Source: an uncultured Verrucomicrobiota bacterium
GTDB lineage: Bacteria > Verrucomicrobiota > Verrucomicrobiia > Limisphaerales > J093
Length of the DNA stretch: 56,562 nucleotides
Assembly: GCA_964396005.1 (NCBI GenBank)
Contig: CAYNCT010000004.1
Coordinates: forward strand, 1-56,562
Reading direction: 5' to 3'
Shown here: piece by piece, positions 1 through 56,562 of the stretch
Layout of the letters: every line of letters starts with the position of its first letter
Numbering within the stretch: the stretch's first letter is position 1
Translations under genes and position numbers: made by a program
Notes under the pieces: model-generated
The model's database searches: none
The model's input: only the letters and a program-made list of their open reading frames with translations
What the model was told of the DNA's origin: nothing

Positions 1-768
1 CGCGTAGCGGTGGGCGCTGGGCAGCCATTCCGCGACGATTTGCTCGTGACAACCGGCGGTGCCGCAGGTGCGCGAGCCGGCCAGGGAGTGCGCGTCGAAG
101 GCCCCGCCGGTGTCCGTCTTGGCCAGGCTGGGGGCGAAGGGCCGGTTGGTTCCGTAAAGGAAGCTGTAGTCCAGCGGGAAGACATTGTGGTATTTCGCGC
201 CAGAATAGATCAGTGCCAGCCCGTAGCACGCCACCACGCCCAGCACCGCCAGCCCCGCCGCGGGGATCAGGCCCCGTGTCCGAATGGGAACGGCAGCCGT
301 CTTGCGCTGGCGGAGGAACGAAGTCACCAGGTGCGGCACCAACCCGGCCACCATCACCAGGGTCGAGACGAGGTGAAAGTTACGCCAGAACGCGGTGGTC
401 CTCACTCCGACGACCGCCTGCACCGTGAGTACCACGCCCGAGGCGGACACCACCGCCAGCCCTGCGAGCGCCACCCAGCCCAACACGGTGACGTGGGAGG
501 CCGGGTAAGTCCGGTAATCGGCGATGTGCCGCAAGCCATACCACGCCACCGGCAGCAAGAACGCGGCGCCCAGGGCGGTGTGAAGCAACACGCTCCATTG
601 CACCGCTGGGTGAAACGGCGCCACCGTGATGGCCAACCCGGTCAAGGTCTCGAACAGCAGCGCCGCCAGCGTCAGGCGTACCAGCCAGTGGTCCCAGCCG
701 GTGCGCAGGTGTTCTTTGAGATCGGGCGGATGTTTCACGGAAGGCGCGTTGGGATTTGGATTGGTCAT
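1..768 (-). CDS. Membrane-bound cytochrome: N-terminal ~5-TM cytochrome b-like domain followed by a c-type heme domain (3' part runs off the window)
   Basis: Absent from the ORF track because there is no stop in the window. ATG at 768 gives MTNPNPNAPSVKHPPDLKEHLRTGWDHWLVRLTLAALLFETLTGLAITVAPF..., with five hydrophobic helices, His in helices 2 and 4 (LLHTALG..GLRHI; NFHLVSTLVMVAGLVPHL), then GSRTCGTAGCHEQIVAEWLPSAHRYA (CX4CH at 46-66). Confidence 0.8.
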   Translation of the reverse strand, partial: MTNPNPNAPSVKHPPDLKEHLRTGWDHWLVRLTLAALLFETLTGLAITVAPFHPAVQWSVLLHTALGAAFLLPVAWYGLRHIADYRTYPASHVTVLGWVALAGLAVVSASGVVLTVQAVVGVRTTAFWRNFHLVSTLVMVAGLVPHLVTSFLRQRKTAAVPIRTRGLIPAAGLAVLGVVACYGLALIYSGAKYHNVFPLDYSFLYGTNRPFAPSLAKTDTGGAFDAHSLAGSRTCGTAGCHEQIVAEWLPSAHRYA

Positions 769-803
769 ACGGGGTGACTGCTGCCGTTGCCAGGAACGCG
801 GTC

Positions 804-845
804 AGCCTACCCCGGCCCAGCAGAGAAGAACTTGATGCCGGTCAA
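804..845 (-). promoter_or_regulatory. Candidate FNR/CRP-family class II promoter for the cytochrome
   Basis: Minus strand TTGAC-CGGC-ATCAA (832-845) matches 9/10 of the FNR consensus TTGAT-N4-ATCAA. A -10-like TAGGCT at 804-809 puts the box centre at about -41.5 from a TSS near 797. Confidence 0.6.
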
Positions 846-1147
846 CCGACTGACTAAACCACGCGCCAACAAGGAAGGCGCCCGATACGACCGTCCGAGG
901 AAGAGGCGGGCCGAGAATGCCGACTCCGGGGTTGGAAGGATGCCGCTTCGGCGAGCGACCAGAACCAGCCTTGCGCGGGGACACGGAGGAAGCCGTCCAA
1001 GCCAGGCGCGCGCGGCTCAGGAGCGTTGGGTCGCTCGGGGATCGGCGTTCCTCCCAAGGTCAGACCTCGGACTCCGAACTTACTTCCAACCTTGCCCCTC
1101 CCCTATTCCGCCCTGCCGCGTGCTCCGGAGGCGCGGCCGTCCGGAGC

Positions 1148-2086
1148 TCACGAAGAATTCCCCGCCGGCGCCAGTTGGCTGAGTTCACGCGCTTCACGCC
1201 GGCGGATCGTGGCTTCCACCTTCGGGACATACATCTGGGTCTCTGCCGGCAGGTGCGGCGAGACGGCGTCGAAAGTCCGGGCACCTCGCGCCGCGAGAGT
1301 GCGGCGGAGCCGGCCTTCGCCGCAGTTGTAGGCCGCCAGCGACAAGCGCCAGTCCCGGAACCGGCCGAACAGATACCGAAGGTAGCGGCCCGCCGCGCGT
1401 GCGCTCTTGCGCGGCTCGAGTCGTTCGTCAATCGGGGTAAGCGCCAGTCCATAGCTGCGCGCCGTGGCGGGCATCAACTGAAAGAGGCCGACCGCGCCGG
1501 CCGGACTGCGCGCGGAAGGGTTGAATGACGATTCCACCTCCGCAATCCACACCAATTCGCCCGGTACCCGCTCGCCCGCAAACACGGGTTGCAGTTGCTT
1601 GACCATCGCCGTCGCGCGCTCCGGAGGCGGCCGTCGTTCGAGCTGCTTGCGCCACGCCCGGCGTTGCCGTTCGGCAGACGGGTTGACCCGCGGGGGCAAC
1701 GGTTCGCCCGGTCGGGGCCGGGGCGGGGGTGTCTCGGCTCGCAATTCCTCGGCCACGTCGAGGTAGTCGAGCCGCGTCCGCAGCCAGTCCGCCAGAGGAG
1801 CGGTACGGGCGTTCTGCGCGAGGAGCGGCACGAGGTTCGTGGCGGTCTGGCGAATCGCTGCCAGGTCGAGCACATATTCTCCGCCCAGCCGCTCCTGAAT
1901 CCTCCGCAGCACCCGTTGAAGCTGGTCGAGGTCCAGTTGCTGAAGCGACTGCGCGAGGCGCGGGTCGAGGTTTTCTTCCGCCCACGACCGGCCCAGTTCC
2001 AGGAGCTCCCCGAGTCCCAATTCGTCCTGCGCCCGGGCGACGCCCGCCAGCGCCAGCAACCCACCCATGAAGTCACGACGCCTCAT
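1148..2086 (-). CDS. Lytic transglycosylase (SLT/MltD-like) with twin-arginine-like signal
   Basis: AEVESSFNPSARSPAGAVGLFQLMPATA (catalytic Glu, GLxQ) and AAYNCGEG. Start moved to ATG 2086 (MRRRDFMGGLLALAGVARA). Confidence 0.9.
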   Translation of the reverse strand: MRRRDFMGGLLALAGVARAQDELGLGELLELGRSWAEENLDPRLAQSLQQLDLDQLQRVLRRIQERLGGEYVLDLAAIRQTATNLVPLLAQNARTAPLADWLRTRLDYLDVAEELRAETPPPRPRPGEPLPPRVNPSAERQRRAWRKQLERRPPPERATAMVKQLQPVFAGERVPGELVWIAEVESSFNPSARSPAGAVGLFQLMPATARSYGLALTPIDERLEPRKSARAAGRYLRYLFGRFRDWRLSLAAYNCGEGRLRRTLAARGARTFDAVSPHLPAETQMYVPKVEATIRRREARELSQLAPAGNSS

Positions 2087-2169
2087 GCGTCCAGCGGACC
2101 CGGACGCCGCGTCTTCCGCCGTCCGGATCGGAACGAGCGGGCTGGGACCCAAGGTCGGTTCGGCCGCTC

Positions 2170-2198
2170 TGGATTCCGGCCGACCGTCGCAGTAATCT
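2170..2198 (+). promoter_or_regulatory. Candidate sigma70 promoter for the gamma-CA/oxidoreductase/HEAT cluster
   Basis: TGGATT-N17-TAATCT, ending 12 nt before ATG 2211. Confidence 0.4.
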
Positions 2199-2210
2199 CT
2201 GCCCGGCCTC

Positions 2211-2759
2211 ATGCAAAAGCTGGAACAGCAACTCGACCGCTTCCTGCGCCGGTCTCCGACCGTCGGGGAAGGGGTGTACATCGCCCGGACCGCCGTGGTG
2301 GTTGGCGACGTGACGCTCGGTCAAGGCGCCAGCGTTTGGTACCACGCGGTGCTGCGCGGCGACATCAACCGCATCGTCGTGGGACAGTACTCCAACGTGC
2401 AGGACAACGCGGTGCTGCATCTGGCGGACGATTATCCGTGCCTGGTGGGGGACTGGGTAACGATCGGTCACGGAGCGATCGTCCACGCCTGCACCGTGGA
2501 GGACGAAGTGCTGATCGGCATGGGCGCGACGATCCTGGACGGGGCCGCGATTGGCGCGCAGTCCATCGTGGGCGCCAACGCCCTGGTAACCCAGGGCACG
2601 CGGATTCCGCCCGGCTCGCTGGTGCTTGGAGCGCCCGCGAAGGTGGTCCGGGTCCTGACCGCCGAGCAGCGGGCCGGGATCCGTTGGTGGGCGGAGAAGT
2701 ATGTGGGCAACGCCGCGTACTGCCTGAAACACGGGATCAACGTCGGGGGACCGATGTAA
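2211..2759 (+). CDS. Gamma carbonic anhydrase family protein (YrdA/PaaY-like)
   Basis: Hexapeptide repeats; NVQDNAVLH and TIGHGAIVHAC supply the three Zn-binding His. Confidence 0.92.
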   Translation: MQKLEQQLDRFLRRSPTVGEGVYIARTAVVVGDVTLGQGASVWYHAVLRGDINRIVVGQYSNVQDNAVLHLADDYPCLVGDWVTIGHGAIVHACTVEDEVLIGMGATILDGAAIGAQSIVGANALVTQGTRIPPGSLVLGAPAKVVRVLTAEQRAGIRWWAEKYVGNAAYCLKHGINVGGPM

Positions 2760-2808
2760 TTTGCTGGTCCGATTCAGCCGGCCACCCGTAGATTGTCCGA
2801 AACGCACC

Positions 2809-4170
2809 ATGACTCACCGCCGCCTCCACCGCCGCAGTTTCCTCCGACGCTCGGGCGCCACCCTTCTGGGACTGGGCTCGCTCAGCGTACCGCAACTAAT
2901 CCCGCCCCGGGTCCTCGGAGCCGCCTACTCGACTCCCAGCGCCAAGGACCGGCTGAACATCGCAATGATCGGCGTTGGCGGCATGGGCAACGGGCATCTG
3001 GGCTACATGCTCGCCCGGCAGTCCCGCGGCGATGTGAACGTGGTCGCCGTGTGCGACGTGGATGACCAGCGGCTGGCGAGCGCGGTGAAAAGCACCGGCG
3101 GCAAGGCCACGCCGTACCGCGATTACCGCTACATCCTGGAGCGCCGGGACGTGGACGCGGTCGTCATCGCCACGCCGGACCATTGGCACGCCTGCCAAAC
3201 CGTCCACGCCTGCGAGTCGGGCAAGCACGTGTACGTGGAGAAACCTGCGTGCGGCACAATCGAGGAGGGCAAGGCCATGATGCGAGCCGCGCGCGACAAT
3301 CGGCGCTGCGTGCAGGTGGGCTCTCAGGGCCGCTCGCAGCGCGAGGCCTTTTACGCGCACCAGTACATCGCCAACGGCATGCTGGGTCGCGTCCACACCG
3401 TGAAGTGCTGGCACTACGCCACGCCATCCGATGACCAGCCGGTGCCCGACAGCGAGCCGCCGCGGGAATTGGACTGGGACCTGTGGCTGGGTCCCCTGCC
3501 CTGGCGTCCTTACAACGCCCGTTACCTGCACGGCGTTTTTCGCTGGCTGCTGGAGTCCGGCGGCGGCCAGATTCGCGACCGTGGCGCCCACGTGATGAGC
3601 AACGCGCTGCACTTCCTCGGCGCCGATGACACCGGACCGGTCACCATCGAAACCAAGGGACGCGTGCCCACGCGCGGCTTGTGGGATTCGGCGATCGAAA
3701 TGGAGGTGACCTACCAGTTCAAGAACCCCGACTGGACGCTCATTTGGGCTCAACCGGGCGAAATGGTGCCCTACCCGGATCGCGAACGGGTGAAGAACGA
3801 GGGCATTCGCGAGGGCTACGGCGCGGTCTATTACGGCGACAAAGACAAACTGGTGGTCTGGGTCGGCGACGGCCAGGTGTACACCGAGAAAAAGGCCCTC
3901 GAGTATCAGCCGCCACCGGGCGGGGTCCAGGTGCCGAAGAGCCCGCGGTTCGATCACCACGAAGACTGGTTTGAGGGCATCAAGACCGGACGCAAGACCA
4001 TCATGAACATCGAGGCCGGGGTGGCCACGGCAAACCTGTGCGTGCTGGGCAACCTTTCGCTCATCCTGGGCCGCAAGCTCAACTGGGATCCCGTGACACG
4101 TGAAATTGTGGGCGATGAGGCCGCCCGACGCTTGATGAGCCGTCCCCAACGGTATCCCTACGTGCTTTGA
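2809..4170 (+). CDS. Gfo/Idh/MocA family oxidoreductase, Tat signal
   Basis: MTHRRLHRRSFLRRSG Tat motif; IGVGGMG Rossmann motif, IATPDHWH, VYVEKP, LDWDLWLGP. Start moved to ATG 2809. Confidence 0.92.
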   Translation: MTHRRLHRRSFLRRSGATLLGLGSLSVPQLIPPRVLGAAYSTPSAKDRLNIAMIGVGGMGNGHLGYMLARQSRGDVNVVAVCDVDDQRLASAVKSTGGKATPYRDYRYILERRDVDAVVIATPDHWHACQTVHACESGKHVYVEKPACGTIEEGKAMMRAARDNRRCVQVGSQGRSQREAFYAHQYIANGMLGRVHTVKCWHYATPSDDQPVPDSEPPRELDWDLWLGPLPWRPYNARYLHGVFRWLLESGGGQIRDRGAHVMSNALHFLGADDTGPVTIETKGRVPTRGLWDSAIEMEVTYQFKNPDWTLIWAQPGEMVPYPDRERVKNEGIREGYGAVYYGDKDKLVVWVGDGQVYTEKKALEYQPPPGGVQVPKSPRFDHHEDWFEGIKTGRKTIMNIEAGVATANLCVLGNLSLILGRKLNWDPVTREIVGDEAARRLMSRPQRYPYVL

Positions 4171-4210
4171 ACTGCAACCCGACCTCGCCCTTCCACCCGC
4201 TCTGAATCCC

Positions 4211-4834
4211 ATGAAAGCGAACTCTCCAATCGCGCTCGGCGTCGCGCTCACCACGGCCGCCACCCTCGGCCCGGCCGCGGACAGTTCTGCCGTGGACGCG
4301 CTGCTGGCCAAAATCCGGAACCCCGACGACAAGATTCGCGGCCCCGCCTGGCAGGGCGCCGGCCCCCTCGGCGCACCCGCGGTTGTTCCGCTGGCCGCCG
4401 TGATGACCGATCCCGACTTCGAGGTCGCCCGCTGTGCCCGCCGGGCGATCGAGGTGATTGTGCGGCACGCCGGCCGGCCGGGAGCGGAAGCCGAGCGTCG
4501 CGCCGTGGCAGGCGAACTGGTCAAGCTGCTGAGCAGCGACGCCCTCGCGGTGCGCCGCCACGCCCTGTGGATGCTTTCTGAGATTGGCGACGACGAGGCC
4601 GTGCCCGCGATAGCCCGCCTGTTACGCGATGCCGACGCCCGGGAAGACGCCCGCTGCGCCCTGGACCGGATTCCGGGCCCGCCCGCGACCGAGGCGCTCA
4701 AAAACGCTTTCGCCGCCAGCCCGGAGGATTTCAAATACGCCCTCGCCCACAGCCTGCGCCTCCGCGGCGAGCGGGTGGACGGTTATCCCTCCCGAAAACT
4801 GGTGCCGACCAAGAAGACCTCGGTGACAGCGTGA
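4211..4834 (+). CDS. Secreted HEAT-repeat (PBS-lyase-like) protein
   Basis: Signal-peptide-like N-terminus; repeats such as VRRHALWMLSEIG and AREDARCALDRIPG. Confidence 0.8.
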   Translation: MKANSPIALGVALTTAATLGPAADSSAVDALLAKIRNPDDKIRGPAWQGAGPLGAPAVVPLAAVMTDPDFEVARCARRAIEVIVRHAGRPGAEAERRAVAGELVKLLSSDALAVRRHALWMLSEIGDDEAVPAIARLLRDADAREDARCALDRIPGPPATEALKNAFAASPEDFKYALAHSLRLRGERVDGYPSRKLVPTKKTSVTA

Positions 4835-4888
4835 GTCGGGCGGATCAGGGAATCGTCCCGGCAATCGTCCGCCACGACTCGAAACGAA

Positions 4889-4914
4889 CCGGGCGACCGT
4901 TGCGGGTCGCCCGG
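4889..4914. terminator. GC-rich hairpin between convergent HEAT and ilvB genes
   Basis: CCGGGCGACC-gttgcg-GGTCGCCCGG is a perfect 10-bp stem. Only a weak U-run (TTCGTTTCG) follows on the minus strand. Confidence 0.5.
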
Positions 4915-4945
4915 GGCCGCCGAAGCACAGCGGACCGCCCGCCGA

Positions 4946-6757
4946 TCAATAGATCATGTCCTTGACCGTGCGACCGGCCGGGATGAACGGCAGCACGTGC
5001 TCGGTGTAGGGCGTGATCACATCGAGGACGTAGGGTTCATCGGTGTCGAGCATCCGCTGGATCGCGGCGCGGAGGTCGCGACGATAGAGCACCCGCTCGC
5101 ACTTCACGTTGAACGCCTTCGAAATGGCGACGAAGTCCGGATAGATCTGTTGGGCATTTGCCGGGTCTCCGAGGTAGGTGTTGCCCCGGGTGCCGCCGTA
5201 AAACCGATCCTCCCACTGCACCACCATCCCAAGGTGCTGGTTGTTCAAGACCAGCGCCTTGGCGGCGACTCCTTCGATGTGAGCCATGGCCAGCTCCTGG
5301 ATGTTCATCAGGAACGATCCGTCGCCATCAATGTCAATCACCTCCCGGTCCGGACAGGCCACCTTGGCGCCGATGGCGGCCGGGTAACCGAATCCCATCG
5401 CGCCCAGGCCCGCGCTGGTGATGAACTGCCGCGGCTCGGAAAAGTGGTAAAACTGCCCCGCCCACATCTGATGCTGACCGACGCCGGTGGTGATGATGGC
5501 TTCCCCGCGGGAAAGCTCGTAAAGCAGCGCGATCGCCTCCTGGGGAAGGATGACGTCGGCCGTGTTGCCGTTCATGTGATCGCGCACGTGCTGGGACTTG
5601 AGCACCTCGTCGGTGACCTGGTATCGGAACGGCGCCTTGGCTTTCCATTCGGCGATCTGGTTGTGCCAGGCGGTGAACTTCTTCCGCACGCGTTGCTCCG
5701 CCAACATCTGATTGAGGCGCCGGAGGGCGTAATGAATGTCGCTGTGGATGGGGAATTGAACGCGCCGGTTCTTGTTGATCTCCGATTCGTCCAGGTCCAC
5801 ATGCACGATGGTCCCGTGCTCGCAGAACTTGTCCACCTTGCCGGTGACGCGGTCGTCGAAACGCACCCCAAACGCCAGCAGGAGATCGGCCGCATTGACC
5901 GCCCAGTTGGCGTACGCGGCGCCATGCATGCCCAACCACTTTAAGGACAGCGGGTCGGTTTCCGGGTACGCCCCGCAACCCATGATGGTGGTGGTCACGG
6001 GAACGCCCGTGGAGCGGGCAAACTTCCGCAGCTCCTCCGCGGCGCCGCTGGTGATGATCCCGCCGCCACAGTAAAGCACTGGCCGCTCCGCTTTTTCGAT
6101 GAGGCCGAGGATGGGAGCCAGCTCGTCGTCCGTCGCCCGGTAGGTCGGGTTGTAGCCGCGGAGATTGACTTCCGCCGGAAAGGATGCGCGCGCTCGTTGC
6201 TGTTGGATGTTCTTGGGCACATCAATCACCACCGGCCCGGGCCGGCCGCTCTCCGCGATGTAGAACGCCTCTTTGACCACCCGGGGAATGTCGTTGATGT
6301 CGGTGACCAGGTAACTGTGCTTCACGATGGGCAGCGTGACGCCAAAGATGTCAGTCTCCTGAAAAGCGCCTTTGCCGATCATCGCCTGCGGCACCTGGCC
6401 GGTGATGGCCACCAAGGGCACCGAGTCCATGTACGCGTCCGCAATGCCGGTCACCAGGTTGGTGGCACCGGGCCCGCTGGTGGCCATGCACACGCCCGCC
6501 TTGCCGGTTGCGCGGGCGTAACCTTCCGCGGCGAAGGTGCCGCCCTGCTCGTGCCGGGGCAGCAGCACGCGGATCTTGGATCGGGTCAGCGCCTGGTGAA
6601 TTTCCATGCTGGCGCCGCCGGGATAGGCGAAGATGTACTCGACGCCCGCCTTTTCGAGGCTGGCGACGAGCAGCTCGCTGCCGGCCCTTTCCCGCGTTGC
6701 GGCGTCGGGCGCCTTGCGGGGTTTCTGCCTGGATTTCGTCTTGGTTGCCTTGCTCAT
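4946..6757 (-). CDS. ilvB: Acetolactate synthase large (catalytic) subunit
   Basis: [60 protein letters not shown]. Start moved to ATG 6757. Confidence 0.96.
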
Positions 6758-6791
6758 GGTTGTGGGGTTTGCGCCGGCTAACGACGCGGGC

Positions 6792-6826
6792 AACAAAAAA
6801 CCCACGACCGTCTGCCAGCCGTGGGT
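6792..6826 (-). terminator. Attenuator terminator upstream of ilvB
   Basis: Minus strand ACCCACG-gctggcagacggt-CGTGGGT-TTTTTGTT: a 7-bp stem extendable by wobble pairs plus a U-tract, between the leader peptide stop (6846) and the ilvB start (6757). Confidence 0.8.
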
Positions 6827-6845
6827 GTTTTTGTCAGATGCTTGC

Positions 6846-6926
6846 TCAGGCTCGACAAACTCCCGCAGCGGCGTCGCGGCGTACCACGACTACCGTCCCG
6901 AGAATCAGCCGAACCACGTTCAACAT
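6846..6926 (-). CDS. ilvB leader (attenuator) peptide, 26 aa
   Basis: ATG 6926 to TGA 6846 encodes [26 protein letters not shown]. Ten of the first 15 codons are Val/Leu/Ile, including GTA GTC GTG GTA. Confidence 0.8.
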
Positions 6927-6932
6927 GGAGCC

Positions 6933-6961
6933 ACGCTAGGCGAGCAGCCGCCGGCGGTCAA
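6933..6961 (-). promoter_or_regulatory. Sigma70-type promoter giving a probably leaderless leader-peptide mRNA
   Basis: TTGACC-N17-TAGCGT-GGCTCC-ATG. The -35 overlaps the LysR stop codon. Confidence 0.65.
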
Positions 6962-7845
6962 GCCGGGTTTGGTTCCTTGAGCATGGCGATGAATTGCTTC
7001 AAGGCCGTGGACAGGACCTTGTTCTTCTTGTGAATGGCCGCGATGGGACGGGCGAGCTCGGCGTCCTCGATGGGGATGACCGCCAGCGTCTGCTTGCTGG
7101 CCTCCTGTTGCGTGGTCGTCAGCGGCACGATCGAAATGCCGGCATCAATTTCCACCGCCCGTTTCACGGTCTCGACGTTGTCGAACTCCATGACCGGCAT
7201 CACCTGAACGCCGTGCTCGCGCAGCACCTTGTCAATCGCCTTGCGCGTGGGGATGTCCGGTTCGAACGCCACGAACTTCTGGCCGGCAATGGCGCTGACC
7301 TTGACCGATTTGCTCCGGGCCAGGGGATGCTGGGGATGACAAATCAGAACCATCGGCTCCTTCTTGAGCGGCACAATCTCCAGCTTGGCGTCACGCGCCG
7401 GATACGCCACCAGTCCGACGTCCACAACGTTGCCGAGCACGTCCTCGTACACCTTGTTGGCCCGCCGGTATTCGACGTGGATGTTCACCGTGGGATAGGC
7501 CTTGAGGTATCGCTTGAGGTACGGCGGCAGGTCGTGCAGGCCGATGCTGTAGATCGTCGCCACCCGGATGGTGCCCGAGATGATGTCCTTCAACTCCTGA
7601 AGCTGGCTGTGGAGCCGGTCGTAGGTTTGCACGATCTCCTTGCTGGCGTCGTACAAAACCTGCCCTTCCCGCGTGAGTCTGAATCGCTTCTTGCTCCGCT
7701 CGATCAGCAGCGCCTTGAACTGGCGTTCGAGGGAACTGATTTGCTGGCTGACCGCGGACTGGGTGATGTGGTTGATTTGAGCCGCTTTGGTGAAGCTCTC
7801 CGTTTCCGTCAGATCGCAAAAGACTTTGAGGCTTTCGATTTGCAT
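6958..7845 (-). CDS. LysR family transcriptional regulator
   Basis: N-terminal HTH (ESFTKAAQINHITQSAVSQQISSLE); substrate-binding domain FDNVETVKRAVEIDAGISIVP. Start moved to ATG 7845. Confidence 0.95.
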   Translation of the reverse strand: MQIESLKVFCDLTETESFTKAAQINHITQSAVSQQISSLERQFKALLIERSKKRFRLTREGQVLYDASKEIVQTYDRLHSQLQELKDIISGTIRVATIYSIGLHDLPPYLKRYLKAYPTVNIHVEYRRANKVYEDVLGNVVDVGLVAYPARDAKLEIVPLKKEPMVLICHPQHPLARSKSVKVSAIAGQKFVAFEPDIPTRKAIDKVLREHGVQVMPVMEFDNVETVKRAVEIDAGISIVPLTTTQQEASKQTLAVIPIEDAELARPIAAIHKKNKVLSTALKQFIAMLKEPNPA

Positions 7846-7851
7846 GAGGCG

Positions 7852-7880
7852 AGTTAACAGCGCAATCACCTGGCCGTCAA
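7852..7880 (-). promoter_or_regulatory. Sigma70-type promoter, probably leaderless LysR mRNA
   Basis: TTGACG-N17-TTAACT-CGCCTC-ATG. TTAACT is the -10 hexamer of the E. coli trp promoter. Confidence 0.6.
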
Positions 7881-7911
7881 CCCCATTAATGCCCGGCGGT
7901 TCCGACGGTCA

Positions 7912-8859
7912 TTAGCGGCCATCTTCCTGCCGATTTGCGGGCCTTGGACACTGCCGCGACCCCCTCCCGGCCCTCGCCGCTCCGCCGCCTGCCGACACCA
8001 GGCGAACGAACTCCCCGATCAGGCGTCCCGCGTCAGTCCCGGCCGCTCGGCCACAAGCCAACACCTCCGCGTGCGACAACGCTCCGCGGCTCAGCCCTGC
8101 GGCCCGGTTCGCGATGAGCGACAACCCCGCCACGCGCAAGCCGCATTGGCGCGCGACGATGGCCTCCGCCACCGTGCTCATCCCCACCGCGTCCGCTCCG
8201 AGTCGCCGGAAGGCTCGAATCTCCGCCGGTGTCTCGAAAGACGGACCGGCCACCGCCAGATAGACTCCCTGGCGCGCCTCCAGCCCGGCCGCAGCAGCAG
8301 CCCGCCGAAGCAGGGCGCGCAACTCGCGATCATACACACAGCTCAGATCCACAAAGCGTTCCAGACCGGGAAACGGCAAACCGGTCAACGGATTGACGCC
8401 CTGAAAATTGATGTGGTCGCGAATGATCATGAAGCGCCCCGGGGTGAGTTGGGGGTGAATGCCGCCGGCAGCGTTGGTCAGCAAGACCAATCCCACCCCC
8501 AGCGCAGCCAACACTCGCATCGGTCGCGCCACCTCCGCCGCGGAGAATCCCTCGTAAAGATGCGCCCGGCCCGCCAGAAACAGCACCGACTCCCGATGAA
8601 CCCGCCCGACTACGAAGGCCCCGGGGTGGCCGTCCACAGCCCCCGAAACCAGCCCTGGCACCTCGGCAAAGGGAATTGTCTGCTCGAGGGGCAGCGACTT
8701 GAGGAGGTCGGCAAAGCCGCTGCCGAGAACCACGGCCAGGCCCGGTCGCCCCGGCAAACGCTCGCGCAGAAATCCGGCCGCCGCCACTTGCTCCGCGCCG
8801 ACCGCGCGCAGGGTCCGGGGCGCCGCCGACGATAAACGGCGTTGTCTGGAGCGGTTCAT
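7912..8859 (-). CDS. punA: Purine nucleoside phosphorylase (trimeric PNP/MTAP family)
   Basis: VVLGSG, GRAHLYEG, TNAAGG, DHINF, GPSFETPAEI, VGMSTVAE. Start uncertain (ATG 8859 chosen). Confidence 0.92.
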   Translation of the reverse strand: MNRSRQRRLSSAAPRTLRAVGAEQVAAAGFLRERLPGRPGLAVVLGSGFADLLKSLPLEQTIPFAEVPGLVSGAVDGHPGAFVVGRVHRESVLFLAGRAHLYEGFSAAEVARPMRVLAALGVGLVLLTNAAGGIHPQLTPGRFMIIRDHINFQGVNPLTGLPFPGLERFVDLSCVYDRELRALLRRAAAAAGLEARQGVYLAVAGPSFETPAEIRAFRRLGADAVGMSTVAEAIVARQCGLRVAGLSLIANRAAGLSRGALSHAEVLACGRAAGTDAGRLIGEFVRLVSAGGGAARAGRGSRQCPRPANRQEDGR

Positions 8860-8893
8860 GTGCGAAGAATCACGCCCAGACAGTATCTGGCCC

Positions 8894-10039
8894 ATGGACT
8901 TGAGCAAAGACGAGATCGAGCGGTATTCGCGGCAACTCATCCTGCCGCAGGTGGGAAAAGCCGGCCAGTTGCGGCTCAAGGCCGCCAAGGTCCTGTGCAT
9001 CGGCGCGGGCGGCCTGGGTTCACCCGCGGCGCTCTACCTCGCGGCCGCCGGCATCGGCCGCATCGGGATTCTGGACTCCGATCGCGTGGACCTCTCGAAT
9101 CTTCAGCGGCAGGTGCTCCACGGCCGAGATTCTACCGGCAAGTTGAAGACCACGTCCGCGCTGGCGCGCCTGGGCGAGCTCAACCCGGAGGTCGAAATCG
9201 TTCCCCACCCGGTGCGGCTGACGGCTGCCAACGTCGCCGACCTCATCGGGCCGTATGACGTCGTGCTCGATGGCACGGACAATCTGCCCACCCGGTTCCT
9301 GGTGAACGACGCCTGCGTCCTGCTGGGCAAACCGAACATCTACGGCGCAGTCTTCCAGTTCGAGGGCCAGGCCGGCGTGTTGGCCCCTCAAATGGGCGGC
9401 CCCTGTTATCGCTGCCTCTATCCCGAGCCCCCGCCTCCGGACGCCGCGCCCAACTGCGCCGAAGCCGGGGTTTTGGGGGTCGTTCCGGGGCTGGTCGGCT
9501 GCCTCCAGGCCAACGAAGTTCTCAAGCTGGTGCTGGGCGTGGGGCAACCGCTGATTGGTCGTCTGTTGCTCATTGATGCCCTCGCGGGGCGTTTCCGCGA
9601 GGTCCGGGTCCGCCGTGACCCTGCGTGCCCGGTCTGCGGGGATCATCCCAAGATCACCGAGCTGAAAGACTTGAGCTGCGAGTGCCCGGCGGCAGCAACT
9701 GCCCGCGGCGGCGCGCCCGAAAGGGAAGTCTCGGTCCGAGCACTCGCGGACCTGCTCCGGGAGCCACAGCCTAGAGTTGAGGTACTCGACGTCCGGGAAC
9801 CCGCCGAGGCCGAGATGGCGCGCATCCCCGGCACCCGGCTGCTGCCGCTGAGTCAGATTGCCGTTTGGTCCAAGCAACTGAATCCCGACACCGAGTATTG
9901 GATTCACTGCAAATCCGGTCGCCGCTCGCTCGAGGCCGCGGAATTCCTTCGCCAGCGGGGCTTCCTGTCCGTAAAAAGCGTCCGGGGCGGCATCTTGGCC
10001 TGGGCCGACGAAATTGACCGCTCGATGCCGAGGTACTGA
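8894..10039 (+). CDS. moeB: MoeB/ThiF adenylyltransferase with C-terminal rhodanese (MoeZ/MoeBR type)
   Basis: IERYSRQ, IGAGGLGS, SNLQRQ, CYRC and CPVC Zn pairs, CAEAG, rhodanese CKSGRRS. Start moved to ATG 8894. Confidence 0.93.
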   Translation: MDLSKDEIERYSRQLILPQVGKAGQLRLKAAKVLCIGAGGLGSPAALYLAAAGIGRIGILDSDRVDLSNLQRQVLHGRDSTGKLKTTSALARLGELNPEVEIVPHPVRLTAANVADLIGPYDVVLDGTDNLPTRFLVNDACVLLGKPNIYGAVFQFEGQAGVLAPQMGGPCYRCLYPEPPPPDAAPNCAEAGVLGVVPGLVGCLQANEVLKLVLGVGQPLIGRLLLIDALAGRFREVRVRRDPACPVCGDHPKITELKDLSCECPAAATARGGAPEREVSVRALADLLREPQPRVEVLDVREPAEAEMARIPGTRLLPLSQIAVWSKQLNPDTEYWIHCKSGRRSLEAAEFLRQRGFLSVKSVRGGILAWADEIDRSMPRY

Positions 10040-10066
10040 AACGAATTAACTGTCCGCCGCACTGCC

Positions 10067-10408
10067 ATGAACCTCTTCCTTGAACTGTATCAGCAACACC
10101 GGGCCCGCCGCGGGAGTGCTGCCGGCCGCGGTCAATTGGCGCCCATGGACATCGAGGACCTCGAACGCCGGACCGAGGCGCTCACCCTCGCCTGCCAGGC
10201 CCTGTGGGAGATCCTGCAAGAGGAACTCAATCTCTCCGAGGCAGCCATCCTGAAGAAAATGGAAGAAGTGGACCTGCGCGATGGCTCCTTGGACGGCCGC
10301 ATGAGCGCAGACGTCACCGCGTGCCCCGGCTGTCAGCGGTCCAACAAAGCTTCCCGCTCCCAATGCCTCTACTGCGGCGAACCGCTGCCAGCCCTGGGCA
10401 CCCGGTAA
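10067..10408 (+). CDS. Small hypothetical protein with C-terminal zinc ribbon
   Basis: Helical N-terminus, VDLRDGSLDG, then CPGC...CLYC. Confidence 0.7.
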   Translation: MNLFLELYQQHRARRGSAAGRGQLAPMDIEDLERRTEALTLACQALWEILQEELNLSEAAILKKMEEVDLRDGSLDGRMSADVTACPGCQRSNKASRSQCLYCGEPLPALGTR

Positions 10409-11199
10409 TGAACGCCCACTCGCTCGGCTCCGCGAGCGAGCAGCAGCCGGCGCGGCGACCGTCTCGGCGCTGCTTGCCGCGGATCCTCCTCGGGGGGCTG
10501 GCTGGACTGCTGCTGGTCAGCGGCCCCGGATGTCGCACCCCGCGCACCGCTCCTGCACCGTCGGCCACCGCGACGGCGAGCGTCGCGCCCGGCATCAACG
10601 CCGAATACCTGAAGCCCGACCTCGACGTCCAGCAATGGGTGGAACGCTTCGAACGGGAAGGCCGCGAGATCTACGATCATCGCGAGCGGATTGTCGCGGA
10701 GGCCGGCGTTCGCAAAAGGATGGCAGTGGCCGACATTGGTGCGGGCAGCGGGCTGTTCACTCTCCTCTTCGCACAAGCCGTCGGCCCTCGCGGCACCGTG
10801 TACGCGGTGGACATTGTTCCGGGCTTCCTGGCGCACATCGCGGCCTCTGCCAGCTCGCGGCAGTTCGACAACGTCCGCACCGTCCTCGCCACGGACCGCT
10901 CGTCCAGTCTGCCGGCCAGGTCCGTGGACCTGGTGTTCATCTGTGACACCTACCATCACTTCGAGTACCCGGCCGAGACACTGGCGAGCTTGCACGCCGC
11001 GCTGCGCCCGCGCGGGCGGCTGGTGCTGGTCGAGTTCCATCGCGAGGAGGGCCGGAGTTCCGACTGGATTCTGCGTCACGTACGCGCTGGTCAGGCCGTT
11101 TTCGAGGCCGAGATTGCCCGCGCGGGATTTCGCAAAGTGCGGGAAGCGGCTTTTCTCCGCGACAACTACTTCGTCGTGTTCGAGAAGGAGACCCGCTGA
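10408..11199 (+). CDS. Class I SAM-dependent methyltransferase with N-terminal signal/lipoprotein-like peptide
   Basis: VADIGAGSG motif I, VYAVDI, VDLVFICDTYHH. Hydrophobic ILLGGLAGLLLVSGPGC near the N-terminus. ATG overlaps the upstream TAA. Confidence 0.85.
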   Translation: MNAHSLGSASEQQPARRPSRRCLPRILLGGLAGLLLVSGPGCRTPRTAPAPSATATASVAPGINAEYLKPDLDVQQWVERFEREGREIYDHRERIVAEAGVRKRMAVADIGAGSGLFTLLFAQAVGPRGTVYAVDIVPGFLAHIAASASSRQFDNVRTVLATDRSSSLPARSVDLVFICDTYHHFEYPAETLASLHAALRPRGRLVLVEFHREEGRSSDWILRHVRAGQAVFEAEIARAGFRKVREAAFLRDNYFVVFEKETR

Positions 11200-11202
11200 G
11201 CC

Positions 11203-12519
11203 ATGTCGGAGACCGGTCCTTCCGCCCGGGGTAATCCACCGCGAGCCGGCCGCGCGGAAGAGCGCCGGCAACTCGGAGGAGGCAGCGCAACCGCCCTGGT
11301 GGTCGCGAGCATGGTGGGCACAGGGGTATTCACCACCAGCGGCTTCCTGTTAAAGGATCTCGGTTCGCCCTGGCTGGTGCTGCTGGCGTGGCTGGCCGGG
11401 GGCGTGATCGCCGCCCTCGGGGCGCTCAGCTACGGAGCGCTGGCCCGACGAATCCCCGAGTCGGGCGGCGAGTTCATTTTCCTGTCGCGGACGATTCACC
11501 CCGCCGCTGGCTTTGTCGCTGGGTGGATTTCGTTGCTGGTCGGGTTTTCTGCCCCGCTGGCGGCGGTCGCGTTTGGATTCGGAAGCTATCTGGCGCCGTG
11601 GTTGCCCGGAGTTGATCCAAAGCTAACGGGGACTGTCGCCCTCGCTGGGTTCGCGGTCGTTCACGCCGTAGGAGTCCGCTTCGGATCCCGCGCCCAGGAC
11701 GCCATCGTCGCCGTGAAGCTCCTGCTGATTCTCGGTTTCATCTGGGGCGGCATTACGCGGATCCAAGCAATCCCGCCCACCTCGACGCCTGCGGCAGGAT
11801 TGGGAGCGTTCCTCGCGTCGTTGGTCTGGATTTCGTTCAGCTATTCGGGATGGAACGCGGCCGTCTATTTGGGCGGCGAAATCCGGGACCCCGACCGTTG
11901 GCTGCCGCGCTCGTTGTTGATCGGCACCGCGATCACGACCGCCCTGTATCTCGGCCTCAACGCCGTGTTTGTGCTGGGCGTGCCCGCGGCGAAACTGAGC
12001 GGCCAGGTGGATGTTGGCCGGATCGCCGCCGAGACCCTCGGGGGACCGCGCCTCGCGGCGGCAGTTACCGCCACGATTCTGGTCGCACTGGGCACCTCCC
12101 TGTCGGCCATGATCATGGCCGGACCTCGGGTCTATGCGCAGATGGCCGCGCAGGGCTACTTGCCGCGGCGCCTCGCCGCCCTGGCCGGACCGCCCCGGGC
12201 GGCCATCGCCTTTCAGTTGCTGGTGGCGGCGGCCATGCTCTGGACCACGACCTACGAGGCCTTGATTAACTACATCGGGTTCACCCTCGGCCTCAGCACC
12301 GCCCTGACCGTCGTCGGTCTCGCCCGGTTGCGGATCCGGGAAGGCTCGCAACTACCGGTGCCCGGCTGGCCGTGGGTGCCGGCGGCGTTCTTGGTTGCCG
12401 CAACGGCGATGACCCTGGCGATCATCGCCCGCCTTCCCATCGTGGCACTTTGGGGTGGCGCGACAGTTTTCCTGGCATGGATTCTGTGGCTGCTGCAGGC
12501 CCGACGACGCCAATGTTAA
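11203..12519 (+). CDS. APC-family amino acid permease
   Basis: About 12 TM helices; MVGTGVFTTSG, ALSYGALARRIPESGGEF, SYSGWNAAVYLGGEI. Confidence 0.9.
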   Translation: MSETGPSARGNPPRAGRAEERRQLGGGSATALVVASMVGTGVFTTSGFLLKDLGSPWLVLLAWLAGGVIAALGALSYGALARRIPESGGEFIFLSRTIHPAAGFVAGWISLLVGFSAPLAAVAFGFGSYLAPWLPGVDPKLTGTVALAGFAVVHAVGVRFGSRAQDAIVAVKLLLILGFIWGGITRIQAIPPTSTPAAGLGAFLASLVWISFSYSGWNAAVYLGGEIRDPDRWLPRSLLIGTAITTALYLGLNAVFVLGVPAAKLSGQVDVGRIAAETLGGPRLAAAVTATILVALGTSLSAMIMAGPRVYAQMAAQGYLPRRLAALAGPPRAAIAFQLLVAAAMLWTTTYEALINYIGFTLGLSTALTVVGLARLRIREGSQLPVPGWPWVPAAFLVAATAMTLAIIARLPIVALWGGATVFLAWILWLLQARRRQC

Positions 12520-12706
12520 CGCCCGGCGTGGAGCGCTCCGATGCCGGCGGCCGCTGAACGCCGGCGGGTCCCCGGTGTCCGACGAGTGGCATTCTTCGCG
12601 GGAATTCGCGATCCCGGGGCGCGGGCTGCGCTTTTCTGCTGGCCCCCCACCGCTATGATTGCCAGACTGAGCGCAGTATTTAAGGGAATGGATTGAGCGA
12701 AATTGT

Positions 12707-14668
12707 ATGGCGACCCCAGAAGTTCCGGAGACGCTTCCCGACCAACCACCGCCGCTGACCCGCAAGGAACGGCTCGCCGCCAAGTTCGAGAACTGGCCGT
12801 TGATCCGGCTGATGATTTTTTCGCCGGCGTTCCTGATCGTCGTGCTCTTGTTCCTCGCAGCCGGGGCTGCGCTGGCCCTCGCGGTGCCCAAAATTTGGCG
12901 TACCACCCCCCCGGGCTTTACCCCGGAAGTGAAGGTCAGCCTGCTGGATTTCTGGCAGGTCCGTTCACTGAGAAGCGCCGCCCAGGCCGCAGAGCAGCGT
13001 GGCGAGTTCAAGGCCGCCTTTGACGGCTGGCGGGCTTCGTGGGCGAACAATTTTGCCGATCAAACCTCGATGCGCGGGGTCCTGGCCGTCATTCCCAAAC
13101 TCGATAACACCGACGACGCCATCGGCGCGGCCTTGCAGGCGGGCTACTGGCTGCTGCGCGTGGGCGCCACCAACACGGCGGACCTCGAACTCATCACTCG
13201 GGCGTGGATCAACACCCGCAACACCACCTTGGCAGAGCGCGCCGCCCGGTTGCTTGACTTCCAAAAGAACAACATGCCCGAGAGTCTGGAGCGCCTCTAT
13301 CTGATGGCGCTCTTTCAATCCGGGCGAACGATCGAATTCGGCAACCGGATCCAGGCCAATGCAGCGATCCTCGCCGAAGTGGATCGCCTGCGAAGCGCTG
13401 CGAGTGGAGGCGACGCGGCGCGGCTGGATTTCAAGTCCAGCGAGCCGAAGTTCGAGTACTACTGCCTCGCCTATTTAATTGGTTGGGGAACCGACGCCGA
13501 CCGCGGATTCGCCCGGCAGCGCCTGCGTGAAGCGCGGCAAAACCGCCTGACCGAGCAACTGGCGTTCGACCTTGAGTTTATCACCATGTTCCACCTCCGT
13601 GATACCGAGGCGTGCGGCGCGCTGCTCCGGGAACTCCAAGACGTGGGGCTGGACGGCATCCGCCACCATGTGGGCTATTGGACCCTGCTGGTATATGACG
13701 GCCGCCGGCCGGAGGCGGAGCGACTGGCACAGTCTTCGAACCTCAATCCGCGGAACGGCTTTGAAGCGTTCCGGCTCGCGCAGGCTTACGTGGGTTTGGG
13801 AATGAGCGACCGGGCCACCGATCTGATCAGCCGCTTCGGCGATAACACCGGCTGGGCCGCCGAGCTGCTGGTGCTCGAAGCCGAGCTCTTGCGGCGCGCG
13901 GAGAACTGGGACGGGTTGCGTTCGCTGGCTCTGCGCATTCGCATGATGCCGCGGGCCACGGACTTTTTGGGCGGTTACAGTTCGTACCTGGAAGGGCTGG
14001 CCCTCTGGCGCTCCGGCGACCAGCAGGCCGCCAAAGACGCCTTTGAACGGCTGATTGAGACGGGCATCGGCGACCCCTCGATCGCCTTCCAGGTCGCGGA
14101 GGGTCTCACCGCCCTGGGCGGCGTTCAGTGGGCGCAACCCCTCCTGCTTGCCCACCGGGAAGCCTTGGGCGGCAGCCCGGAGTATCTCCGGCTGCTGGTC
14201 AAAGTCGGCTCATACCTGCGGGAGGGCACGGACATTCTCGTGGCCGCGAAAGATTTTTACGACAAACGCCCCAACGATCCCATCGCGATCAACAATTACG
14301 CCGCCGCCCTGATGATCTTCCGCCAGGAACCGACCGAAGCCTTAAATCTGACGCGCCGCTTGGTGGCCATGGCTCCTTTCTCCGCGGCCGCGCTGGCAAA
14401 CTACGCTTCGGCCCTCGCGATCTGCGGCCGTTACGACGATGCCGAGACCGTTCTCAAAGACCTGAACATTCGGGCGTTCAGCGCCCCGGAGCTCGCCCAG
14501 TACTACCTCAGCTACTTCGAAGTCATGCTCATGACCGACCGATTCGAAGAGGCACGCCGATATCTCCGCCTGCTGGATCGCACTCAACTCTACCCGGCGC
14601 AGGTCGAGTGGCTGGACCAAGCCGTCAAACGGCTTGAAGCAGCAGCACCGACCGCGGACAAGGGTTAA
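12707..14668 (+). CDS. Membrane-anchored TPR-like all-helical protein
   Basis: One N-terminal TM segment, then TPR-like helices (AINNYAAALM, ALANYASALAICGRYDDAETVL). TATGAT -10-like hexamer at 12654-12659. Confidence 0.8.
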   Translation: MATPEVPETLPDQPPPLTRKERLAAKFENWPLIRLMIFSPAFLIVVLLFLAAGAALALAVPKIWRTTPPGFTPEVKVSLLDFWQVRSLRSAAQAAEQRGEFKAAFDGWRASWANNFADQTSMRGVLAVIPKLDNTDDAIGAALQAGYWLLRVGATNTADLELITRAWINTRNTTLAERAARLLDFQKNNMPESLERLYLMALFQSGRTIEFGNRIQANAAILAEVDRLRSAASGGDAARLDFKSSEPKFEYYCLAYLIGWGTDADRGFARQRLREARQNRLTEQLAFDLEFITMFHLRDTEACGALLRELQDVGLDGIRHHVGYWTLLVYDGRRPEAERLAQSSNLNPRNGFEAFRLAQAYVGLGMSDRATDLISRFGDNTGWAAELLVLEAELLRRAENWDGLRSLALRIRMMPRATDFLGGYSSYLEGLALWRSGDQQAAKDAFERLIETGIGDPSIAFQVAEGLTALGGVQWAQPLLLAHREALGGSPEYLRLLVKVGSYLREGTDILVAAKDFYDKRPNDPIAINNYAAALMIFRQEPTEALNLTRRLVAMAPFSAAALANYASALAICGRYDDAETVLKDLNIRAFSAPELAQYYLSYFEVMLMTDRFEEARRYLRLLDRTQLYPAQVEWLDQAVKRLEAAAPTADKG

Positions 14669-14814
14669 CGCGCCAGCCCCGCCACCGGCCGCTTCCGCCC
14701 GGCCGAGGGGCGGGACAGGCGGACGGCCTTCGCGTGCTGGCAGCCGTTCACCGCCTCATCACCTCGCCCGCTTTCAGCCGCACCGACCGCTTCGCAGGCC
14801 ACGGCCGAACTCGG

Positions 14815-15456
14815 CTAACTCACTGAGCCTGCGGCTTTCGCCGCGGCGACAAACGCCCGCATCCGGTCAGGATCTTTCCTTCCGGGCGCCGACTCCACGC
14901 CGCTGGACACGTCCACCCCGAATGGCCTCACCCGGCGGACCGCCTCCCCCACGTTTTCCGGAGTCAAGCCGCCGGCCAGGATGATCGGCCGACCGAGCGC
15001 ACGGGCACGCACCGCGAGATCCCAATTGAACCGAGCGCCGGTGCCCCCAAGTTCGCCGGGCACGTAGCTGTCCAGCAACCAGGCAGCCACCGGGAACTCA
15101 GCCAAGGGAAGGAGGGAAGTCTCGTCAGCCACGCGAAACGCCTTGATGACCGGCACCGGCGCCAGGCTGGCGCATTGGGCAGGCGTTTCCGTGCCATGTA
15201 ACTGAACCGTGTCCAAACCGCACGCCGCCACTGCCGCCCTCACTTCCGTCACTGGCGCGTCCACAAACACTCCCACTTTGGCAACAAACGGCGGCAATTG
15301 GCGGCAGATGGCCAACGCCGCCTCCGGCGCGATGTATCGCTTGCTTCCGCGGAAAAACATGAAGCCGAGCCCAGCGGCGCCCGCCGCCACGGCCGCCAGG
15401 GCGTCCTCGGCACACGTAATTCCGCAGATCTTCACGCGCGTGGGCATGACGGTCAC
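14815..15456 (-). CDS. trpF: Phosphoribosylanthranilate isomerase
   Basis: VKICGIT, VGVFVD, VQLHG, LLDS, GGTG, ILAGGL, GVDVSSGVE. GTGA overlap with trpC (alternative ATG at 15447). Confidence 0.96.
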   Translation of the reverse strand: MTVMPTRVKICGITCAEDALAAVAAGAAGLGFMFFRGSKRYIAPEAALAICRQLPPFVAKVGVFVDAPVTEVRAAVAACGLDTVQLHGTETPAQCASLAPVPVIKAFRVADETSLLPLAEFPVAAWLLDSYVPGELGGTGARFNWDLAVRARALGRPIILAGGLTPENVGEAVRRVRPFGVDVSSGVESAPGRKDPDRMRAFVAAAKAAGSVS

Positions 15457-16253
15457 CCCAGCAGTTCACGCACTTTGGCTCGAAGGTCCGCGTGCCGCAT
15501 CAGCGACTCGCCCACCAGAACGGCCCCGGCGCCACACCGGCGCAATCGCTTTGCATCCGCGCGGTAGTGAATTCCGCTCTCGGCCACCAGCATCACGTCG
15601 CTGCCCCGGGCGTTGGCCCGCAAATGCGCCGCAAGCCGCTCGGTGGTTGCAAGGTCCACGTGGAAAGTCTTGAGGTTCCGGTTGTTGACCCCGATGAGCG
15701 GGGCCCCGATGGCCAGCGCGCGCTCCAGCTCGGCTTCGTCATGCACTTCCACCAGCGCGCTCAACCCCGCCCCGGTGGCCAGCTCGTGGAGCCGCCTCAA
15801 ACGTGCGTCGTCCAGAATCGCCGCGATCAGGAGCACCGCGTCCGCACCCCATTCGATGGCCTCGGCAATCTGTCGCTCATCAATGAGAAAATCCTTGCGC
15901 AGGAGCGGGAGAGACACCGCCGCCCGAATCTCGCGCAGAAACGTCAGCGAACCCTCGAAGAACTTCCGATCCGTCAGCACCGACAGGCAGGAGGCGCCTG
16001 CCGCCTCGTACTCGCGCGCGATGCGCACCGGGTCGAAATCCGCGCGAATCACGCCGGCACTGGGCGACGCCTTCTTGACCTCGGCGATCAAGGCCACCGT
16101 GCCCGAGCGTGGGGCGCGCAGCGCGCCCAGGAAATCGCGTTGGCCCCGCTGCGCCAGGGCAGCTCGCAGCGCCTCGGGAGTTGCGGGAACCCGGGGCAGG
16201 TCCGCAACTTCGCGTTCCTTTTCGGTAACGATGGTGGCAAGGATGTCGGCCAT
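15453..16253 (-). CDS. trpC: Indole-3-glycerol-phosphate synthase
   Basis: IAEVKKASPSAG, SVLTD, LRKDF, GADAVLLI, LVEVH, IGVNNRNL, VAESGI. Start ATG 16253. Confidence 0.96.
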   Translation of the reverse strand: MADILATIVTEKEREVADLPRVPATPEALRAALAQRGQRDFLGALRAPRSGTVALIAEVKKASPSAGVIRADFDPVRIAREYEAAGASCLSVLTDRKFFEGSLTFLREIRAAVSLPLLRKDFLIDERQIAEAIEWGADAVLLIAAILDDARLRRLHELATGAGLSALVEVHDEAELERALAIGAPLIGVNNRNLKTFHVDLATTERLAAHLRANARGSDVMLVAESGIHYRADAKRLRRCGAGAVLVGESLMRHADLRAKVRELLG

Positions 16254-16257
16254 GGCG

Positions 16258-17401
16258 CTACTCCTCCTCATCCTGGAGGCCGGCCTTGCGTTTGGTGGGA
16301 CCGCCGGCGCGCAACCAGGCGTTGACGAACTCGTCCAGTTCGCCATCGAGCACGGCGTCCGTGTTGCTCGTCTGATGCCCCGTGCGCAGGTCCTTCACCA
16401 GGCGATAAGGCTGGAGCACATAGCTGCGGATTTGATTCCCCCAACCGATGCTGCCCTTTTCGCCGTAAAAACGCTCCATCTCCGCCTTTTGTTGGTCCTC
16501 CCGCAAGGCGTACAGTTTCGCCAGCAGCATCTTCATCGCGGTGGCCCGGTTTTGATGCTGGGAACGCTGGTTCTGGCTCGCCGCCACGATTCCCGTGGGC
16601 AGGTGGGTGATGCGGACCGCGGTCTCGACCTTGTTCACGTTCTGCCCCCCCTTGCCGCCCGAGCGAAACGTATCCACCTGCAATTCGCTCGGCGGGATTA
16701 CGATCTCGGCGCTCTCCTCGATTTCCGCAATCACGTCCACGCTGGCGAAACTGGTGTGACGGCGCTTGTTCGCGTCGAAGGGCGAAATCCGCACCAGCCG
16801 ATGCACGCCGCGCTCGGCCTTCGCGAATCCGTAGGCGTTGTCGCCCCGCAGCAAGAGAGTGGCGCTTTTGATGCCCGCCCCCTCCCCGGGCAAGGCGTCG
16901 GTCACCTCCACCTCCCAGCCGCGGCCCTCGGCCCAGCGTTGGTACATGCGCAGCAGCATGTTGGCCCAATCGCACGCCTCGGTGCCGCCGGCGCCCGCGT
17001 TGATGCTCAGGATGCAGTTGTTCCGGTCGCGGGGACCGCTGAGGAGAACCCGCAATTCGAAATCCTCCAGTTGCTTCGCCAGCGCCGCGATGTCGCGTTC
17101 CAATTCCGCCTGGAGCGCCAGTTGCGCGGCTTCCGGCTCCGCCTCGGCCAGTTCAAGCATGACCCGTAAATCATCCGCCCGCCGTTCGAGCTGCGCCAGC
17201 GGCTCAAGCTTTTTGCGCGCGGCGTTCGCCTCGTCAATCAACCGCTGAGCCTGCTCGCGGCTATCCCAGAACGTGTCCTTGGCCATCTCGCCTTCGATTA
17301 CCGCCAGGCGCTTTTCCAGGGCCGGGACGTCAAAGAAACCTCCGGAGCTGAGTCAGCTTGGCGGCGGCGGCGACAATCTGCGGCTTGATGATTTCAAACA
17401 T
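16258..17401 (-). CDS. prfB: Peptide chain release factor 2 with programmed +1 frameshift (380 aa)
   Basis: [23 protein letters not shown], then CTT TGA C shifts to DVPALEKRL.... Contains SPF and GGQ motifs. Confidence 0.97.
17329..17343 (-). other. prfB +1 ribosomal frameshift signal
   Basis: GGAGG-TTT-CTT-TGA-C: internal SD-like sequence 3 nt before the CUU-UGA slippery site. Confidence 0.95.
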
Positions 17402-17606
17402 GACGCGGCGCAGCGTAAGCCGGAACGACGCGGAATGAAACCCCAAAGCACGCGGAGAGCACGCACCGCCTCCGCCGGGTGTTCCGCCGCGACCGCCAAA
17501 CCACTGGCAGCTTGCTGACAGAGGCGAAGAATTACATCTGCTGAGTGGTAACTGATCACCGCAAACGGGTTTCGGATCACGTGGAGACAACGCGCCGGAT
17601 TCCGCC

Positions 17607-18239
17607 TCAAAAGATCGTGCCTTTGAGCGCCTTGAGCGCGTTGATCAGGAACTGGAAGGCGATGGCCGCCAGCAGCAAGCCCATCAGCCGCGTCGTGATC
17701 TTCATCGCGATCGGATTGATCAGCCGCGCGCCGTGGGCAGACACGCGGAGGATCAGATACGACAGCCCGCAAATCGCGAGGATGCAGGCGTACAGTGCCA
17801 CCTGCTGACTGACGTGCTGGGCTTTGCTTTCCAGGATGATCACGTTCGAGATGGCGCCGGGACCGGCCAGCAGCGGGACTCCCAGCGGCGTGATGGCGAT
17901 GTCGTCTTTCTCCGCCCCGGCGGCCTTCTCCTCCGGCGATTCGCGCGTTTCGGAAGGATGGGCCCGCAGCATGTCCAGCGCGATGAGCAACAGGATAACA
18001 CTGCCGGCCATTTGAAACGCCGGCAGCGTGATGCCCAGGAAGGAAAAGATGCTCTGCCCCACCAACGCGAAGACCACCAACACGCCTGCCGCCAGGGTAC
18101 ACGCCAGCTTCGCCGCCCGCGCCCGCTGCGCCGGCGTATCGTTCGGGGTCATCGCCAGAAAAACCGGCACCAGCGCCAGCGGGTCAATGATCACGAACAG
18201 CGAACTGCTGGCCAACAGGATGTACTCGAACAAACTCAC
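17607..18239 (-). CDS. MarC family integral membrane protein
   Basis: IIDPLALVPVFLAMT, FQMAGSVILLLIALDML, IAITPLGVPLLAGPGAIS, TRLMGLLLAAIA. GTG 18239 overlaps the upstream TGA. Confidence 0.92.
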   Translation of the reverse strand: MSLFEYILLASSSLFVIIDPLALVPVFLAMTPNDTPAQRARAAKLACTLAAGVLVVFALVGQSIFSFLGITLPAFQMAGSVILLLIALDMLRAHPSETRESPEEKAAGAEKDDIAITPLGVPLLAGPGAISNVIILESKAQHVSQQVALYACILAICGLSYLILRVSAHGARLINPIAMKITTRLMGLLLAAIAFQFLINALKALKGTIF

Positions 18240-19600
18240 CGGGATTCTTCTGCCGCCCCCTGCCTCGCGACGCAAGCCGGCGCGAGGATCGCGTCCCGCA
18301 TGCCGTGAATGATCTTCTTGTCAGCGGGACACAGCGTGACAAGCACGCCGCCCAGCCGCGCCCGCGCCGCATCGCCTTCGCCGCTCACGAAGTAGTACGG
18401 ACACAACCGCGCGCGCGCCGGCAGGGGAACCAGCGCGTCGCGGTCGAAGTCGTAGTACTCGGCGGCAACGGTGCACGGCTTGTGGTACCGCTGAAGCACG
18501 TACGGCGAGGTGGGAAAGGCGCGGAGCGCCTCGTCCACGGCCGCGCTCCAGTCCGCCTGCGAGACATCGCTGCCGAGCGTGACACTGCGCGCACCCCAGG
18601 CGGTCGCGTGAAAGCCGGAGATTTTCAGGACCAGTTCGCGCTCGCGCTGGGACAGGGCCTTGAGCTGCTGCCAGTCGGTCAGATGCAACTGCGGAATGGC
18701 CGCGTGCGGCGGTAGCGGCGCGGGGTCCACGACCCAGGTGTAAGGCACATGCCGCCAGAGGCGTTGCAGGAAACCCTCGCCCAGGTGCTGGTGCCAGAAA
18801 CCGCGAAGATTGCGGTTCCACAACAGGGCCAACAGCAGCTTCTCCTCGAAGATCGGCTTGGGCGGTGGGGTGAGGCGGACGCGCCGTTCGGCTGCCAGTT
18901 CCAGAAGACGCGGCGCGCAGGGCACCTGGGCCAGGTCAAACAGCTCGAAAAAGCGGTACACTGCGTCGTCGTCGGCGAACTCCGTGTCCCGGGCATCCTG
19001 AACGGAAAAACGCGAGCCCAGCCGCGAAGCGAGCCATTCCATCTCGGGACGGTACGCTGCCGATTCCTCGGACACGATGATCCGCACCCGCGGCGCATCG
19101 CCGAAGATGCTCGCAAATCCATCCAGCATGCCTTGTTCGCCGCCGATCACCTCCCGGCCGGAGCCGCGAACTTCGGGCTGGTGGTAAGCGACATTCAGCC
19201 ACGCCGTAAGGCCGATCCCGCCCGGTACAAAGTCCAGTTCGCTGATCGCAAAGCCGTCTTCAGTGAGCAAGATGTCTGGCCGCAGCACGCGCGGCAGATC
19301 GTTCTTGAACGTGGGATGCCGCTGGAGCGCGACCAAATCGGGCGGCTTACCCCGATCCAAAAGTCCGGCCACCCACGCGGGCTGCCGTCCGTCAATGCTC
19401 TGCCGATAGAGCAGGTTCACCGCCCGGTAGAACTGGAGCAGGACGCGGCCGAGCGACTCCAATTCGCTGGCAAGCCGGGCATCCAACGCGAACGGCTGCG
19501 GGGCCACCCGCCACTCCTGATCGGCGAAGAGACCGCCTGCGGGCAGCGCCCGGCGGATAGCTTCCGCAGCGGCGCGCGCGGAGAATTCGCTCGTCCTCAA
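18236..19600 (-). CDS. Conserved hypothetical protein, ATP-grasp/glutathionylspermidine-synthase-like
   Basis: VLRPDILLTEDGFAISELDFVPGGIG, LVLKISGFHATAWGARSV, YVLQRY. Start uncertain (TTG 19600 chosen). Fold assignment is inference. Confidence 0.7.
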   Translation of the reverse strand: MRTSEFSARAAAEAIRRALPAGGLFADQEWRVAPQPFALDARLASELESLGRVLLQFYRAVNLLYRQSIDGRQPAWVAGLLDRGKPPDLVALQRHPTFKNDLPRVLRPDILLTEDGFAISELDFVPGGIGLTAWLNVAYHQPEVRGSGREVIGGEQGMLDGFASIFGDAPRVRIIVSEESAAYRPEMEWLASRLGSRFSVQDARDTEFADDDAVYRFFELFDLAQVPCAPRLLELAAERRVRLTPPPKPIFEEKLLLALLWNRNLRGFWHQHLGEGFLQRLWRHVPYTWVVDPAPLPPHAAIPQLHLTDWQQLKALSQRERELVLKISGFHATAWGARSVTLGSDVSQADWSAAVDEALRAFPTSPYVLQRYHKPCTVAAEYYDFDRDALVPLPARARLCPYYFVSGEGDAARARLGGVLVTLCPADKKIIHGMRDAILAPACVARQGAAEESR

Positions 19601-19949
19601 GACGCTTTGCCCCCTGTCGCCTGCGGTACCGAGGTTCCGACCGACTCGCGAACCGCCGTGGCTTCCCGGCCGTTGCCCCGCCCGCCGCGACGACACGGTG
19701 CCGGACGGGACACCCGCCCCCCGGGCACCAGCGACGCGAAGCAGTGCTGGCGCCGCCCACCGCGCGGGCGTCGGCGCATGGCGTTCTGGCGGCTCGATGC
19801 CTTGACCTCGCTGGCACACGTATCGCCCGAGTTCCCCGTTGGCAGATCATGCTCCCCACTGACGAAGTCCGCTGGTGCGGCTGTTTCCATCCGCGGCAAC
19901 CTATGGAATTCGCGCTGGTTGACAAGCCGCGGCGCGTCGGCTGCGCCCG

Positions 19950-19980
19950 GCCCGGCGAGCGCGAGCCGCTCGCACCGGGC
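19950..19980. terminator. Hairpin directly after the priA stop
   Basis: GCCCGG-CGAGCG-cgagc-CGCTCG-ca-CCGGGC; no clear U-tract. Confidence 0.35.
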
Positions 19981-22200
19981 TCACGCCAGGTTTGCGGGAT
20001 CCACGTCAATCGTGAGCGTGAGGTCTTCCGGCAGCGCGAACTCCTGCTGGAGCCAGTTCAACTCGCGGCTCAGGCGTGGCATCTGCCGGGTTCGCAGCAT
20101 GATCTGGTAGCGGTAAAAGGTCTCCGCCCGCAGCAGCGGCGCCGGTCCGGGGCCCGCGAGGACGAGGTGCTTCCACCCGGCCAGACGTCGCTCCAGTTCG
20201 CGGCGCAGGTGCTCGACCGTGAACTTGACCTTGTCTTCATTGCGCCCCTTCAGGGTGAGCAGCGCGACCCGGCTGTGGGGCGGGTATTGGAGCTGTTGCC
20301 GAAACTCGATCTCCTGCTCGTAAAACCCGATAAAATCGTGCCGCCGCGCATATTGGATCGCCGGGTGAAACGGCGTGAACGATTGAACCACAACTTCGCC
20401 CTCCACGTCGCCCCGGCCCGCCCGTCCGGCCACCTGGGTGAGGAGTTGGAAGGTCCGTTCGCCCGCCCGAAAATCCGGCACGTGCAGTCCGAGGTCGGCG
20501 TGGATGATGCCCACCAGCGTCACGTTGGGGAAGTGCAGGCCCTTGGCGATCATCTGCGTGCCGACGAGGATGTCGATCCGGCCTGCCCGAAAATCACCAA
20601 GGATGCGCCGGTAATCCTCCTTGCGCTGAAGCACGTCCGAGTCCATCCGCTGGATCCGCGCGTGAGGGAAAAGTTTCGCCAGCGTTTCTTCGACGCGTTG
20701 CGTTCCGATCCCCGCGTAGCGGATGCCCGGATTGCGGCACTTGGGGTCGGGACACACCGCCGGGGCGGTCGCTTCGTAGCCGCAGATGTGGCAGCAGAGA
20801 CGTTGTTTGGCGCGATGAAAGGTCAGCGCGATGCTGCAGTTCGGGCAACCCGCCACGTAGCCGCAGTGCGGGCATTGCAGCGAGGTCGAGTAGCCGCGCC
20901 GGTTCAGAAACAGGATGACCTGCTCGCGCCGTTCAAGCCGCAACCGGATCGCGTCGCGCAACTGCGGCGAAAAGATGGCCAGCCCCTTGTCCTTGCGGGC
21001 CTCGGCGCGCAGGTCCACAACCCGCACCACGGGCATCTTCTGGTCATCCACGCGGGTGGGCAGCTCGAGCAGCGTGTACTTGCCCTGCTTCGCGTTGAAG
21101 TAGCTCTCCAGCGAGGGCGTGGCCGAGCCGAGCACGACCACCGCGCCCTCCCGCTGACCGCGCAGGACCGCCACGTCCCGCGCGTGGTAGCGCGGAGCTT
21201 CCTCCTGCTTGTACGAGTGCTCGTGCTCCTCGTCCACGATGATCAGCCCCAGCGGCTCGACCGGCGCGAAAATCGCCGAGCGCGCGCCGATGACGATGCG
21301 CGCCCGGCCCTGCCGAATCTTGTGCCATTCGTCGTGCCGTTCCCCGGCGGACAGGTGGCTGTGCAGCACGGCGACAAGCGTGCGCAGCGGGCCCGCGCAA
21401 AAGCGGGACTTGAACCGCTCGACCGTCTGCGGGGTGAGCGAGATCTCGGGCACCAGCACAATCGCTCCCCGGTTCATTTCCAGGCAGCGGGTCAACGCCT
21501 GAAGATACACCTCGGTCTTGCCGCTGCCGGTAACGCCATGCAACAGAAACGTCCCGGCGCCGGCGCCCGGCGCGAGGGCGGTGGTGATCGCCTCGAGGGC
21601 GCGCGCCTGCTCCGCGTTGAGTTGCAGCGCGGTGCTTGGCAGGAACTGTTCGTGGGCGTACGGGTCCCGCTCGGACACCTGGGGGGCAATCGTAATCAAC
21701 CCCTTGTCCTCGAGACGCCGCACCGTCTCGGCGGTGGCCCCCGTCAGGCGAAGCAACTCCTGGAGCGATATGTCCCGCCATTCCTCGACCACATGCCAAA
21801 CCTCCGCCTGGCGGGGAGTCAGCTTGGGCAGTTCGCCCGCCGGCGGATGCGCCCGCACGTACAATCGCTCGCGCCAACCGGCGTCCTCGCGCCGCACCGC
21901 TTCCGGCAGCACGCTCTTGAGCGCCGTCTCGACTGGACAGCAATAGTACTCCGCGATCCAGCGGGCCAGCGCGAGCACCTGCGGTGTAATGAGACTGGGG
22001 CGACCGACCAGCTTGCTGATGGGTCGCAGGTTGGTCTGCGGCGACTCCGTCAGCAGGGCCGTCACACACCCGAGGACCTGCCGGGCCCCGAACGGCACCT
22101 TCACCCGCGTGCCGACCGCTACTTGCGACTCGAGCTCCGGCGGCACGACGTAATCGAACTCCTTGCGGAGCGCGATTTCGAGCGTGACGCGGGCAATCAT
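19981..22200 (-). CDS. priA: Primosomal protein N' (helicase)
   Basis: LHGVTGSGKTEVY, IVDEEHE, four CxxC pairs, LVGTQMIAKGLHFP, QVAGRAGR. Confidence 0.97.
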   Translation of the reverse strand: MIARVTLEIALRKEFDYVVPPELESQVAVGTRVKVPFGARQVLGCVTALLTESPQTNLRPISKLVGRPSLITPQVLALARWIAEYYCCPVETALKSVLPEAVRREDAGWRERLYVRAHPPAGELPKLTPRQAEVWHVVEEWRDISLQELLRLTGATAETVRRLEDKGLITIAPQVSERDPYAHEQFLPSTALQLNAEQARALEAITTALAPGAGAGTFLLHGVTGSGKTEVYLQALTRCLEMNRGAIVLVPEISLTPQTVERFKSRFCAGPLRTLVAVLHSHLSAGERHDEWHKIRQGRARIVIGARSAIFAPVEPLGLIIVDEEHEHSYKQEEAPRYHARDVAVLRGQREGAVVVLGSATPSLESYFNAKQGKYTLLELPTRVDDQKMPVVRVVDLRAEARKDKGLAIFSPQLRDAIRLRLERREQVILFLNRRGYSTSLQCPHCGYVAGCPNCSIALTFHRAKQRLCCHICGYEATAPAVCPDPKCRNPGIRYAGIGTQRVEETLAKLFPHARIQRMDSDVLQRKEDYRRILGDFRAGRIDILVGTQMIAKGLHFPNVTLVGIIHADLGLHVPDFRAGERTFQLLTQVAGRAGRGDVEGEVVVQSFTPFHPAIQYARRHDFIGFYEQEIEFRQQLQYPPHSRVALLTLKGRNEDKVKFTVEHLRRELERRLAGWKHLVLAGPGPAPLLRAETFYRYQIMLRTRQMPRLSRELNWLQQEFALPEDLTLTIDVDPANLA

Positions 22201-22209
22201 GGCGGACCG

Positions 22210-22238
22210 AGCGTCGGCACCGTCCGCGCCAGCGTCAA
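22210..22238 (-). promoter_or_regulatory. Candidate priA promoter with a very short leader
   Basis: TTGACG-N17-GACGCT-N9-ATG. Confidence 0.45.
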
Positions 22239-22338
22239 GGCACGCGCCGGTGAAAAGTCACGGGGGCCCCGACGCCGCTTGGCCGGCCCGCTTGAAAGCC
22301 GCTTGCGCCCACCAGCCCCGGCGCAGACTTTCCCCGGT

Positions 22339-23223
22339 GTGAGTGCTCCGACACCCTTGGCCATCATCCACGCCGGGAACCAGCGCCAGGCGATGGACTG
22401 GAGCCTCGTGCTCATCAGCCAGGACATCGAGGTCGTGATCGAAGAGCTGCCGGAGCACGGCTGGGTGCTGCTGGTGCCGCCGGCGGATCACGCCCGCGCC
22501 GCACGGGCCATTGCCCTCTACTGCCACGAGAACCGCCGCTGGGGCTGGCGCCAGACGCTCCGGCTGCCGGAGTTCACCTTCCATTGGGGCGTGGTGTTCT
22601 GGTGTCTCGGCGTCATTTTTCTCCACGGGTTGAGCGCCGGCTCGCTGGGGCGTCTGGTACTCGTCGGCGCCATGAACGATCAGGTGGCGACGACCGGGCA
22701 ATGGTGGCGGCTGTTCACCGCGCAATGCTTGCACGCGGACGTGGGCCATCTGGCGGCCAACCTGAGCTCGGGCTTCGTGCTCCTGGGGCTGGCGATGGCT
22801 CGTTTCGGGCCGGGACCGGTCATGCTGGGCATCCTGCTCGCCGGCGGGCTGGGCAACCTGGCCAGCCATTGGGTCCACGCGCACCGGTACGTCGGTCTGG
22901 GGGCGTCCGGCATGGTAATGGGCGCGCTGGGGATGCTCGCGGCCCACTTGGTCGGCGTGCTGCGACACCATCCCCGGGCGTGGCGGGTGGTGCTGGGCAG
23001 CTTCGCCGGCGGGGCCTTCCTGTTCATCTTCACCGGCCTCAATCCGGCGAGCGATGTCGTGGCCCATACCGGGGGATTTGTCGCGGGTCTGGCCGCGGGC
23101 GCTGCTCTGGCGTGGCTGCCGGAGCGGTGGTTGCAGGCGGACTGGTTTCGCCACGGCTGCGGGGCCTGCGCGCTGTTGGTGCTTGCCACGTCGTGGGGAC
23201 TGGCGCTATCCGGCTGGCCGTGA
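22339..23223 (+). CDS. Rhomboid family intramembrane serine protease with N-terminal soluble domain
   Basis: WWRLFTAQCLHADVGHLAAN, GASG, AHTGG. Only the C-terminal part of the 19744-23223 ORF is real. Start GTG 22339 or ATG 22393. Confidence 0.88.
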   Translation: MSAPTPLAIIHAGNQRQAMDWSLVLISQDIEVVIEELPEHGWVLLVPPADHARAARAIALYCHENRRWGWRQTLRLPEFTFHWGVVFWCLGVIFLHGLSAGSLGRLVLVGAMNDQVATTGQWWRLFTAQCLHADVGHLAANLSSGFVLLGLAMARFGPGPVMLGILLAGGLGNLASHWVHAHRYVGLGASGMVMGALGMLAAHLVGVLRHHPRAWRVVLGSFAGGAFLFIFTGLNPASDVVAHTGGFVAGLAAGAALAWLPERWLQADWFRHGCGACALLVLATSWGLALSGWP

Positions 23224-24272
23224 AAACGAATTTCGCACCTTGGCGGCCGGGGCTGTTGAGCGTGGCGCTGCTCCTCTGTCTGGCCGGGGCCGCGGCGACC
23301 CCGCGCGGAACCGAATTCAAGTCCTGGTCCAACTTTCGGTCCTGGCAGCGCAGCCTGGGCCCCAACGGAGAAACCGTGCTGACCTCGCCGGTCCTTCGGA
23401 CCGCCATCGCGTGGGACGAGTTGATCGCCTCGTGGAACGCCACGACGCCCGGCGGCACGGGACTGCGCATCGAGGCCCGGGCGCTGTATCCGGATCGCGA
23501 AACGAAGTGGTATCTCCTGGGACTCTGGTCGGAAGAGGGACGCCGATTCCCCCGGACCAGCGTGCGGAATCAGCAGGACGCCGACGGCGAGGTTGCGACG
23601 GACATCCTCCGCTTGACCCAATCGGCCCGACGGGTGCAGGTGCGGGTGGCGTTGGTCCCCAACGGCTGGGAGCAGCCCACGCTGCGTTACCTCGCGATTT
23701 CCCTCTGGTCACGGGCGGCCTCCCAACCTCAGCTCACCCCGAATCGCCGGGCGTGGGGAGTGACACTCGACGTGCCCAACCTGTTGCAGGGCGATTATCC
23801 GGGCGGCCAGGATTCCTGGTGCAGCCCAACCAGCACGGCCATGGTCCTCGCGTACTGGAGCCGCGAACGCAAGCGGCCCGACTGGCTGCGGTCGGTGCCG
23901 GAAGTGGCGGCGGGCGTGATGGATCCCGGCTGGCCGGGCACTGGCAACTGGTCGTTCAACGTCGCCTACGTGGGCGCGCTGCCCGGTTTGCGCGCGTCTG
24001 TCACCCGCTTCCCGGACGTCTCAGAACTGGAGGCTCACATCGCCCGCGGCGTGCCGGTGGTGGTTTCGCTGAACTACGACGTGCTGCGACAGAAGCCGCC
24101 CGGCCGCGACGCTGGCCACTTGATGGTATTGGTGGGGTTCACGGGAGCGGGCGACCCCATTCTCAACGATCCGGGCAGCCGCGAGCACCAGCGCCGCGCC
24201 TACGCGCGCCTGGACTTCATCAAGGCGTGGGATTACTCGCGCCGGACCGTGTACATCATCCGGCCGGAATGA
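23220..24272 (+). CDS. Secreted peptidase C39-like (papain-fold) protein
   Basis: Signal peptide MKTNFAPWRPGLLSVALLLCLAGAAA; QDSWCSPTS (Cys), GHLMVLVG (His), LNDPG (Asp). GTGA overlap with the rhomboid. Confidence 0.85.
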   Translation: MKTNFAPWRPGLLSVALLLCLAGAAATPRGTEFKSWSNFRSWQRSLGPNGETVLTSPVLRTAIAWDELIASWNATTPGGTGLRIEARALYPDRETKWYLLGLWSEEGRRFPRTSVRNQQDADGEVATDILRLTQSARRVQVRVALVPNGWEQPTLRYLAISLWSRAASQPQLTPNRRAWGVTLDVPNLLQGDYPGGQDSWCSPTSTAMVLAYWSRERKRPDWLRSVPEVAAGVMDPGWPGTGNWSFNVAYVGALPGLRASVTRFPDVSELEAHIARGVPVVVSLNYDVLRQKPPGRDAGHLMVLVGFTGAGDPILNDPGSREHQRRAYARLDFIKAWDYSRRTVYIIRPE

Positions 24273-24405
24273 GACGCGGGCCCGACGGGGCGCCCGACGG
24301 TTGGCCGCGGCTCCGGCTCCTGGGAGGCGGCCGTCACTTCTGCCGCAAGCGCAACGGCGCCCAGCGCCGCGCCGTCCGCCGATCCGCGCCGGCGGAAATG
24401 AGTTG

Positions 24406-25509
24406 CTACTCGATCGCCGGCGGCTGGTGAGGCAGCCCGTGCGCCTCGGCCACCGCGCGGCAGGTGATGCGGCCGGCCTGCACGTTCACCCCGCCGAGCA
24501 ACTCAGGATGCCGGCGACAAGCGCCCGCGAGGCCATAATCCGCCAGAGCCTCGACGTAGGGATAGGTGACGTTGGTGAGCGCCTGCGTGGCCGTCCGCGC
24601 GTAGGCGCCGGGCATGTTCGTCACACAGTAGTGAACCACGCCCTCTTCGACGAAGACCGGCGCGTCGTGGGTCGTCGGACGCGAGGTTTCAGCGCAACCG
24701 CCCTGATCAATGGCGATGTCCACCAGGACGCTGCCGGGCCGCATGCGCCGCAACATCTCGCGGCGGATGAGCTTGGGCGCCCGGGCGCCGGGAACCAGGA
24801 CCGCGCCGATCAGCAGGTCCACACCCGGCAGCAGGTCCAGCAAGTGCGCCTCGCTCGAGTAGAGCGTGTGGGCGGTGTGCAACGTGATGTCCAGAAACCG
24901 CATCCGCTCCAGGTCCACCTCCAGAATGGTGACGTCCGCCCCCAACCCGGTGGCCATGCGGGCGGCATTGATGCCCGAGGCGCCTCCGCCCAGAACCACG
25001 ACCCGCCCCGGCAGCACGCCGGGGACGCCGCCCAGCAGTGTCCCGCTGCCGCCGCAATGCTTGGCCAGAAAATACGCGCCGACGTAAATGGACATGCGGC
25101 CGGCGATTTCGCTCATCGGTTCCAGCAACGGCAGCCGGCCCTTCACCTCCACCGTCTCGTAGGCGATCCCCGTGGCGCCCGCCGCCAGCAGTCCTTCCGT
25201 GAGCGCGCGGTCCGGCGCGAGGTGCAAGTAGGTGAACAAGAGATGTCCCGGCCGCAAGAGCGCCAGCTCCGGCGGCTGCGGTTCCTTGACCTTGACGATG
25301 AGTTCCGCGCGGTCGAACACCTGCCGGTGGTCCTCTACGAGCACCGCCCCCGCCGCCCGGTAGTCCTCGTCCGGAAAGCCCGCTCCGGCCCCGGCTCCCT
25401 GCTCGACCACAACCTGATGTCCCCGGCGAACCAACTGGTACGCGGCGGACGGCAGCAGGCCGACCCGGAACTCCTTGGCTTTGTTCTCTCGTGGAACGCC
25501 GATAATCAT
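24406..25509 (-). CDS. ald: Alanine dehydrogenase
   Basis: IGVPRENK..EFRV, VKVKEP, FTYLHLA, PMSEIAGR, DIAIDQGGC, NMPGAY. Confidence 0.97.
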   Translation of the reverse strand: MIIGVPRENKAKEFRVGLLPSAAYQLVRRGHQVVVEQGAGAGAGFPDEDYRAAGAVLVEDHRQVFDRAELIVKVKEPQPPELALLRPGHLLFTYLHLAPDRALTEGLLAAGATGIAYETVEVKGRLPLLEPMSEIAGRMSIYVGAYFLAKHCGGSGTLLGGVPGVLPGRVVVLGGGASGINAARMATGLGADVTILEVDLERMRFLDITLHTAHTLYSSEAHLLDLLPGVDLLIGAVLVPGARAPKLIRREMLRRMRPGSVLVDIAIDQGGCAETSRPTTHDAPVFVEEGVVHYCVTNMPGAYARTATQALTNVTYPYVEALADYGLAGACRRHPELLGGVNVQAGRITCRAVAEAHGLPHQPPAIE

Positions 25510-25602
25510 GTGAAAGGGGTGATTCGAGGTCGCCGACCGGCCCGCTCCGTCGTCGGATTACCGGCCGAACGGATGTTCTGGTTGCGCAGATGAAGAATTG
25601 AG

Positions 25603-25676
25603 TGGAGCGGGTGAAGGGAATCGAACCCTCGTCTCAGGCTTGGGAAGCCCACGTTCTACCATTGAACCACACCCGC
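25603..25676 (-). tRNA. tRNA-Gly(CCC), CCA encoded
   Basis: GCGGGTG TG GTTC AATGGTA GAAC G TGGGC TT CCC AA GCCTG AGAC GAGGG TTCGATT CCCTT CACCCGC T CCA folds into a full cloverleaf. Confidence 0.97.
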
Positions 25677-25794
25677 TACCGACAGCGGGAGGAAACCCCA
25701 AACCCACCGGCTTGGCAAGCCTCCTCCCGCGGCGCCCAACCCGCGCACCAAACGGGGCGGCAGCCCGGCTGAAAGGGCCGCGGAGCGGTCCCGC

Positions 25795-26769
25795 TCAGAA
25801 CAGCGGACTGACAAGAATGCCGATGATGCTCAGGGGCCCCTGGTCCTCGAGCGTCTCGGTGGCCTTGTCCACTTTTTGCAGCGTGAGCGTCGCGTTCTTC
25901 AGGAACGCGTCCTCATTCACCAGCGATCCCACCGTCCCGTGGCCGCGGTTGACCTTCTGCAGAATTTCCCGGAGGTTCACGACGGCTTCCGTGGCTTCGT
26001 CGTAAAGTTTGGGGTCGGTGGTCAGTCGGCCGAGGGTGCCCTGACCGGCGCGCACGCCTGCCACGATCGCTTTGCCATCCGCCACTACGGAGCGCACGTC
26101 CTCGGCGGTGGAATTGAGGTTGGTCACGGTGCTCAACGCGGACGCATACAGTTCGTCGCTCCGCACCAGCCGGCCAATGGTGCCCTGGCCCGAGGCAATC
26201 TGAGCGACCGTGGTGTCGGCGTTGGTGAGGATGTTGAGGATCAGCGGCTTGCCTTCGCGCACCAGGTCCGTGAGCGGCATCAGGATCTCGTCAATCTTCA
26301 CGTCGCTCAAATTGCCGGTGATCTTTTTGATGTCGCTGGCCACACCGTCGAGCTTGCTGATCAGTTCGTTGACGTCCTGCGGGTCCACGGTCTGCAGCAG
26401 AGCGCCATCCTTGAGCAGTTCGCCGCGGGACGTGCCGAAATCCACCGCCACGTAGTTCTGGCCGAGCAGCCCGCTGAACTTGATGGTGGCGATGCTGTCG
26501 GTCCGGATCCGCGCGCTGCGATCCGTGATCTTCAGGTGTACCACCAGGCGGTCGTCGTCGAACTGGATGTCGCGCACCCGGCCCACCTCCTTGCCGGCCA
26601 TCTTGACCGGATCCCCCGGTTTGAGCTCCTGGACGTTGCGGAAGCGCGCCTGGAGTTGCAGGCCCCGCCGGAACAGGTCGGCCCCGCCAACCCATTCCAC
26701 AAGGATGGCGGCCGCAATCAGGGCCAGCGCGAAGAAGATGCCCAGCTTGGTTTCAAGGGTGTTTTTCAT
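25795..26769 (-). CDS. mlaD: MCE/MlaD family protein with long helical C-terminal extension
   Basis: TM anchor; MCE domain (ELKPGDPVKMAGKEVGRV, SGLLGQNYVAV); three G-x-G-T-[ILV]-G-x-L repeats in the helical tail. Confidence 0.9.
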   Translation of the reverse strand: MKNTLETKLGIFFALALIAAAILVEWVGGADLFRRGLQLQARFRNVQELKPGDPVKMAGKEVGRVRDIQFDDDRLVVHLKITDRSARIRTDSIATIKFSGLLGQNYVAVDFGTSRGELLKDGALLQTVDPQDVNELISKLDGVASDIKKITGNLSDVKIDEILMPLTDLVREGKPLILNILTNADTTVAQIASGQGTIGRLVRSDELYASALSTVTNLNSTAEDVRSVVADGKAIVAGVRAGQGTLGRLTTDPKLYDEATEAVVNLREILQKVNRGHGTVGSLVNEDAFLKNATLTLQKVDKATETLEDQGPLSIIGILVSPLF

Positions 26770-27535
26770 TTCGGTCAGCGGGTTGGAACTGGAAATTGGC
26801 GCTCAGAAATTCTTGCAGGAGTGGATGGGTGGTCTGCCGGATCTCGGCCGGCGTCCCCAGGGCGACCATTTGTCCGTCACTCATCAAGGCGATGCGGTCG
26901 GCGATGCCGAAGGCCAGATCGCGATCGTGCGTGACCACGACGCTGGTCACCCGCATGCGGCGGTTGAGCTTGAGGATCTCCTCGCCGACCGTGACCGCCA
27001 TGAGCGGGTCCAGTTCGCTGGTGGGCTCGTCGTACAGGATCAACTGGGGCTCGCTCACCAGAGCGCGGGCAATCGAAGCCCGCTTCTTCATGCCCCCGGA
27101 AAGCTCGCCCGGCATCTTGTCAGCGGCGTCGCGCAAACCGACCAACGCCAGCTTTTCGTCCACGACCCGGGCGATCGCGTCGGGCGGCCTGAGCCGGTGC
27201 TCGCTCAAGTACAAGCCGACGTTTTCACCCACTGTCAGCGAATTGAGCAGGGCCCCGGACTGGAAGACCATCGCCATGCGGTGCCGGTCCAGGACGCCGT
27301 CGGCGTGAATCGGCTCGCCTTCGATGAGAATCTCGCCGGCGTCGGGCGTGAGCAGTCCGATCAGGTGCTTGAGCAGGACCGTTTTACCGCAACCGCTGGG
27401 GCCCATGATGACGAAGAGCTCGCCGCGACGGACTTCGAAATCAATGCCCTTGAGCACCTCCTGTCCACCCAGGGTCTTGCGCAGGCCGCGGACACGGATG
27501 CTGACGCCATCGGTTGGGAGGGGGGCGGCGCTCAT
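26753..27535 (-). CDS. mlaF: MlaF/Mkl-type ABC ATPase
   Basis: GPSGCGKT, FQSGALLNS, LSGGMKKR, LYDEPT, VTHD. Start moved to ATG 27535. Confidence 0.93.
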   Translation of the reverse strand: MSAAPLPTDGVSIRVRGLRKTLGGQEVLKGIDFEVRRGELFVIMGPSGCGKTVLLKHLIGLLTPDAGEILIEGEPIHADGVLDRHRMAMVFQSGALLNSLTVGENVGLYLSEHRLRPPDAIARVVDEKLALVGLRDAADKMPGELSGGMKKRASIARALVSEPQLILYDEPTSELDPLMAVTVGEEILKLNRRMRVTSVVVTHDRDLAFGIADRIALMSDGQMVALGTPAEIRQTTHPLLQEFLSANFQFQPADRNEKHP

Positions 27536-28278
27536 CAGTCGAGGTGCATCAACACCCGGGTCAGGAAGTAGTCCAGAACGAGGATTAGGATGATCGAGTT
27601 CACGACCGCCTTGGTCACCGAGCGGCCGATGCCGCGCGGGCCGCCAATGGTGGTCAGGCCCTGCTGGCAGGAGACGATCCCAATCACGACGGCAAAGACC
27701 AAGCTCTTGGCCAGGCCGTTGATCAGGTCCATGACGCCGATGCCGCCGCGCAGGCTGTTGAAATACGCCTCCATCGAGAGCGAGATTTGGTAGTTGGCCG
27801 CCGCCACCAGCGCGCCCCCGATCCAGCCCACCAGCACCGAGAAGAGCACCAAAATCGGCAGCGCCACACAAATGGCCAGCAGGCGGGGAAGCACCAGAAA
27901 GCGGACAGGACTGATGTTCATCGTCCTCAGCGCATCAATTTCCTGGTACACGGTCATGGAGCCGATCTCGGCCGCCATCGCCGATCCGATGCGGCCGGCG
28001 ATCAACACCGCCATCATCACCGGGGCGAGTTCCCGGCACATCGAAAGCCCGACAATCTGCCCCAAAAAGCTCACCAGCCCCCGCTCCGCCAGCGTGGGGC
28101 CGGTCTGCAACGCCAGCACGCCACCGATGAACAGCGAGAGAATGCACGCCATCAACAGGCTGGCGTTGCCAATCTCGAAAAGCTGCTCGGCCACCTTGCG
28201 GCGCTGATGCCAGGCCTGGTCCAGCGACCGCAAGGTCCGCCACAGCAACATCAGCATTTGGCCCAGGTTCTCGAACAT
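27535..28278 (-). CDS. mlaE: MlaE family ABC permease
   Basis: RELAPV, GRIGSAMAAEIGSM...QEIDAL..M, GPRGIGRSVTKAVV. Start ATG 28278. Confidence 0.93.
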   Translation of the reverse strand: MFENLGQMLMLLWRTLRSLDQAWHQRRKVAEQLFEIGNASLLMACILSLFIGGVLALQTGPTLAERGLVSFLGQIVGLSMCRELAPVMMAVLIAGRIGSAMAAEIGSMTVYQEIDALRTMNISPVRFLVLPRLLAICVALPILVLFSVLVGWIGGALVAAANYQISLSMEAYFNSLRGGIGVMDLINGLAKSLVFAVVIGIVSCQQGLTTIGGPRGIGRSVTKAVVNSIILILVLDYFLTRVLMHLD

Positions 28279-28307
28279 GCTCGTGGAATGGCTTTTCCCT
28301 CCGGCGC

Positions 28308-29849
28308 TCACGACCGGCCCGGCCGGGACTGGGCCCGGCCTTTCCCCGGCGGGATGAATCCCACGCGCCACCGGGCACCATTCGGGCCAGACTCATACTT
28401 CAGCAATCCGAACAGCAGCGAGCACTTTCTAGCCTGCCCGGCCGACTCGGCGCGGTAGAGATTCCACAGCAAGGACTGGCTGGCCGCGCCGGTCGCCAGG
28501 TTTCGTTCCGAGCGCCAGACCGACCAGAGCGGCGACCAGGAGCGCCTCACCCCGTCGCTTTCCGGCAGGAACGGTTCCAGCAGGGCCAGCACCTGCAGCC
28601 GCTCGCGGCCCTCGTAGTCCCGGCGGGCAGTGAACAGGGGCCACAAATCCGTCCGTCGCCGCTCGCGCCCGTCGTGCTTGTCCCGCTGCCGCACGTCGGT
28701 GTAGAGGAACAAGAGAACGGAAGTCCGATCCAGGGCCACGCGTTGGTTCTCGCGGTGTTTCGTTCGGAACAGCGGCCAGAGCACCAGCGTGTTCGAGTCG
28801 TCCCGATCCCGCAGCGAACTGAACAGGGGGAACACGCGGTCCAACCGCCGGTCGGGGCCGCGACCGAACGCAACCAGTGGCCAGGCCACGCCGGTCTCGC
28901 GGTAGTCGCGCGTATGGTCCGCGAGGATCGAGACGCCCAACGGCCAGAGGTAACTGTGACGCTCCTGTTGCGGCGATTGTTGGCGCGCCCACAACGGCAA
29001 GAAGGCATCGAATGTGCCCTGATTCGTCGTGCCCACGTCCAGACGCTGCCGCCAGTAAACGGGAAACAGCGCGAACTGTTTCTCATAGCCTCCCACCAGC
29101 TCCACGCTGCCGGCCCCGTCAGTGCGCGTGAGGGCCTCGCGTCGTTCGGTGCCGTAAAAAGGCCAGACCTGCCAGCCGCTGGCCCCGCCATCCCGGACAT
29201 GCACCAGGGGCGCCAGGTAATTGCGCGTGTGGACATCACGCTTCCAGGTCTCGACGTACAACGGCCACATGACCCATCGGACTTCATCGCGGAACAACCG
29301 GTTTTTCACCCGGCCGTAAATCGGCAGCAGGCCGGTGTAGTTCAGGGCGGGGTCTTGGGCCCGCTGCTGGAAATAGAAGGGAAACAGCGTGAAGCGCAGC
29401 ACGTCGTCACCCGCCTGGTTGGGACCGCCCCGGATCGCAAACAATTGCACGATCTGGAAGCTCCGCTGCTCGCCATACCGATGATACGTCACCAGTGGGT
29501 AGAACACATGGATCGCGGTGCCGTCCGCGTCGTACTCCCAGTGCTGCGAAAAGAACGGGGCGAAGCTGACCGTGGCGGCCCGGGCCTGGATCGCGGTCAA
29601 ACCGGGCGGCGGCGCCAGGGGGTCGGCCACCCCGGCCTCGAGCGCAGACCGGCGGTCCCAGATCGTTTCTCGGGCCCAGAACGGGCCAAACCCCTCGGCG
29701 CGTTCGCCGGGCTCAAGCGTCAGCCGGAAACGCTGCCACAGCGGACCGGCCGCGACGTAGCCGCCTTCCTCGGCACCTGCGGAAAACGCCAGCGCGGTCC
29801 ACGCGAGGGCAAGGACGAGCGGTTTGATACTGGAAGGAAGCTCCGACAT
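28308..29849 (-). CDS. Secreted aromatic-Pro repeat protein of unknown function, first gene of the mla operon
   Basis: Signal peptide followed by about 20 repeats of a hydrophobic-P-[LF]-aromatic motif (LFPFY, LLPIY, MWPLY, VWPFY, LFPVY, LWPLG, AWPLV, VFPLF, LWPLF). Ends 29 nt before mlaE. Confidence 0.8.
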   Translation of the reverse strand: MSELPSSIKPLVLALAWTALAFSAGAEEGGYVAAGPLWQRFRLTLEPGERAEGFGPFWARETIWDRRSALEAGVADPLAPPPGLTAIQARAATVSFAPFFSQHWEYDADGTAIHVFYPLVTYHRYGEQRSFQIVQLFAIRGGPNQAGDDVLRFTLFPFYFQQRAQDPALNYTGLLPIYGRVKNRLFRDEVRWVMWPLYVETWKRDVHTRNYLAPLVHVRDGGASGWQVWPFYGTERREALTRTDGAGSVELVGGYEKQFALFPVYWRQRLDVGTTNQGTFDAFLPLWARQQSPQQERHSYLWPLGVSILADHTRDYRETGVAWPLVAFGRGPDRRLDRVFPLFSSLRDRDDSNTLVLWPLFRTKHRENQRVALDRTSVLLFLYTDVRQRDKHDGRERRRTDLWPLFTARRDYEGRERLQVLALLEPFLPESDGVRRSWSPLWSVWRSERNLATGAASQSLLWNLYRAESAGQARKCSLLFGLLKYESGPNGARWRVGFIPPGKGRAQSRPGRS

Positions 29850-29927
29850 GGACCCGCGGGCGGGCGGCATCGTAGGTGCGAGCCTCCCGGGGTCAAGCTT
29901 CACGCCCACCGGCCGCTGAAGCGGTCG

Positions 29928-30344
29928 TTACGACGCAGGCCGCGCGGCGGCCTGTTTTAGCTCGCGCTCGCAGAGGCGCAGGTTTACCGCAAACGCCACC
30001 TGCCGGGCCAGCAGCCGGTTGCGCCGCTCCACTTTCATCCGCACCTGACACCCGTTGGCACCCGGCACTCCCGCCAGCCACTTCATGCTCCGCACCGTCA
30101 GGAGCAGGCGCGTCACAAACCAGTTGCTCTGCAGCTTGAGGTCCACCACGTCGGCCCAGGGAATGGTCACGTCTTGGACGCCCCCTTTGAGCATGTTCAG
30201 AAAACCGTCGCGTCCCTGAAACTCGAGCACCAACCCCTCCGCGGTCACTCGCAACGCGCCGTGGCAGTCGGCCATCCCGGCATAAGCGTCGAGCAACTGG
30301 ACCGGCACCGACTGCTCGGACTGATTGGCGATCGCGTCGCTCAT
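29928..30344 (-). CDS. Small hypothetical protein, possibly bacterial PH-like domain
   Basis: GALRVTAEGLVLEF...VTIPWADVVDLKLQSNWFVTRLLL resembles PH-like beta proteins. Start ATG 30344. Confidence 0.6.
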   Translation of the reverse strand: MSDAIANQSEQSVPVQLLDAYAGMADCHGALRVTAEGLVLEFQGRDGFLNMLKGGVQDVTIPWADVVDLKLQSNWFVTRLLLTVRSMKWLAGVPGANGCQVRMKVERRNRLLARQVAFAVNLRLCERELKQAAARPAS

Positions 30345-30508
30345 GCGCCGGAGGATGCGGGCGCCCCGGGCGAAGCTCAAGCGATGCCTGCACTTCGCCG
30401 GAGCCCGGGCAACATCCGCTTGGCCGCCGGCAGCCAACGGGAGCACCGGCCACCAAACCGGCAGGCGCACCAACGGCCTTTTCGCCGCCATCCCGAGGGT
30501 TTGCCGAC

Positions 30509-30967
30509 TTACGGCCCCAGCCGCAGCCGGTAAAAGGCTGCGGCGGCCCCGCGGGGAAGCGTCACCCGCAAGGTGTCGCCCACCGGCGCTGGGTTGACGG
30601 GAACCGCCTGCCAGGCCGCTGGGTCGCCCAGCGAACCCGCCTCCTCCACCACCACTGCCCCCAGCGCTGCCGGCCAGGCGAGCACAAGGTCAGACCCCGC
30701 CAGACCCGCTGACAACATGGGCGGCACGGGCGGCAGCGTGGCCCACGGCCCCGGCCAGAAGCCGGTCTGCAGCACGTAGCCCCCGCCCACCGCAGTCCCG
30801 GCCTCCGGCTGGCCCACGGTGATGTCGGCCGCGTAGCCGCCGCCGCTGATGGTTCCGCCACCGCCATCAATCGTTATCCATTGCAGCTCGTACGCCCGAG
30901 CGTCGGAAATGGCCGCGCTCAGCAGGGCCGCGAGGACCGCCAGTTGAATGGTACGCATGGTTCTCAT
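30509..30967 (-). CDS. Small secreted protein with Gly-rich hairpin and FYRL-type C-terminal domain
   Basis: Signal peptide; WITIDGGGGTISGGGYAADITVGQPEAG...GGGYVLQTGFW; C-terminus LVLAWP...W...FYRLRLGP. ATGA overlap with the upstream gene. Confidence 0.8.
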   Translation of the reverse strand: MRTMRTIQLAVLAALLSAAISDARAYELQWITIDGGGGTISGGGYAADITVGQPEAGTAVGGGYVLQTGFWPGPWATLPPVPPMLSAGLAGSDLVLAWPAALGAVVVEEAGSLGDPAAWQAVPVNPAPVGDTLRVTLPRGAAAAFYRLRLGP

Positions 30968-32799
30968 GGCGTGGGCGGGAAAAAGCTGCCCCACATCGTT
31001 TCCGCCGTATGCACTCGCGCGACCCATCGCACGGAGTCCGGGGTCGCCGCGCTGTGGACCTCAATTTGAAGGGAATCCCCAACCGCCTGCAGTCGCACCT
31101 GCCAGGCCGGATCGTCCTCACCCAGTTCTACCACCGAGGGCGTGCCGACAAAGGTAGCCGGGCCGCCCCCGACACGTTTGATGACGCCACGCGCGGCGTA
31201 ACCCCCGGAGATTTGAAAGTTAGGGGGCAGGCCCTGACTCCGGCCGACGACCAGAAGATCGAACGTAACCGTCTGATCCCCGCCCAAACGCAGCGGCGCG
31301 CCCAAACCATCCAGCGAAAGGACAGTTCCCGAGGCACCCGGTCCGGTCTGCCCGCGCAGTACATAGACCGAGGTCTGGGCATCGCCGAGGTCCCCGAAGT
31401 TCCCGGCTGATTGAGCCATCTGCCCATGCTGGGTGGCGAGGGCCTGTGTTCCGCCGGGAATGATCGAGTACGCACCGAGCGCCTGGTTCGCCGCACCACC
31501 CGCCACTGTGGAGTTGGGCCCGTGAGCCCAATTTCCCCCGCCTCCGCCCACGGTGGCCCCGAAAGACTGCGCCCAGTTTTCGGTCCCGCCGCTCACGGTG
31601 GCATAGTCCAAATGCGCCCGGTTCCCAGCACCGCCGCTCACCGTGGTGCCCGGACCAAAGGCCTCGTTGCCCTGCCCGCCGCCGACCGTCGCCGCGTCCA
31701 CGAGCGCGCGGTTGGAATCACCGCCCCCGACGGTAGCCGCAATGCCATTGGCCAGGTTGGCAGATCCGCCGCCGACCACGGCATAGGCGCCTTCTGCCTG
31801 GTTGCTCGCGCCACCGGCCACCGTGGTCGCGGTGGCCCGAGCGAGGTTTTGGACTCCGCCGCTCACCACGGCGTACCCGTTGGTCGCCGCGTTACTCGCG
31901 CCGCCGGCCACCACCGCGGCCCCGCCGCTCACGTAGTTGCTCAACCCGCCGCCGATGAAGGCATGGTTCGCGTTGCTGATCACATTGGGGTTGGCGGCTG
32001 CACCACCGCCCGCGATTACGGCGCCCGCGGAGCCGAGGATGGCGTTTGCCTCATGACCTCCGATCAGGTTGGGCCCGACCGCACGCGGCTCAATGAGCAG
32101 GGCCCGTTGGTTGAACACGCGCACTTCCAGCGGCTGGGCATCCGTGGTGCCGAGAAAGTTGGTCGGCCCCGTGCCCGCGTTGCCGCTCAGCAACCACGCC
32201 GGCGGACTGACCGCGAACTTACCGCCGCTCAGCGAAACGAGGCCGCTGCCCGTTAAAGGCAGCGCCAACGCCGAGGCCGAAAGCACGGCCCCGGGGGCCA
32301 GGCTGGCCGCCAAAGCTGCGTGAATGGCTGTGGGCGCTGCGGTGATCTGGATCGCCGGCCCCAGGGTGACGAAGCCCGGCGGCGGGGCGGCCAGGCCGAC
32401 GCGGCCGGCTCCATGCGCCGCCGCAGTCGTTTCGCCCCCCGGCGACGGCCGGACCGAAATCTCGAGCCATCGCTCCGCGCTGCTGAAGCCGTCCGGGCCG
32501 GTGTAAAAAACGTCGAAGAACGGCTCCCACCGGAAGTTCACCGGCACCGTGAACAGACCGTCGCGCACGGCCACGTGCGGCTCGATGACCTCGGCCAGTT
32601 TCGCCCCGTCGGGGCCGCCCGTGAGGAGGAAGTAAAAATCGTGCGGTCCATTGACCGCCCGCCCCTCGTGGGTCAGCCGCCCCTGCACGGTCACCGGAAT
32701 TTCTTGGGCCGCGAGGCTCGCGACCGTCGTCAGAGTCAGCAGGCCGTGGAGCAACCGGCGCCCGGTCCGGCTGGTCTTGAAGTGCATGGTCGTTTTCAT
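30964..32799 (-). CDS. Secreted tail-fibre/adhesin-like protein with 15-residue beta-roll repeats
   Basis: Signal peptide; N-domain VQGRL...FTVPVNF...WLEISVR; about 12 tandem 15-aa repeats (e.g. NGYAVVSGGVQNLAR, GIAATVGGGDSNRAL); C-domain ending VRWVARVHTAE. Confidence 0.8.
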   Translation of the reverse strand: MKTTMHFKTSRTGRRLLHGLLTLTTVASLAAQEIPVTVQGRLTHEGRAVNGPHDFYFLLTGGPDGAKLAEVIEPHVAVRDGLFTVPVNFRWEPFFDVFYTGPDGFSSAERWLEISVRPSPGGETTAAAHGAGRVGLAAPPPGFVTLGPAIQITAAPTAIHAALAASLAPGAVLSASALALPLTGSGLVSLSGGKFAVSPPAWLLSGNAGTGPTNFLGTTDAQPLEVRVFNQRALLIEPRAVGPNLIGGHEANAILGSAGAVIAGGGAAANPNVISNANHAFIGGGLSNYVSGGAAVVAGGASNAATNGYAVVSGGVQNLARATATTVAGGASNQAEGAYAVVGGGSANLANGIAATVGGGDSNRALVDAATVGGGQGNEAFGPGTTVSGGAGNRAHLDYATVSGGTENWAQSFGATVGGGGGNWAHGPNSTVAGGAANQALGAYSIIPGGTQALATQHGQMAQSAGNFGDLGDAQTSVYVLRGQTGPGASGTVLSLDGLGAPLRLGGDQTVTFDLLVVGRSQGLPPNFQISGGYAARGVIKRVGGGPATFVGTPSVVELGEDDPAWQVRLQAVGDSLQIEVHSAATPDSVRWVARVHTAETMWGSFFPPTP

Positions 32800-32895
32800 G
32801 GTTTGGTTCTGTTTTTCGGTTTGGTCGCCCCCGCCCGACTCCGAGCAAGGGAAAAGCCTCGGCTTCACGGCTAACACGCTCGTTCAGCAGAGGAA

Positions 32896-32933
32896 TTGAC
32901 GTAGGTCATAAGTCTTGACTGCGGCAGGTCAAG
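32896..32933. promoter_or_regulatory. Two TTGAC/GTCA dyads in a divergent intergenic region
   Basis: TTGAC-GTAG-GTCAT (32896-32909) and CTTGAC-N8-GTCAAG (32914-32933). Confidence 0.35.
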
Positions 32934-32991
32934 CTCGAAACGGGCTCACTTCGCCCTTCCTTCGCGCCGACTCGCACCGCACGCTCCCGGC

Positions 32992-33561
32992 ATGGCGACG
33001 CCGCGCACACGCACCGTGGGAGACGCCCTCGAGGCGACCGCGTACCTCCTCGCGCCCGTCCTGCTGCTGGGCGTGCTGGGGCGCATCGAACCCGGGATTA
33101 ACCAGTTCGGGATCCGGCCCCGGGAGTGGAGCGGGCTGATTGGGGTGATTTGCAGCCCCTTCCTGCACACCAACATGGCCCATCTCACGGCCAACGCGGT
33201 GCCGCTGTTTGTGCTGCTGATGCTCCTGTTTTGGGATCCCCACTACTTCCCGCGCCGCACGCTGCTGCTCATCTGGTTCGCCAGCGGCCTGGGCACCTGG
33301 CTCATCGGTCGTGGCGGCGTGGTCCATATCGGCGCCAGCTCGATCGTGTACGGCTTGATCGCCTACCTGGTGTTTGCGGGCATCCTGATGCGGCGGTTCG
33401 ACTCGATGCTCATCGGCCTCGGGGTGTTCCTGATGTACGGCGGCGGCATCTTCGCGGGCGTCGTCCCGCAAGGCGGCAACGTCTCCTGGGAGGGGCATCT
33501 CTGCGGGGCGGTTGCGGGCGTCTGGGTGGCCTTCAACAACCACGACCGAAAGCGGAAATAA
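32992..33561 (+). CDS. Rhomboid family intramembrane serine protease (second copy)
   Basis: SPFLHTNMAHLTAN, HIGASSIVYG, SWEGHLCG. Confidence 0.88.
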   Translation: MATPRTRTVGDALEATAYLLAPVLLLGVLGRIEPGINQFGIRPREWSGLIGVICSPFLHTNMAHLTANAVPLFVLLMLLFWDPHYFPRRTLLLIWFASGLGTWLIGRGGVVHIGASSIVYGLIAYLVFAGILMRRFDSMLIGLGVFLMYGGGIFAGVVPQGGNVSWEGHLCGAVAGVWVAFNNHDRKRK

Positions 33562-33636
33562 GAGCAGCCCCGGGTCGTCCCGAGCTCCGGCACTGCGGCA
33601 AAGCGGTGGTCATCGCGCGGCCCGGCGGGCGCGTCG

Positions 33637-34935
33637 CTACTGCGGCCGAAACGCTTCGACGAACTTCATCAGCGCCCGCAGGTCGTGGTAGGCCCCTTTC
33701 CAACTGTGCGCCAGCGCGGTGCGCCGGGGCTGGCCCGATTCACTCACGGTGTCGAGCCAGACGCCGGTCCCGGGGTCAATCTGGTGCGCGTTCAGGAAGG
33801 CGATGAGTTTCTGCAACGCCGCTTCGTCTTCCGGGCTCGCACGATGCCGCAAGCTGTCGGTCAAGGCCGCCATCATCTCGGATTGCACCCACCAGACCTT
33901 GTCGCGATCGGTGGCGGGCTGATCGCCGAAGCCCCGGTTGTAGAGCCCGCCCCGTTCCGCGTCCCAACCGAAGCGGCGCGCGTGGCGCAGCACGGCGTGG
34001 AAATGGTCCCACGCGGGCGGCACGCCCAGAGCCTCTTGCGCGCGGATCAACAACCAGGCGAACTCGACGTTGTGCCCGTACGACAAGCCGGCGCTGCGGG
34101 CATCGGCGACTTCGCGCCAATCCGGCTGGCGATGGAAGGCCGACTTGCCCGGGTCGGGAGGGTAGAAATACGTGGCATTGATCCGAATGGCCTCCGCGAG
34201 GGACCGGCCCACCTCGGAATCTTTGGTGACGTCGTACAACTCAGCGAGCGCCTCCATCCAGTGGAGGTGGGCGTTGGCGCTCTTGAGACCGGCCACCTCG
34301 ACCTCGATGCGGTCGTCCTGCGCGGTAATGAGGCGCCAGTCGCGGGTGTAGTGCTCCCCCCAACCGCCATGCGCGGGGTCGTGGCAGTGACGCTGGATGT
34401 CGCGATACAGCTCCCGCGCGCGCGCCAGCGGTGCGTCATCGCCGCTGGCCCGGTGGAATTCGACAAAGGCGTACACGACGAACGCGTTCCCATACAGCAG
34501 CTTGCGGTCGGAGAGCGGTTTTCCGGCGAGATCGGTCTTCCAGAAATACCCACCTTGGTCGGCGTCGCGCAGGTGGCTGACCAGGAAGTCGAAGCCCTGA
34601 CGCGCGGCTTTCAAGTAATCGCGCCGCGCATCCCGATAGCCCTTGAGATGCGCGTGCGCGAAGGCCCAGACCATGCGCGCCTGAGTGACGATCTGCTTCT
34701 CGCTCGCCGGCGGAACCTTGGCCGCCGCATCGGCTGACAGCACATAACCGCCGCGCTCCCAATCCACCGCCGTGTCGTACCAGTACGGCAGGATCTTCGA
34801 ACGGATCTGCTCGTCAAAGCGGCGGGCGTGGTCGGCGAGGGTGGCGCCGTGGAGCGACTGGAACCCTGCCGTCAGGCAGGCGCCAACCAGCGCCAGCCCA
34901 CGGGCGACTCCGAACGAGATTGGGCGAGACTTCAT
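33637..34935 (-). CDS. AGE family epimerase/isomerase (cellobiose 2-epimerase-like) with signal peptide
   Basis: KQIVTQARMVW, NAHLHWMEA, SYGHNVEFAWL, KVWWVQSE, WKGAYH. Start ATG 34935. Confidence 0.92.
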   Translation of the reverse strand: MKSRPISFGVARGLALVGACLTAGFQSLHGATLADHARRFDEQIRSKILPYWYDTAVDWERGGYVLSADAAAKVPPASEKQIVTQARMVWAFAHAHLKGYRDARRDYLKAARQGFDFLVSHLRDADQGGYFWKTDLAGKPLSDRKLLYGNAFVVYAFVEFHRASGDDAPLARARELYRDIQRHCHDPAHGGWGEHYTRDWRLITAQDDRIEVEVAGLKSANAHLHWMEALAELYDVTKDSEVGRSLAEAIRINATYFYPPDPGKSAFHRQPDWREVADARSAGLSYGHNVEFAWLLIRAQEALGVPPAWDHFHAVLRHARRFGWDAERGGLYNRGFGDQPATDRDKVWWVQSEMMAALTDSLRHRASPEDEAALQKLIAFLNAHQIDPGTGVWLDTVSESGQPRRTALAHSWKGAYHDLRALMKFVEAFRPQ

Positions 34936-34942
34936 GCCGGCA

Positions 34943-34972
34943 AGAGTAACGGACACGCGGTGTCCAGCTCAA
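34943..34972 (-). promoter_or_regulatory. Probably leaderless promoter with a dyad in the spacer
   Basis: TTGAGC-N18-TACTCT-N7-ATG. The spacer holds GGACAC-N3-GTGTCC (34951-34965). Confidence 0.5.
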
Positions 34973-35127
34973 GGTCGGGGGCCGCAAGCGCGCGTGCCCC
35001 GTCGGGCCAGCTGCAAACAGAGCCATGTCCATCACGAGGCCAGGTCGGTTGGAGGTTCCCCCACCGGACCTGGGGAAAGGAAAACCCCGCCGGCGGCGGC
35101 ACGCGCTCGACCGGCGGGGAACCCCAG

Positions 35128-35318
35128 CCGGAACGATTCAATTGAATGCCGGCTGGCCCGTGCCACCGGCCGGTTCGGTCGGGCCACCCGGCCGGCCGTC
35201 AAACGCAGGAGGCTGCCACTGAAGGGTGTGGTGTTTCCGTGCGCACGGCTGGGCGGCAAGTAGCCACCCAGAACGGCCGAGTTGGCCGTTCCACCCAGGA
35301 TCTACTGCATCGTTCCGG
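35128..35318. mobile_element. ~190-bp MITE/REPIN-like dispersed element, copy 1
   Basis: Outer inverted repeat CCGGAACGAT...ATCGTTCCGG. The 146-bp core (35151-35296) aligns without gaps to copies 2 and 3 (27 mismatches to copy 3 by hand count). Confidence 0.8.
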
Positions 35319-35321
35319 ATT

Positions 35322-35354
35322 CCGCGCCGGCGGGTCGCTGACCCGCCGGCGCGG
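35322..35354. terminator. Perfect 15-bp hairpin just after the PA14-gene stop
   Basis: CCGCGCCGGCGGGTC-gct-GACCCGCCGGCGCGG; no U-tract on either side. Confidence 0.55.
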
Positions 35355-35363
35355 TGACGGCAA

Positions 35364-37435
35364 TCAGTTGCGGGCCCGGAAGTACTGCTGCGCCCCCTGA
35401 CTGGCGGGCGCGAGGCGGTACGGGCTGGCGGGATTGCCGGGCACGTCGGTGTAGGGCCCATTCACCGTCGCGGCCTGCTGCAACCGGCCGGTAAACGTGA
35501 CCACGACGTCGGCGCCATCCCGGGCCACCTGGAGGGTGGGCACCTCGGACCCCGCCATGATGCGGATGTTGTCGAAACCTACGATCTCGTTCCACCAGGA
35601 GGTGAACCCGCGAATCTCGATGATCAGGTCGGTGGCTCCGGCGGGGATGGCGTAGGTGACGTCACGGAAGGTCAGCCCCAACTGGTTGCTGTTGCCGTGG
35701 TCAACGTCCACGAAGTATTTCTTCGACCCATCCGGAGCGCTGTAGCGCGCCAGCCGGACGGGAGTGCTATTGATGCCGTTCGGGTAGGCCATGATGTCGA
35801 GAAAATCACTGGTCTCGAAATCCAGGAACGTCGCCGCGAGGGCGATGGTAAGCCTGACGTTGTCCTTGCCAGCCACGTTGACCGGTCGAAGTTGAACCGA
35901 CCGGTAGCCCCCCAGGTCCCCGATTCGCTCGGGCGCCCATTTGTTGAGGCCGGAACCCGCAAAGAACGCCGTGCCCTCGAACCCGTTGAAGGGTCCGCCG
36001 CCGAAGACTGACCCGGGAGGCGTGTCGTTCGGTCCGTTCAGCAGCACCAAAAGCGGCACGACCACCTGCTCGCTGTCGCCCGCGGGGAGATACGAGTCCA
36101 CCGTGATCTGCCCGCTCAACACCACGTTGGCGATGGCGTCGCCCAACAGATCCCACGTGCCGCTGGTGATCGGGCTGGTATCATTTCCCCCCGCTTGAAT
36201 GGAGACGGACATTTCAATGCCGCCCGCGCCCCCGGAGTTAAAGACCGCAACTTCGAAGTCGTACAGCCCCGCCGTGGCGAATTCCGCGTCGCCGTAGCGC
36301 GCCCGATGTGTCCCCGCCGCGTCTTCGACGATCACGTTATCCTCCGGCCCGAAACCGTCGCGGTTCCGATCAATGCGCAAACGGGCGCCGTCATCCATCC
36401 CGAGCGCGAAGCTGTAGCGGCCCGCCGCCTTTACGTTCAGCTTGCCCCGGGCCACCAGGCCCCACACACCCGTCGCGTTGCCCGGCACCGCTTGGTCCAG
36501 CAGCCAATCCCCGGAGGAACCGTCGGAGTAGTCGAGATGGGTGGTCGTCTCCGTCGCCTTGACTGACGGCTTGGTTCCCGCCGCCATGGCGTCCACATCG
36601 GCCAAACTTGCCACCGTGGGGGGAATCACTCGCACCATGGTCGCCACCGTGGTGGCGCCCCCGGGCAGCACGTCCCCCATGAGGTTCCAGTTGGCCGAAA
36701 CGTCGGCCACCGTGAATGCAGCCGGCACACCGGCCGCCACCGGTGACTGCTGGCCACTACCGTGCCGCCTGTTGGCTCGAACGTGGCGGTGGTGCCGATG
36801 CTCGAGGTCAGCATGTCGTCGTGGTCCGCGGCTGAGAACACCAGAACGCCCTGGCGTGCGGTGGCGAAACGCGAGGGAGGACCGCCGGGCCCTTTGACAA
36901 TCACGTCGCCGGGATAAGCGGTATCGGCGGTGGTGCCATCGTCATCGGTCACGTTGTAGCCGAGAGTCGTGAGGTGATCCGCCAGACCTTGAGCCGCCGC
37001 GGCGTTGGGTGAAAAGACCACGGTGGCGTTCGCCTTGTCCCGGGCGAGCCAGCGGATAGTATTGCCGATCAAGCGCAGCGTGTCCGCCGAAGCGCCGCCG
37101 GGTCCGGCGGTCAACGCGCCATCCCAGGCCAGCAGCGCCCGGCGGCCGGCGGTCGGCGCGGGAACGCCCACATACGACACCTCCGAGCTGCGGGCCCAGT
37201 AGATCGGCCCGATCTGATCGCTGGCCGTGCCGTCAATATTCTCCGGGGCGTGTGGCGGCTCGGACTTGAAGCCTCCGGTCACGGTGTAGCGTGGATTCGG
37301 CCCGATCGAGCCATCGGTGTTGAAGTCCTCGACCCACACCGTTTCGGCCAGGCCGGTGCCGGTCGCCGCGGACAGCAGTCCCGCTGCCGACAGGAGCCGC
37401 AGGCAGGCGAGAGTTCGGGTTGGTTGTCCTCTCAT
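35364..37435 (-). pseudogene. Secreted PA14-like domain protein split by a 1-bp frameshift at about 36741-36742 (real or assembly error)
   Basis: The 5' ORF has the signal peptide and reads ...TVVASSH, then junk. The 3' ORF starts VAAGVPAAF. Only CG lies between CAC (36745-43) and GTG (36740-38); adding one C gives HPVAAG and a 690-aa protein. PA14-like GMDDGARLRID / FNSGG; ends QQYFRARN. Confidence 0.75.
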
Positions 37436-37647
37436 AGGTAGTGCTTGTGTTGGTTGTGCCGACGAGCCCGTTCGCGAACGGCGCGACCAGTTCCCGGCGG
37501 CGGTTTAAGCTGAGTTCATGGGGCTTGTAACCCGGGCGACTGCCGCTGACAAGCCAATAACGCCCCCTGCGGACGACGTTGCGGATTCCGGCTTGCGCCC
37601 GCGGCGGGCGGCCGCTGGAATCGGGTTGCGGGCGGCGGCGCAAGCTC

Positions 37648-39111
37648 ATGCAGGACTATCCCAAGCACTACTGCGGCGTGTTCGGTTTTTACGGGCAACC
37701 CAATGCCGCCGAACTCACCTATTACGGTCTCTACGCCCTCCAGCACCGCGGCCAGGAAAGCGCCGGCATCGTGACCTGCGACAAGGGCCGCTTCCACAAG
37801 CATCACGGCATGGGCCTGGTGCCGCAGATCTTTACGGGCCAGACGCTGCACCGGGACCTGGTCGGCTCGATCGCCGTCGGCCACACGCGCTACTCGACCA
37901 CCGGCTCCTCCCACTTGATCAACGCCCAACCCCTGACCGTGGACTGCAAGCGCGGCCAGATCGCCGTGGCCCACAACGGCAACCTGACCAACGCCGCCCA
38001 GCTTCGCGATGAGCTCGAAAGCCGCGGCCTGGTCTTCCAAACCACGGTGGACAGCGAGATCATCATAATGATGCTCGCGCAACCCCACCTCGGGGGCGTG
38101 GAAAACAACCTGGTGCAAACCGTGCGCCGCATCGAGGGTGCCTACTCCCTGGTCATCATGACCGAGAGGGAGTTGATCGGCGTGCGCGACCCCTACGGAT
38201 TTCGCCCGTTGTCCATCGGCCGCACCCCCGACGGTTGGGTCCTGTCCAGCGAGACCTGCGCCTTTGATGTCGTTGGCGCCCGACTGGTCCGCGACGTGGA
38301 ACCGGGGGAAGTCGTGGTCATTGATGAGCGCGGGTTGACGAGCATCCAGGCTTTTCCCGACCACCAACGCCGGGCGTTTTGCATCTTCGAGTACGTCTAT
38401 TTCGCGCGGCCGGACAGCACCCTTGCCGGCCGAAGCGTGTATCAAGCGCGGGTGGAAATGGGCCGCCAGCTCGCCCGGGAGCATCCGGTGGAGGCCGACC
38501 TGGTCGTCCCGGTACCCGACAGCGGCAATTGCGCGGCGCTGGGTTACTCGTTGGAGAGCGGCATCCCGTTCGAGATGGCGTTCGTCCGCAACCACTACGT
38601 CGGCCGCAGCTTCATTCAGCCTTCGCAATTGGCGCGGGACTCGGACGTAAAGATGAAGCTCAATCTGATCCGCGAGCTGGTGGAAAACAAACGCGTGATC
38701 GTGGTGGACGACTCGATCGTGCGCGGCACCACCAGTCGCGTGCGCGTGCAAAACCTCAAGCAAGCCGGAGCCCGGGCCGTCCATGTCATGGTAAGCTGCC
38801 CACCCCACCTGCATCCCTGCGTGTACGGCATAGATTTCCCGGACCCCAGCAAGCTGATGGCCGTCACGCACACGATGGACGAGATCTGCCGCTACTTGCA
38901 CGCGGACTCCGTGCATTACCTCTCGCACGCCGGCCTGGTGCGGGCCATCGGCCGGCCGCGCGAGGCGTTTTGCATGGCCTGTTACGACGGCAAATACCCG
39001 GTGCCCTACGATCGCACCCTGGACAAGGCGATCATGGAACGCCGCCGGCAGGACACCCGCACGCTGGGCGAATTGCTCGACCGGGAACAACGGCAGGTGC
39101 CGCTGCTGTGA
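37648..39111 (+). CDS. purF: Amidophosphoribosyltransferase
   Basis: Propeptide then CGVFG, LQHRGQE, GHTRYST, AHNGN, CIFEYVYFARPD, PVPDSG, VDDSIVRGTT. Start ATG 37648. Confidence 0.97.
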   Translation: MQDYPKHYCGVFGFYGQPNAAELTYYGLYALQHRGQESAGIVTCDKGRFHKHHGMGLVPQIFTGQTLHRDLVGSIAVGHTRYSTTGSSHLINAQPLTVDCKRGQIAVAHNGNLTNAAQLRDELESRGLVFQTTVDSEIIIMMLAQPHLGGVENNLVQTVRRIEGAYSLVIMTERELIGVRDPYGFRPLSIGRTPDGWVLSSETCAFDVVGARLVRDVEPGEVVVIDERGLTSIQAFPDHQRRAFCIFEYVYFARPDSTLAGRSVYQARVEMGRQLAREHPVEADLVVPVPDSGNCAALGYSLESGIPFEMAFVRNHYVGRSFIQPSQLARDSDVKMKLNLIRELVENKRVIVVDDSIVRGTTSRVRVQNLKQAGARAVHVMVSCPPHLHPCVYGIDFPDPSKLMAVTHTMDEICRYLHADSVHYLSHAGLVRAIGRPREAFCMACYDGKYPVPYDRTLDKAIMERRRQDTRTLGELLDREQRQVPLL

Positions 39112-39153
39112 ATCCCGCCCGGTCCGGGCCGGCTCTGCGCTACGCTCCCCGGA

Positions 39154-39702
39154 TCACAAGGCGAGGATCCGAAAGGCGAGTTCAAACCACAGCCCGTTGA
39201 ACTCGAATCGCATTTCCGGCGGGTCAAACCCACCGCCCACCCAGTACACCTCGTTGCGCGCCATCAGGAGTCCCTCCAGCTCTGCAAAAGCGTCCCCCTC
39301 GAGGCCGATGACCCGGTAACGGTTCCGGCGCAGGCCCGCCTTCGCCATTTGCCGGACCTGTTCCTCCGCCTCCGCCACGGAGGGTTTTAACACCCAGATT
39401 TCGGCCTCCGGCACTTTCACGGCCAGCCGGTCCAATCTGGCGACGTCGGCACCCCCGCACTCGACCCACAACACCGGGCGCAGCTCGTAGTCGCACTGGA
39501 GCAGGTCCGGCTCGAAGGGGATCAAATCCAGGTCCAACCGCGGCTCGATTTGCAATCGGTCACGGAAGAAAAGCAGATACCCGATGAGCCGGAGCAGCAC
39601 CCGCCCGCGGGTTTCACTGTCGCGCTGCCCGATCACCAGCTTGTGAGGGAAGGCCCGCCGGCGCTCCTCGCTGCGCAACTGGAAACTAAACTTGCCGGGC
39701 AT
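39154..39702 (-). CDS. YaeQ family protein
   Basis: KLVIGQRDSETRGRVLLRLIGY, EPDL...PVLWVECG. Confidence 0.75.
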   Translation of the reverse strand: MPGKFSFQLRSEERRRAFPHKLVIGQRDSETRGRVLLRLIGYLLFFRDRLQIEPRLDLDLIPFEPDLLQCDYELRPVLWVECGGADVARLDRLAVKVPEAEIWVLKPSVAEAEEQVRQMAKAGLRRNRYRVIGLEGDAFAELEGLLMARNEVYWVGGGFDPPEMRFEFNGLWFELAFRILAL

Positions 39703-39720
39703 GGCCGTCAGGAGGGCCGC

Positions 39721-40959
39721 TCACGGCTCGACCACCACAGGCAGCCCGACGCTCACGATGCCCGCCAGATATTCGGCATTCCAGTTGGCCAGACGGAAGC
39801 AACCGTGCGACTCGGTCCGCCCGACCTGCTCGGGCTCCGGTGTCCCGTGAATCCCGTAGCCCGGTTTGTCCAATCCGATCCACGCCACGCCCACCGGGTT
39901 GTTCGGCCCCGGAGGGATGTCGAGTTTCCGGTTCAGGCGCCGGGCCTCGGCGGATTCCTGGAAAATTTCCGGATTGAAGGTGTACACGGGATTGAGCGCC
40001 ACGCGCGCCACGCGCAGCGTGCCCACCGGTCGTTTCTCGACCCGCCGGGCGATGCTGCAGGGCATGAACGCAATCAAGTTCGCGCTCGCGTCGTAAGCGC
40101 GCAGCACCTTCCCGCCCAACTCGATCTTCAACCGCGCCGCCCGGGTTCGCGGAAGCGGCAGCACCTGGGGCACCTGGAGGGGCGCCCCGACCGCCACCGC
40201 TGACCAGTTCACTCGCGGATTGAGCTCGCGAATCAAGCGCGGGTGCGACCAGGAACGCTCGGCCACCAGCTCGAGAATCGTCTCGTAATCGAGTCGGTCC
40301 TGCTGCGACTTGCCCAGCCAGGTGCGCCTCAACGGACGCAAGCGCGCCACGTCGTCCGCGGTCACCCGGTAGGTGGCGATCGGCTCCGGGTCCAGCATAA
40401 GGGCGCGGCGGGTGGCCGAATCCAACACCCCGCTGATGGGCAGTCCGGCGTCCGCCTGAAACGCGCGCAGCGCCGCTCGGGTCTGGGAACCGGCCCGGCC
40501 ATCCATCGAACCGCTGGAAAAGCCGCGGCGGGCGAGGGCCAATTGCAGTTCGAAGGTCGTCCCCACCGGGCGCGCGCCGTCCCAGCGGCCGTTAAGCACC
40601 AGGTTGGTCGGGTACTGCGGCGGCCCCGGAGGCGGCGCCAGCTCCGGGAAGTTCGTGGTTGCTGCCGGCAGCCCGCTCGCTGGCGGCCCACTGGTTGCGC
40701 GCGGCGCCGGAGGCGGAAGGAGGACGTTCGTCGTCGCTGTCACCAGCGCCGCCGGCCGGGCCGGCGCACGCACAGCAAAAGCTCGCGGCGAGTTGGTCGC
40801 GGGGGCGGGCGCCGGCCTCGTCCGCCGCAAAGGTTCTCGACCGGAGTCCCAAAAGACCCAGGCCAGCACGGCCAAACCCGCCAGAGCCACGATCCAGTAG
40901 CTCAGGGAACGCAGGCGGCCGCGCCGGGACGGCGGTCGGTATCGCGTGTAAACGCGCAC
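39721..40959 (-). CDS. L,D-transpeptidase (YkuD) with PG-binding and LysM-like domains
   Basis: TM anchor, Pro/Ala linker, PG-binding LQLALARRGF..DG..G..TRAALRAFQ, catalytic YGIHGT...ESHGCFRL. Confidence 0.92.
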   Translation of the reverse strand: MRVYTRYRPPSRRGRLRSLSYWIVALAGLAVLAWVFWDSGREPLRRTRPAPAPATNSPRAFAVRAPARPAALVTATTNVLLPPPAPRATSGPPASGLPAATTNFPELAPPPGPPQYPTNLVLNGRWDGARPVGTTFELQLALARRGFSSGSMDGRAGSQTRAALRAFQADAGLPISGVLDSATRRALMLDPEPIATYRVTADDVARLRPLRRTWLGKSQQDRLDYETILELVAERSWSHPRLIRELNPRVNWSAVAVGAPLQVPQVLPLPRTRAARLKIELGGKVLRAYDASANLIAFMPCSIARRVEKRPVGTLRVARVALNPVYTFNPEIFQESAEARRLNRKLDIPPGPNNPVGVAWIGLDKPGYGIHGTPEPEQVGRTESHGCFRLANWNAEYLAGIVSVGLPVVVEP

Positions 40960-41128
40960 GTCGCCGATTTAGCCAAAAGCCTGGAAACCGCCCAAGCAGA
41001 TTTGCCCACGGCGACGACCTCCGCCCGCTTTCGCCGCCCGCTTTCGCCGCCCGGTCGCCCGGCGGCCCGTCGCGCCGGCGCGGCCGGGCCCCCTGCGGTT
41101 GCGATTCGCTTCGCGGGGGCATTTTGCG

Positions 41129-41157
41129 TTGCGACGAACCGCGACGCTGCCTACGTT
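41129..41157 (+). promoter_or_regulatory. Candidate glgP promoter
   Basis: TTGCGA-N17-TACGTT. Confidence 0.5.
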
Positions 41158-41212
41158 TCGCCGGCCTTGCCTTGGGGGCGAAGGAGAAACTCCAAACCAA
41201 CCGGACTTGAGC

Positions 41213-43363
41213 ATGGAATCGTTTGCGAAACCGACGGTGACAGAACTGGCGGCCGGACTTAACCGCATGGCGCGCAACCTGTGGTGGAGCTGGGATCAGG
41301 AAGCGCAGGACGTGCTGCGAGATCTGACCCCGCGCGGGTGGCAAAACCTGTACCACAACGCGGTGGCCGTGCTGCGCGAGGTCTCCAACTACGAGTTGCG
41401 GGTGCGCCTGCACGACCGCGAGCTGGCGGAGCGCGTGCGCCGCGTCCTGCATCATTTCGAGGCCTACCTCAACGACACCCACACCTGGGGCCATCAACAC
41501 GCCCCGCAGTTGTTGAAGAACCCGGTGGCGTATTTCTCGGCCGAGTTCTCGTTCCACGAGACCCTGCCCATCGCCGCAGGGGGGCTGGGGGTCCTGGCTG
41601 GCGATCACGCGAAGTCCGCGAGCGATCTGGGGTTGGGTTTTGTGGGGATCAGCCTGTTCTATCGCCAGGGCTATTTTCAGCAGACCATCAACCACGAGAA
41701 CTGGCAGAAGGAGCACTACACCACCCTGCATCCTCACCTGCTACCGTTGGATCCAGTGCTCAACGAGCGCGGCGAACCGCTGGTGTGCTCGGTGAAAATC
41801 GGCGTCAGCACGGTTCATTTCCACGCCTGGCGCGTCAACGTGGGCCGGGTGCCCGTGTACTTGCTCGACACCGACCGGCCCGAGAACGCGATGCACTTCC
41901 GCGAACTCACTGCCCGGGTGTACGGGGGCGACGAATCCACCCGCATTATGCAGGAGATTCTGCTGGGCGTGGGTGGCGTGCGGTTGCTGCGGGCCCTGGG
42001 CGTGAGCCCCTCGGTCTTCCACATGAATGAGGGCCACGCGGCCTTCCTCACGCTGGAACTGATCCGCGAGAAACTGGCCGCGGGACAGTCATTTGCCGCC
42101 GCCGAAGCCGCCACCCGCGCCGAGTGCATTTTCACCACCCACACCCCGGTGCCCGCTGGTCATGACCGCTTCAGCTCCGAATTGGTCGAGTACGCCGGCC
42201 ACAAATTCGCCGCGAACCTGGGCCTCTCGCACGAGCAACTCATGGACCTTGGCCGCGAACGCCCCGGCGACCCCGGCGACAAGTTCTGCATGACCGTGCT
42301 CGCTCTGCGCTACTCGCGCGCCGCCAACGGCGTCAGCGAACTCCACGGCCGGGTCAGTCGCGAGATGTGGCAGCAACTCTACGGCGCCAAGTCCCCGGAC
42401 GACGTCCCCATCGGGCACATCACCAACGGCGTGCACCTGGTGGGCTGGATGAAGGGGTCCGCTCGCCGGCTCATCAAGGACCGCTATTTCAGCCTCCATC
42501 CGGACAAACAGGTGCTCGACTGGATTGCCGACGCCAACTCGCCCGAGTTCTGGCAGCGGCTCGCTGATCCGGCGGTGGTTTCGGACGAGGAACTCTGGGC
42601 GCTGCGGTACAAGCTGCGGCGCGAATTGATCGAATTCACCCGGCGCCGGCTCCTGCTCCAGGGCCACTCGATCAGTCAGGAGGATTTCATCACGTTCGAC
42701 GCCTTCCTCAACCCCGACGCCCTGACCATCGGCTTTGCCCGGCGGTTCGCCACCTACAAGCGCGCCCCCCTGATCTTCGACCAGTTCGACAACGTCGTGC
42801 GGCTGGTCAAGGACACCGGCCGGCCGGTCCAGTTCATCTTCGCCGGCAAGGCCCATCCCCGCGACGACGAAGGCAAGCGCTTCATCCAACGGGTGATTCA
42901 CCTGAGCAAACACAGCGAACTGAGCGGTCATTTGGTGTTCATCGAGAACTACGACATCCACGTTGCCCGCCAGATGGTGGCCGGCTGCGACGTGTGGCTC
43001 AACAACCCGCGGCGCCCCCTCGAAGCCAGCGGCACCAGCGGCATGAAAACCGTCCCCCACGGCGGCCTGAACCTCAGCATCCTGGACGGCTGGTGGCGGG
43101 AGGGCTACGACGGCACCAATGGCTTTGCGATCGGCGACGACTCGCACCCGGACTCGATTGAAGAGCAGGACCGCCGAGACAGCGCCAACCTCTACAACGC
43201 CCTCGTGCAGGAGGTGATCCCGATGTTCTACAACCGCGACGCCGCCGGCCTCCCGCGTCAGTGGTTGATGCGCATCCGCCGCGCCTGGGTCACCCTCGCG
43301 GCGCGCTTCAGCACCTGGCGCATGGTGCAGGACTACACCACTCGCTATTACCTCACCCGTTAA
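41213..43363 (+). CDS. glgP: Alpha-glucan (glycogen/maltodextrin) phosphorylase
   Basis: AYFSAEF, GGLGVLAGD, HMNEGH, FTTHTPVPAGHD, ARRFATYKR, EASGTSGMK (PLP Lys). Start ATG 41213. Confidence 0.96.
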   Translation: MESFAKPTVTELAAGLNRMARNLWWSWDQEAQDVLRDLTPRGWQNLYHNAVAVLREVSNYELRVRLHDRELAERVRRVLHHFEAYLNDTHTWGHQHAPQLLKNPVAYFSAEFSFHETLPIAAGGLGVLAGDHAKSASDLGLGFVGISLFYRQGYFQQTINHENWQKEHYTTLHPHLLPLDPVLNERGEPLVCSVKIGVSTVHFHAWRVNVGRVPVYLLDTDRPENAMHFRELTARVYGGDESTRIMQEILLGVGGVRLLRALGVSPSVFHMNEGHAAFLTLELIREKLAAGQSFAAAEAATRAECIFTTHTPVPAGHDRFSSELVEYAGHKFAANLGLSHEQLMDLGRERPGDPGDKFCMTVLALRYSRAANGVSELHGRVSREMWQQLYGAKSPDDVPIGHITNGVHLVGWMKGSARRLIKDRYFSLHPDKQVLDWIADANSPEFWQRLADPAVVSDEELWALRYKLRRELIEFTRRRLLLQGHSISQEDFITFDAFLNPDALTIGFARRFATYKRAPLIFDQFDNVVRLVKDTGRPVQFIFAGKAHPRDDEGKRFIQRVIHLSKHSELSGHLVFIENYDIHVARQMVAGCDVWLNNPRRPLEASGTSGMKTVPHGGLNLSILDGWWREGYDGTNGFAIGDDSHPDSIEEQDRRDSANLYNALVQEVIPMFYNRDAAGLPRQWLMRIRRAWVTLAARFSTWRMVQDYTTRYYLTR

Positions 43364-43400
43364 GGGCGGGCGCGGCCGGCCGGCTCTGCCCCGCGCGGCG

Positions 43401-44522
43401 ATGCGCGACCTCAAGTCACTGACCCTCGACGAACTCCGCGAGGCGTTCCGGGCCTGGCAACAACCGGCCTACCGCGCCAGCCAGGTGTGCGAATGGTTGT
43501 ATCACCACCGCGTCACTGCCTTCGACGCGATGACCAACCTGCCCCGCGCCCTGCGCGAGCGTCTGAGCCGCGAGTTCACGCTGGGCGCGCTCTCCCTCGT
43601 CACCGTTCAGGGCTCCGGCGACACCACGCGCAAATTCCTGTGGCGGCTCGCGGACGGCGCCCTGATTGAAAGCGTCCTGATCCCGGCCACCCCGGCCCTT
43701 TATGGCGAGGCGGCCGACCGGCAGACGCTGTGCGTCTCGACGCAGGTGGGCTGCGCTTACGGCTGCCGGTTCTGCGCCAGCGGCCTGGATGGTTGGAAGC
43801 GCAATCTCGGCGCCGAGGAGATCGTCGAACAAGTGCTGGCCGTCGAACGGTGGGCCGCCGCCCAACCTCCGGCGTCCCCGCCTCCCACGCCCCTCGACGA
43901 ACCGACCGCCGCTGACCGCGCGGTCAACAACCTGGTCATCATGGGCATGGGCGAGCCATTGGCCAACTACGACAACCTTCTCCGGGCGCTCGCCATCCTC
44001 AACGCGCCGTGGGGAGGCAACATCGGCGCCCGCAAGATCACCGTCTCCACCAGCGGACTTTGCCCCCCGATCCGCCGCCTGGCCGACGAGCCCGCCCAAT
44101 ACCGCCTCGCCATTTCCCTCCACGGGGCCACGGATGACGTCCGCAACCGCCTCATGCCCGTCAACCGGAAGTATCCCCTGCGGGAACTGATCGCCGCCGC
44201 CGAATATTACCAGGCGCGGAAGGGCCGGATGATCACCCTCGAGTACATCCTCATCGCCGGCATCAACGACGGTCCCGACCAAATCCAGCCCCTCGCCGAA
44301 CTCGCCCGGCGGCTCCACGCCAAGATCAACCTGATCCCCTACAACCACGTGGCAGGACTCCCCTGGCAACGGCCTGCTGAACCCGCCCAGGACCGATTCC
44401 TCGCCGCCCTCCTCGAGGCCGGCGCCAACGCCACCTTGCGCCGCGAGAAAGGGCACGACATTGATGCCGCCTGCGGCCAACTCCGACTCAAGCAGGCGGC
44501 ACAAAAAACGCACGCCGCCTGA
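43401..44522 (+). CDS. rlmN: Dual-specificity RNA methyltransferase (radical SAM)
   Basis: LCVSTQVGCAYGCRFCASG, MGMGEPL, ITVSTSG, AACGQL. Confidence 0.96.
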   Translation: MRDLKSLTLDELREAFRAWQQPAYRASQVCEWLYHHRVTAFDAMTNLPRALRERLSREFTLGALSLVTVQGSGDTTRKFLWRLADGALIESVLIPATPALYGEAADRQTLCVSTQVGCAYGCRFCASGLDGWKRNLGAEEIVEQVLAVERWAAAQPPASPPPTPLDEPTAADRAVNNLVIMGMGEPLANYDNLLRALAILNAPWGGNIGARKITVSTSGLCPPIRRLADEPAQYRLAISLHGATDDVRNRLMPVNRKYPLRELIAAAEYYQARKGRMITLEYILIAGINDGPDQIQPLAELARRLHAKINLIPYNHVAGLPWQRPAEPAQDRFLAALLEAGANATLRREKGHDIDAACGQLRLKQAAQKTHAA

Positions 44523-44588
44523 CCCGGGCCACGCATCCGCAGGCCGGCGTCCGGGACAGCACCTCGCGGGCGCGGCTTCGCGGCGACC

Positions 44589-44617
44589 TTGGCTGAAGCC
44601 ACGGCGCGGGATACCCT
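44589..44617 (+). promoter_or_regulatory. Candidate short-leader promoter
   Basis: TTGGCT-N17-TACCCT-N9-ATG. Confidence 0.45.
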
Positions 44618-44626
44618 GCGGGGGTC

Positions 44627-45130
44627 ATGAGAATCACCGCTGCCCTCGGCCTCACGTTCTTTGAGTGGACCGAGCTGCTAAGCTATGTCGTCACCATCAT
44701 CGGCCTGCCGATGGCCATCCTCGTCTTCGTCTTCGAGCAGCGGAAGGAGCGGCGCGGCGAAGACGAGGAGATTTATCAGCGCCTCTCTGACGAATACGTC
44801 AGCTTCCAGAAACTGGTGCTCGACAACGCCGACCTGCGCCTGTTGCGCCAGGGTGGGCATGAGGTCCCGCTGAGTGAGGAGCAACAGGAGCGCAAGCTGG
44901 CCATCTTCAACATCCTCGTCTCGCTCTTCGAGCGCGCCTACATCCTCGTGTACGAAGAGCAAATGGACCGGCAAACGCGCCGCCTCTGGCTGTCGTGGGA
45001 GGACTACATGCGCGAATGGTGCCGCCGCAAAGACTTCCGGGACGCCCTCCCGGAGTTGCTTGGAGGCGAGGACGAGGAGTTCGCCGCGCACATCCGCCGC
45101 ATCGCCGACGAAGAGAGCCGCCGCTGCTGA
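44627..45130 (+). CDS. Hypothetical protein, single N-terminal TM helix plus helical domain
   Basis: LLSYVVTIIGLPMAILVFVFE TM segment, then a charged helical domain; has its own promoter-like sequence. Confidence 0.8.
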   Translation: MRITAALGLTFFEWTELLSYVVTIIGLPMAILVFVFEQRKERRGEDEEIYQRLSDEYVSFQKLVLDNADLRLLRQGGHEVPLSEEQQERKLAIFNILVSLFERAYILVYEEQMDRQTRRLWLSWEDYMREWCRRKDFRDALPELLGGEDEEFAAHIRRIADEESRRC

Positions 45131-45131
45131 G

Positions 45132-45322
45132 ACGGAACGATCCAATTGACTGCGGGGGCGAACGAGCCACTGGTCCGTTCTGTCGGGCGACTCGCCCGAC
45201 CGTCGAACGCACAAGGCTGCCATTGAAGCGGGTCCGGCTGCCGGGCGTAGGGCTGGGCGGCAAGTTGCCGCCGAGAACGGCCAAGTTGGCCGCTCCACCC
45301 AAAACCTACCCCGCCGCTCCGG
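45132..45322. mobile_element. ~190-bp MITE/REPIN-like dispersed element, copy 2
   Basis: Core 45155-45300 (146 bp) has 25 mismatches to copy 3 by hand count. Begins 1 nt after the TGA of the upstream gene. Confidence 0.8.
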
Positions 45323-45395
45323 CCGAGGCCGGCGACGCCCGGCCCGCCCACGTTCCCGCTCGCCAGTCCTGCCCGGTCCTCGCTACCGTCTGCCC

Positions 45396-47183
45396 ATGCG
45401 CACCCGCTACCTCGCCGCCTTGCCGTTGCTGCTGGCCCTGGCCGACCCGTCCGCCCTGCGCGGGGCGGATGACTACTCCCTCAGCCCTGAATCCACCCAG
45501 CGCGGTCCCGACGTGCCGCGTGGCCGGGTTGAGGTCTTCCAGTTCAACGCCTCGCAGATCTTCCCGGACACCACCCGCGATGGCTGGGTATATATCCCCG
45601 CGCGATACCAACCCTCCCGCGCCGCCGCCCTCATGGTCTTCCAGGACGGCCATGCCTACGTGCGGGAAGACCGGGACATGCGCGTCCCGATCGTGTTCGA
45701 TAACCTCATCGCCCGCGGCGAAATGCCCGTCACGGTCGGCGTGTTCATTAATCCCGGCCATCGCGGCGACGGCGCCCCGGCGGCGGACGGTTGGGGCAAC
45801 CGCAACAACCGCAGCCTCGAGTACGATTCGTTGGGGGACGCCTACGCGCGCTTTCTGCTCGAAGAGCTGCTGCCGTGGGTCACCAACCGGTTCGGCCTGA
45901 ACCTGTCGGCCGACCCGCGACAGCGCGCCATCGGCGGCATGAGCAGCGGCGGCATCTGCGCCTGGACCGTCGCCTGGGAACGACCGGACCAGTTCGGCAA
46001 GGTGCTCAGTCACATCGGCAGTTTCGTTAACATCCGGGGCGGCCAAATCTACCCGGCCCTCATCCGTAAAACCGAGCGCAAGCCCATCCGCGTCTTCTTG
46101 CAGGACGGCAGCAATGATCTGAACAACCTCCACGGCAACTGGCCGCTGGCGAACCAGCAGATGGCCAGCGCGCTGGCGTTCGCCGGCTACGACTTCCGGT
46201 TTGTCTTCGGCGACGGCGCGCACAACGGGCGCCACGGCGGCGCCATTCTGCCCGACTCGCTACGCTGGCTTTGGCGGCCGGAACTCGCTTCCCTGCCCCC
46301 TCCGTTCACCCGCGACAACCTCGCGGGCGACGAAGCGCTCTCCAAAATCCTGCCCCCGGAGGGCGGCTGGGAATTGGTGGCGGAGGGCTACGCGTTTACC
46401 GACGCCGCTTGCGGGGACAGCGAGGGCAATTTCTATTTCGCCGACCTGCCCCGCGGCGTGATCCACCGGCAGGGCGTCGGTGAGCCAGCTCCCTCGCCCT
46501 GGCTGGAACGCGGGCTCCAGGTCAGCGGCCTGAAGTTTGGACCCGAGGGCCGCCTCTACGCTTGCGTGCAGGGCCAGGACACCAACTCCGGGAAGCGGCT
46601 GGTGGTAATTGATCCCGCCAGTAAAGCCGTCGCCACGGTGGCTACCGAGGTGACCCCCAACGACCTCGCGGTCGCTGCGACGGGGTGGCTCTATTTCACC
46701 GACACCGCCGCCGGCGCGGTCGTGCGCGTCCCCGGCTCGGCCCGAGGCATGTCCCGTCCGCCGCCCGTTGCCGCGGGGCTGCGCCAGCCCAATGGCATCG
46801 CCCTGAGCCCGGATCAGCGGCAACTCTGGGTCAGTGAATATGGCGGAACGAACGTCTGGAACTTCCTCGTGGCGGACGACGGTTCGCTCCGGGGCGGCGA
46901 GCGGTACGGGGAATTGCGGAAGCCGCTCAACATGCCGGATGCCGGCGGCGATGGAGCCACGACCGATGCCGCCGGCCGGCTCTATGTGACCTCGCACGCG
47001 GGAATCCAGGTGATTGACGTCACCGGCCGCCCCAGCGGCCTGATCCTGCCGCCGCCGTCCCGCCCCATCGTCAGTTGCGCCTTCGCCGGCCCCGGCCGCG
47101 CCTGGCTTTATGTGTGCGCCGGCGACAAAGTGTTCCGCCGACGCACGCTCGTCACCGGAGCCGGCGCGTCGCCGCGACCGTAA
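45396..47183 (+). CDS. Secreted Fes-like esterase fused to an SMP-30/gluconolactonase beta-propeller
   Basis: GMSSGG nucleophile elbow, LQDGSND, GDGAH; then [25 protein letters not shown]. Confidence 0.9.
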
Positions 47184-47242
47184 CCGGTTGGGCGGGCGGG
47201 AATCGGTTTGCAGTCCCCCGCCCCTTTCGCGATAAGAGCCGC

Positions 47243-48769
47243 ATGTTCGCGAAGGTCAGTTCCGCCGCGGTCAACGGCATCGAGGCGTATCCCGTCGAGG
47301 TCGAGGTGAACGCCGGCTGGGGCGACACCGTGATCGTCATCGTCGGCCTCCCGGATACCGCGGTGAAGGAGTCCCGCGACCGCGTGAGCACGGCGCTGAC
47401 CAACTCGGGCTTCAAGTTCCCGATGGGGCGCACGACCATCAACCTCGCCCCGGCCGACGTGAAGAAAGAGGGACCCAGCTTCGACCTGCCCATCGCCCTC
47501 GGAATGCTCGCCGCCAGCGAACAAATCGAAACCGACCAGCTCGACAACTTTTTCATCGTGGGCGAACTGGCCCTGACCGGCGGCGTGCGCCCCGTCAAGG
47601 GCGTGCTGCCCATCGCGCTCCGCGCCCGGGCCGAAGGCAAGGTGGGCGTGCTGGTTCCCGCTGACAACGCCGCGGAAGCCGCGGTGGTGGACGGGCTGGC
47701 CGTGATTCCCATCCAGAACCTGCGCGAGGCGGCCGGCTTTCTCCAGGGCGAGCTCACCCTCGCGCCGACCCGCGTGGACATTGCCCGGATGTTCGAGCAG
47801 CCGCCGGAGGACGAACTCGACTTCGCCGACGTCAAAGGCCAGGAGTCCGTCAAGCGCGCCCTGGAAATCGCCGCCGCCGGCGGCCACAACGTCCTGCTCA
47901 TCGGCCCGCCGGGCACCGGCAAATCCATGCTCGCCCGCCGCCTGCCCACCATCCTGCCGCCGCTGACCCTGCACGAAGCGCTCGAGACCACCAAGATTCA
48001 CAGCATCGTCGGTTTGCTCGCGCCGGGGCAGGGCCTCGTTACCCGCCGCCCCTTCCGCGCGCCCCATCACACCGCCAGCGACGCCGGCCTCCTCGGCGGC
48101 AACATCAATCCCACGCCCGGCGAAATCTCGCTGGCCCACCACGGGGTGCTCTTTCTGGATGAACTACCCGAGTTCAAACGCAGCGTCCTCGAGACCATGC
48201 GTCAGCCGCTGGAGGAAGGCCGCGTCACCATTTCTCGCGCGGCCGGCACCATGACCTTCCCCAGCGAGTTCATGCTGGTAGCCGCCATGAATCCGACGCC
48301 CGACGGCAAGATGCCGGGCGAATCCCACTGCTCGCCGCGCGAGATTCAGAACTACCTCGGCCGCATTTCCGGGCCGCTGCTGGACCGCATTGACCTCCAC
48401 GTCGAAGTGCCCCAGGTGAAATTCCAGGACATCACCGGCGGGCGGCCGGGCGAGCCGTCCGCGGCGATCCGCGAGCGCGTGGTGGGGGCCCGGCAGCGGC
48501 AGCAGCGCCGCTTCGCCGACCGACCGCGCATCACCTGCAACGCGCGGATCGGCAGCCGCGAACTCAAGCAACACTGCGCTCTGGACGAAAGCACCATCGA
48601 GATGTTGAAGCTGGCGATGAACGAGTTAAAACTCAGCGCCCGCGCCTACGACCGAATCCTGAAGGTCAGCCGCACGATCGCCGACCTCGCCGGGGCCGAG
48701 GTCATCACCGCCGAACACGTGGGCGAGGCCGTCCAACTCCGCTCGCTCGATCGCCAGATTTGGGGATGA
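47243..48769 (+). CDS. comM: YifB/ComM Mg-chelatase-like AAA+ ATPase
   Basis: IVGLPDTAVKESRDRV, INLAPAD.KKEG..FDLPIA, GPPGTGKS, LFLDELPEF, ISGPLLDRID. Start ATG 47243. Confidence 0.93.
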   Translation: MFAKVSSAAVNGIEAYPVEVEVNAGWGDTVIVIVGLPDTAVKESRDRVSTALTNSGFKFPMGRTTINLAPADVKKEGPSFDLPIALGMLAASEQIETDQLDNFFIVGELALTGGVRPVKGVLPIALRARAEGKVGVLVPADNAAEAAVVDGLAVIPIQNLREAAGFLQGELTLAPTRVDIARMFEQPPEDELDFADVKGQESVKRALEIAAAGGHNVLLIGPPGTGKSMLARRLPTILPPLTLHEALETTKIHSIVGLLAPGQGLVTRRPFRAPHHTASDAGLLGGNINPTPGEISLAHHGVLFLDELPEFKRSVLETMRQPLEEGRVTISRAAGTMTFPSEFMLVAAMNPTPDGKMPGESHCSPREIQNYLGRISGPLLDRIDLHVEVPQVKFQDITGGRPGEPSAAIRERVVGARQRQQRRFADRPRITCNARIGSRELKQHCALDESTIEMLKLAMNELKLSARAYDRILKVSRTIADLAGAEVITAEHVGEAVQLRSLDRQIWG

Positions 48770-48817
48770 ACGACCGACGGAACGGCCACAGCGCGATCCA
48801 CAAACCGGCGCCAATCC

Positions 48818-49218
48818 GGTAGCGCCGGGCTGTGTCGCAGCCAAGTGCAGCCTTGGGTGGGGACGCGCTGCGTAACGGCAATATCCGGTAGGGCCGCGCT
48901 GCGTCGCGGCCGACTTGGGCGCCGGCGCAGCGGCGCCCTACCACCGGAACGCGGACTTCAGTCCGCTCGGTCTCTGATGCCTGGTGTTTGGTAGCGCCGC
49001 GTTGCATCGCGGCCGACTTGGGCGCCGGCGCAGCGGCGCCCTACCACCGGAACGCCGACTTGAGTCCGTTCAATCCCTGTTGCCTCGCGTTCGATTGCAC
49101 TCCGCGCTACACCGCGCGCTTCGGTAGCGCCGAGCGGCGTCGCGGCCGACCTGGGCGCCGGCGCAGCGGCGCCCTACCACCGGAACGCCGACTTCAGTCC
49201 GCTCAGTCTCTGATGCCT
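48818..49218. repeat. Tandem array of GTAG-tagged REP/BIME-like palindromic units (3 full plus 1 degenerate)
   Basis: Units start at 48887, 48990 and 49123 (degenerate at 48818): GGTAG-hairpin-GAC[TC]T-GGGCGCCG gcgcag CGGCGCCC-TACC-ACCGGAAC-GCGGAC ttca GTCCGC. A 37-nt stretch is identical at 48916, 49019 and 49152. Confidence 0.85.
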
Positions 49219-49266
49219 CACGTTCGGTTGCGCCGGCCGCCGACGAGCGCCGGTGACCGCCCCCGG

Positions 49267-50805
49267 TCAGCGAACCCGCCGGACGGTCAACCGCACGCTG
49301 CCGCGATTGTTGTCGTAGAAGTTCCAAGCATCGTTGGCGAAGCCATACAGGTAGCCGGGGCGCCGAATGGTGCGGGTCAGGCCGTTCTTGATGGGCAGGA
49401 TTTCACCGGGAAGTTCCCGGCCCTCGTCGTCCTCCCCGCCATTGGCCACCAGCCCCACCAACGCAAACCAGGGCAGTTCCTCAACCCGGCGGGTGCCGCG
49501 GAAGTCTGCCTGGGCGTTGGCGGTGAGTTTCTTAAACGCGCTTTCCACCCGGCCCCACAGGCTGCCGGCGAGGTGCGCGAGTTCGCCCGCGTGGAATTTG
49601 CCGTCCCGCGTGCCGCCGGGACCGCACTTGACGTCGCGGTCCATCCACTCGCCTACGGCGGTGAACTCGAACTCCTCATCGGCGCCGAGGTAAAGCCCGG
49701 TTTCGTTCCAGGGCTCGGCGGCGTAAATCGAGAACGCCCGTTGCTCGCCGGGGGCCAGCCGCAGCGAGACGTGATACGGCGCCTGGGTGATCGGCGGGTT
49801 CTCAAGGCGGCGCAGGACGGACTCGTGAAGCTGCCGGGGGCAATTGCTGGCGACCAGCTCCGGCCAGTTGCGCGGCTGCGCCCGCAGCGCCTGGTAGAGC
49901 CCGGTCCGCGAGTCGTGCAAGACGCCCTGGGGATCGGGTTTCACCTGCTGGCGCATCTGCGGGTGCAACCCAAGCTGCCGGGCTTCCGCCTGGTCCATCA
50001 TCCACGCGAGGGCGCCGTCGGACAGGCCCGTCTCGGGGTAACCGCCACCCACATCCGAATGCACCCCGGGAAACCACACCTGCTGAATGTCCGGACGGTT
50101 TTCGATCCCGGTCCACAAGGTGGGCGCGAAACTCAAGCGGCGCTCGTCCAGCGCCACCGCGTGGCAGCCGTACCGCACCCGGTCATTGAGCTTCGTGTCG
50201 TGAAAAGCGTAGCGCCGCGTGTCATCGAGCAGGTTCAAGATCGCCAGTTCATCGGGAATGCCCAGCGCGCCCACCGTGTCCCAGACACCGAGGAAATGCA
50301 CCGGAATCCGGAAGTCGCCGGGAGCAACTTCATGAAACTCCCACCCGCCGGCCCACGCGGAGCGGTCCTTCCGCTCGCGATAGCCTCGCTGGTACGCCCG
50401 CTCGACGCGCGTCCACACCTCGGGGTCGTCCAGTCCCGCCAGTTTGAGCAAACCACAGGTCCGGGACGCCAGCATGCCGGCGACGCTGCGGACAGTGTAG
50501 GCGCCGCGACTGAAGCCGAACAAATACACGCGATCCTCGGGCTCGTAGCGTTCCGCGAGCCACTTGTAGGCGCTCATGACGTTGCGGCTCAATCCGATGC
50601 CGGTCCCGCCTCCCGCCAGTTTGTCCCACCAGTTGCTGCCGGTGCCCACTCCCGGGTGGTAGTACTTTTCCTGCGGAACGCCGTCCGCGGCCTTGTCGGT
50701 CACGCAATTGAACAGCCGCACGACGTTCGTCGGCGAAGGCACGCCGTGTTCCGATTGATCCGGGGTGTTCCAGGTTCCGTCGCAGCAGACAACGAGGTTT
50801 TTCAT
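49267..50805 (-). CDS. DUF2235 (Tle1-like alpha/beta hydrolase) fused to a C-terminal LecA/PA-IL-like domain
   Basis: VVCCDGTWN, FGFSRGA (GxSxG), GVWDTVGALG, HAVALDERR, WFPGVHSDVGGG. C-terminal GPGG...FALVGLV...FANDAWNFYDNNRGSVRLTV. Confidence 0.88.
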   Translation of the reverse strand: MKNLVVCCDGTWNTPDQSEHGVPSPTNVVRLFNCVTDKAADGVPQEKYYHPGVGTGSNWWDKLAGGGTGIGLSRNVMSAYKWLAERYEPEDRVYLFGFSRGAYTVRSVAGMLASRTCGLLKLAGLDDPEVWTRVERAYQRGYRERKDRSAWAGGWEFHEVAPGDFRIPVHFLGVWDTVGALGIPDELAILNLLDDTRRYAFHDTKLNDRVRYGCHAVALDERRLSFAPTLWTGIENRPDIQQVWFPGVHSDVGGGYPETGLSDGALAWMMDQAEARQLGLHPQMRQQVKPDPQGVLHDSRTGLYQALRAQPRNWPELVASNCPRQLHESVLRRLENPPITQAPYHVSLRLAPGEQRAFSIYAAEPWNETGLYLGADEEFEFTAVGEWMDRDVKCGPGGTRDGKFHAGELAHLAGSLWGRVESAFKKLTANAQADFRGTRRVEELPWFALVGLVANGGEDDEGRELPGEILPIKNGLTRTIRRPGYLYGFANDAWNFYDNNRGSVRLTVRRVR

Positions 50806-50963
50806 GGTGGGGAAGGTGGCGGGTGAGTTGGGTTTGCCTTATGGGTTGCATTGGAAGGTGCCCCATCCCGCCCGCCGGCGCAACCTCCGCCGCGCATTCG
50901 CCCACCGGTGGCCCGCGGTGGCCAACCGCCCCCCGGCGTCGGGCCCGACCGTTGGCCCACTCC

Positions 50964-51003
50964 AAAAACAGAAAACGCCCCGTGGCCGAAACCGCGGGGC
51001 GTT
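50964..51003 (-). terminator. Rho-independent terminator of the ferredoxin gene
   Basis: Minus strand AACGCCCCGCGG-tttcgg-CCACGGGGCGTT-TTCTGTTTTT. Confidence 0.8.
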
Positions 51004-51021
51004 GCGGGAAAAGTCGCACGG

Positions 51022-51255
51022 CTAGGCGCCGTCATCGCCGATCGCTTCGACCGGGCAGCCCTCTTTGGCTTCCTTGCACTGGGCCTCCTCGTCGGCGTTT
51101 TCCGGCTGTTTGAAGACGTAGGAATAACCGCCGTCCTCGTTGCGTTTGAAATTGTTCGGCGCGGTCTCGCGGCACAAATCGCAGTCAATGCACTGGTTGT
51201 CCACGTAGTATTTTCCGGCGGCGTTCTCGGGGTATTTGTTTGCTAGGTCTGCCAT
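51022..51255 (-). CDS. Single-cluster [4Fe-4S] ferredoxin (77 aa)
   Basis: YYVDNQCIDCDLCRETAP...GCPVEAIG. Start ATG 51255. Confidence 0.95.
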   Translation of the reverse strand: MADLANKYPENAAGKYYVDNQCIDCDLCRETAPNNFKRNEDGGYSYVFKQPENADEEAQCKEAKEGCPVEAIGDDGA

Positions 51256-51513
51256 AAAAGTAGTGTCGTTGCTGGTGCCGAGCATGGGAATCCGGTCCTT
51301 GAATGCAAGTCCATTTGGTCCCTCCCGCCGCGCCGGGCCGTTGGCGGCTACACAGAGCAGCCGACCGCGCTGAACGCAGCCAGCCGTCGCGACGCCCGGG
51401 AGCCCCTGTGCGGCGACATGCCCCTTGATTTTCGCGAGGCGAGGGAAAACTCTTTCCACGGTCAAACTATTTCAAGCAGACCAAATCAACGGTCGAGGAA
51501 ACGCACCTGAATC

Positions 51514-54500
51514 ATGAAAACCCTGAAAACCCGTCTTGGTCTCATCGGGGGCGTCGTTGCGGTGGTGGCGACGCTTACCCTCGCACGCGCCGCCGAACGT
51601 TGGGAGCCGGTAGCCGGTGGCGTGCCCGGCTGGGTCTTGGACACACTGGCCGTCACCTTTGAGCACGCCGCGGATGGCACCCGGGCCCGGTTTTCCGTGA
51701 CCATCCCCAATCCGTGCCATCGGCTGACCTTCGGCGAGCCCCTGCGCGACGGCCGGCAGGTCATCGTGCCGTGCGGCCTGGAAGTCCTGTTAGGGCTGGC
51801 CTGTCCCCAGGTATTGTCCACGCAAACCGGCCAGCTCGATCTCGGACCGGTCGAGCCGGGTGCAGGCGAGCTGGTGATCCGCGCCGACGGCGGCGGCTTG
51901 GTCCGATTCCCGTTCGACGTGCCGGCGCGTGCCCCGGGCGCCACGCCCGAGGCGCTGCCGGTAATCTCGGCGGTGCTGGTCGAAGAGCGCGAGGTGATCG
52001 TCACCGTGGAAGCTCCGGCCGGGGTGAGGCGTGTGACGTTGGAGGGACGCTCCCGCCTCGGGGCCGGTGCGTGGGTGCCACGCGCCGTGGAACGGCTGCC
52101 GGGCAGTGGCGGTACGGTGACCTTCCGGATCGCGAAATCCGAGACGGTGGAAATGCTGCGGGTGCGGGGGGACGCCACCGAGGCTCTGCCATCCCGCCAC
52201 TACGAGGGCCGGTCGGAATTCCAAGGTGAGGCGATTGCCGGTACGGCGGCCAACCCGCCGGCGGACGCCTGGCGCAATTTCGATGGCATCGCCGCGCCGG
52301 AGGCTGGCGGTGGCGGAAGTCGCCCGGTGGTGGAGTCGGACATCTGGGTCGTGCGCGGCGACCGGCTGTATTTCTTCAACCAGTATCGTGGTCTGCAAGT
52401 GGTGGACTTAACGCAGCCGGATCGCCCGGTCCTCTCCGGGGCGCTGCAGATCCCCGCCGCCGGCGAGCAGATGTACCTGCTGGGCGACCAGCACGCGGTC
52501 CTGCTCGCCCGGGCCGGCTGCGATGGCAGCGCGGACCCCGGCAGCCAGGCGCTGATCGTGAACGTGGCGGGCGGGGCGCCGGTGATCGTGAAATCGCTGC
52601 CGGTACCGGGATACATTCAAGAAAGCCGGCTGGTGGGTTCGGCCCTTTACGTGGCGTCGCAGACCTACCGCGTCGTCCCACTGCCACCGGGAAGGCCGGG
52701 CCAACCGCCCGGGCAGCAGTGGGAATACGGCACCACGGTGACGGCATTCGACCTGAGCGATCCGACCGCGCCGGTGGCCAGGGATTCCCTGTGGTTTCCG
52801 GGCTACGGCAACGTCGTGGCCGCCACGGATCGCTTCCTGTTCATTGGCCTCCAGGTCCCGACCGACTGGTGGCAGAGCGAGGTGCGACTCCTTGACATCA
52901 GCTCTCCCGACGGCGTGATGAAACCCACCGCCACGGTCCGCCCCGCCGGGCGCGTGGACGACAAGTTCAAGCTCAACCTCGACGGCGACGTGTTCACCGT
53001 CATCTCGCACGTCTGGCGTTGGGAGGACCGCGACGAAACGGCCAGCGTGCTTGAGACGTTCTCCCTGGCCGATCCGGCTGCGCCGCGCAAGCTGGGGCAA
53101 ATCCGCGTCGGCGAGGGCGAAGCCCTCTTTGCCACCCGGTTCGACGGCGACCGCGCCTACATTGTGACCTTCGAGCGAATTGATCCGTTGTGGATCGTGG
53201 ACCTGCGCGACCCGACCCAGCCGCGGCTGCACGGCGAGCTCGAAGTGCCCGGCTGGTCCACGTACATCCAGCCTTTGGGCGATCGCTTGGTGACCGTCGG
53301 GGTCGGCGGCACCAACAACACTCAGGTCGAGGTGTCGCTCTTCGACGTGCGCGACCCGGCCAAGCCCGCGCTGTTGTCCAAGGTGCCGCTGGGCGAAAAC
53401 CACTCGTGGAGCGAGGCCAACTACGACGAAAAGGCGTTCACCGTGCTGCCCGAGGCCGGCCTGATTCTGGTACCCTACCAGGGCTACGCTCCCGGTGGCC
53501 ATACCTCGCGCGTCCAGTTGATTGACCTCGCGGAAGACACACTGCAGGCCCGGGGCGTGATCGAGCACGCCATGCAGGCGCGGCGGGCCACCCTGCGCGG
53601 CGACCGCATCCTCTCCTTGTCCGGCCGTGAACTGTTGACCGTCAACGCCGCAGACCGCGACCGCCCCCAGGTGACCAGCAACCTCGAGCTGGCGTGGCCG
53701 GTGGATGACGTGTTCGCCGTAGGCAATCATCTGGTCCTGATCGAGCGCGGCAGCGCCTGGTGGGGCGGAAACACGCCCGGCGCCCGGGTGGTCAGCGCGA
53801 CCGATCCCAATCGGCTCCTCGGCAAGCTGGCACTGCCGCTCGCGCTGCCGATCACCGCCAGCACCCGCATCGGCGATTTCCTTTACGTGGCGCAGTTCGA
53901 TCCGGCCGTCGCGGGCGTGGAAGCCGGGAAAGAAGGCGAGCCACCCCCGCCGCCGAACCTGTACCTCACCGTGATCGAGCTGGCGGCGCTGCCCGAGCTA
54001 CGGGTGGCCGGGACCACCGCGACGCGGGTCGAAGCCGCCGGCTGGCTGGGCAACCTCAAAGCCTTTGTGCCGCGTCCGGAACTATTGGTCCTGACCGGCG
54101 GGGCTTCGGGCTGGTGGCGCGGACCGTGGGGAGTGGACTTCCTGCCGGGCGGCCGTTGGCTGCCGTGGTGGTGGAGCGGCGCCGCCGGCGGACAGTTCTT
54201 CGCTTTCGATGTCACCGACCCGCGAGCGCCGCGCTTCGCTTCCTTCACCCAGTTGAGCACCGACAACACCGCCTGGGGCTTCGGCCCGACGTTCCTGGTG
54301 AACGGCTTGTTTTACCTCAGTCACCAGAGGTCCGAGTTTGTTCCGGACGCGCAGGCGCAGCCCCCCAGGGTGCCCGACCTGACGCGCGGCCGCTGGGTCA
54401 CCCGCCACTTCCTGAGCGTGGTGGATTTTGCCGACCCGGCCAATCCCACCCTCCGCCCGCCGGTCAACCTGCCCGGCCAACTGGCCGCCGTCACGCACGC

Positions 54501-54999
54501 CGGCGAGGTCCTTTACACCACCGGCTACCACTGGAACGAAAAAGGCGAGACCGACTGGACGCAATTCCTCGATGTCCTCGCCTACGATGGCGTCGAGGCC
54601 TCGCTGGTCACGTCGCAGCGCATAGGCGACGGCTGGACCGGCCAGCTCGCCACCGTCGCGGATCACCTGATCCTGGGACGCCACGACTCCGCGAAACCAT
54701 CCACGCGCCTTGAGACGTGGCGCCTCTCCGAGCAAGGCGTCCTGCTTCAGGTCGGATTAACGGAAACGCCCGGCTACCTCGCTCAACTGACCCGGCTCGA
54801 AGAACTCCTACTCGCCTCCGCCGGGTCGGCGGTGACGGTCTGGGACACCACCCAGCCAACCAACCTTCGCCAAGTGGGGCAAGGTACCGGCGACGGCTGC
54901 GTGTATCCAAGCTTGGACAACGGCCTCGCTCGCCAGGGCACCACGCTCTGGCTGCCGCAAGGCGACTACGGGGTCGTTGAATTGAAGCTGACGCCGTAA
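51514..54999 (+). CDS. Large secreted protein with beta-propeller domain (Beta_propel-like)
   Basis: Signal peptide; VVESDIWVVRGDRLY, GEALFATRFDGDRAYIVTFERIDPLWIVDL, GELEVPGWSTYIQP. Confidence 0.88.
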   Translation: MKTLKTRLGLIGGVVAVVATLTLARAAERWEPVAGGVPGWVLDTLAVTFEHAADGTRARFSVTIPNPCHRLTFGEPLRDGRQVIVPCGLEVLLGLACPQVLSTQTGQLDLGPVEPGAGELVIRADGGGLVRFPFDVPARAPGATPEALPVISAVLVEEREVIVTVEAPAGVRRVTLEGRSRLGAGAWVPRAVERLPGSGGTVTFRIAKSETVEMLRVRGDATEALPSRHYEGRSEFQGEAIAGTAANPPADAWRNFDGIAAPEAGGGGSRPVVESDIWVVRGDRLYFFNQYRGLQVVDLTQPDRPVLSGALQIPAAGEQMYLLGDQHAVLLARAGCDGSADPGSQALIVNVAGGAPVIVKSLPVPGYIQESRLVGSALYVASQTYRVVPLPPGRPGQPPGQQWEYGTTVTAFDLSDPTAPVARDSLWFPGYGNVVAATDRFLFIGLQVPTDWWQSEVRLLDISSPDGVMKPTATVRPAGRVDDKFKLNLDGDVFTVISHVWRWEDRDETASVLETFSLADPAAPRKLGQIRVGEGEALFATRFDGDRAYIVTFERIDPLWIVDLRDPTQPRLHGELEVPGWSTYIQPLGDRLVTVGVGGTNNTQVEVSLFDVRDPAKPALLSKVPLGENHSWSEANYDEKAFTVLPEAGLILVPYQGYAPGGHTSRVQLIDLAEDTLQARGVIEHAMQARRATLRGDRILSLSGRELLTVNAADRDRPQVTSNLELAWPVDDVFAVGNHLVLIERGSAWWGGNTPGARVVSATDPNRLLGKLALPLALPITASTRIGDFLYVAQFDPAVAGVEAGKEGEPPPPPNLYLTVIELAALPELRVAGTTATRVEAAGWLGNLKAFVPRPELLVLTGGASGWWRGPWGVDFLPGGRWLPWWWSGAAGGQFFAFDVTDPRAPRFASFTQLSTDNTAWGFGPTFLVNGLFYLSHQRSEFVPDAQAQPPRVPDLTRGRWVTRHFLSVVDFADPANPTLRPPVNLPGQLAAVTHAGEVLYTTGYHWNEKGETDWTQFLDVLAYDGVEASLVTSQRIGDGWTGQLATVADHLILGRHDSAKPSTRLETWRLSEQGVLLQVGLTETPGYLAQLTRLEELLLASAGSAVTVWDTTQPTNLRQVGQGTGDGCVYPSLDNGLARQGTTLWLPQGDYGVVELKLTP

Positions 55000-55046
55000 A
55001 ACACCGACGGCAGCTCGGAAACAGGACAACCGCTGCGAATTTCCGC

Positions 55047-55229
55047 GCGGAGGGTTGGCCCGGCAGCCGGCCCTCCGCCTGCGGGCCGTTCAACGCGAAC
55101 CCGAAAACCAGAGAACCCGCTCTTGGCGTGGGCGGATACGCCGGTGCAGCCAGCCTTTACGACTGGCGTGGATCCCCAAGTGCGGCGTCGCTTTCGACGG
55201 GCGGTGTTTTCCGCGAGGCGCGGAAAACA
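55047..55229. repeat. Cluster of hairpins in a convergent intergenic gap
   Basis: GCGGAGGG...CCCTCCGC (55047-55078), GCCAG-N9-CTGGC, and TGTTTTCCGCG-agg-CGCGGAAAACA (55205-55229, perfect 11 bp, possible bidirectional terminator). Confidence 0.55.
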
Positions 55230-55280
55230 GGCGCCTCGGGGCGGGCGCGCTGCCTGCTCAACCACGCGAGTCGAGCTTGG

Positions 55281-56562: not shown

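Follow-up and report, generated by a model that had tools for sequence, protein, structure and literature searches.

The region preceding ilvB in an uncultured Verrucomicrobiota bacterium likely carries a leader-peptide transcription attenuator that responds to branched-chain amino acids (BCAA), in which an intrinsic terminator would be opposed by an alternative helix (2:3) formed between the 3′ part of a short Val-rich ORF and the sequence leading into the terminator. The attenuator would sense the supply of charged tRNA-Val, and probably that of tRNA-Leu and tRNA-Ile. The window, i.e. the whole stretch of DNA analysed here, is 56,562 nucleotides long; it originates from a freshwater metagenome, and a screen of public RNA runs found none containing the sequence.

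Organization of the ilvB leader

All features of the leader are located on the minus strand of the window. A previous sequence-only reading had described a promoter, a 26-codon ORF rich in Val, Leu and Ile and using the codons TTG, GTT, ATT and GTA (twice), a terminator and ilvB, all of which were found at the positions that it gave. Together with the elements added here, the leader and its neighbours comprise:

6958..7869, minus strand: upstream LysR-family regulator gene, outside the conserved module
6956..6961, minus strand: −35 box TTGACC, overlapping the TGA stop of the upstream LysR-family gene
6933..6938, minus strand: −10 box TAGCGT (TAnnnT type), with an N17 spacer from the −35 box
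6846..6926, minus strand: leader ORF, 26 codons plus stop (TGA 6848–6846)
6849..6915, minus strand: hairpin 1:2, putative anti-antiterminator and possible pause hairpin, wholly within the ORF
6850..6872, minus strand: region 2, predicted 5′ strand of the antiterminator, GCCGCUGCGGGAGUUUGUCGAGC, coding AAGVCRA
6814..6841, minus strand: region 3, predicted 3′ strand of the antiterminator, including the entire terminator 5′ arm CCCACGGCUG
6795..6826, minus strand: intrinsic terminator 3:4, ACCCACGGCTG-GCAGA-CGGTCGTGGGT then TTTTT
4946..6757, minus strand: ilvB, acetolactate synthase large subunit (TIGR00118, E = 4e-210; ATG 6757)

The six nucleotides GGCTCC separate the −10 box from the leader ATG (6926–6924). 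The BCAA codons of the leader are V4 and V5 (6917–6912), L7, I8 and L9 (6908–6900) and the run V12–V15 (6893–6882), which reads GUA GUC GUG GUA and supplies the 5′ strand at the top of hairpin 1:2. The terminator stem is composed of 11 bp (6826–6816 with 6810–6800), 7 of which are G-C pairs, with a 5-nt loop GCAGA and a U tract extending to 6795. Its core has an energy of about −20 kcal/mol; flanking A/U pairs could lengthen the structure to 6835–6792, with an energy of −26.4 kcal/mol in this extended form. The leader stands out from chance expectation: its 146 nt fold with −72.7 kcal/mol, corresponding to a z of −5.5 relative to 200 shuffles. VVVV sequences are rare in the window; when all six frames are read, 2 of the 201 short ATG-ORFs carry one, and the six-frame translation contains only 4.

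Gene order designates ilvB as the gene that the leader would regulate, and ilvB appears to be monocistronic. The genes located downstream of it in the window are convergent and encode a HEAT-repeat protein and a GFO/IDH/MocA oxidoreductase (plus strand, 2761–4834). No ilvN or ilvC follows ilvB in the window or in the six relatives inspected (L001, L002, L012, L024, L034 and L057), in which the genes after ilvB are unrelated to each other. A crude ACT-domain pattern, which is a weak test, found no ilvN downstream of ilvB. In Proteobacteria and Actinobacteria, by contrast, ilvB is part of ilvBN(C) operons. On the minus strand, a 612-codon ORF with a TTG start (2896–4734) has no Pfam or NCBIfam match and lies antisense to two domain-bearing plus-strand genes. 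Since it overlaps opposite-strand genes that carry domains, this frame most likely represents a shadow ORF, as expected in a G+C-rich genome.

At the other end of the leader, the TGA stop of the LysR gene falls inside the −35 hexamer (6956–6961). Because no relative shows synteny between LysR and ilvB, this overlap would be local to this genome. Read-through transcripts from LysR would meet the same terminator; in such transcripts the leader would be internal and devoid of a Shine-Dalgarno (SD) site, and formation of 1:2 with termination at that site would be expected.

Conservation of the module upstream of ilvB

Using the ilvB protein as a query and one genome per species, we obtained a genome sample of 80 loci (64–81% protein identity), of which about 78 have upstream sequence. 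Most of the record titles are Verrucomicrobiota, with some other or clearly wrong labels. The PVC-type host suggested by the sequence-only reading is thus borne out, the close relatives of the ilvB locus being Verrucomicrobiota. Odd titles (Klebsiella pneumoniae, Bifidobacterium, Gemmatimonas, Akkermansia muciniphila, Sulfotelmatobacter, Kapaibacterium, Proteobacteria) were observed at the Verrucomicrobiota-type ilvB loci L008, L018, L041, L043, L047, L049, L054, L059, L063, L066 and L067, most of which carry the leader; this points to mislabelled or contaminated bins among these MAG records.

A complete module, with TTGAC(C), a TAnnnT box, a start codon, a Val-rich ORF, a stop and the terminator, precedes ilvB in 54 of the ~78 loci of the genome sample. 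For a metagenome sample, contigs were scanned with the terminator sequence alone, which gave at least 120 loci. Among the matches listed, ilvB was located downstream on the same strand at all 112 loci with enough sequence, and a Val-rich ORF and TTGAC were present in 109 and 108, respectively, of the 110 distinct upstream regions. The first alignment served to build a covariance model, which matched each of 100 chosen loci once, with E from 4e-28 to 5.5e-7. On the window, this model gave a single match above noise (87.1 bits); a second match, on the opposite strand over the terminator, scored 17.2 bits (E = 0.25). The module is missing from Chthoniobacterales-type loci, which showed neither a Val-rich ORF nor a covariance-model match, and the idea of an alternative attenuator at these loci was dropped.

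The terminator is the nearly invariant part of the module, with the consensus ACCCACGGCUGG-N4-CGGUCGUGGGU-U5-9. It is 96–97% paired in relatives, and an A-U pair is changed to G-C in 6 sequences. At one locus (L004, ~2630–2668), about 17 C in a row are observed past the terminator and before the start codon of ilvB; either an assembly artefact or a homopolymer tract could explain them. An Rfam scan of the leader region with E up to 10 retrieved no family, the best match being TEG147 with 20 bits for a threshold of 56, a generic terminator-like match over the leader. Similarly, scanning the whole window at gathering thresholds retrieved no family over the leader. The sole RNA of the window above an Rfam gathering score is a tRNA-Gly(CCC) (25603–25676, minus strand).

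None of the 80 related loci is flanked by the LysR, nucleoside phosphorylase or HEAT-repeat genes of the window. Since LysR and the other flank genes are not conserved, the module belongs to ilvB and not to LysR. LysR was also rejected as a dedicated regulator, given its absence from all these loci. One could nevertheless imagine a chance juxtaposition, in which the hairpin is the terminator of LysR, the small ORF has no meaning and a separate promoter drives ilvB. The terminator is indeed found ~130 nt past the LysR stop, on the same strand and with no other terminator in between. However, promoter, ORF and terminator stay with ilvB at related loci from which LysR is absent, and no promoter-like site is observed in the ~40 nt separating the U tract from the ilvB ATG, which makes such a coincidence scarcely credible. 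The ribosome-mediated attenuator which the sequence-only reading had placed before ilvB is instead supported by the anatomy and by the conserved module: when the ilvB upstream regions of relatives are compared, the BCAA-rich ORF and the terminator are conserved and the stems partly covary.

Promoter geometry and a probable leaderless mRNA

TTGAC was found at the equivalent site in the 54 relatives of the genome sample. In the −10 box, T1, A2 and T6 are present in 43, 49 and 50 of these 54, respectively, and the spacer between the two boxes measures 16–18 nt in 48/54. The −10 box of the window, TAGCGT, matches TATAAT at 3 of 6 positions, and a generic promoter scan of the window did not report the leader promoter. 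For these reasons, support for the promoter was taken from conservation.

The start codon of the relatives is ATG in 44 cases, GTG in 7 and TTG in 3 (n = 54), and lies 6–11 nt after the −10 box in 51/54, compared with 6 nt in the window. In the metagenome sample, the −35 box is 29–33 nt from the start codon at 94 of 104 loci among the matches listed. As the ATG of the window is placed 6 nt after the −10 box, transcription is predicted to start at or next to A6926. The 5′ UTR would then be about 0–4 nt only; since the 6 nt GGCUCC are all that sits between the −10 box and the ATG, a spaced SD site would be impossible. The leader mRNA is likely leaderless or nearly so, and the leaderless state proposed by the sequence-only reading is supported in this form, the promoter geometry, conserved in more than 150 loci, leaving no room for a 5′ UTR or SD site. 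In some relatives the start codon follows the −10 box by 9–11 nt, which suggests a start 2–4 nt upstream; if this is the true start, the mRNA would be ‘nearly leaderless’ and not strictly leaderless.

The ilvB start codon itself is devoid of an SD-like sequence in the preceding 45 nt at 48/55 loci. An A/C-rich, partly conserved stretch, GCCGCCACAACCAAAA, is found before the ilvB start (window 6758–6794, minus strand). The sequence upstream of ilvB suggests SD-independent initiation at this gene too.

Coding signal of the leader ORF

Homologous ORFs of 21–33 codons, with 24% Val, were found in 54/54 relatives, and the peptide consensus over these 54 loci is close to MLKNVSQVVILVVVVxxDAVGAC(R). 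GUA accounts for 36% of the leader Val codons, against ~11% in the long ORFs of the window. In these long ORFs, GCU, UGU and CGA represent 11%, 24% and 10% of their codon families. The stop codon is located 16–22 nt before the terminator CCC in 51/54 leaders. Because region 2 doubles as code and as helix, the C-terminus of the peptide would be conserved, the terminator sequence nearly frozen, and codons uncommon for this G+C-rich genome would occur in the leader.

In alignment A1, 39/54 loci can be read for at least 20 codons without a stop in the +2 frame of the leader, which contains 27% Arg. This Arg is encoded by CGU from GUCGUCGU repeats; the frame has no conserved start codon and probably just results from the repeat.

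The same terminator could alternatively be controlled by a cis-acting RNA that is independent of translation and binds a ligand, a tRNA or a protein, the Val frame then being a by-product of a GUC/GUA-rich helix. Consistent with this, RNA pairing accounts for much of the peptide conservation (AVGAC), the +2 frame is also open in 39/54 leaders, and ppGpp riboswitches are mentioned as controlling ilvB in some bacteria (PMC10272879). Translation is nevertheless indicated by several properties of the ORF. ATG (44/54), or GTG/TTG, stands at a fixed distance from the promoter, and the stop codon at a fixed distance from the terminator; the frame is kept while ORF length ranges from 21 to 33 codons, and Val is kept despite a varying number of Val codons and changing third positions. 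Moreover, Rfam gave no match, riboswitches included, and no conserved unpaired pocket was observed, nearly all conserved bases being in the three helices. We consider an RNA of this kind quite improbable.

Hairpin 1:2 and the conserved putative antiterminator 2:3

Hairpin 1:2 has an energy of −42.7 kcal/mol in the window. The equivalent ORF-spanning hairpin of the relatives shows a median z of −2.4, with 36/54 below −2, and compensatory changes occur in 19 of the 21 pairs of hairpin 1:2 (helices 1–6).

We examined the switch by folding transcripts cut at the terminator loop, in which the bases under a ribosome positioned on the Val run were kept unpaired. Under these conditions, 7–9 bases of the terminator 5′ arm paired with region 2 in 51/54 leaders. 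With the ribosome at the stop codon, the same cut-transcript folds showed no competitor to the terminator. In equilibrium folds of full-length leaders carrying a ribosome mask, the terminator won in nearly every case. Equilibrium folding is uninformative for a kinetic switch and cut-transcript folds were therefore used instead.

In the window, the 2:3 helix pairs 6872–6850 with 6841–6814 by 20 pairs (−24.3 kcal/mol). The consensus of its 5′ strand, GCCGU-U-GG-nG-CUUGUCGA, which codes for A-V-G-A-C-R, pairs with UCGACAAG-AA-CC-C-ACGGC. The duplex has a median energy of −18.9 kcal/mol in relatives, compared with −20.4 kcal/mol for the terminator. Its z has a median of −3.5 in relatives (50/54 below −2) and is −2.2 in the window, where the advantage of the duplex over shuffles is moderate (4% equal it) and the competing 1:2 is very strong (−42.7 kcal/mol). 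Counted from the first base of the last Val codon, region 2 starts after 12 nt in the window, and this spacing is the commonest one among relatives as well.

On a 100-sequence alignment, 78.7% of the antiterminator cells were paired, compared with 30–49% when the partners were slid. The core pairs were kept in 88–97 of 99 sequences, and one antiterminator pair appeared as C-G in 53, U-A in 25 and U-G in 6 sequences. For 1:2 plus terminator, 82.6% were paired, alignment A2 being fitted to this very structure. Compensatory changes were found at 23 of its pairs, against 14.2 +/- 1.8 in shuffles, a control which related sequences can exceed without any structure. Few pairs covary, as a result of the strong conservation of the terminator and of regions 2 and 3. 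RNAalifold applied to a MAFFT alignment recovered the terminator only; it misses the other helices because the 5′ half aligns poorly, and per-sequence folds and a model-based alignment were used afterwards.

At the divergent loci L019, L049 and L050, regions 1, 2 and 3 were altered together. In L049, region 2 (GAGUUGCG), region 1 (CGCGAACUC) and region 3 (CGCAAC) differ from the consensus and still match each other. In L019, a changed terminator arm, CCCACGACCC, is matched by a changed region 2, GGGUCGGGG. Sequence comparison thus designates the 3′ part of the ORF (6872–6850), paired with 6841–6814, as the putative antiterminator, conserved and partly covarying.

A different antiterminator had been put forward by the sequence-only reading, in which the Val-codon segment itself (6892–6884) pairs with the terminator 5′ arm (6824–6816) within an otherwise similar attenuator. 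The 9-bp complementarity on which this was based, between UAGUCGUGG and CCACGGCUG, is real in the window (2 G-U pairs, −14.3 kcal/mol). Some complementarity is moreover found in every relative, the terminator 3′ arm GGUCGUGGG resembling the Val-codon run. However, exactly this segment would be hidden under a ribosome pausing at the Val codons, and the pairing is weak in relatives, with a median of −7.4 kcal/mol (53 relatives) as compared with −18.9 kcal/mol for the 2:3 helix. In addition, the constrained folds picked region 2 and not the Val run in 51/54 leaders, and the top of hairpin 1:2 offers the Val run a local partner that is nearer. A switch by the Val segment is thus very unlikely, and this part of the earlier proposal was abandoned in favour of the 2:3 helix.

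Proposed mechanism

With helix 2:3 as antiterminator, the layout of the leader would be that of a classical 1:2 / 2:3 / 3:4 attenuator. We infer the following steps from its geometry and from the established attenuation model. When BCAA are ample, the ribosome would reach the UGA (6848–6846) and cover region 2 as well as the beginning of region 3; 3:4 would form and RNA polymerase would terminate near 6795. The position of the stop at the 3′ end of region 2 would ensure that the terminating ribosome spares the terminator stem. When Val, Leu or Ile is scarce, the ribosome would stall on the BCAA codons, melt 1:2 and halt short of region 2. The 12 nt separating the last Val codon from region 2 are about the reach of the ribosome leading edge, which would leave region 2 free during a stall on the Val run. 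Free region 2 would then capture the emerging region 3, with no terminator formed and ilvB transcribed. Without translation, 1:2 would form first and then the terminator. As equilibrium folds of the full leader give the terminator, the decision must be kinetic, as it is in classical systems.

Leaderless initiation might also be an integral part of the sensor. Hairpin 1:2 starts just 11 nt from the 5′ end, and loading of a 70S ribosome on the 5′-terminal AUG would have to outrun 1:2 folding; a second checkpoint, at translation initiation, would thus be layered on the codon-stalling checkpoint. The C-terminal part of the peptide or the terminator could also play a role beyond pairing, the invariant A-V-G-A-C-R or the terminator sequence acting for example through a nascent-peptide effect or a bound factor. 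We regard such extensions of the codon-stalling attenuator as conceivable, although unlikely.

Significance

To our knowledge, almost no gene regulation has been characterised in the phylum Verrucomicrobiota. The phylum gains here a well-defined and widespread cis-regulatory element, with at least 160 distinct instances, all before ilvB, and the unannotated 170-nt gap before ilvB is accounted for. Rfam does not contain the element, and no description of a Verrucomicrobia ilvB attenuator was found in the literature searched. Its covariance model is usable for annotating these MAGs, and TTGACC-N16-18-TAnnnT is a likely promoter consensus for the clade. The leaderless classical attenuation of Actinobacteria has in this leader a structural counterpart in Verrucomicrobiota, probably of independent origin. 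Our understanding of attenuation itself is unchanged by this leader.

Comparison with known attenuators

In the E. coli ilvBN, ilvGMEDA and trp-type attenuators, region 1 carries tandem codons, 2:3 and 3:4 are mutually exclusive and the decision is kinetic. As in these attenuators, the position of the stop codon here is such that region 2 would be blocked by a terminating ribosome. In enterobacteria, the leaders include a 5′ UTR and an SD site, whereas the promoter geometry of the present leader leaves 0–4 nt before the AUG. A general model of leader-peptide attenuation is available (PMC1183508).

Other conserved RNAs located before ilvB resemble the present leader. In PMC10272879, the ilvB-OMG and Leptospira ilvB RNA motifs are reinterpreted as uORF attenuators; as here, they have a start and a stop codon in frame and encode peptides rich in Val. 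Their consensus sequences and taxa differ from those of the Verrucomicrobiota leader, for which Rfam gave no match. The same source presents the Corynebacterium ilvB-II motif as a BCAA-rich uORF attenuator. In mycobacteria, leaderless poly-Cys short ORFs attenuate cys operons (Canestrari 2020, as cited in PMC13236596). According to that citation, they share with the present leader a leaderless short ORF rich in codons for the end product and controlling downstream genes, but concern another amino acid and another phylum.

Among Actinobacteria, candidate ilvB leader peptides with terminators were predicted as early as 2005, and the cys leaders of this phylum reportedly have no obvious intrinsic terminator (PMC1262725). 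In the Streptomyces coelicolor ilvB leader, a swap of the candidate regulatory codons was without effect on regulation (PMC1262725); an anatomy of this kind is therefore no guarantee of mechanism.

The closest counterpart is the C. glutamicum ilvBNC leader (IlvL, ilvB-II motif), for which a mutational study described a leaderless mRNA and anti-antiterminator, antiterminator and terminator hairpins (PMC11857589). The novelty claimed by the sequence-only reading was thus overstated, a leaderless ilvB attenuator being already described in this species. Both leaders precede ilvB, encode a BCAA-rich peptide, are leaderless (by prediction in the present case) and carry three hairpins, of which the terminator is the most conserved part. 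The C. glutamicum leader belongs to Actinobacteria, has no detectable sequence relationship to that of Verrucomicrobiota and controls ilvBNC, whereas ilvB stands alone here. Unlike in C. glutamicum, 1:2 is here wholly included in the ORF, and the predicted antiterminator of ~20 pairs extends over the entire terminator 5′ arm. By analogy, the Verrucomicrobiota leader would work like that of Corynebacterium, without sign of common descent.

Follow-up and report, generated by a model that had tools for sequence, protein, structure and literature searches.

An operon of mlaE, mlaF and mlaD that opens with a gene for a secreted repeat protein, and that has no MlaA, MlaB or MlaC at its side, raises the question of how such a transporter reaches the outer membrane and what the additional protein does in it. 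We analysed the locus within a 56,562-nt stretch of DNA from an uncultured Verrucomicrobiota bacterium (contig CAYNCT010000004.1 of assembly GCA_964396005.1; hereafter, the window). The four genes are co-oriented on the minus strand in the order repeat protein-mlaE-mlaF-mlaD, separated by an intergenic gap of 29 nt and overlaps of 1 and 17 nt (Table 1), which confirms the operon layout given in an earlier, sequence-only reading of this DNA. That reading had also found no mlaA, mlaB or mlaC in the window, and a Pfam scan of 36 other ORFs in the window, a few of which matched no Pfam family, likewise detected no MlaA (PF04333), MlaC (PF05494) or STAS domain. We give roughly even chances to the proposal that the four genes encode a single MCE/Mla-type envelope lipid-transport machine working without MlaA, MlaB and MlaC, in which the repeat protein would be a distal accessory subunit near the outer membrane that receives the tip of MlaD.

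Table 1. Features of the four-gene module, in window coordinates.
Feature	Position	Strand	Description
Sigma-70-like promoter candidate	29869-29896	-	TTGACC-16 nt-TACGAT; lies within the 78-nt spacer that precedes the repeat-protein gene
Repeat-protein gene	28308-29849	-	513 aa from ATG; first gene of the module; from ORF and motif statistics
Signal peptide of repeat protein	29772-29849	-	approximately aa 1-26, ...ALAFSAGA/EE; read from sequence; AF2 helix at aa 9-23
Beta-hairpin repeat region	28359-29744	-	aa 36-497; hydrophobic x-P-x links alternate with polar G/D/N turns between strands
mlaE permease	27535-28278	-	247 aa; PF02405 at 3.4e-70; TIGR00056 above its cut-off
mlaF-type ABC ATPase	26753-27535	-	260 aa; ABC_tran at 2e-34; start codon overlaps mlaE stop by 1 nt
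mlaD, long MCE protein	25795-26769	-	324 aa; N-terminal TM helix, MCE domain, needle-type helical tail, C-terminal tip
MCE domain of MlaD	26434-26664	-	aa 36-112; PF02470 at 2e-20; AF2 pLDDT 80-90
Helical tail of MlaD	25849-26373	-	aa 133-307; predicted helices broken at three G-x-G-T-phi-G-x-L-phi-x-D-x-x-L-Y motifs
Hydrophobic C-terminal tip of MlaD	25798-25839	-	GPLSIIGILVSPLF-COOH; family consensus E-D-Q-G-P-L-S-V-L-G-x5-L-F at the very end

The core proteins MlaE, MlaF and the MCE-domain MlaD are homologous to those of the canonical proteobacterial Mla system (MlaA-OmpC/F, MlaC, MlaFEDB). The canonical system differs in possessing MlaA, MlaB and MlaC, which are missing in the window and in those related genomes covered by the literature table discussed below, and in its shorter MlaD (183 aa, against 324 aa); the window module contains the extra repeat protein. 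The long helical tail, three glycine repeats and hydrophobic end previously ascribed to MlaD were all borne out, the motif G-x-G-T-[ILV]-G-x-L being found at residues 194, 242 and 276 (48 and 34 aa apart) and the chain ending in SIIGILVSPLF. The precomputed annotation assigns PF28544 (Helical_needle) to all 120 MlaD orthologs, and a profile match to Mycobacterium smegmatis Mce1B (8fed_B) spans positions 7-254 and runs through the helical repeats, making mycobacterial Mce1 (PDB 8FED; PMC9882608) the best match among solved structures. In the Mce1 needle, helical repeats are split by kinks and one C-terminal strand per subunit contributes to a six-stranded portal (PMC9882608), a plan that the kinked repeats and hydrophobic C-terminus of the window MlaD fit. 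The tip itself is nearly invariant across more than 70 orthologs and is present also in Opitutae and low-GC relatives; D309, G311 and L323 are invariant in both alignments, and in one of them Q310 and P312 are invariant as well and F324 is conserved in at least 90% of sequences. These features place MlaD with the long, Mce1-like needle proteins and give it a C-terminal tip that is conserved. The two systems differ in that Mce1 is a heterohexamer of six paralogs while the window locus has a single MlaD gene, and in that the Mce1 accessories LucB and Mam/Mas are unrelated inner-membrane proteins; Mce1 has no known beta-repeat partner.

A comparable arrangement is the 'minimal' MlaEFD of the Veillonella parvula type (Grasekamp et al., 2023; PMC10665443), likewise an mlaE-mlaF-mlaD operon without MlaA, MlaB and MlaC whose MlaD is lengthened by a long alpha-helical stretch that has been proposed to span the envelope. 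The V. parvula MlaD, however, carries its own C-terminal 10-stranded outer-membrane barrel, whereas the window MlaD has a hydrophobic tip of 14 residues at that end and is encoded together with a separate secreted protein of about 490 aa, a fourth gene not described in PMC10665443. In Supplementary Data 1 of that study, MlaA, MlaB and MlaC are scored 0 in every Verrucomicrobia and Thermodesulfobacteria row examined, among them the row of Lacunisphaera limnophila, which carries the module, and those rows record no MlaD beta-barrel. The same authors scored PVC bacteria as having a long, barrel-less MlaD and, for MlaD of this kind, raised the idea of 'as yet unidentified proteins' (PMC10665443).

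The repeat protein is a candidate for such a role by virtue of its genomic linkage. Its family is large, comprising 1845 clusters at 50% identity of hypothetical proteins that are standalone, 450-550 aa long and free of fusions. Among related loci with 24-80% identity and enough flanking sequence to be informative, 81 of 81 have mlaE next to the repeat gene, and 71 of 72 continue in the order E-F-D; at one locus (L058) the repeat gene and mlaE are present and mlaF and mlaD absent. The linkage extends to divergent members in low-GC and other lineages and to cultured Opitutae, including L. limnophila, and in Thermosulfurimonas dismutans the order is permuted to E-F-D-repeat, which points to selection on adjacency rather than an inherited order. 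The expectation that homologs would be linked to MCE loci therefore holds at essentially every locus examined, and the data support the view that the repeat protein is a partner specific to an MlaEFD system without MlaA, MlaB and MlaC, conserved across deep divergences.

With respect to its sequence, the repeat protein has no match in Pfam, NCBIfam or PDB sequences. Strict [hydrophobic]-P-[LFIVMW]-[aromatic/aliphatic] motifs occur 14 times, compared with 1.5 ± 1.2 (maximum 7) in 5000 shuffles, and with degenerate copies included there are about 22 hydrophobic-Pro-hydrophobic repeats spaced roughly 20 aa apart, in line with the secreted, approximately 20-repeat first gene described before. Thirteen prolines are invariant among 120 homologs and, since 12 prolines are the sole invariant columns among 62 divergent members, a structural or binding role is likelier than an enzymatic one. 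The AlphaFold2 model (pLDDT 91.9, pTM 0.81) is all-beta with about 44 short strands, and its sequential hairpin pairing is supported by co-variation. A Foldseek search of this model against the PDB gave no global fold match; the best local similarities (probability 0.84-1.0) are to single-layer beta-hairpin repeat folds (MORN repeats/junctophilin, the TCP10 G-box and OspA) and to the YD-repeat shells of teneurins and Rhs proteins, which share repeats of about 20 aa arranged as consecutive antiparallel hairpins. The likeness ends there: TM-scores on the query are at most 0.18, there is no shared sequence motif or Pfam match, and the W/F-P-L/F signature is distinct from all of these proteins.

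The sequence-only reading had taken this protein for an outer-membrane partner capping a MlaD tunnel, and the corresponding structure would be an integral beta-barrel inserted by BAM. The all-beta fold, the signal peptide, the alternation of hydrophobic and polar residues in the strands, weak Foldseek matches to LptD and Tom40 and the hydrophobic/aromatic terminal strand of a few distant members (e.g., ...VFWYPLF in Thermosulfurimonas) are compatible with a barrel, which we nonetheless consider improbable. The LptD and Tom40 matches have probabilities of just 0.09-0.28 and TM-scores near 0.1; the strands span 4-8 residues with tight turns at both sides, and even on their more hydrophobic face just 49% of residues are hydrophobic, with about 30% being charged or polar. 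The window protein contains 12% Arg and has a net charge of +14, in a family that is basic overall (93% net positive, median +10; Trp 3.7%). No C-terminal beta-signal was found in it, only 5% of 282 family members end in F, W or Y, beyond the last strand comes a polar tail with a median of 18 residues, and the family includes some lipoproteins. The idea of an integral outer-membrane protein is not supported; the protein looks soluble or peripheral, and the most likely reading is therefore an accessory subunit close to a membrane, not a barrel cap.

A soluble protein could instead carry lipid through the periplasm, shuttling between the outer membrane and the MlaD ring as a functional counterpart of MlaC. 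Secretion, soluble-type polarity, the absence of MlaC and a long conserved hydrophobic/aromatic stripe, a candidate binder of acyl chains, would suit such a carrier. All family members have a signal-like N-terminal segment, however, and in about 9% of them it contains a lipobox, a feature that suits a partner tethered to the membrane and speaks against one that diffuses as a shuttle; the signal peptide of the window copy has no lipobox cysteine. Moreover, with about 490 aa the protein has over twice the length of MlaC, and its cognate MlaD has a needle-type tail of about 175 residues with a conserved tip, an architecture that replaces the shuttle in Mce1, PqiB and LetB. We regard a carrier, too, as improbable.

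A tethered partner has precedents. PqiABC and Mpc, the chimeric Mla-Pqi system of Brucella, each pair an MCE needle that spans the periplasm with an outer-membrane-associated protein, separately encoded and facing the periplasm, that tethers or stabilises the needle tip; Mpc is made up of homologs of both Mla and Pqi and has been proposed to connect the two membranes (PMC10897342, PMC12436622, PMC13631591). PqiC, a lipoprotein of about 190 aa, forms an octameric toroid, unlike the larger, mostly non-lipidated hairpin-repeat protein, and the two share no sequence or fold similarity. A soluble or periplasmic location had been held to count against an outer-membrane partner; our results go part of the way towards such a location, and a periplasmic, membrane-proximal protein like PqiC would still fit the functional idea.

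In the machine we propose, MlaE2F2 would be the ABC engine of the inner membrane, and MlaD, anchored there, would by analogy with solved MCE proteins form a hexameric MCE ring extended by a helical needle of the Mce1 kind, which would have a hydrophobic lumen and, at its end, the conserved hydrophobic tip ...EDQGPLSxxGxxxxxLF-COOH. The Trp/Pro-rich repeat protein, exported to the periplasm, is predicted to present along one edge a continuous ridge of hydrophobic W/F-P-L/F loops. The window copy has neither a lipid anchor nor a recognisable membrane-targeting signal. We propose a position at or on the outer membrane's periplasmic face, where this copy would be free once its signal peptide is cleaved, while the protein of some lineages would be lipid-anchored. 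There it may receive the MlaD tip and couple the needle to the outer-membrane lipid leaflet, probably replacing the missing MlaA/MlaC parts, a role that MlaA/MlaC, PqiC or a C-terminal MlaD barrel fills in other bacteria. The substrate and direction of transport are inferred.

Conserved adjacency demonstrates functional coupling only, and the protein might lie outside the conduit: it could help the MlaD needle to assemble or stabilise it, act as a regulator, or provide an anchor to peptidoglycan or a different layer of the envelope; PqiC, too, is reported to stabilise PqiB rather than gate it intimately (PMC10897342). This alternative deserves some weight, although we hold it to be unlikely: the 1:1 linkage in at least two phyla, the permuted order and the short gap to mlaE resemble core subunits more than regulators, and domain searches of the repeat protein found no known domain for peptidoglycan binding or regulation.

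Upstream of the module, an MMPL/RND gene directly precedes the repeat gene in 51 of 82 related loci; it is co-oriented, encodes about 914 aa (PF03176, sterol-sensing-like) and ends about 255 nt upstream. Another partner is therefore conceivable, and the repeat protein could primarily serve this HpnN-like lipid exporter, with the mlaEFD linkage being secondary. We find this very hard to credit, given that mlaE adjacency is universal among the informative loci, that no family member in the present data has the MMPL gene without mlaEFD, and that the window, its closest relatives, Lacunisphaera, Thermosulfurimonas and the low-GC loci combine the repeat gene and mlaEFD with no adjacent MMPL gene. 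In the window, the spacer preceding the repeat gene holds the promoter candidate, a consensus match only (one site versus 0.4 expected).

The repeat-protein gene, mlaE, mlaF and mlaD lie co-oriented and tightly spaced in the window (see the table), with a gap of 29 nt between the first two and overlaps of 1 and 17 nt thereafter, which is the layout that the sequence-only reading had given. The core of an MCE/Mla-type transporter is present, comprising an MlaE-family permease, an adjoining ABC ATPase and a membrane-anchored MCE protein. The ATPase is MlaF-like and scores below the MlaF equivalog threshold (182 bits against 441). A Pfam scan of 36 other ORFs of the window, whose GC content is 67%, found no MlaA (PF04333), MlaC (PF05494) or STAS protein/MlaB, bearing out the absence of mlaA, mlaB and mlaC noticed from the sequence. 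About 120 nt beyond the mlaD stop comes a co-oriented tRNA-Gly gene, and the stretch in between shows no site resembling an intrinsic terminator. Immediately upstream of the repeat gene is a co-oriented 187-aa ORF that only the three closest relatives share (72-75% identity); it may have been added to the operon in this lineage alone. It is preceded by two overlapping ORFs, the longer of which has a hydrophobic signal-like N-terminus and a Gly/Ala/Asn-rich sequence with many GG-x-x-N-type repeats.

Features of the window and of three related loci, with their positions and annotation
Sequence	Feature	Position	Strand	Length	Annotation
Window	Peptidase_C39-like protein	23220-24272	+		PF13529; hydrophobic N-terminus
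Window	tRNA-Gly	25603-25676	-		anticodon CCC
Window	mlaD	25795-26769	-	324 aa	MCE domain PF02470, 1.6e-20 over aa 36-112
Window	mlaF-type ABC ATPase	26753-27535	-	260 aa	PF00005, 2e-34; start overlaps mlaE stop
Window	mlaE	27535-28278	-	247 aa	PF02405, 3.4e-70, full-length coverage; TIGR00056, 231.5 bits against a cut-off of 212.2
Window	Repeat-protein gene	28308-29849	-	513 aa	
Window	ORF upstream of repeat gene	29928-30491	-	187 aa	no Pfam hit
Window	Two overlapping ORFs	30509-32877	-	637 aa, 172 aa	no Pfam hits
Window	Protein with T6SS Tle1-like phospholipase catalytic domain	49267-50805	-	512 aa	PF09994, 4e-82
Window	Protein with Beta_propel domain	51562-54999	+	1145 aa	PF09826
L013	MMPL/RND gene	5065-7809			
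L058	Repeat gene and mlaE, then unrelated genes	8001-13500			
L088 (Thermosulfurimonas dismutans, LWLG01000013.1)	mlaE-mlaF-mlaD-repeat gene	3394-7401			

Scanning one genome per species yielded at least 539 confirmed relatives of the repeat protein, the best 80 loci of which are nearly all from Verrucomicrobiota of the Limisphaerales/Pedosphaera type. In all 81 loci where the sequence runs on for 900 nt or more past the repeat gene, mlaE comes directly after it (later look-ups included), and the complete E-F-D order follows in 71 of the 72 with 2.8 kb or more, over repeat-protein identities of 24-80%. The sole exception (locus L058), in which neither mlaF nor mlaD follows, may reflect a rearrangement or chimerism of the MAG contig. 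An exhaustive search retrieved divergent members with the same module on two low-GC contigs (L083 and L089) and two further contigs (L084 and L086), and the module is also present in the complete genome of the cultured Lacunisphaera limnophila (Opitutae). In Thermosulfurimonas dismutans (Thermodesulfobacteriota) the order is permuted, the repeat gene coming last; that the genes have stayed together across phyla while their order changed is good evidence that they form a functional unit. Further members carry the MAG labels Desulfuromonadales and Candidatus Methylomirabilis, such labels being not fully reliable. The module is conserved in Verrucomicrobiota and extends at least to Thermodesulfobacteriota, so the linkage of homologs to MCE loci implied by the sequence-only reading holds in distant lineages too, and the finding is real and broader than could be known from the window.

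In 51 of 82 related loci, such as L013, an MMPL/RND gene (around 914 aa; PF03176, with a weak sterol-sensing domain, HpnN-like) lies upstream of the repeat gene, co-oriented and ending approximately 255 nt before the repeat-mlaEFD module, which suggests that the two together form a larger lipid-export island in Limisphaerales. This proximity would favor a partnership of the repeat protein with the MMPL transporter, a view that we hold to be extremely improbable, given that the gene is missing from the window and from distant lineages. As primary partner MMPL was rejected, since the Lacunisphaera, Thermosulfurimonas and low-GC loci have the module without it.

MlaA, MlaB and MlaC are largely proteobacterial; around 85% of MlaD proteins are "long", only about 10% have an outer-membrane barrel of their own, and PVC bacteria lack the MlaD beta-barrel altogether (Grasekamp et al., 2023; PMC10665443). 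In Supplementary Data 1 of that study, which scores 1083 genomes, all Verrucomicrobia rows examined give zero for MlaA, MlaB and MlaC and no MlaD barrel, and L. limnophila, which carries the module, is among them. The Thermodesulfobacteria rows examined are likewise without MlaA, MlaB, MlaC and MlaD barrel; Kiritimatiella, by contrast, is scored there with MlaA and MlaC. The same authors propose that barrel-less long MlaD may need "as yet unidentified proteins", and their paper makes no mention of the repeat gene.

The repeat-rich character ascribed to the first gene of the operon was confirmed, the strict hydrophobic-P-hydrophobic-aromatic/aliphatic motif occurring 14 times against 1.5 ± 1.2 by chance (5000 shuffles); with degenerate copies included, around 22 repeats are spaced at approximately 20 residues. 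No Pfam or NCBIfam model matched the protein, even at E ≤ 10, and the Pfam search found no OstA/LptD or DUF3769 domain in it. The same search over 62 divergent family members gave no recurrent family, PF03640 (Lipoprotein_15) appearing in only two of them, and a profile of 120 homologs matched no PDB sequence at E ≤ 10. All relatives are annotated as "hypothetical proteins", are 450-550 aa long and begin with a signal peptide. They number more than 1300 in a word-indexed database, and an exhaustive profile search returned 1845 clusters at 50% identity (606 with E below 1e-30); none of the 150 matches listed is fused to another domain. In the 62 highly divergent members nothing is invariant except 12 proline columns, a pattern that points to a scaffold or a binding function and away from catalysis; an enzymatic role was rejected on these grounds.

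Using AlphaFold2 with a 120-sequence alignment, a check that had been proposed along with the sequence-only reading, we obtained a confident and almost entirely beta model of the repeat protein (mean pLDDT 91.9, pTM 0.81). It contains about 44 strands of 4-8 residues, whose connections alternate strictly between a hydrophobic x-P-x link (WPL, FPF, LPI and the like) and a polar G/D/N turn, the conserved hydrophobic and aromatic residues being grouped within around 4 residues of each proline. Conservation is highest in the C-terminal third (aa 400-500). Mean-field DCA on 282 sequences (Meff approximately 212) supports sequential hairpin pairing across both types of connection. It gave no reliable long-range contact: neither the couplings of a repeat k with repeat k+2 nor those linking the N-terminal to the C-terminal part rose above background when multiple testing and repeat-register artefacts are considered. 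A Foldseek search against the PDB returned no global fold match (TM-score on the query ≤ 0.18), the best local similarities being hairpin-repeat meanders, namely the TCP10 G-box, MORN/junctophilin, OspA, teneurin/Rhs YD shells and tandem propellers. Because the similarity is local and of the meander type, the labels beta-propeller, YD-shell, MORN and LptD were dropped; for LptD, the Foldseek probability was 0.09 and the TM-score 0.10. The full-text literature search found no description of the family, and the repeat protein is a candidate for an undescribed fourth MCE/Mla component from an unannotated family with no fold match in the PDB.

The sequence-only reading had cast the repeat protein as an outer-membrane partner capping an MlaD tunnel in place of MlaA and MlaC. 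The predicted strands are shorter than the nine or so residues of a transmembrane strand, and with 49% hydrophobic residues on the better face and 17% on the opposite one they do not offer a uniformly hydrophobic lipid side. Only 5% of 282 family members end in F, W or Y, so a C-terminal beta-signal closing on an aromatic residue is not a feature of the family. In the same set the last strand is followed by a mostly polar tail with a median length of 18 residues, which speaks against a BAM-type C-terminal signal. The window protein carries a net charge of +14 (Arg 12%) and 93% of the family is net positive (median +10), Trp making up 3.7% of residues. The short strands of mixed polarity, the basic charge, the lack of a BAM-type signal and the existence of members with a lipobox make an integral outer-membrane barrel an unlikely form of the protein, and a role as an integral barrel cap is not supported and highly improbable. 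What stands of the earlier proposal is a dedicated partner of MlaEFD where MlaA and MlaC are absent, both from the window and from the tabulated relatives; the integral-barrel topology does not.

A lipobox follows the signal peptide in about 9% of family members, as judged by a regular-expression heuristic. These lipidated variants fit a periplasm-facing membrane-surface protein and do not fit diffusion between the membranes, and a shuttle of the MlaC kind therefore appears quite unlikely. The window protein differs from the lipoprotein PqiC in having neither a lipobox nor a Pfam hit, and PqiC appeared neither in the listed top 50 Foldseek hits nor in the PDB sequence matches of the repeat protein.

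The three G-x-G-T-[ILV]-G-x-L motifs claimed for MlaD were found at residues 194, 242 and 276, together with the C-terminal end ...SIIGILVSPLF. The motifs have an extended form, G-x-G-T-phi-G-x-L-phi-x-D-x-x-L-Y, with three copies in the ortholog from Lacunisphaera and four each in the Thermosulfurimonas and the low-GC orthologs; the Thermosulfurimonas protein (358 aa, RGEGTLGKLL-type motifs) ends in ...ILGTIAGAAMQ in place of ...LF. All 120 closest orthologs bear PF28544 (Helical_needle) and PF02470 in precomputed annotation. The Pfam copy used here did not report PF28544 in the window MlaD, even at E ≤ 10, despite an ortholog with it at 91% identity, and probably predates that model. PDB matches comprised MlaD, Mce1 and LetB, the best solved relative being Mycobacterium smegmatis Mce1B (8fed_B), to which the ortholog profile aligns over positions 7-254, into the helical repeats. 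Chain I of PDB 13hr, a 312-aa "Mce/MlaD domain-containing protein", matches the profile over positions 44-253 and may be a solved long MlaD of similar length.

The AF2 monomer model of MlaD, built on an alignment of database orthologs, shows a confident MCE domain, an N-terminal helix (aa 6-27) and no beta structure past aa 128. The tail of around 175 residues is wholly helical with breaks at the G-x-G motifs, and its low confidence is as expected of an obligate oligomer modelled as a monomer. The protein stops 17 residues past the last long helix, with no barrel domain (around 150 aa) after the helices, and scores 93 bits on the OM_asym_MlaD equivalog, whose cut-off is 135. More than 70 orthologs share its last 16 residues almost without change (consensus E-D-Q-G-P-L-S-V-L-G-x5-L-F-COOH), and a recognisable form persists in Opitutae and the low-GC lineage. 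The hydrophobic last 14 form a low-confidence helix in the monomer model, and the conserved tip could be a portal strand, a docking peptide, or both.

In Mce1, eight kink-separated helical repeats build a hydrophobic needle, and the C-terminal strands, one from each subunit, make up a six-stranded portal (PMC9882608). The window MlaD has kinked C-terminal helical repeats in common with it, as indicated by PF28544 in the orthologs, the Mce1B alignment and the AF2 breaks; however, Mce1 is a heterohexamer of six paralogous Mce proteins, whereas the operon and all related loci hold a single MCE gene. Veillonella-type MlaD ends in an outer-membrane beta-barrel, which the window MlaD lacks. The canonical Mla pathway employs a short MlaD (around 180 aa) with no needle together with the MlaA, MlaB and MlaC not found in the window, in contrast to the long helical tail seen here. 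The long needle-type MlaD is already known as a kind, and what is new is its constant companion, the repeat protein.

The module combines MlaE and MlaF as its ABC engine with a needle-type MCE protein anchored in the inner membrane and an always co-encoded secreted beta-repeat protein, and has no MlaA, MlaB or MlaC. We propose that MlaD would assemble into a homohexameric ring and needle, with the repeat protein at the far end of the needle, on the periplasmic face of the outer membrane or close to it, where the basic surface and the W/F-P-L/F ridge of the protein, and in some lineages a lipid anchor, would hold it. There it would receive the MlaD tip and couple the lumen of the needle to the outer-membrane leaflet, a role whose functional counterparts would be MlaA/MlaC, PqiC on PqiB (PMC10897342), Brucella Mpc (PMC12436622) and the Veillonella MlaD barrel. 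We judge the chances of this distal-subunit mechanism as a whole to be about even. [quoted passage not shown]

The route of phospholipids across the periplasm is an open question in most diderm bacteria, and this fourth gene, which invariably accompanies mlaEFD in two phyla or more, is a concrete candidate for completing barrel-less systems. A two-protein conduit, if true, would supply the outer-membrane-side element that is missing from the many long MlaD systems of the "barrel-less" type in Verrucomicrobiota, Thermodesulfobacteriota and further diderms outside the Proteobacteria. That the protein is instead an assembly or anchoring factor with no part in a conduit seems to us unlikely; even as a stabilising accessory it would bring into the MCE toolkit a family of about 1800 clusters that is so far unannotated. 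Since the family is present in cultured, sequenced organisms (L. limnophila, Oleiharenicola lentus and T. dismutans), the hypothesis is directly testable.

No T6SS genes to go with the Tle1-like phospholipase-domain protein were noticed in the window. The Peptidase_C39-like and Beta_propel proteins are both encoded on the strand opposite to the module.

Follow-up and report, generated by a model that had tools for sequence, protein, structure and literature searches.

Genes and features at the locus

The window analysed here, a stretch of 56,562 nucleotides that forms contig C4, belongs to the 3.49-Mb assembly (66% G+C, 224 contigs) of a soil-type member of the Verrucomicrobiota whose closest named relatives are Pedosphaerales or Pedosphaera-type Verrucomicrobiota MAGs. 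An earlier note on this DNA had proposed that three otherwise unrelated secreted proteins of the window, here called A, B and C, share a domain that is terminal in A and B and internal in C, and the coordinates and sequences that it gave for the three segments are as described there.

Protein A (30509-30967, minus strand) is a product of 152 aa that consists of a signal peptide, a Gly-rich module of around 50 aa and the tail that is the subject of this work. Its signal peptide, MRTMRTIQLAVLAALLSAAISDARA (30893-30967, minus strand), was read from the sequence, fits orthologues that also measure 152 aa and contains a helix at residues 3-16 (P0151 numbering) in the AF2 model of the protein. The adjoining N-module, YELQWITIDGGGG..GGGY..GQPEAG..GGGYVLQTGFWPGPWA (30743-30892, minus strand), has 1,715 homologues. 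The FYRL-type tail itself (30512-30739, minus strand; stop codon at 30509-30511) ends in ...AAAAFYRLRLGP and served as the seed of the family described below; the profile search of the genome places the tail match on protein A at 30515-30739.

The ATG of the protein A gene overlaps the stop codon of an upstream gene of 637 aa (30964-32877, minus strand), so that the two are translationally coupled through an ATGA. The upstream protein is secreted, carries about 12 Gly-rich repeats of 15 aa and looks like a trimeric fibre. This gene pair is kept in synteny in a close relative (L105), and in a Pedosphaera MAG an A-like gene lies between an astacin gene and the gene of a 937-aa protein with Peptidase_S74, a tail-spike chaperone domain; together, these neighbourhoods suggest that protein A-like proteins are a small partner for fibre-like proteins. 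Beside the fibre/protein A operon lies a divergent rhomboid-family gene of 189 aa (32992-33561, plus strand), an arrangement that is kept in L105. We considered its product as a processor of the tail and set it aside because the tail has no transmembrane segment to cut; moreover, this gene order was shared by a close relative only.

Protein B as called (35364-36740, minus strand) comprises 458 aa and combines a weak PA14 match with a shorter version of the tail. This short variant, PTLQVARDGADVVVTFTGRLQ...QQYFRARN followed by the stop codon (35367-35552, minus strand), shows reciprocal profile matches with the tail of protein A and is kept at the C-terminus of orthologues of ca. 690 aa. The passenger in front of it (35553-36740, minus strand) consists of the weak PA14 domain (Pfam PF07691, E = 8.8e-4), with which the orthologues are annotated as well, and an uncharacterised beta domain. 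That the 458-aa call comes without a signal peptide is only due to a frameshift near position 36,740, perhaps an assembly error or else a recent inactivation, that splits the gene: its 5' fragment lies in another frame (36626-37435, minus strand) and encodes the signal peptide, MRGQPTRTLACLRLLSAAGLLSAATGTGLA / ETVWVEDFNTDGS..., and it is this frame that the N-termini of the full-length orthologues (ca. 690 aa, up to 85% identical) match. Protein C (51514-54999, plus strand) is a Beta_propel protein (PF09826, E = 5.5e-60) with an internal Ig/FN3-like domain at residues 144-217 (51943-52164, plus strand; end ...EMLRVRGD) that gives a remote profile match to the tails.

The window further contains three copies (35127-35318, 45133-45307 and 55279-55470, all minus strand) of a dispersed intergenic repeat of ca. 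190 nt, of which about 80 copies with around 81% identity are spread over 55 contigs of the genome. One copy lies 46 nt downstream of the stop codon of gene B. The repeat has no Rfam match, carries terminal inverted repeats (CCGGAACGAU...AUCGUUCCGG), has a predicted fold of great stability (-106 kcal/mol, z = -5.6) and looks MITE- or REP-like. A second repeat family of ca. 166 nt is present in 60 copies elsewhere in the genome.

A large family of C-terminal domains

Pairwise BLAST between the three segments returned nothing significant, and their relationship is visible to profile methods only. After translating the genome in six frames from stop to stop (37,779 frames of at least 50 aa), we searched it with jackhmmer, using the last 76 aa of protein A as seed. 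Convergence came after nine rounds, at 62 domains in 61 frames that include the tail of protein B; conversely, an iteration seeded from the protein B tail recovers protein A with E = 5.9e-9. The tails of A and B are thus members of one domain family, as the earlier note had supposed, despite the lack of significant pairwise similarity.

Profile A1, built from an alignment of 52 tails, matches 72 domains in 71 of the genome frames and nothing in the reversed database. As many as 64 of these 72 domains end 0-6 residues short of a stop codon, while internal copies make up about 11% in this genome, and the terminal position counts as an independent signal because the search made no use of position. 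The consensus of the tails reads P..PP.L.i....G.l.lsW.g.pg.y.lE.s.dL....W..v......g...vtdp....rFYR[LVA][R.]x1-4-stop. Within it, the Arg of [FY][FY]R is invariant and followed by 3-6 residues in 92% of tails, and Pro is the last residue in 38% of them. A genome-wide profile count, which the earlier note had proposed in the expectation of many C-terminal hits on proteins with signal peptides, therefore returned many matches that are mostly C-terminal and also enriched in signal peptides (see below).

For protein C, the proposal of a common domain holds in part. Its segment aligns collinearly to A1, with E = 1.8e-6 when hmmsearch is restricted to protein C (Z = 1), and hhalign of 29 orthologous C segments against A1 gives a probability of 80% and E = 1.4e-5, placing ...LRV on ...FYRL; the domain is conserved in the orthologues from residue ~145 onward. 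Yet the segment is internal and never entered the jackhmmer iteration. On these profile comparisons, it is a remote, internal relative of the tail family.

A separate case concerns contig C26 (strand coordinates 2356-6705, minus strand), where a frame of 1363 aa that ends in two tandem FYRL domains is followed, after one in-frame stop, by a frame of 86 aa encoding a third FYRL domain. A nonsense mutation, an error of sequencing or read-through might account for this stop.

The tail as an FN3 offshoot that lacks the G strand

When supplied with A1, AF2 models the isolated tail of protein A as a confident beta-sandwich (pLDDT 91.6) with strands at positions 12-16, 19-25, 31-36, 46-47, 53-55, 58-64 and 71-76, of which the last is FYRLRL. 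The tail is modelled equally well within full-length protein A (57-sequence alignment; tail pLDDT ~93, pTM of the whole 0.49). Foldseek searches against the PDB found weak generic matches only, namely cytokine-receptor FN3 domains, CBM56 and CBM21, and sHSPs, all with E>=0.16. At the profile level, A1 matches FN3con 4u3h with E = 2e-4, aligning its positions 8-78 with residues 15-83 of 100 and leaving the G strand unmatched, and it also matches contactin FN3 domains and the Fn3-like protein 3mpc. The alignment to FN3con identifies FYRL with the FN3 F-strand motif Y-x-[FY]-R-V, and ordinary FN3 core positions also account for the strand-B Trp of the tail, its L-x-P turn and its Pro-rich start. 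We do not read the shared pattern as a recognition motif in its own right, since its conserved residues (initial Pro, strand-B Trp, strand-F Y-x-R-V) are those of an FN3 core.

The Pfam model for FN3, PF00041, matched neither A nor B nor any of 10 further tails at E up to 10, nor did it match the tandem FYRL proteins P0004, P0011, P0035 and P0054; in P0018, it matches only a separate N-terminal domain (residues 31-103). The tails thus have the core pattern of FN3 and a remote profile similarity to it but do not reach the gathering score of PF00041, and instead of the seven strands with a C-terminal G strand of that fold the protein ends 3-6 aa past the F-strand Arg. Taking profiles and models together, the tail is a predicted and so far unannotated FN3 offshoot without FG loop and G strand: a beta-sandwich of ca. 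65-75 residues with strands A, B, C, C', E and F that ends 3-6 residues after [FY][FY]-R-[LVA].

Proteins with tandem copies agree with this assignment. Among the 150 best library matches, 73 proteins carry arrays of short period (70-82 aa) and 47 carry canonical ones (>=86 aa), the period of canonical FN3 arrays being 86-100 aa. The difference between the two corresponds approximately to the length of FG loop plus G strand, which confirms the missing G strand. The top library match, P0001, is a canonical array with 20 PF00041 stretches; in the true short-period proteins, the tail domain is never recognised by PF00041. The two kinds of array also differ in placement, with 69 of the 73 short-period arrays ending within 8 aa of the C-terminus as against 6 of the 47 canonical ones (13/47 within 25 residues). 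Tail arrays reach up to 8-10 copies. Non-covalent anchoring repeats such as SLH and LysM also typically vary in the number of their C-terminal copies.

Unrelated secreted carriers and interchange with curated sorting signals

The claim that the carriers are unrelated secreted proteins is supported. A crude signal-peptide rule is satisfied by 39 of the 59 carrier frames with an intact 5' end, compared to 21% of 3,454 background frames, and several of the rule-negative carriers have signal peptides that are visible by eye. The 330 residues upstream of 42 tails contain unrelated domains that include Laminin_G_3 (LamG), LTD, PKD, I-set (Ig), Big_9 and cadherin-like domains as well as cyclophilin, Exo_endo_phos, di-haem oxidoreductase (peroxidase), PD40 and PAP2/VCPO; PA14 is a further passenger domain. 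Some passengers belong or come close to the choice-of-anchor families, which were named by NCBI for their variable C-terminal anchors: two proteins match the GloVer repeat TIGR03803 (E = 7e-22), choice-of-anchor Q is matched with E = 1.5e-7 (23 bits for a cut-off of 25), and there is a faint match to choice-of-anchor J. Other passenger regions match M36 peptidases whose curated relatives depend on myxosortase or rhombosortase.

A cross-phylum exchange of C-terminal tags can be followed on the Gly-rich N-module of protein A, which is itself an uncatalogued family with the consensus Y-x-L-x-W-x-T-[IV]-D-G-G-G-G...G-Q-P-x-A-G...G-G-G-Y-x-L-x-G-G-F-W. It occurs in tiny secreted proteins that carry a YLP-box in Chloroflexota/Anaerolineae and the FYRL tail in Verrucomicrobiota. 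Among the 121 best of the 1,715 homologues, 60 are FYRL-terminated, a proportion that is biased because 4 of the 10 query sequences of the N-module profile carried the FYRL tail, and around 55 end in [IV]-Y-L-P-L-x-x-R (46 by pattern and about 9 by eye among 13 classed as "other"). The latter ending is curated by NCBIfam as "YLP-box putative sorting motif", and its model NF053834 scores 14.0 on P0157 with a cut-off of 10. P0155, a single protein among the 121, ends in IPTL-CTERM instead, with scores above the cut-offs of both TIGR04174 (22.9 versus 20.5) and PF18203 (21.6 versus 20.8). Judged by sequence, the existence of a swap between FYRL tail, YLP-box and IPTL-CTERM on the N-module family is not in doubt, and the tail is positionally equivalent to these known tags.

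AF2 renders the N-module as two beta-hairpins of low confidence (pLDDT 50-60). It matches the N-terminus of PamT, a CPR pilus tip protein (NF058579), faintly and far below the cut-off (E = 0.03 for protein A and 5.6e-6 for P0154). We also considered that the N-module of protein A might fill the open edge of the tail in cis and rejected this, as the full-length model (pTM 0.49) shows no confident docking.

The passenger of protein B proved unsuitable as another test of tag exchange across phyla, because all of its 120 listed homologues are Verrucomicrobiota orthologues; nearly all of these have the same tail, and a few have CHRD in its place.

Distribution and database status

In a profile search that gave 80 matches in this genome, 40 out of 41 relatives proved to have the domain, their counts ranging from 45 to above 134, the latter being the scoring cap, and a 2.6-Mb genome of the same order (G032) had no tail match. 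Across the phylum, 113 of 251 genomes have a match when at most 21 candidates are scored per genome. The best matches fetched from 20 genomes of other orders and classes are located at the extreme C-terminus in 19 cases, and these 19 tails end in FYR[VIL] plus 0-6 residues. As canonical FN3 domains are matched too, the 70,748 proteins with E<=1e-3 among 1.84 billion cluster representatives set an upper limit only.

Searches with the Pfam and NCBIfam models on 14 tails and tandem proteins brought up nothing relevant, and full-text literature searches found no description of the tail; a literature search for "YLP-box" found no paper. The FYRL tail family is real, large and uncatalogued.

Search for a cognate machinery

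The earlier note had also proposed profiling for membrane machinery that co-occurs with the tail, and here our searches found no candidate. Within 4 kb of the 71 tail genes, the only recurrent real proteins are encoded by prepilin-type, H-X9-DG-like genes, of which the genome has 50. A pilin-like gene lies within 500 nt of 10 of the 71 tail genes compared to 3.4 +/- 2.0 for random long frames, an approximately 3-fold enrichment that concerns 14% of the genes. ABC ATPases among the neighbours were dismissed as generic, and two further neighbour "families" turned out to be translated dispersed DNA repeats.

DUF1559 (PF07596) pilins were rejected as obligate machinery because they are not co-distributed with the tail at phylum scale. 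The families f41, f51, f54, f56, f58 and f59 are rich in tails and have no PF07596 match at E<=1e-5, while the DUF1559-rich families f36, f43 and f57 have no or marginal tail matches; nine candidates were scored per genome in this comparison, so that small numbers could be missed. Secretin (PF00263) is present in 247 of the 251 genomes and is uninformative because it is near-ubiquitous. The T9SS translocon SprA/Sov (TIGR04189) gave no match over the cut-off in this genome and 20 relatives, and none of 14 control genomes matched either.

What the tail may do

Our best explanation, to which we give about even credence, is that the tail acts as a shared C-terminal targeting or anchoring module. 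It starts from the family and its fold class, the strict terminal position, the secreted carriers and the positional equivalence with known tags, and it is the combination of the terminal rule, exported but unrelated carriers, many copies per genome and tag interchange that favours a shared targeting function. In this genome, at least 64 Sec-exported proteins whose passengers are unrelated end in the tail, which would fold after export and, remaining uncleaved, would dock non-covalently to a common component of the envelope, which would keep or route the cargo at the cell surface. Docking could plausibly proceed via the exposed edge of the F strand and the free C-terminus, and additional tail copies would confer more avidity. 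With the G strand missing, a partner might add a strand, an attractive mechanism with precedents in the chaperone-usher and Pam pili, though one that we wholly infer.

The main rival, which we judge to be rather unlikely, sees the tail as a generic FN3-derived structural module that was spread by 3'-end domain accretion and serves as a stabilising, solubilising or spacer cap with neither a common partner nor a targeting role. Such a cap would account for conserved positions that coincide with the FN3 core, for a profile that also matches canonical tandem FN3 proteins such as P0001, for internal and tandem copies and for the failure to find any machinery. However, a spacer needs no last place, yet around 89% of single copies and 95% of arrays are terminal, a bias that canonical FN3 arrays do not share; nor would it be expected that the tail always ends 3-6 residues past the F strand or that it replaces curated sorting tags on homologous passengers.

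Much the same distribution that speaks for targeting could be produced by an outer-membrane export signal similar to the CTDs of the T9SS, with a dedicated translocon that recognises the folded tail and removes it after transport. The T9SS CTD pattern is matched in that an Ig-like beta-sandwich ends diverse Sec-dependent proteins, from tens to over 100 in each genome, at their extreme C-terminus, but we think an export role improbable: the models TIGR04183, PF18962 and PF13585 do not match the tails even with E as high as 10, the domain boundary has no conserved cleavage motif beyond the Pro-rich start of FN3, and arrays, here of up to 8-10 copies, are not known from export signals. Neither this genome nor any of 20 relatives gave a match to SprA, a result to be read with the fact that no control genome matched. 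Given the variable number of tandem copies and the missing cleavage motif, non-covalent retention is more likely than a T9SS-like export signal, and a binding or retention module also fits better with the tandem arrays and the occasional internal copies.

The tail might instead be a CBM-like module whose ligand is a polymer or substrate of the environment and not the envelope of the cell itself. The chances of this seem slimmest to us. The carriers, among them cyclophilin, nuclease/phosphatase-family proteins, haem peroxidase and adhesin-like giants, share no substrate, and CBMs are not confined to the extreme C-terminus. Tandem copies are compatible with such a role, as is a local profile match to the discoidin-type glucan-binding domains 2rv9 and 4zxe (E about 1e-4); the weak fold matches to CBM56 and CBM21 point in the same direction but are, like all fold matches, non-significant (E>=0.16).

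The shared targeting or anchoring module can be extended to a specific model that we regard as unlikely, in which the tail would mark cargo for an undescribed system of surface display in Verrucomicrobiota. An envelope anchor protein would donate a strand to the open F-strand edge of the tail, which would fix 2-3% of the proteome to the outer surface, amounting to tens or even more than 100 enzymes and adhesins in each cell, and the tag would be functionally interchangeable with the IPTL-CTERM and YLP-box of other phyla.

In soil, water and gut alike, Verrucomicrobiota are major degraders of polysaccharides. Independent of the mechanism, one uncatalogued domain stands at the end of 2-3% of the proteins of Pedosphaerales-type genomes, which makes the tail a candidate for a Pfam or NCBIfam model with an immediate gain in annotation. 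It also gives a computable definition of a putative surface proteome and a testable way into what may be a new mechanism of sorting or anchoring. Their exchange on a single small passenger family links FYRL tail, IPTL-CTERM and YLP-box, and solving one of them may inform the others.

Comparison with known systems

With FN3 domains (PF00041), the tail shares the strand order, the Pro-rich start, the strand-B Trp, the Y-x-L/V-E of strand C and the L-x-P...Y-x-R-V of the E-F region. It differs in that no member reaches PF00041, FG loop and G strand are absent, and the domain is almost always the last element of the protein. The pilins of donor-strand-exchange systems (chaperone-usher pili of the Pap/Fim type and Pam pili) resemble the tail as Ig-type sandwiches that lack the last strand and have an open edge; in the Pam pili of CPR bacteria, truncated Ig-like pilin domains are completed by donor-strand exchange (PMC13278184). 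For the tail, no donor strand, chaperone or usher candidate was identified, and polymerisation is not indicated.

The earlier note had drawn an analogy to T9SS CTDs and PEP-CTERM, of which the common position and the unrelated secreted carriers have stood up, whereas kinship by model match or by presence of SprA has not. The CTDs of the T9SS of Bacteroidota (type A, TIGR04183/PF18962; type B, PF13585) are, like the tail, small Ig-like beta-sandwiches at the extreme C-terminus, and a genome typically has tens to more than 100 of them, on Sec-dependent proteins whose passengers are unrelated. The tail is found in the same way at the extreme C-terminus of diverse Sec-dependent proteins but has no sequence match to these CTDs (none of the three models at E up to 1-10), this genome and 20 relatives gave no SprA match, and tandem arrays occur. 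SLH, LysM, GW and cell-wall-binding repeats are C-terminal, vary in copy number and are found on many unrelated exoproteins like the tail, to which they have no relationship in sequence or fold, and the host of the tail is diderm.

Lastly, PEP-CTERM, MYXO-CTERM, GlyGly-CTERM, IPTL-CTERM and the YLP-box are short motifs, most short C-terminal signals consisting of a transmembrane helix and a basic cluster with sortase-like processing, while the tail is a folded, soluble domain of ca. 70 aa without a hydrophobic helix. The models for tripartite signals (PEP-CTERM, IPTL-CTERM, LPXTG, GlyGly-CTERM and MYXO-CTERM) do not match the tails, which are rich in beta structure and have no hydrophobic stretch. 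What the tail has in common with the sorting signals curated by NCBI, IPTL-CTERM (TIGR04174) and the YLP-box (NF050076/NF053834), is that they occupy the same position on homologous passengers.
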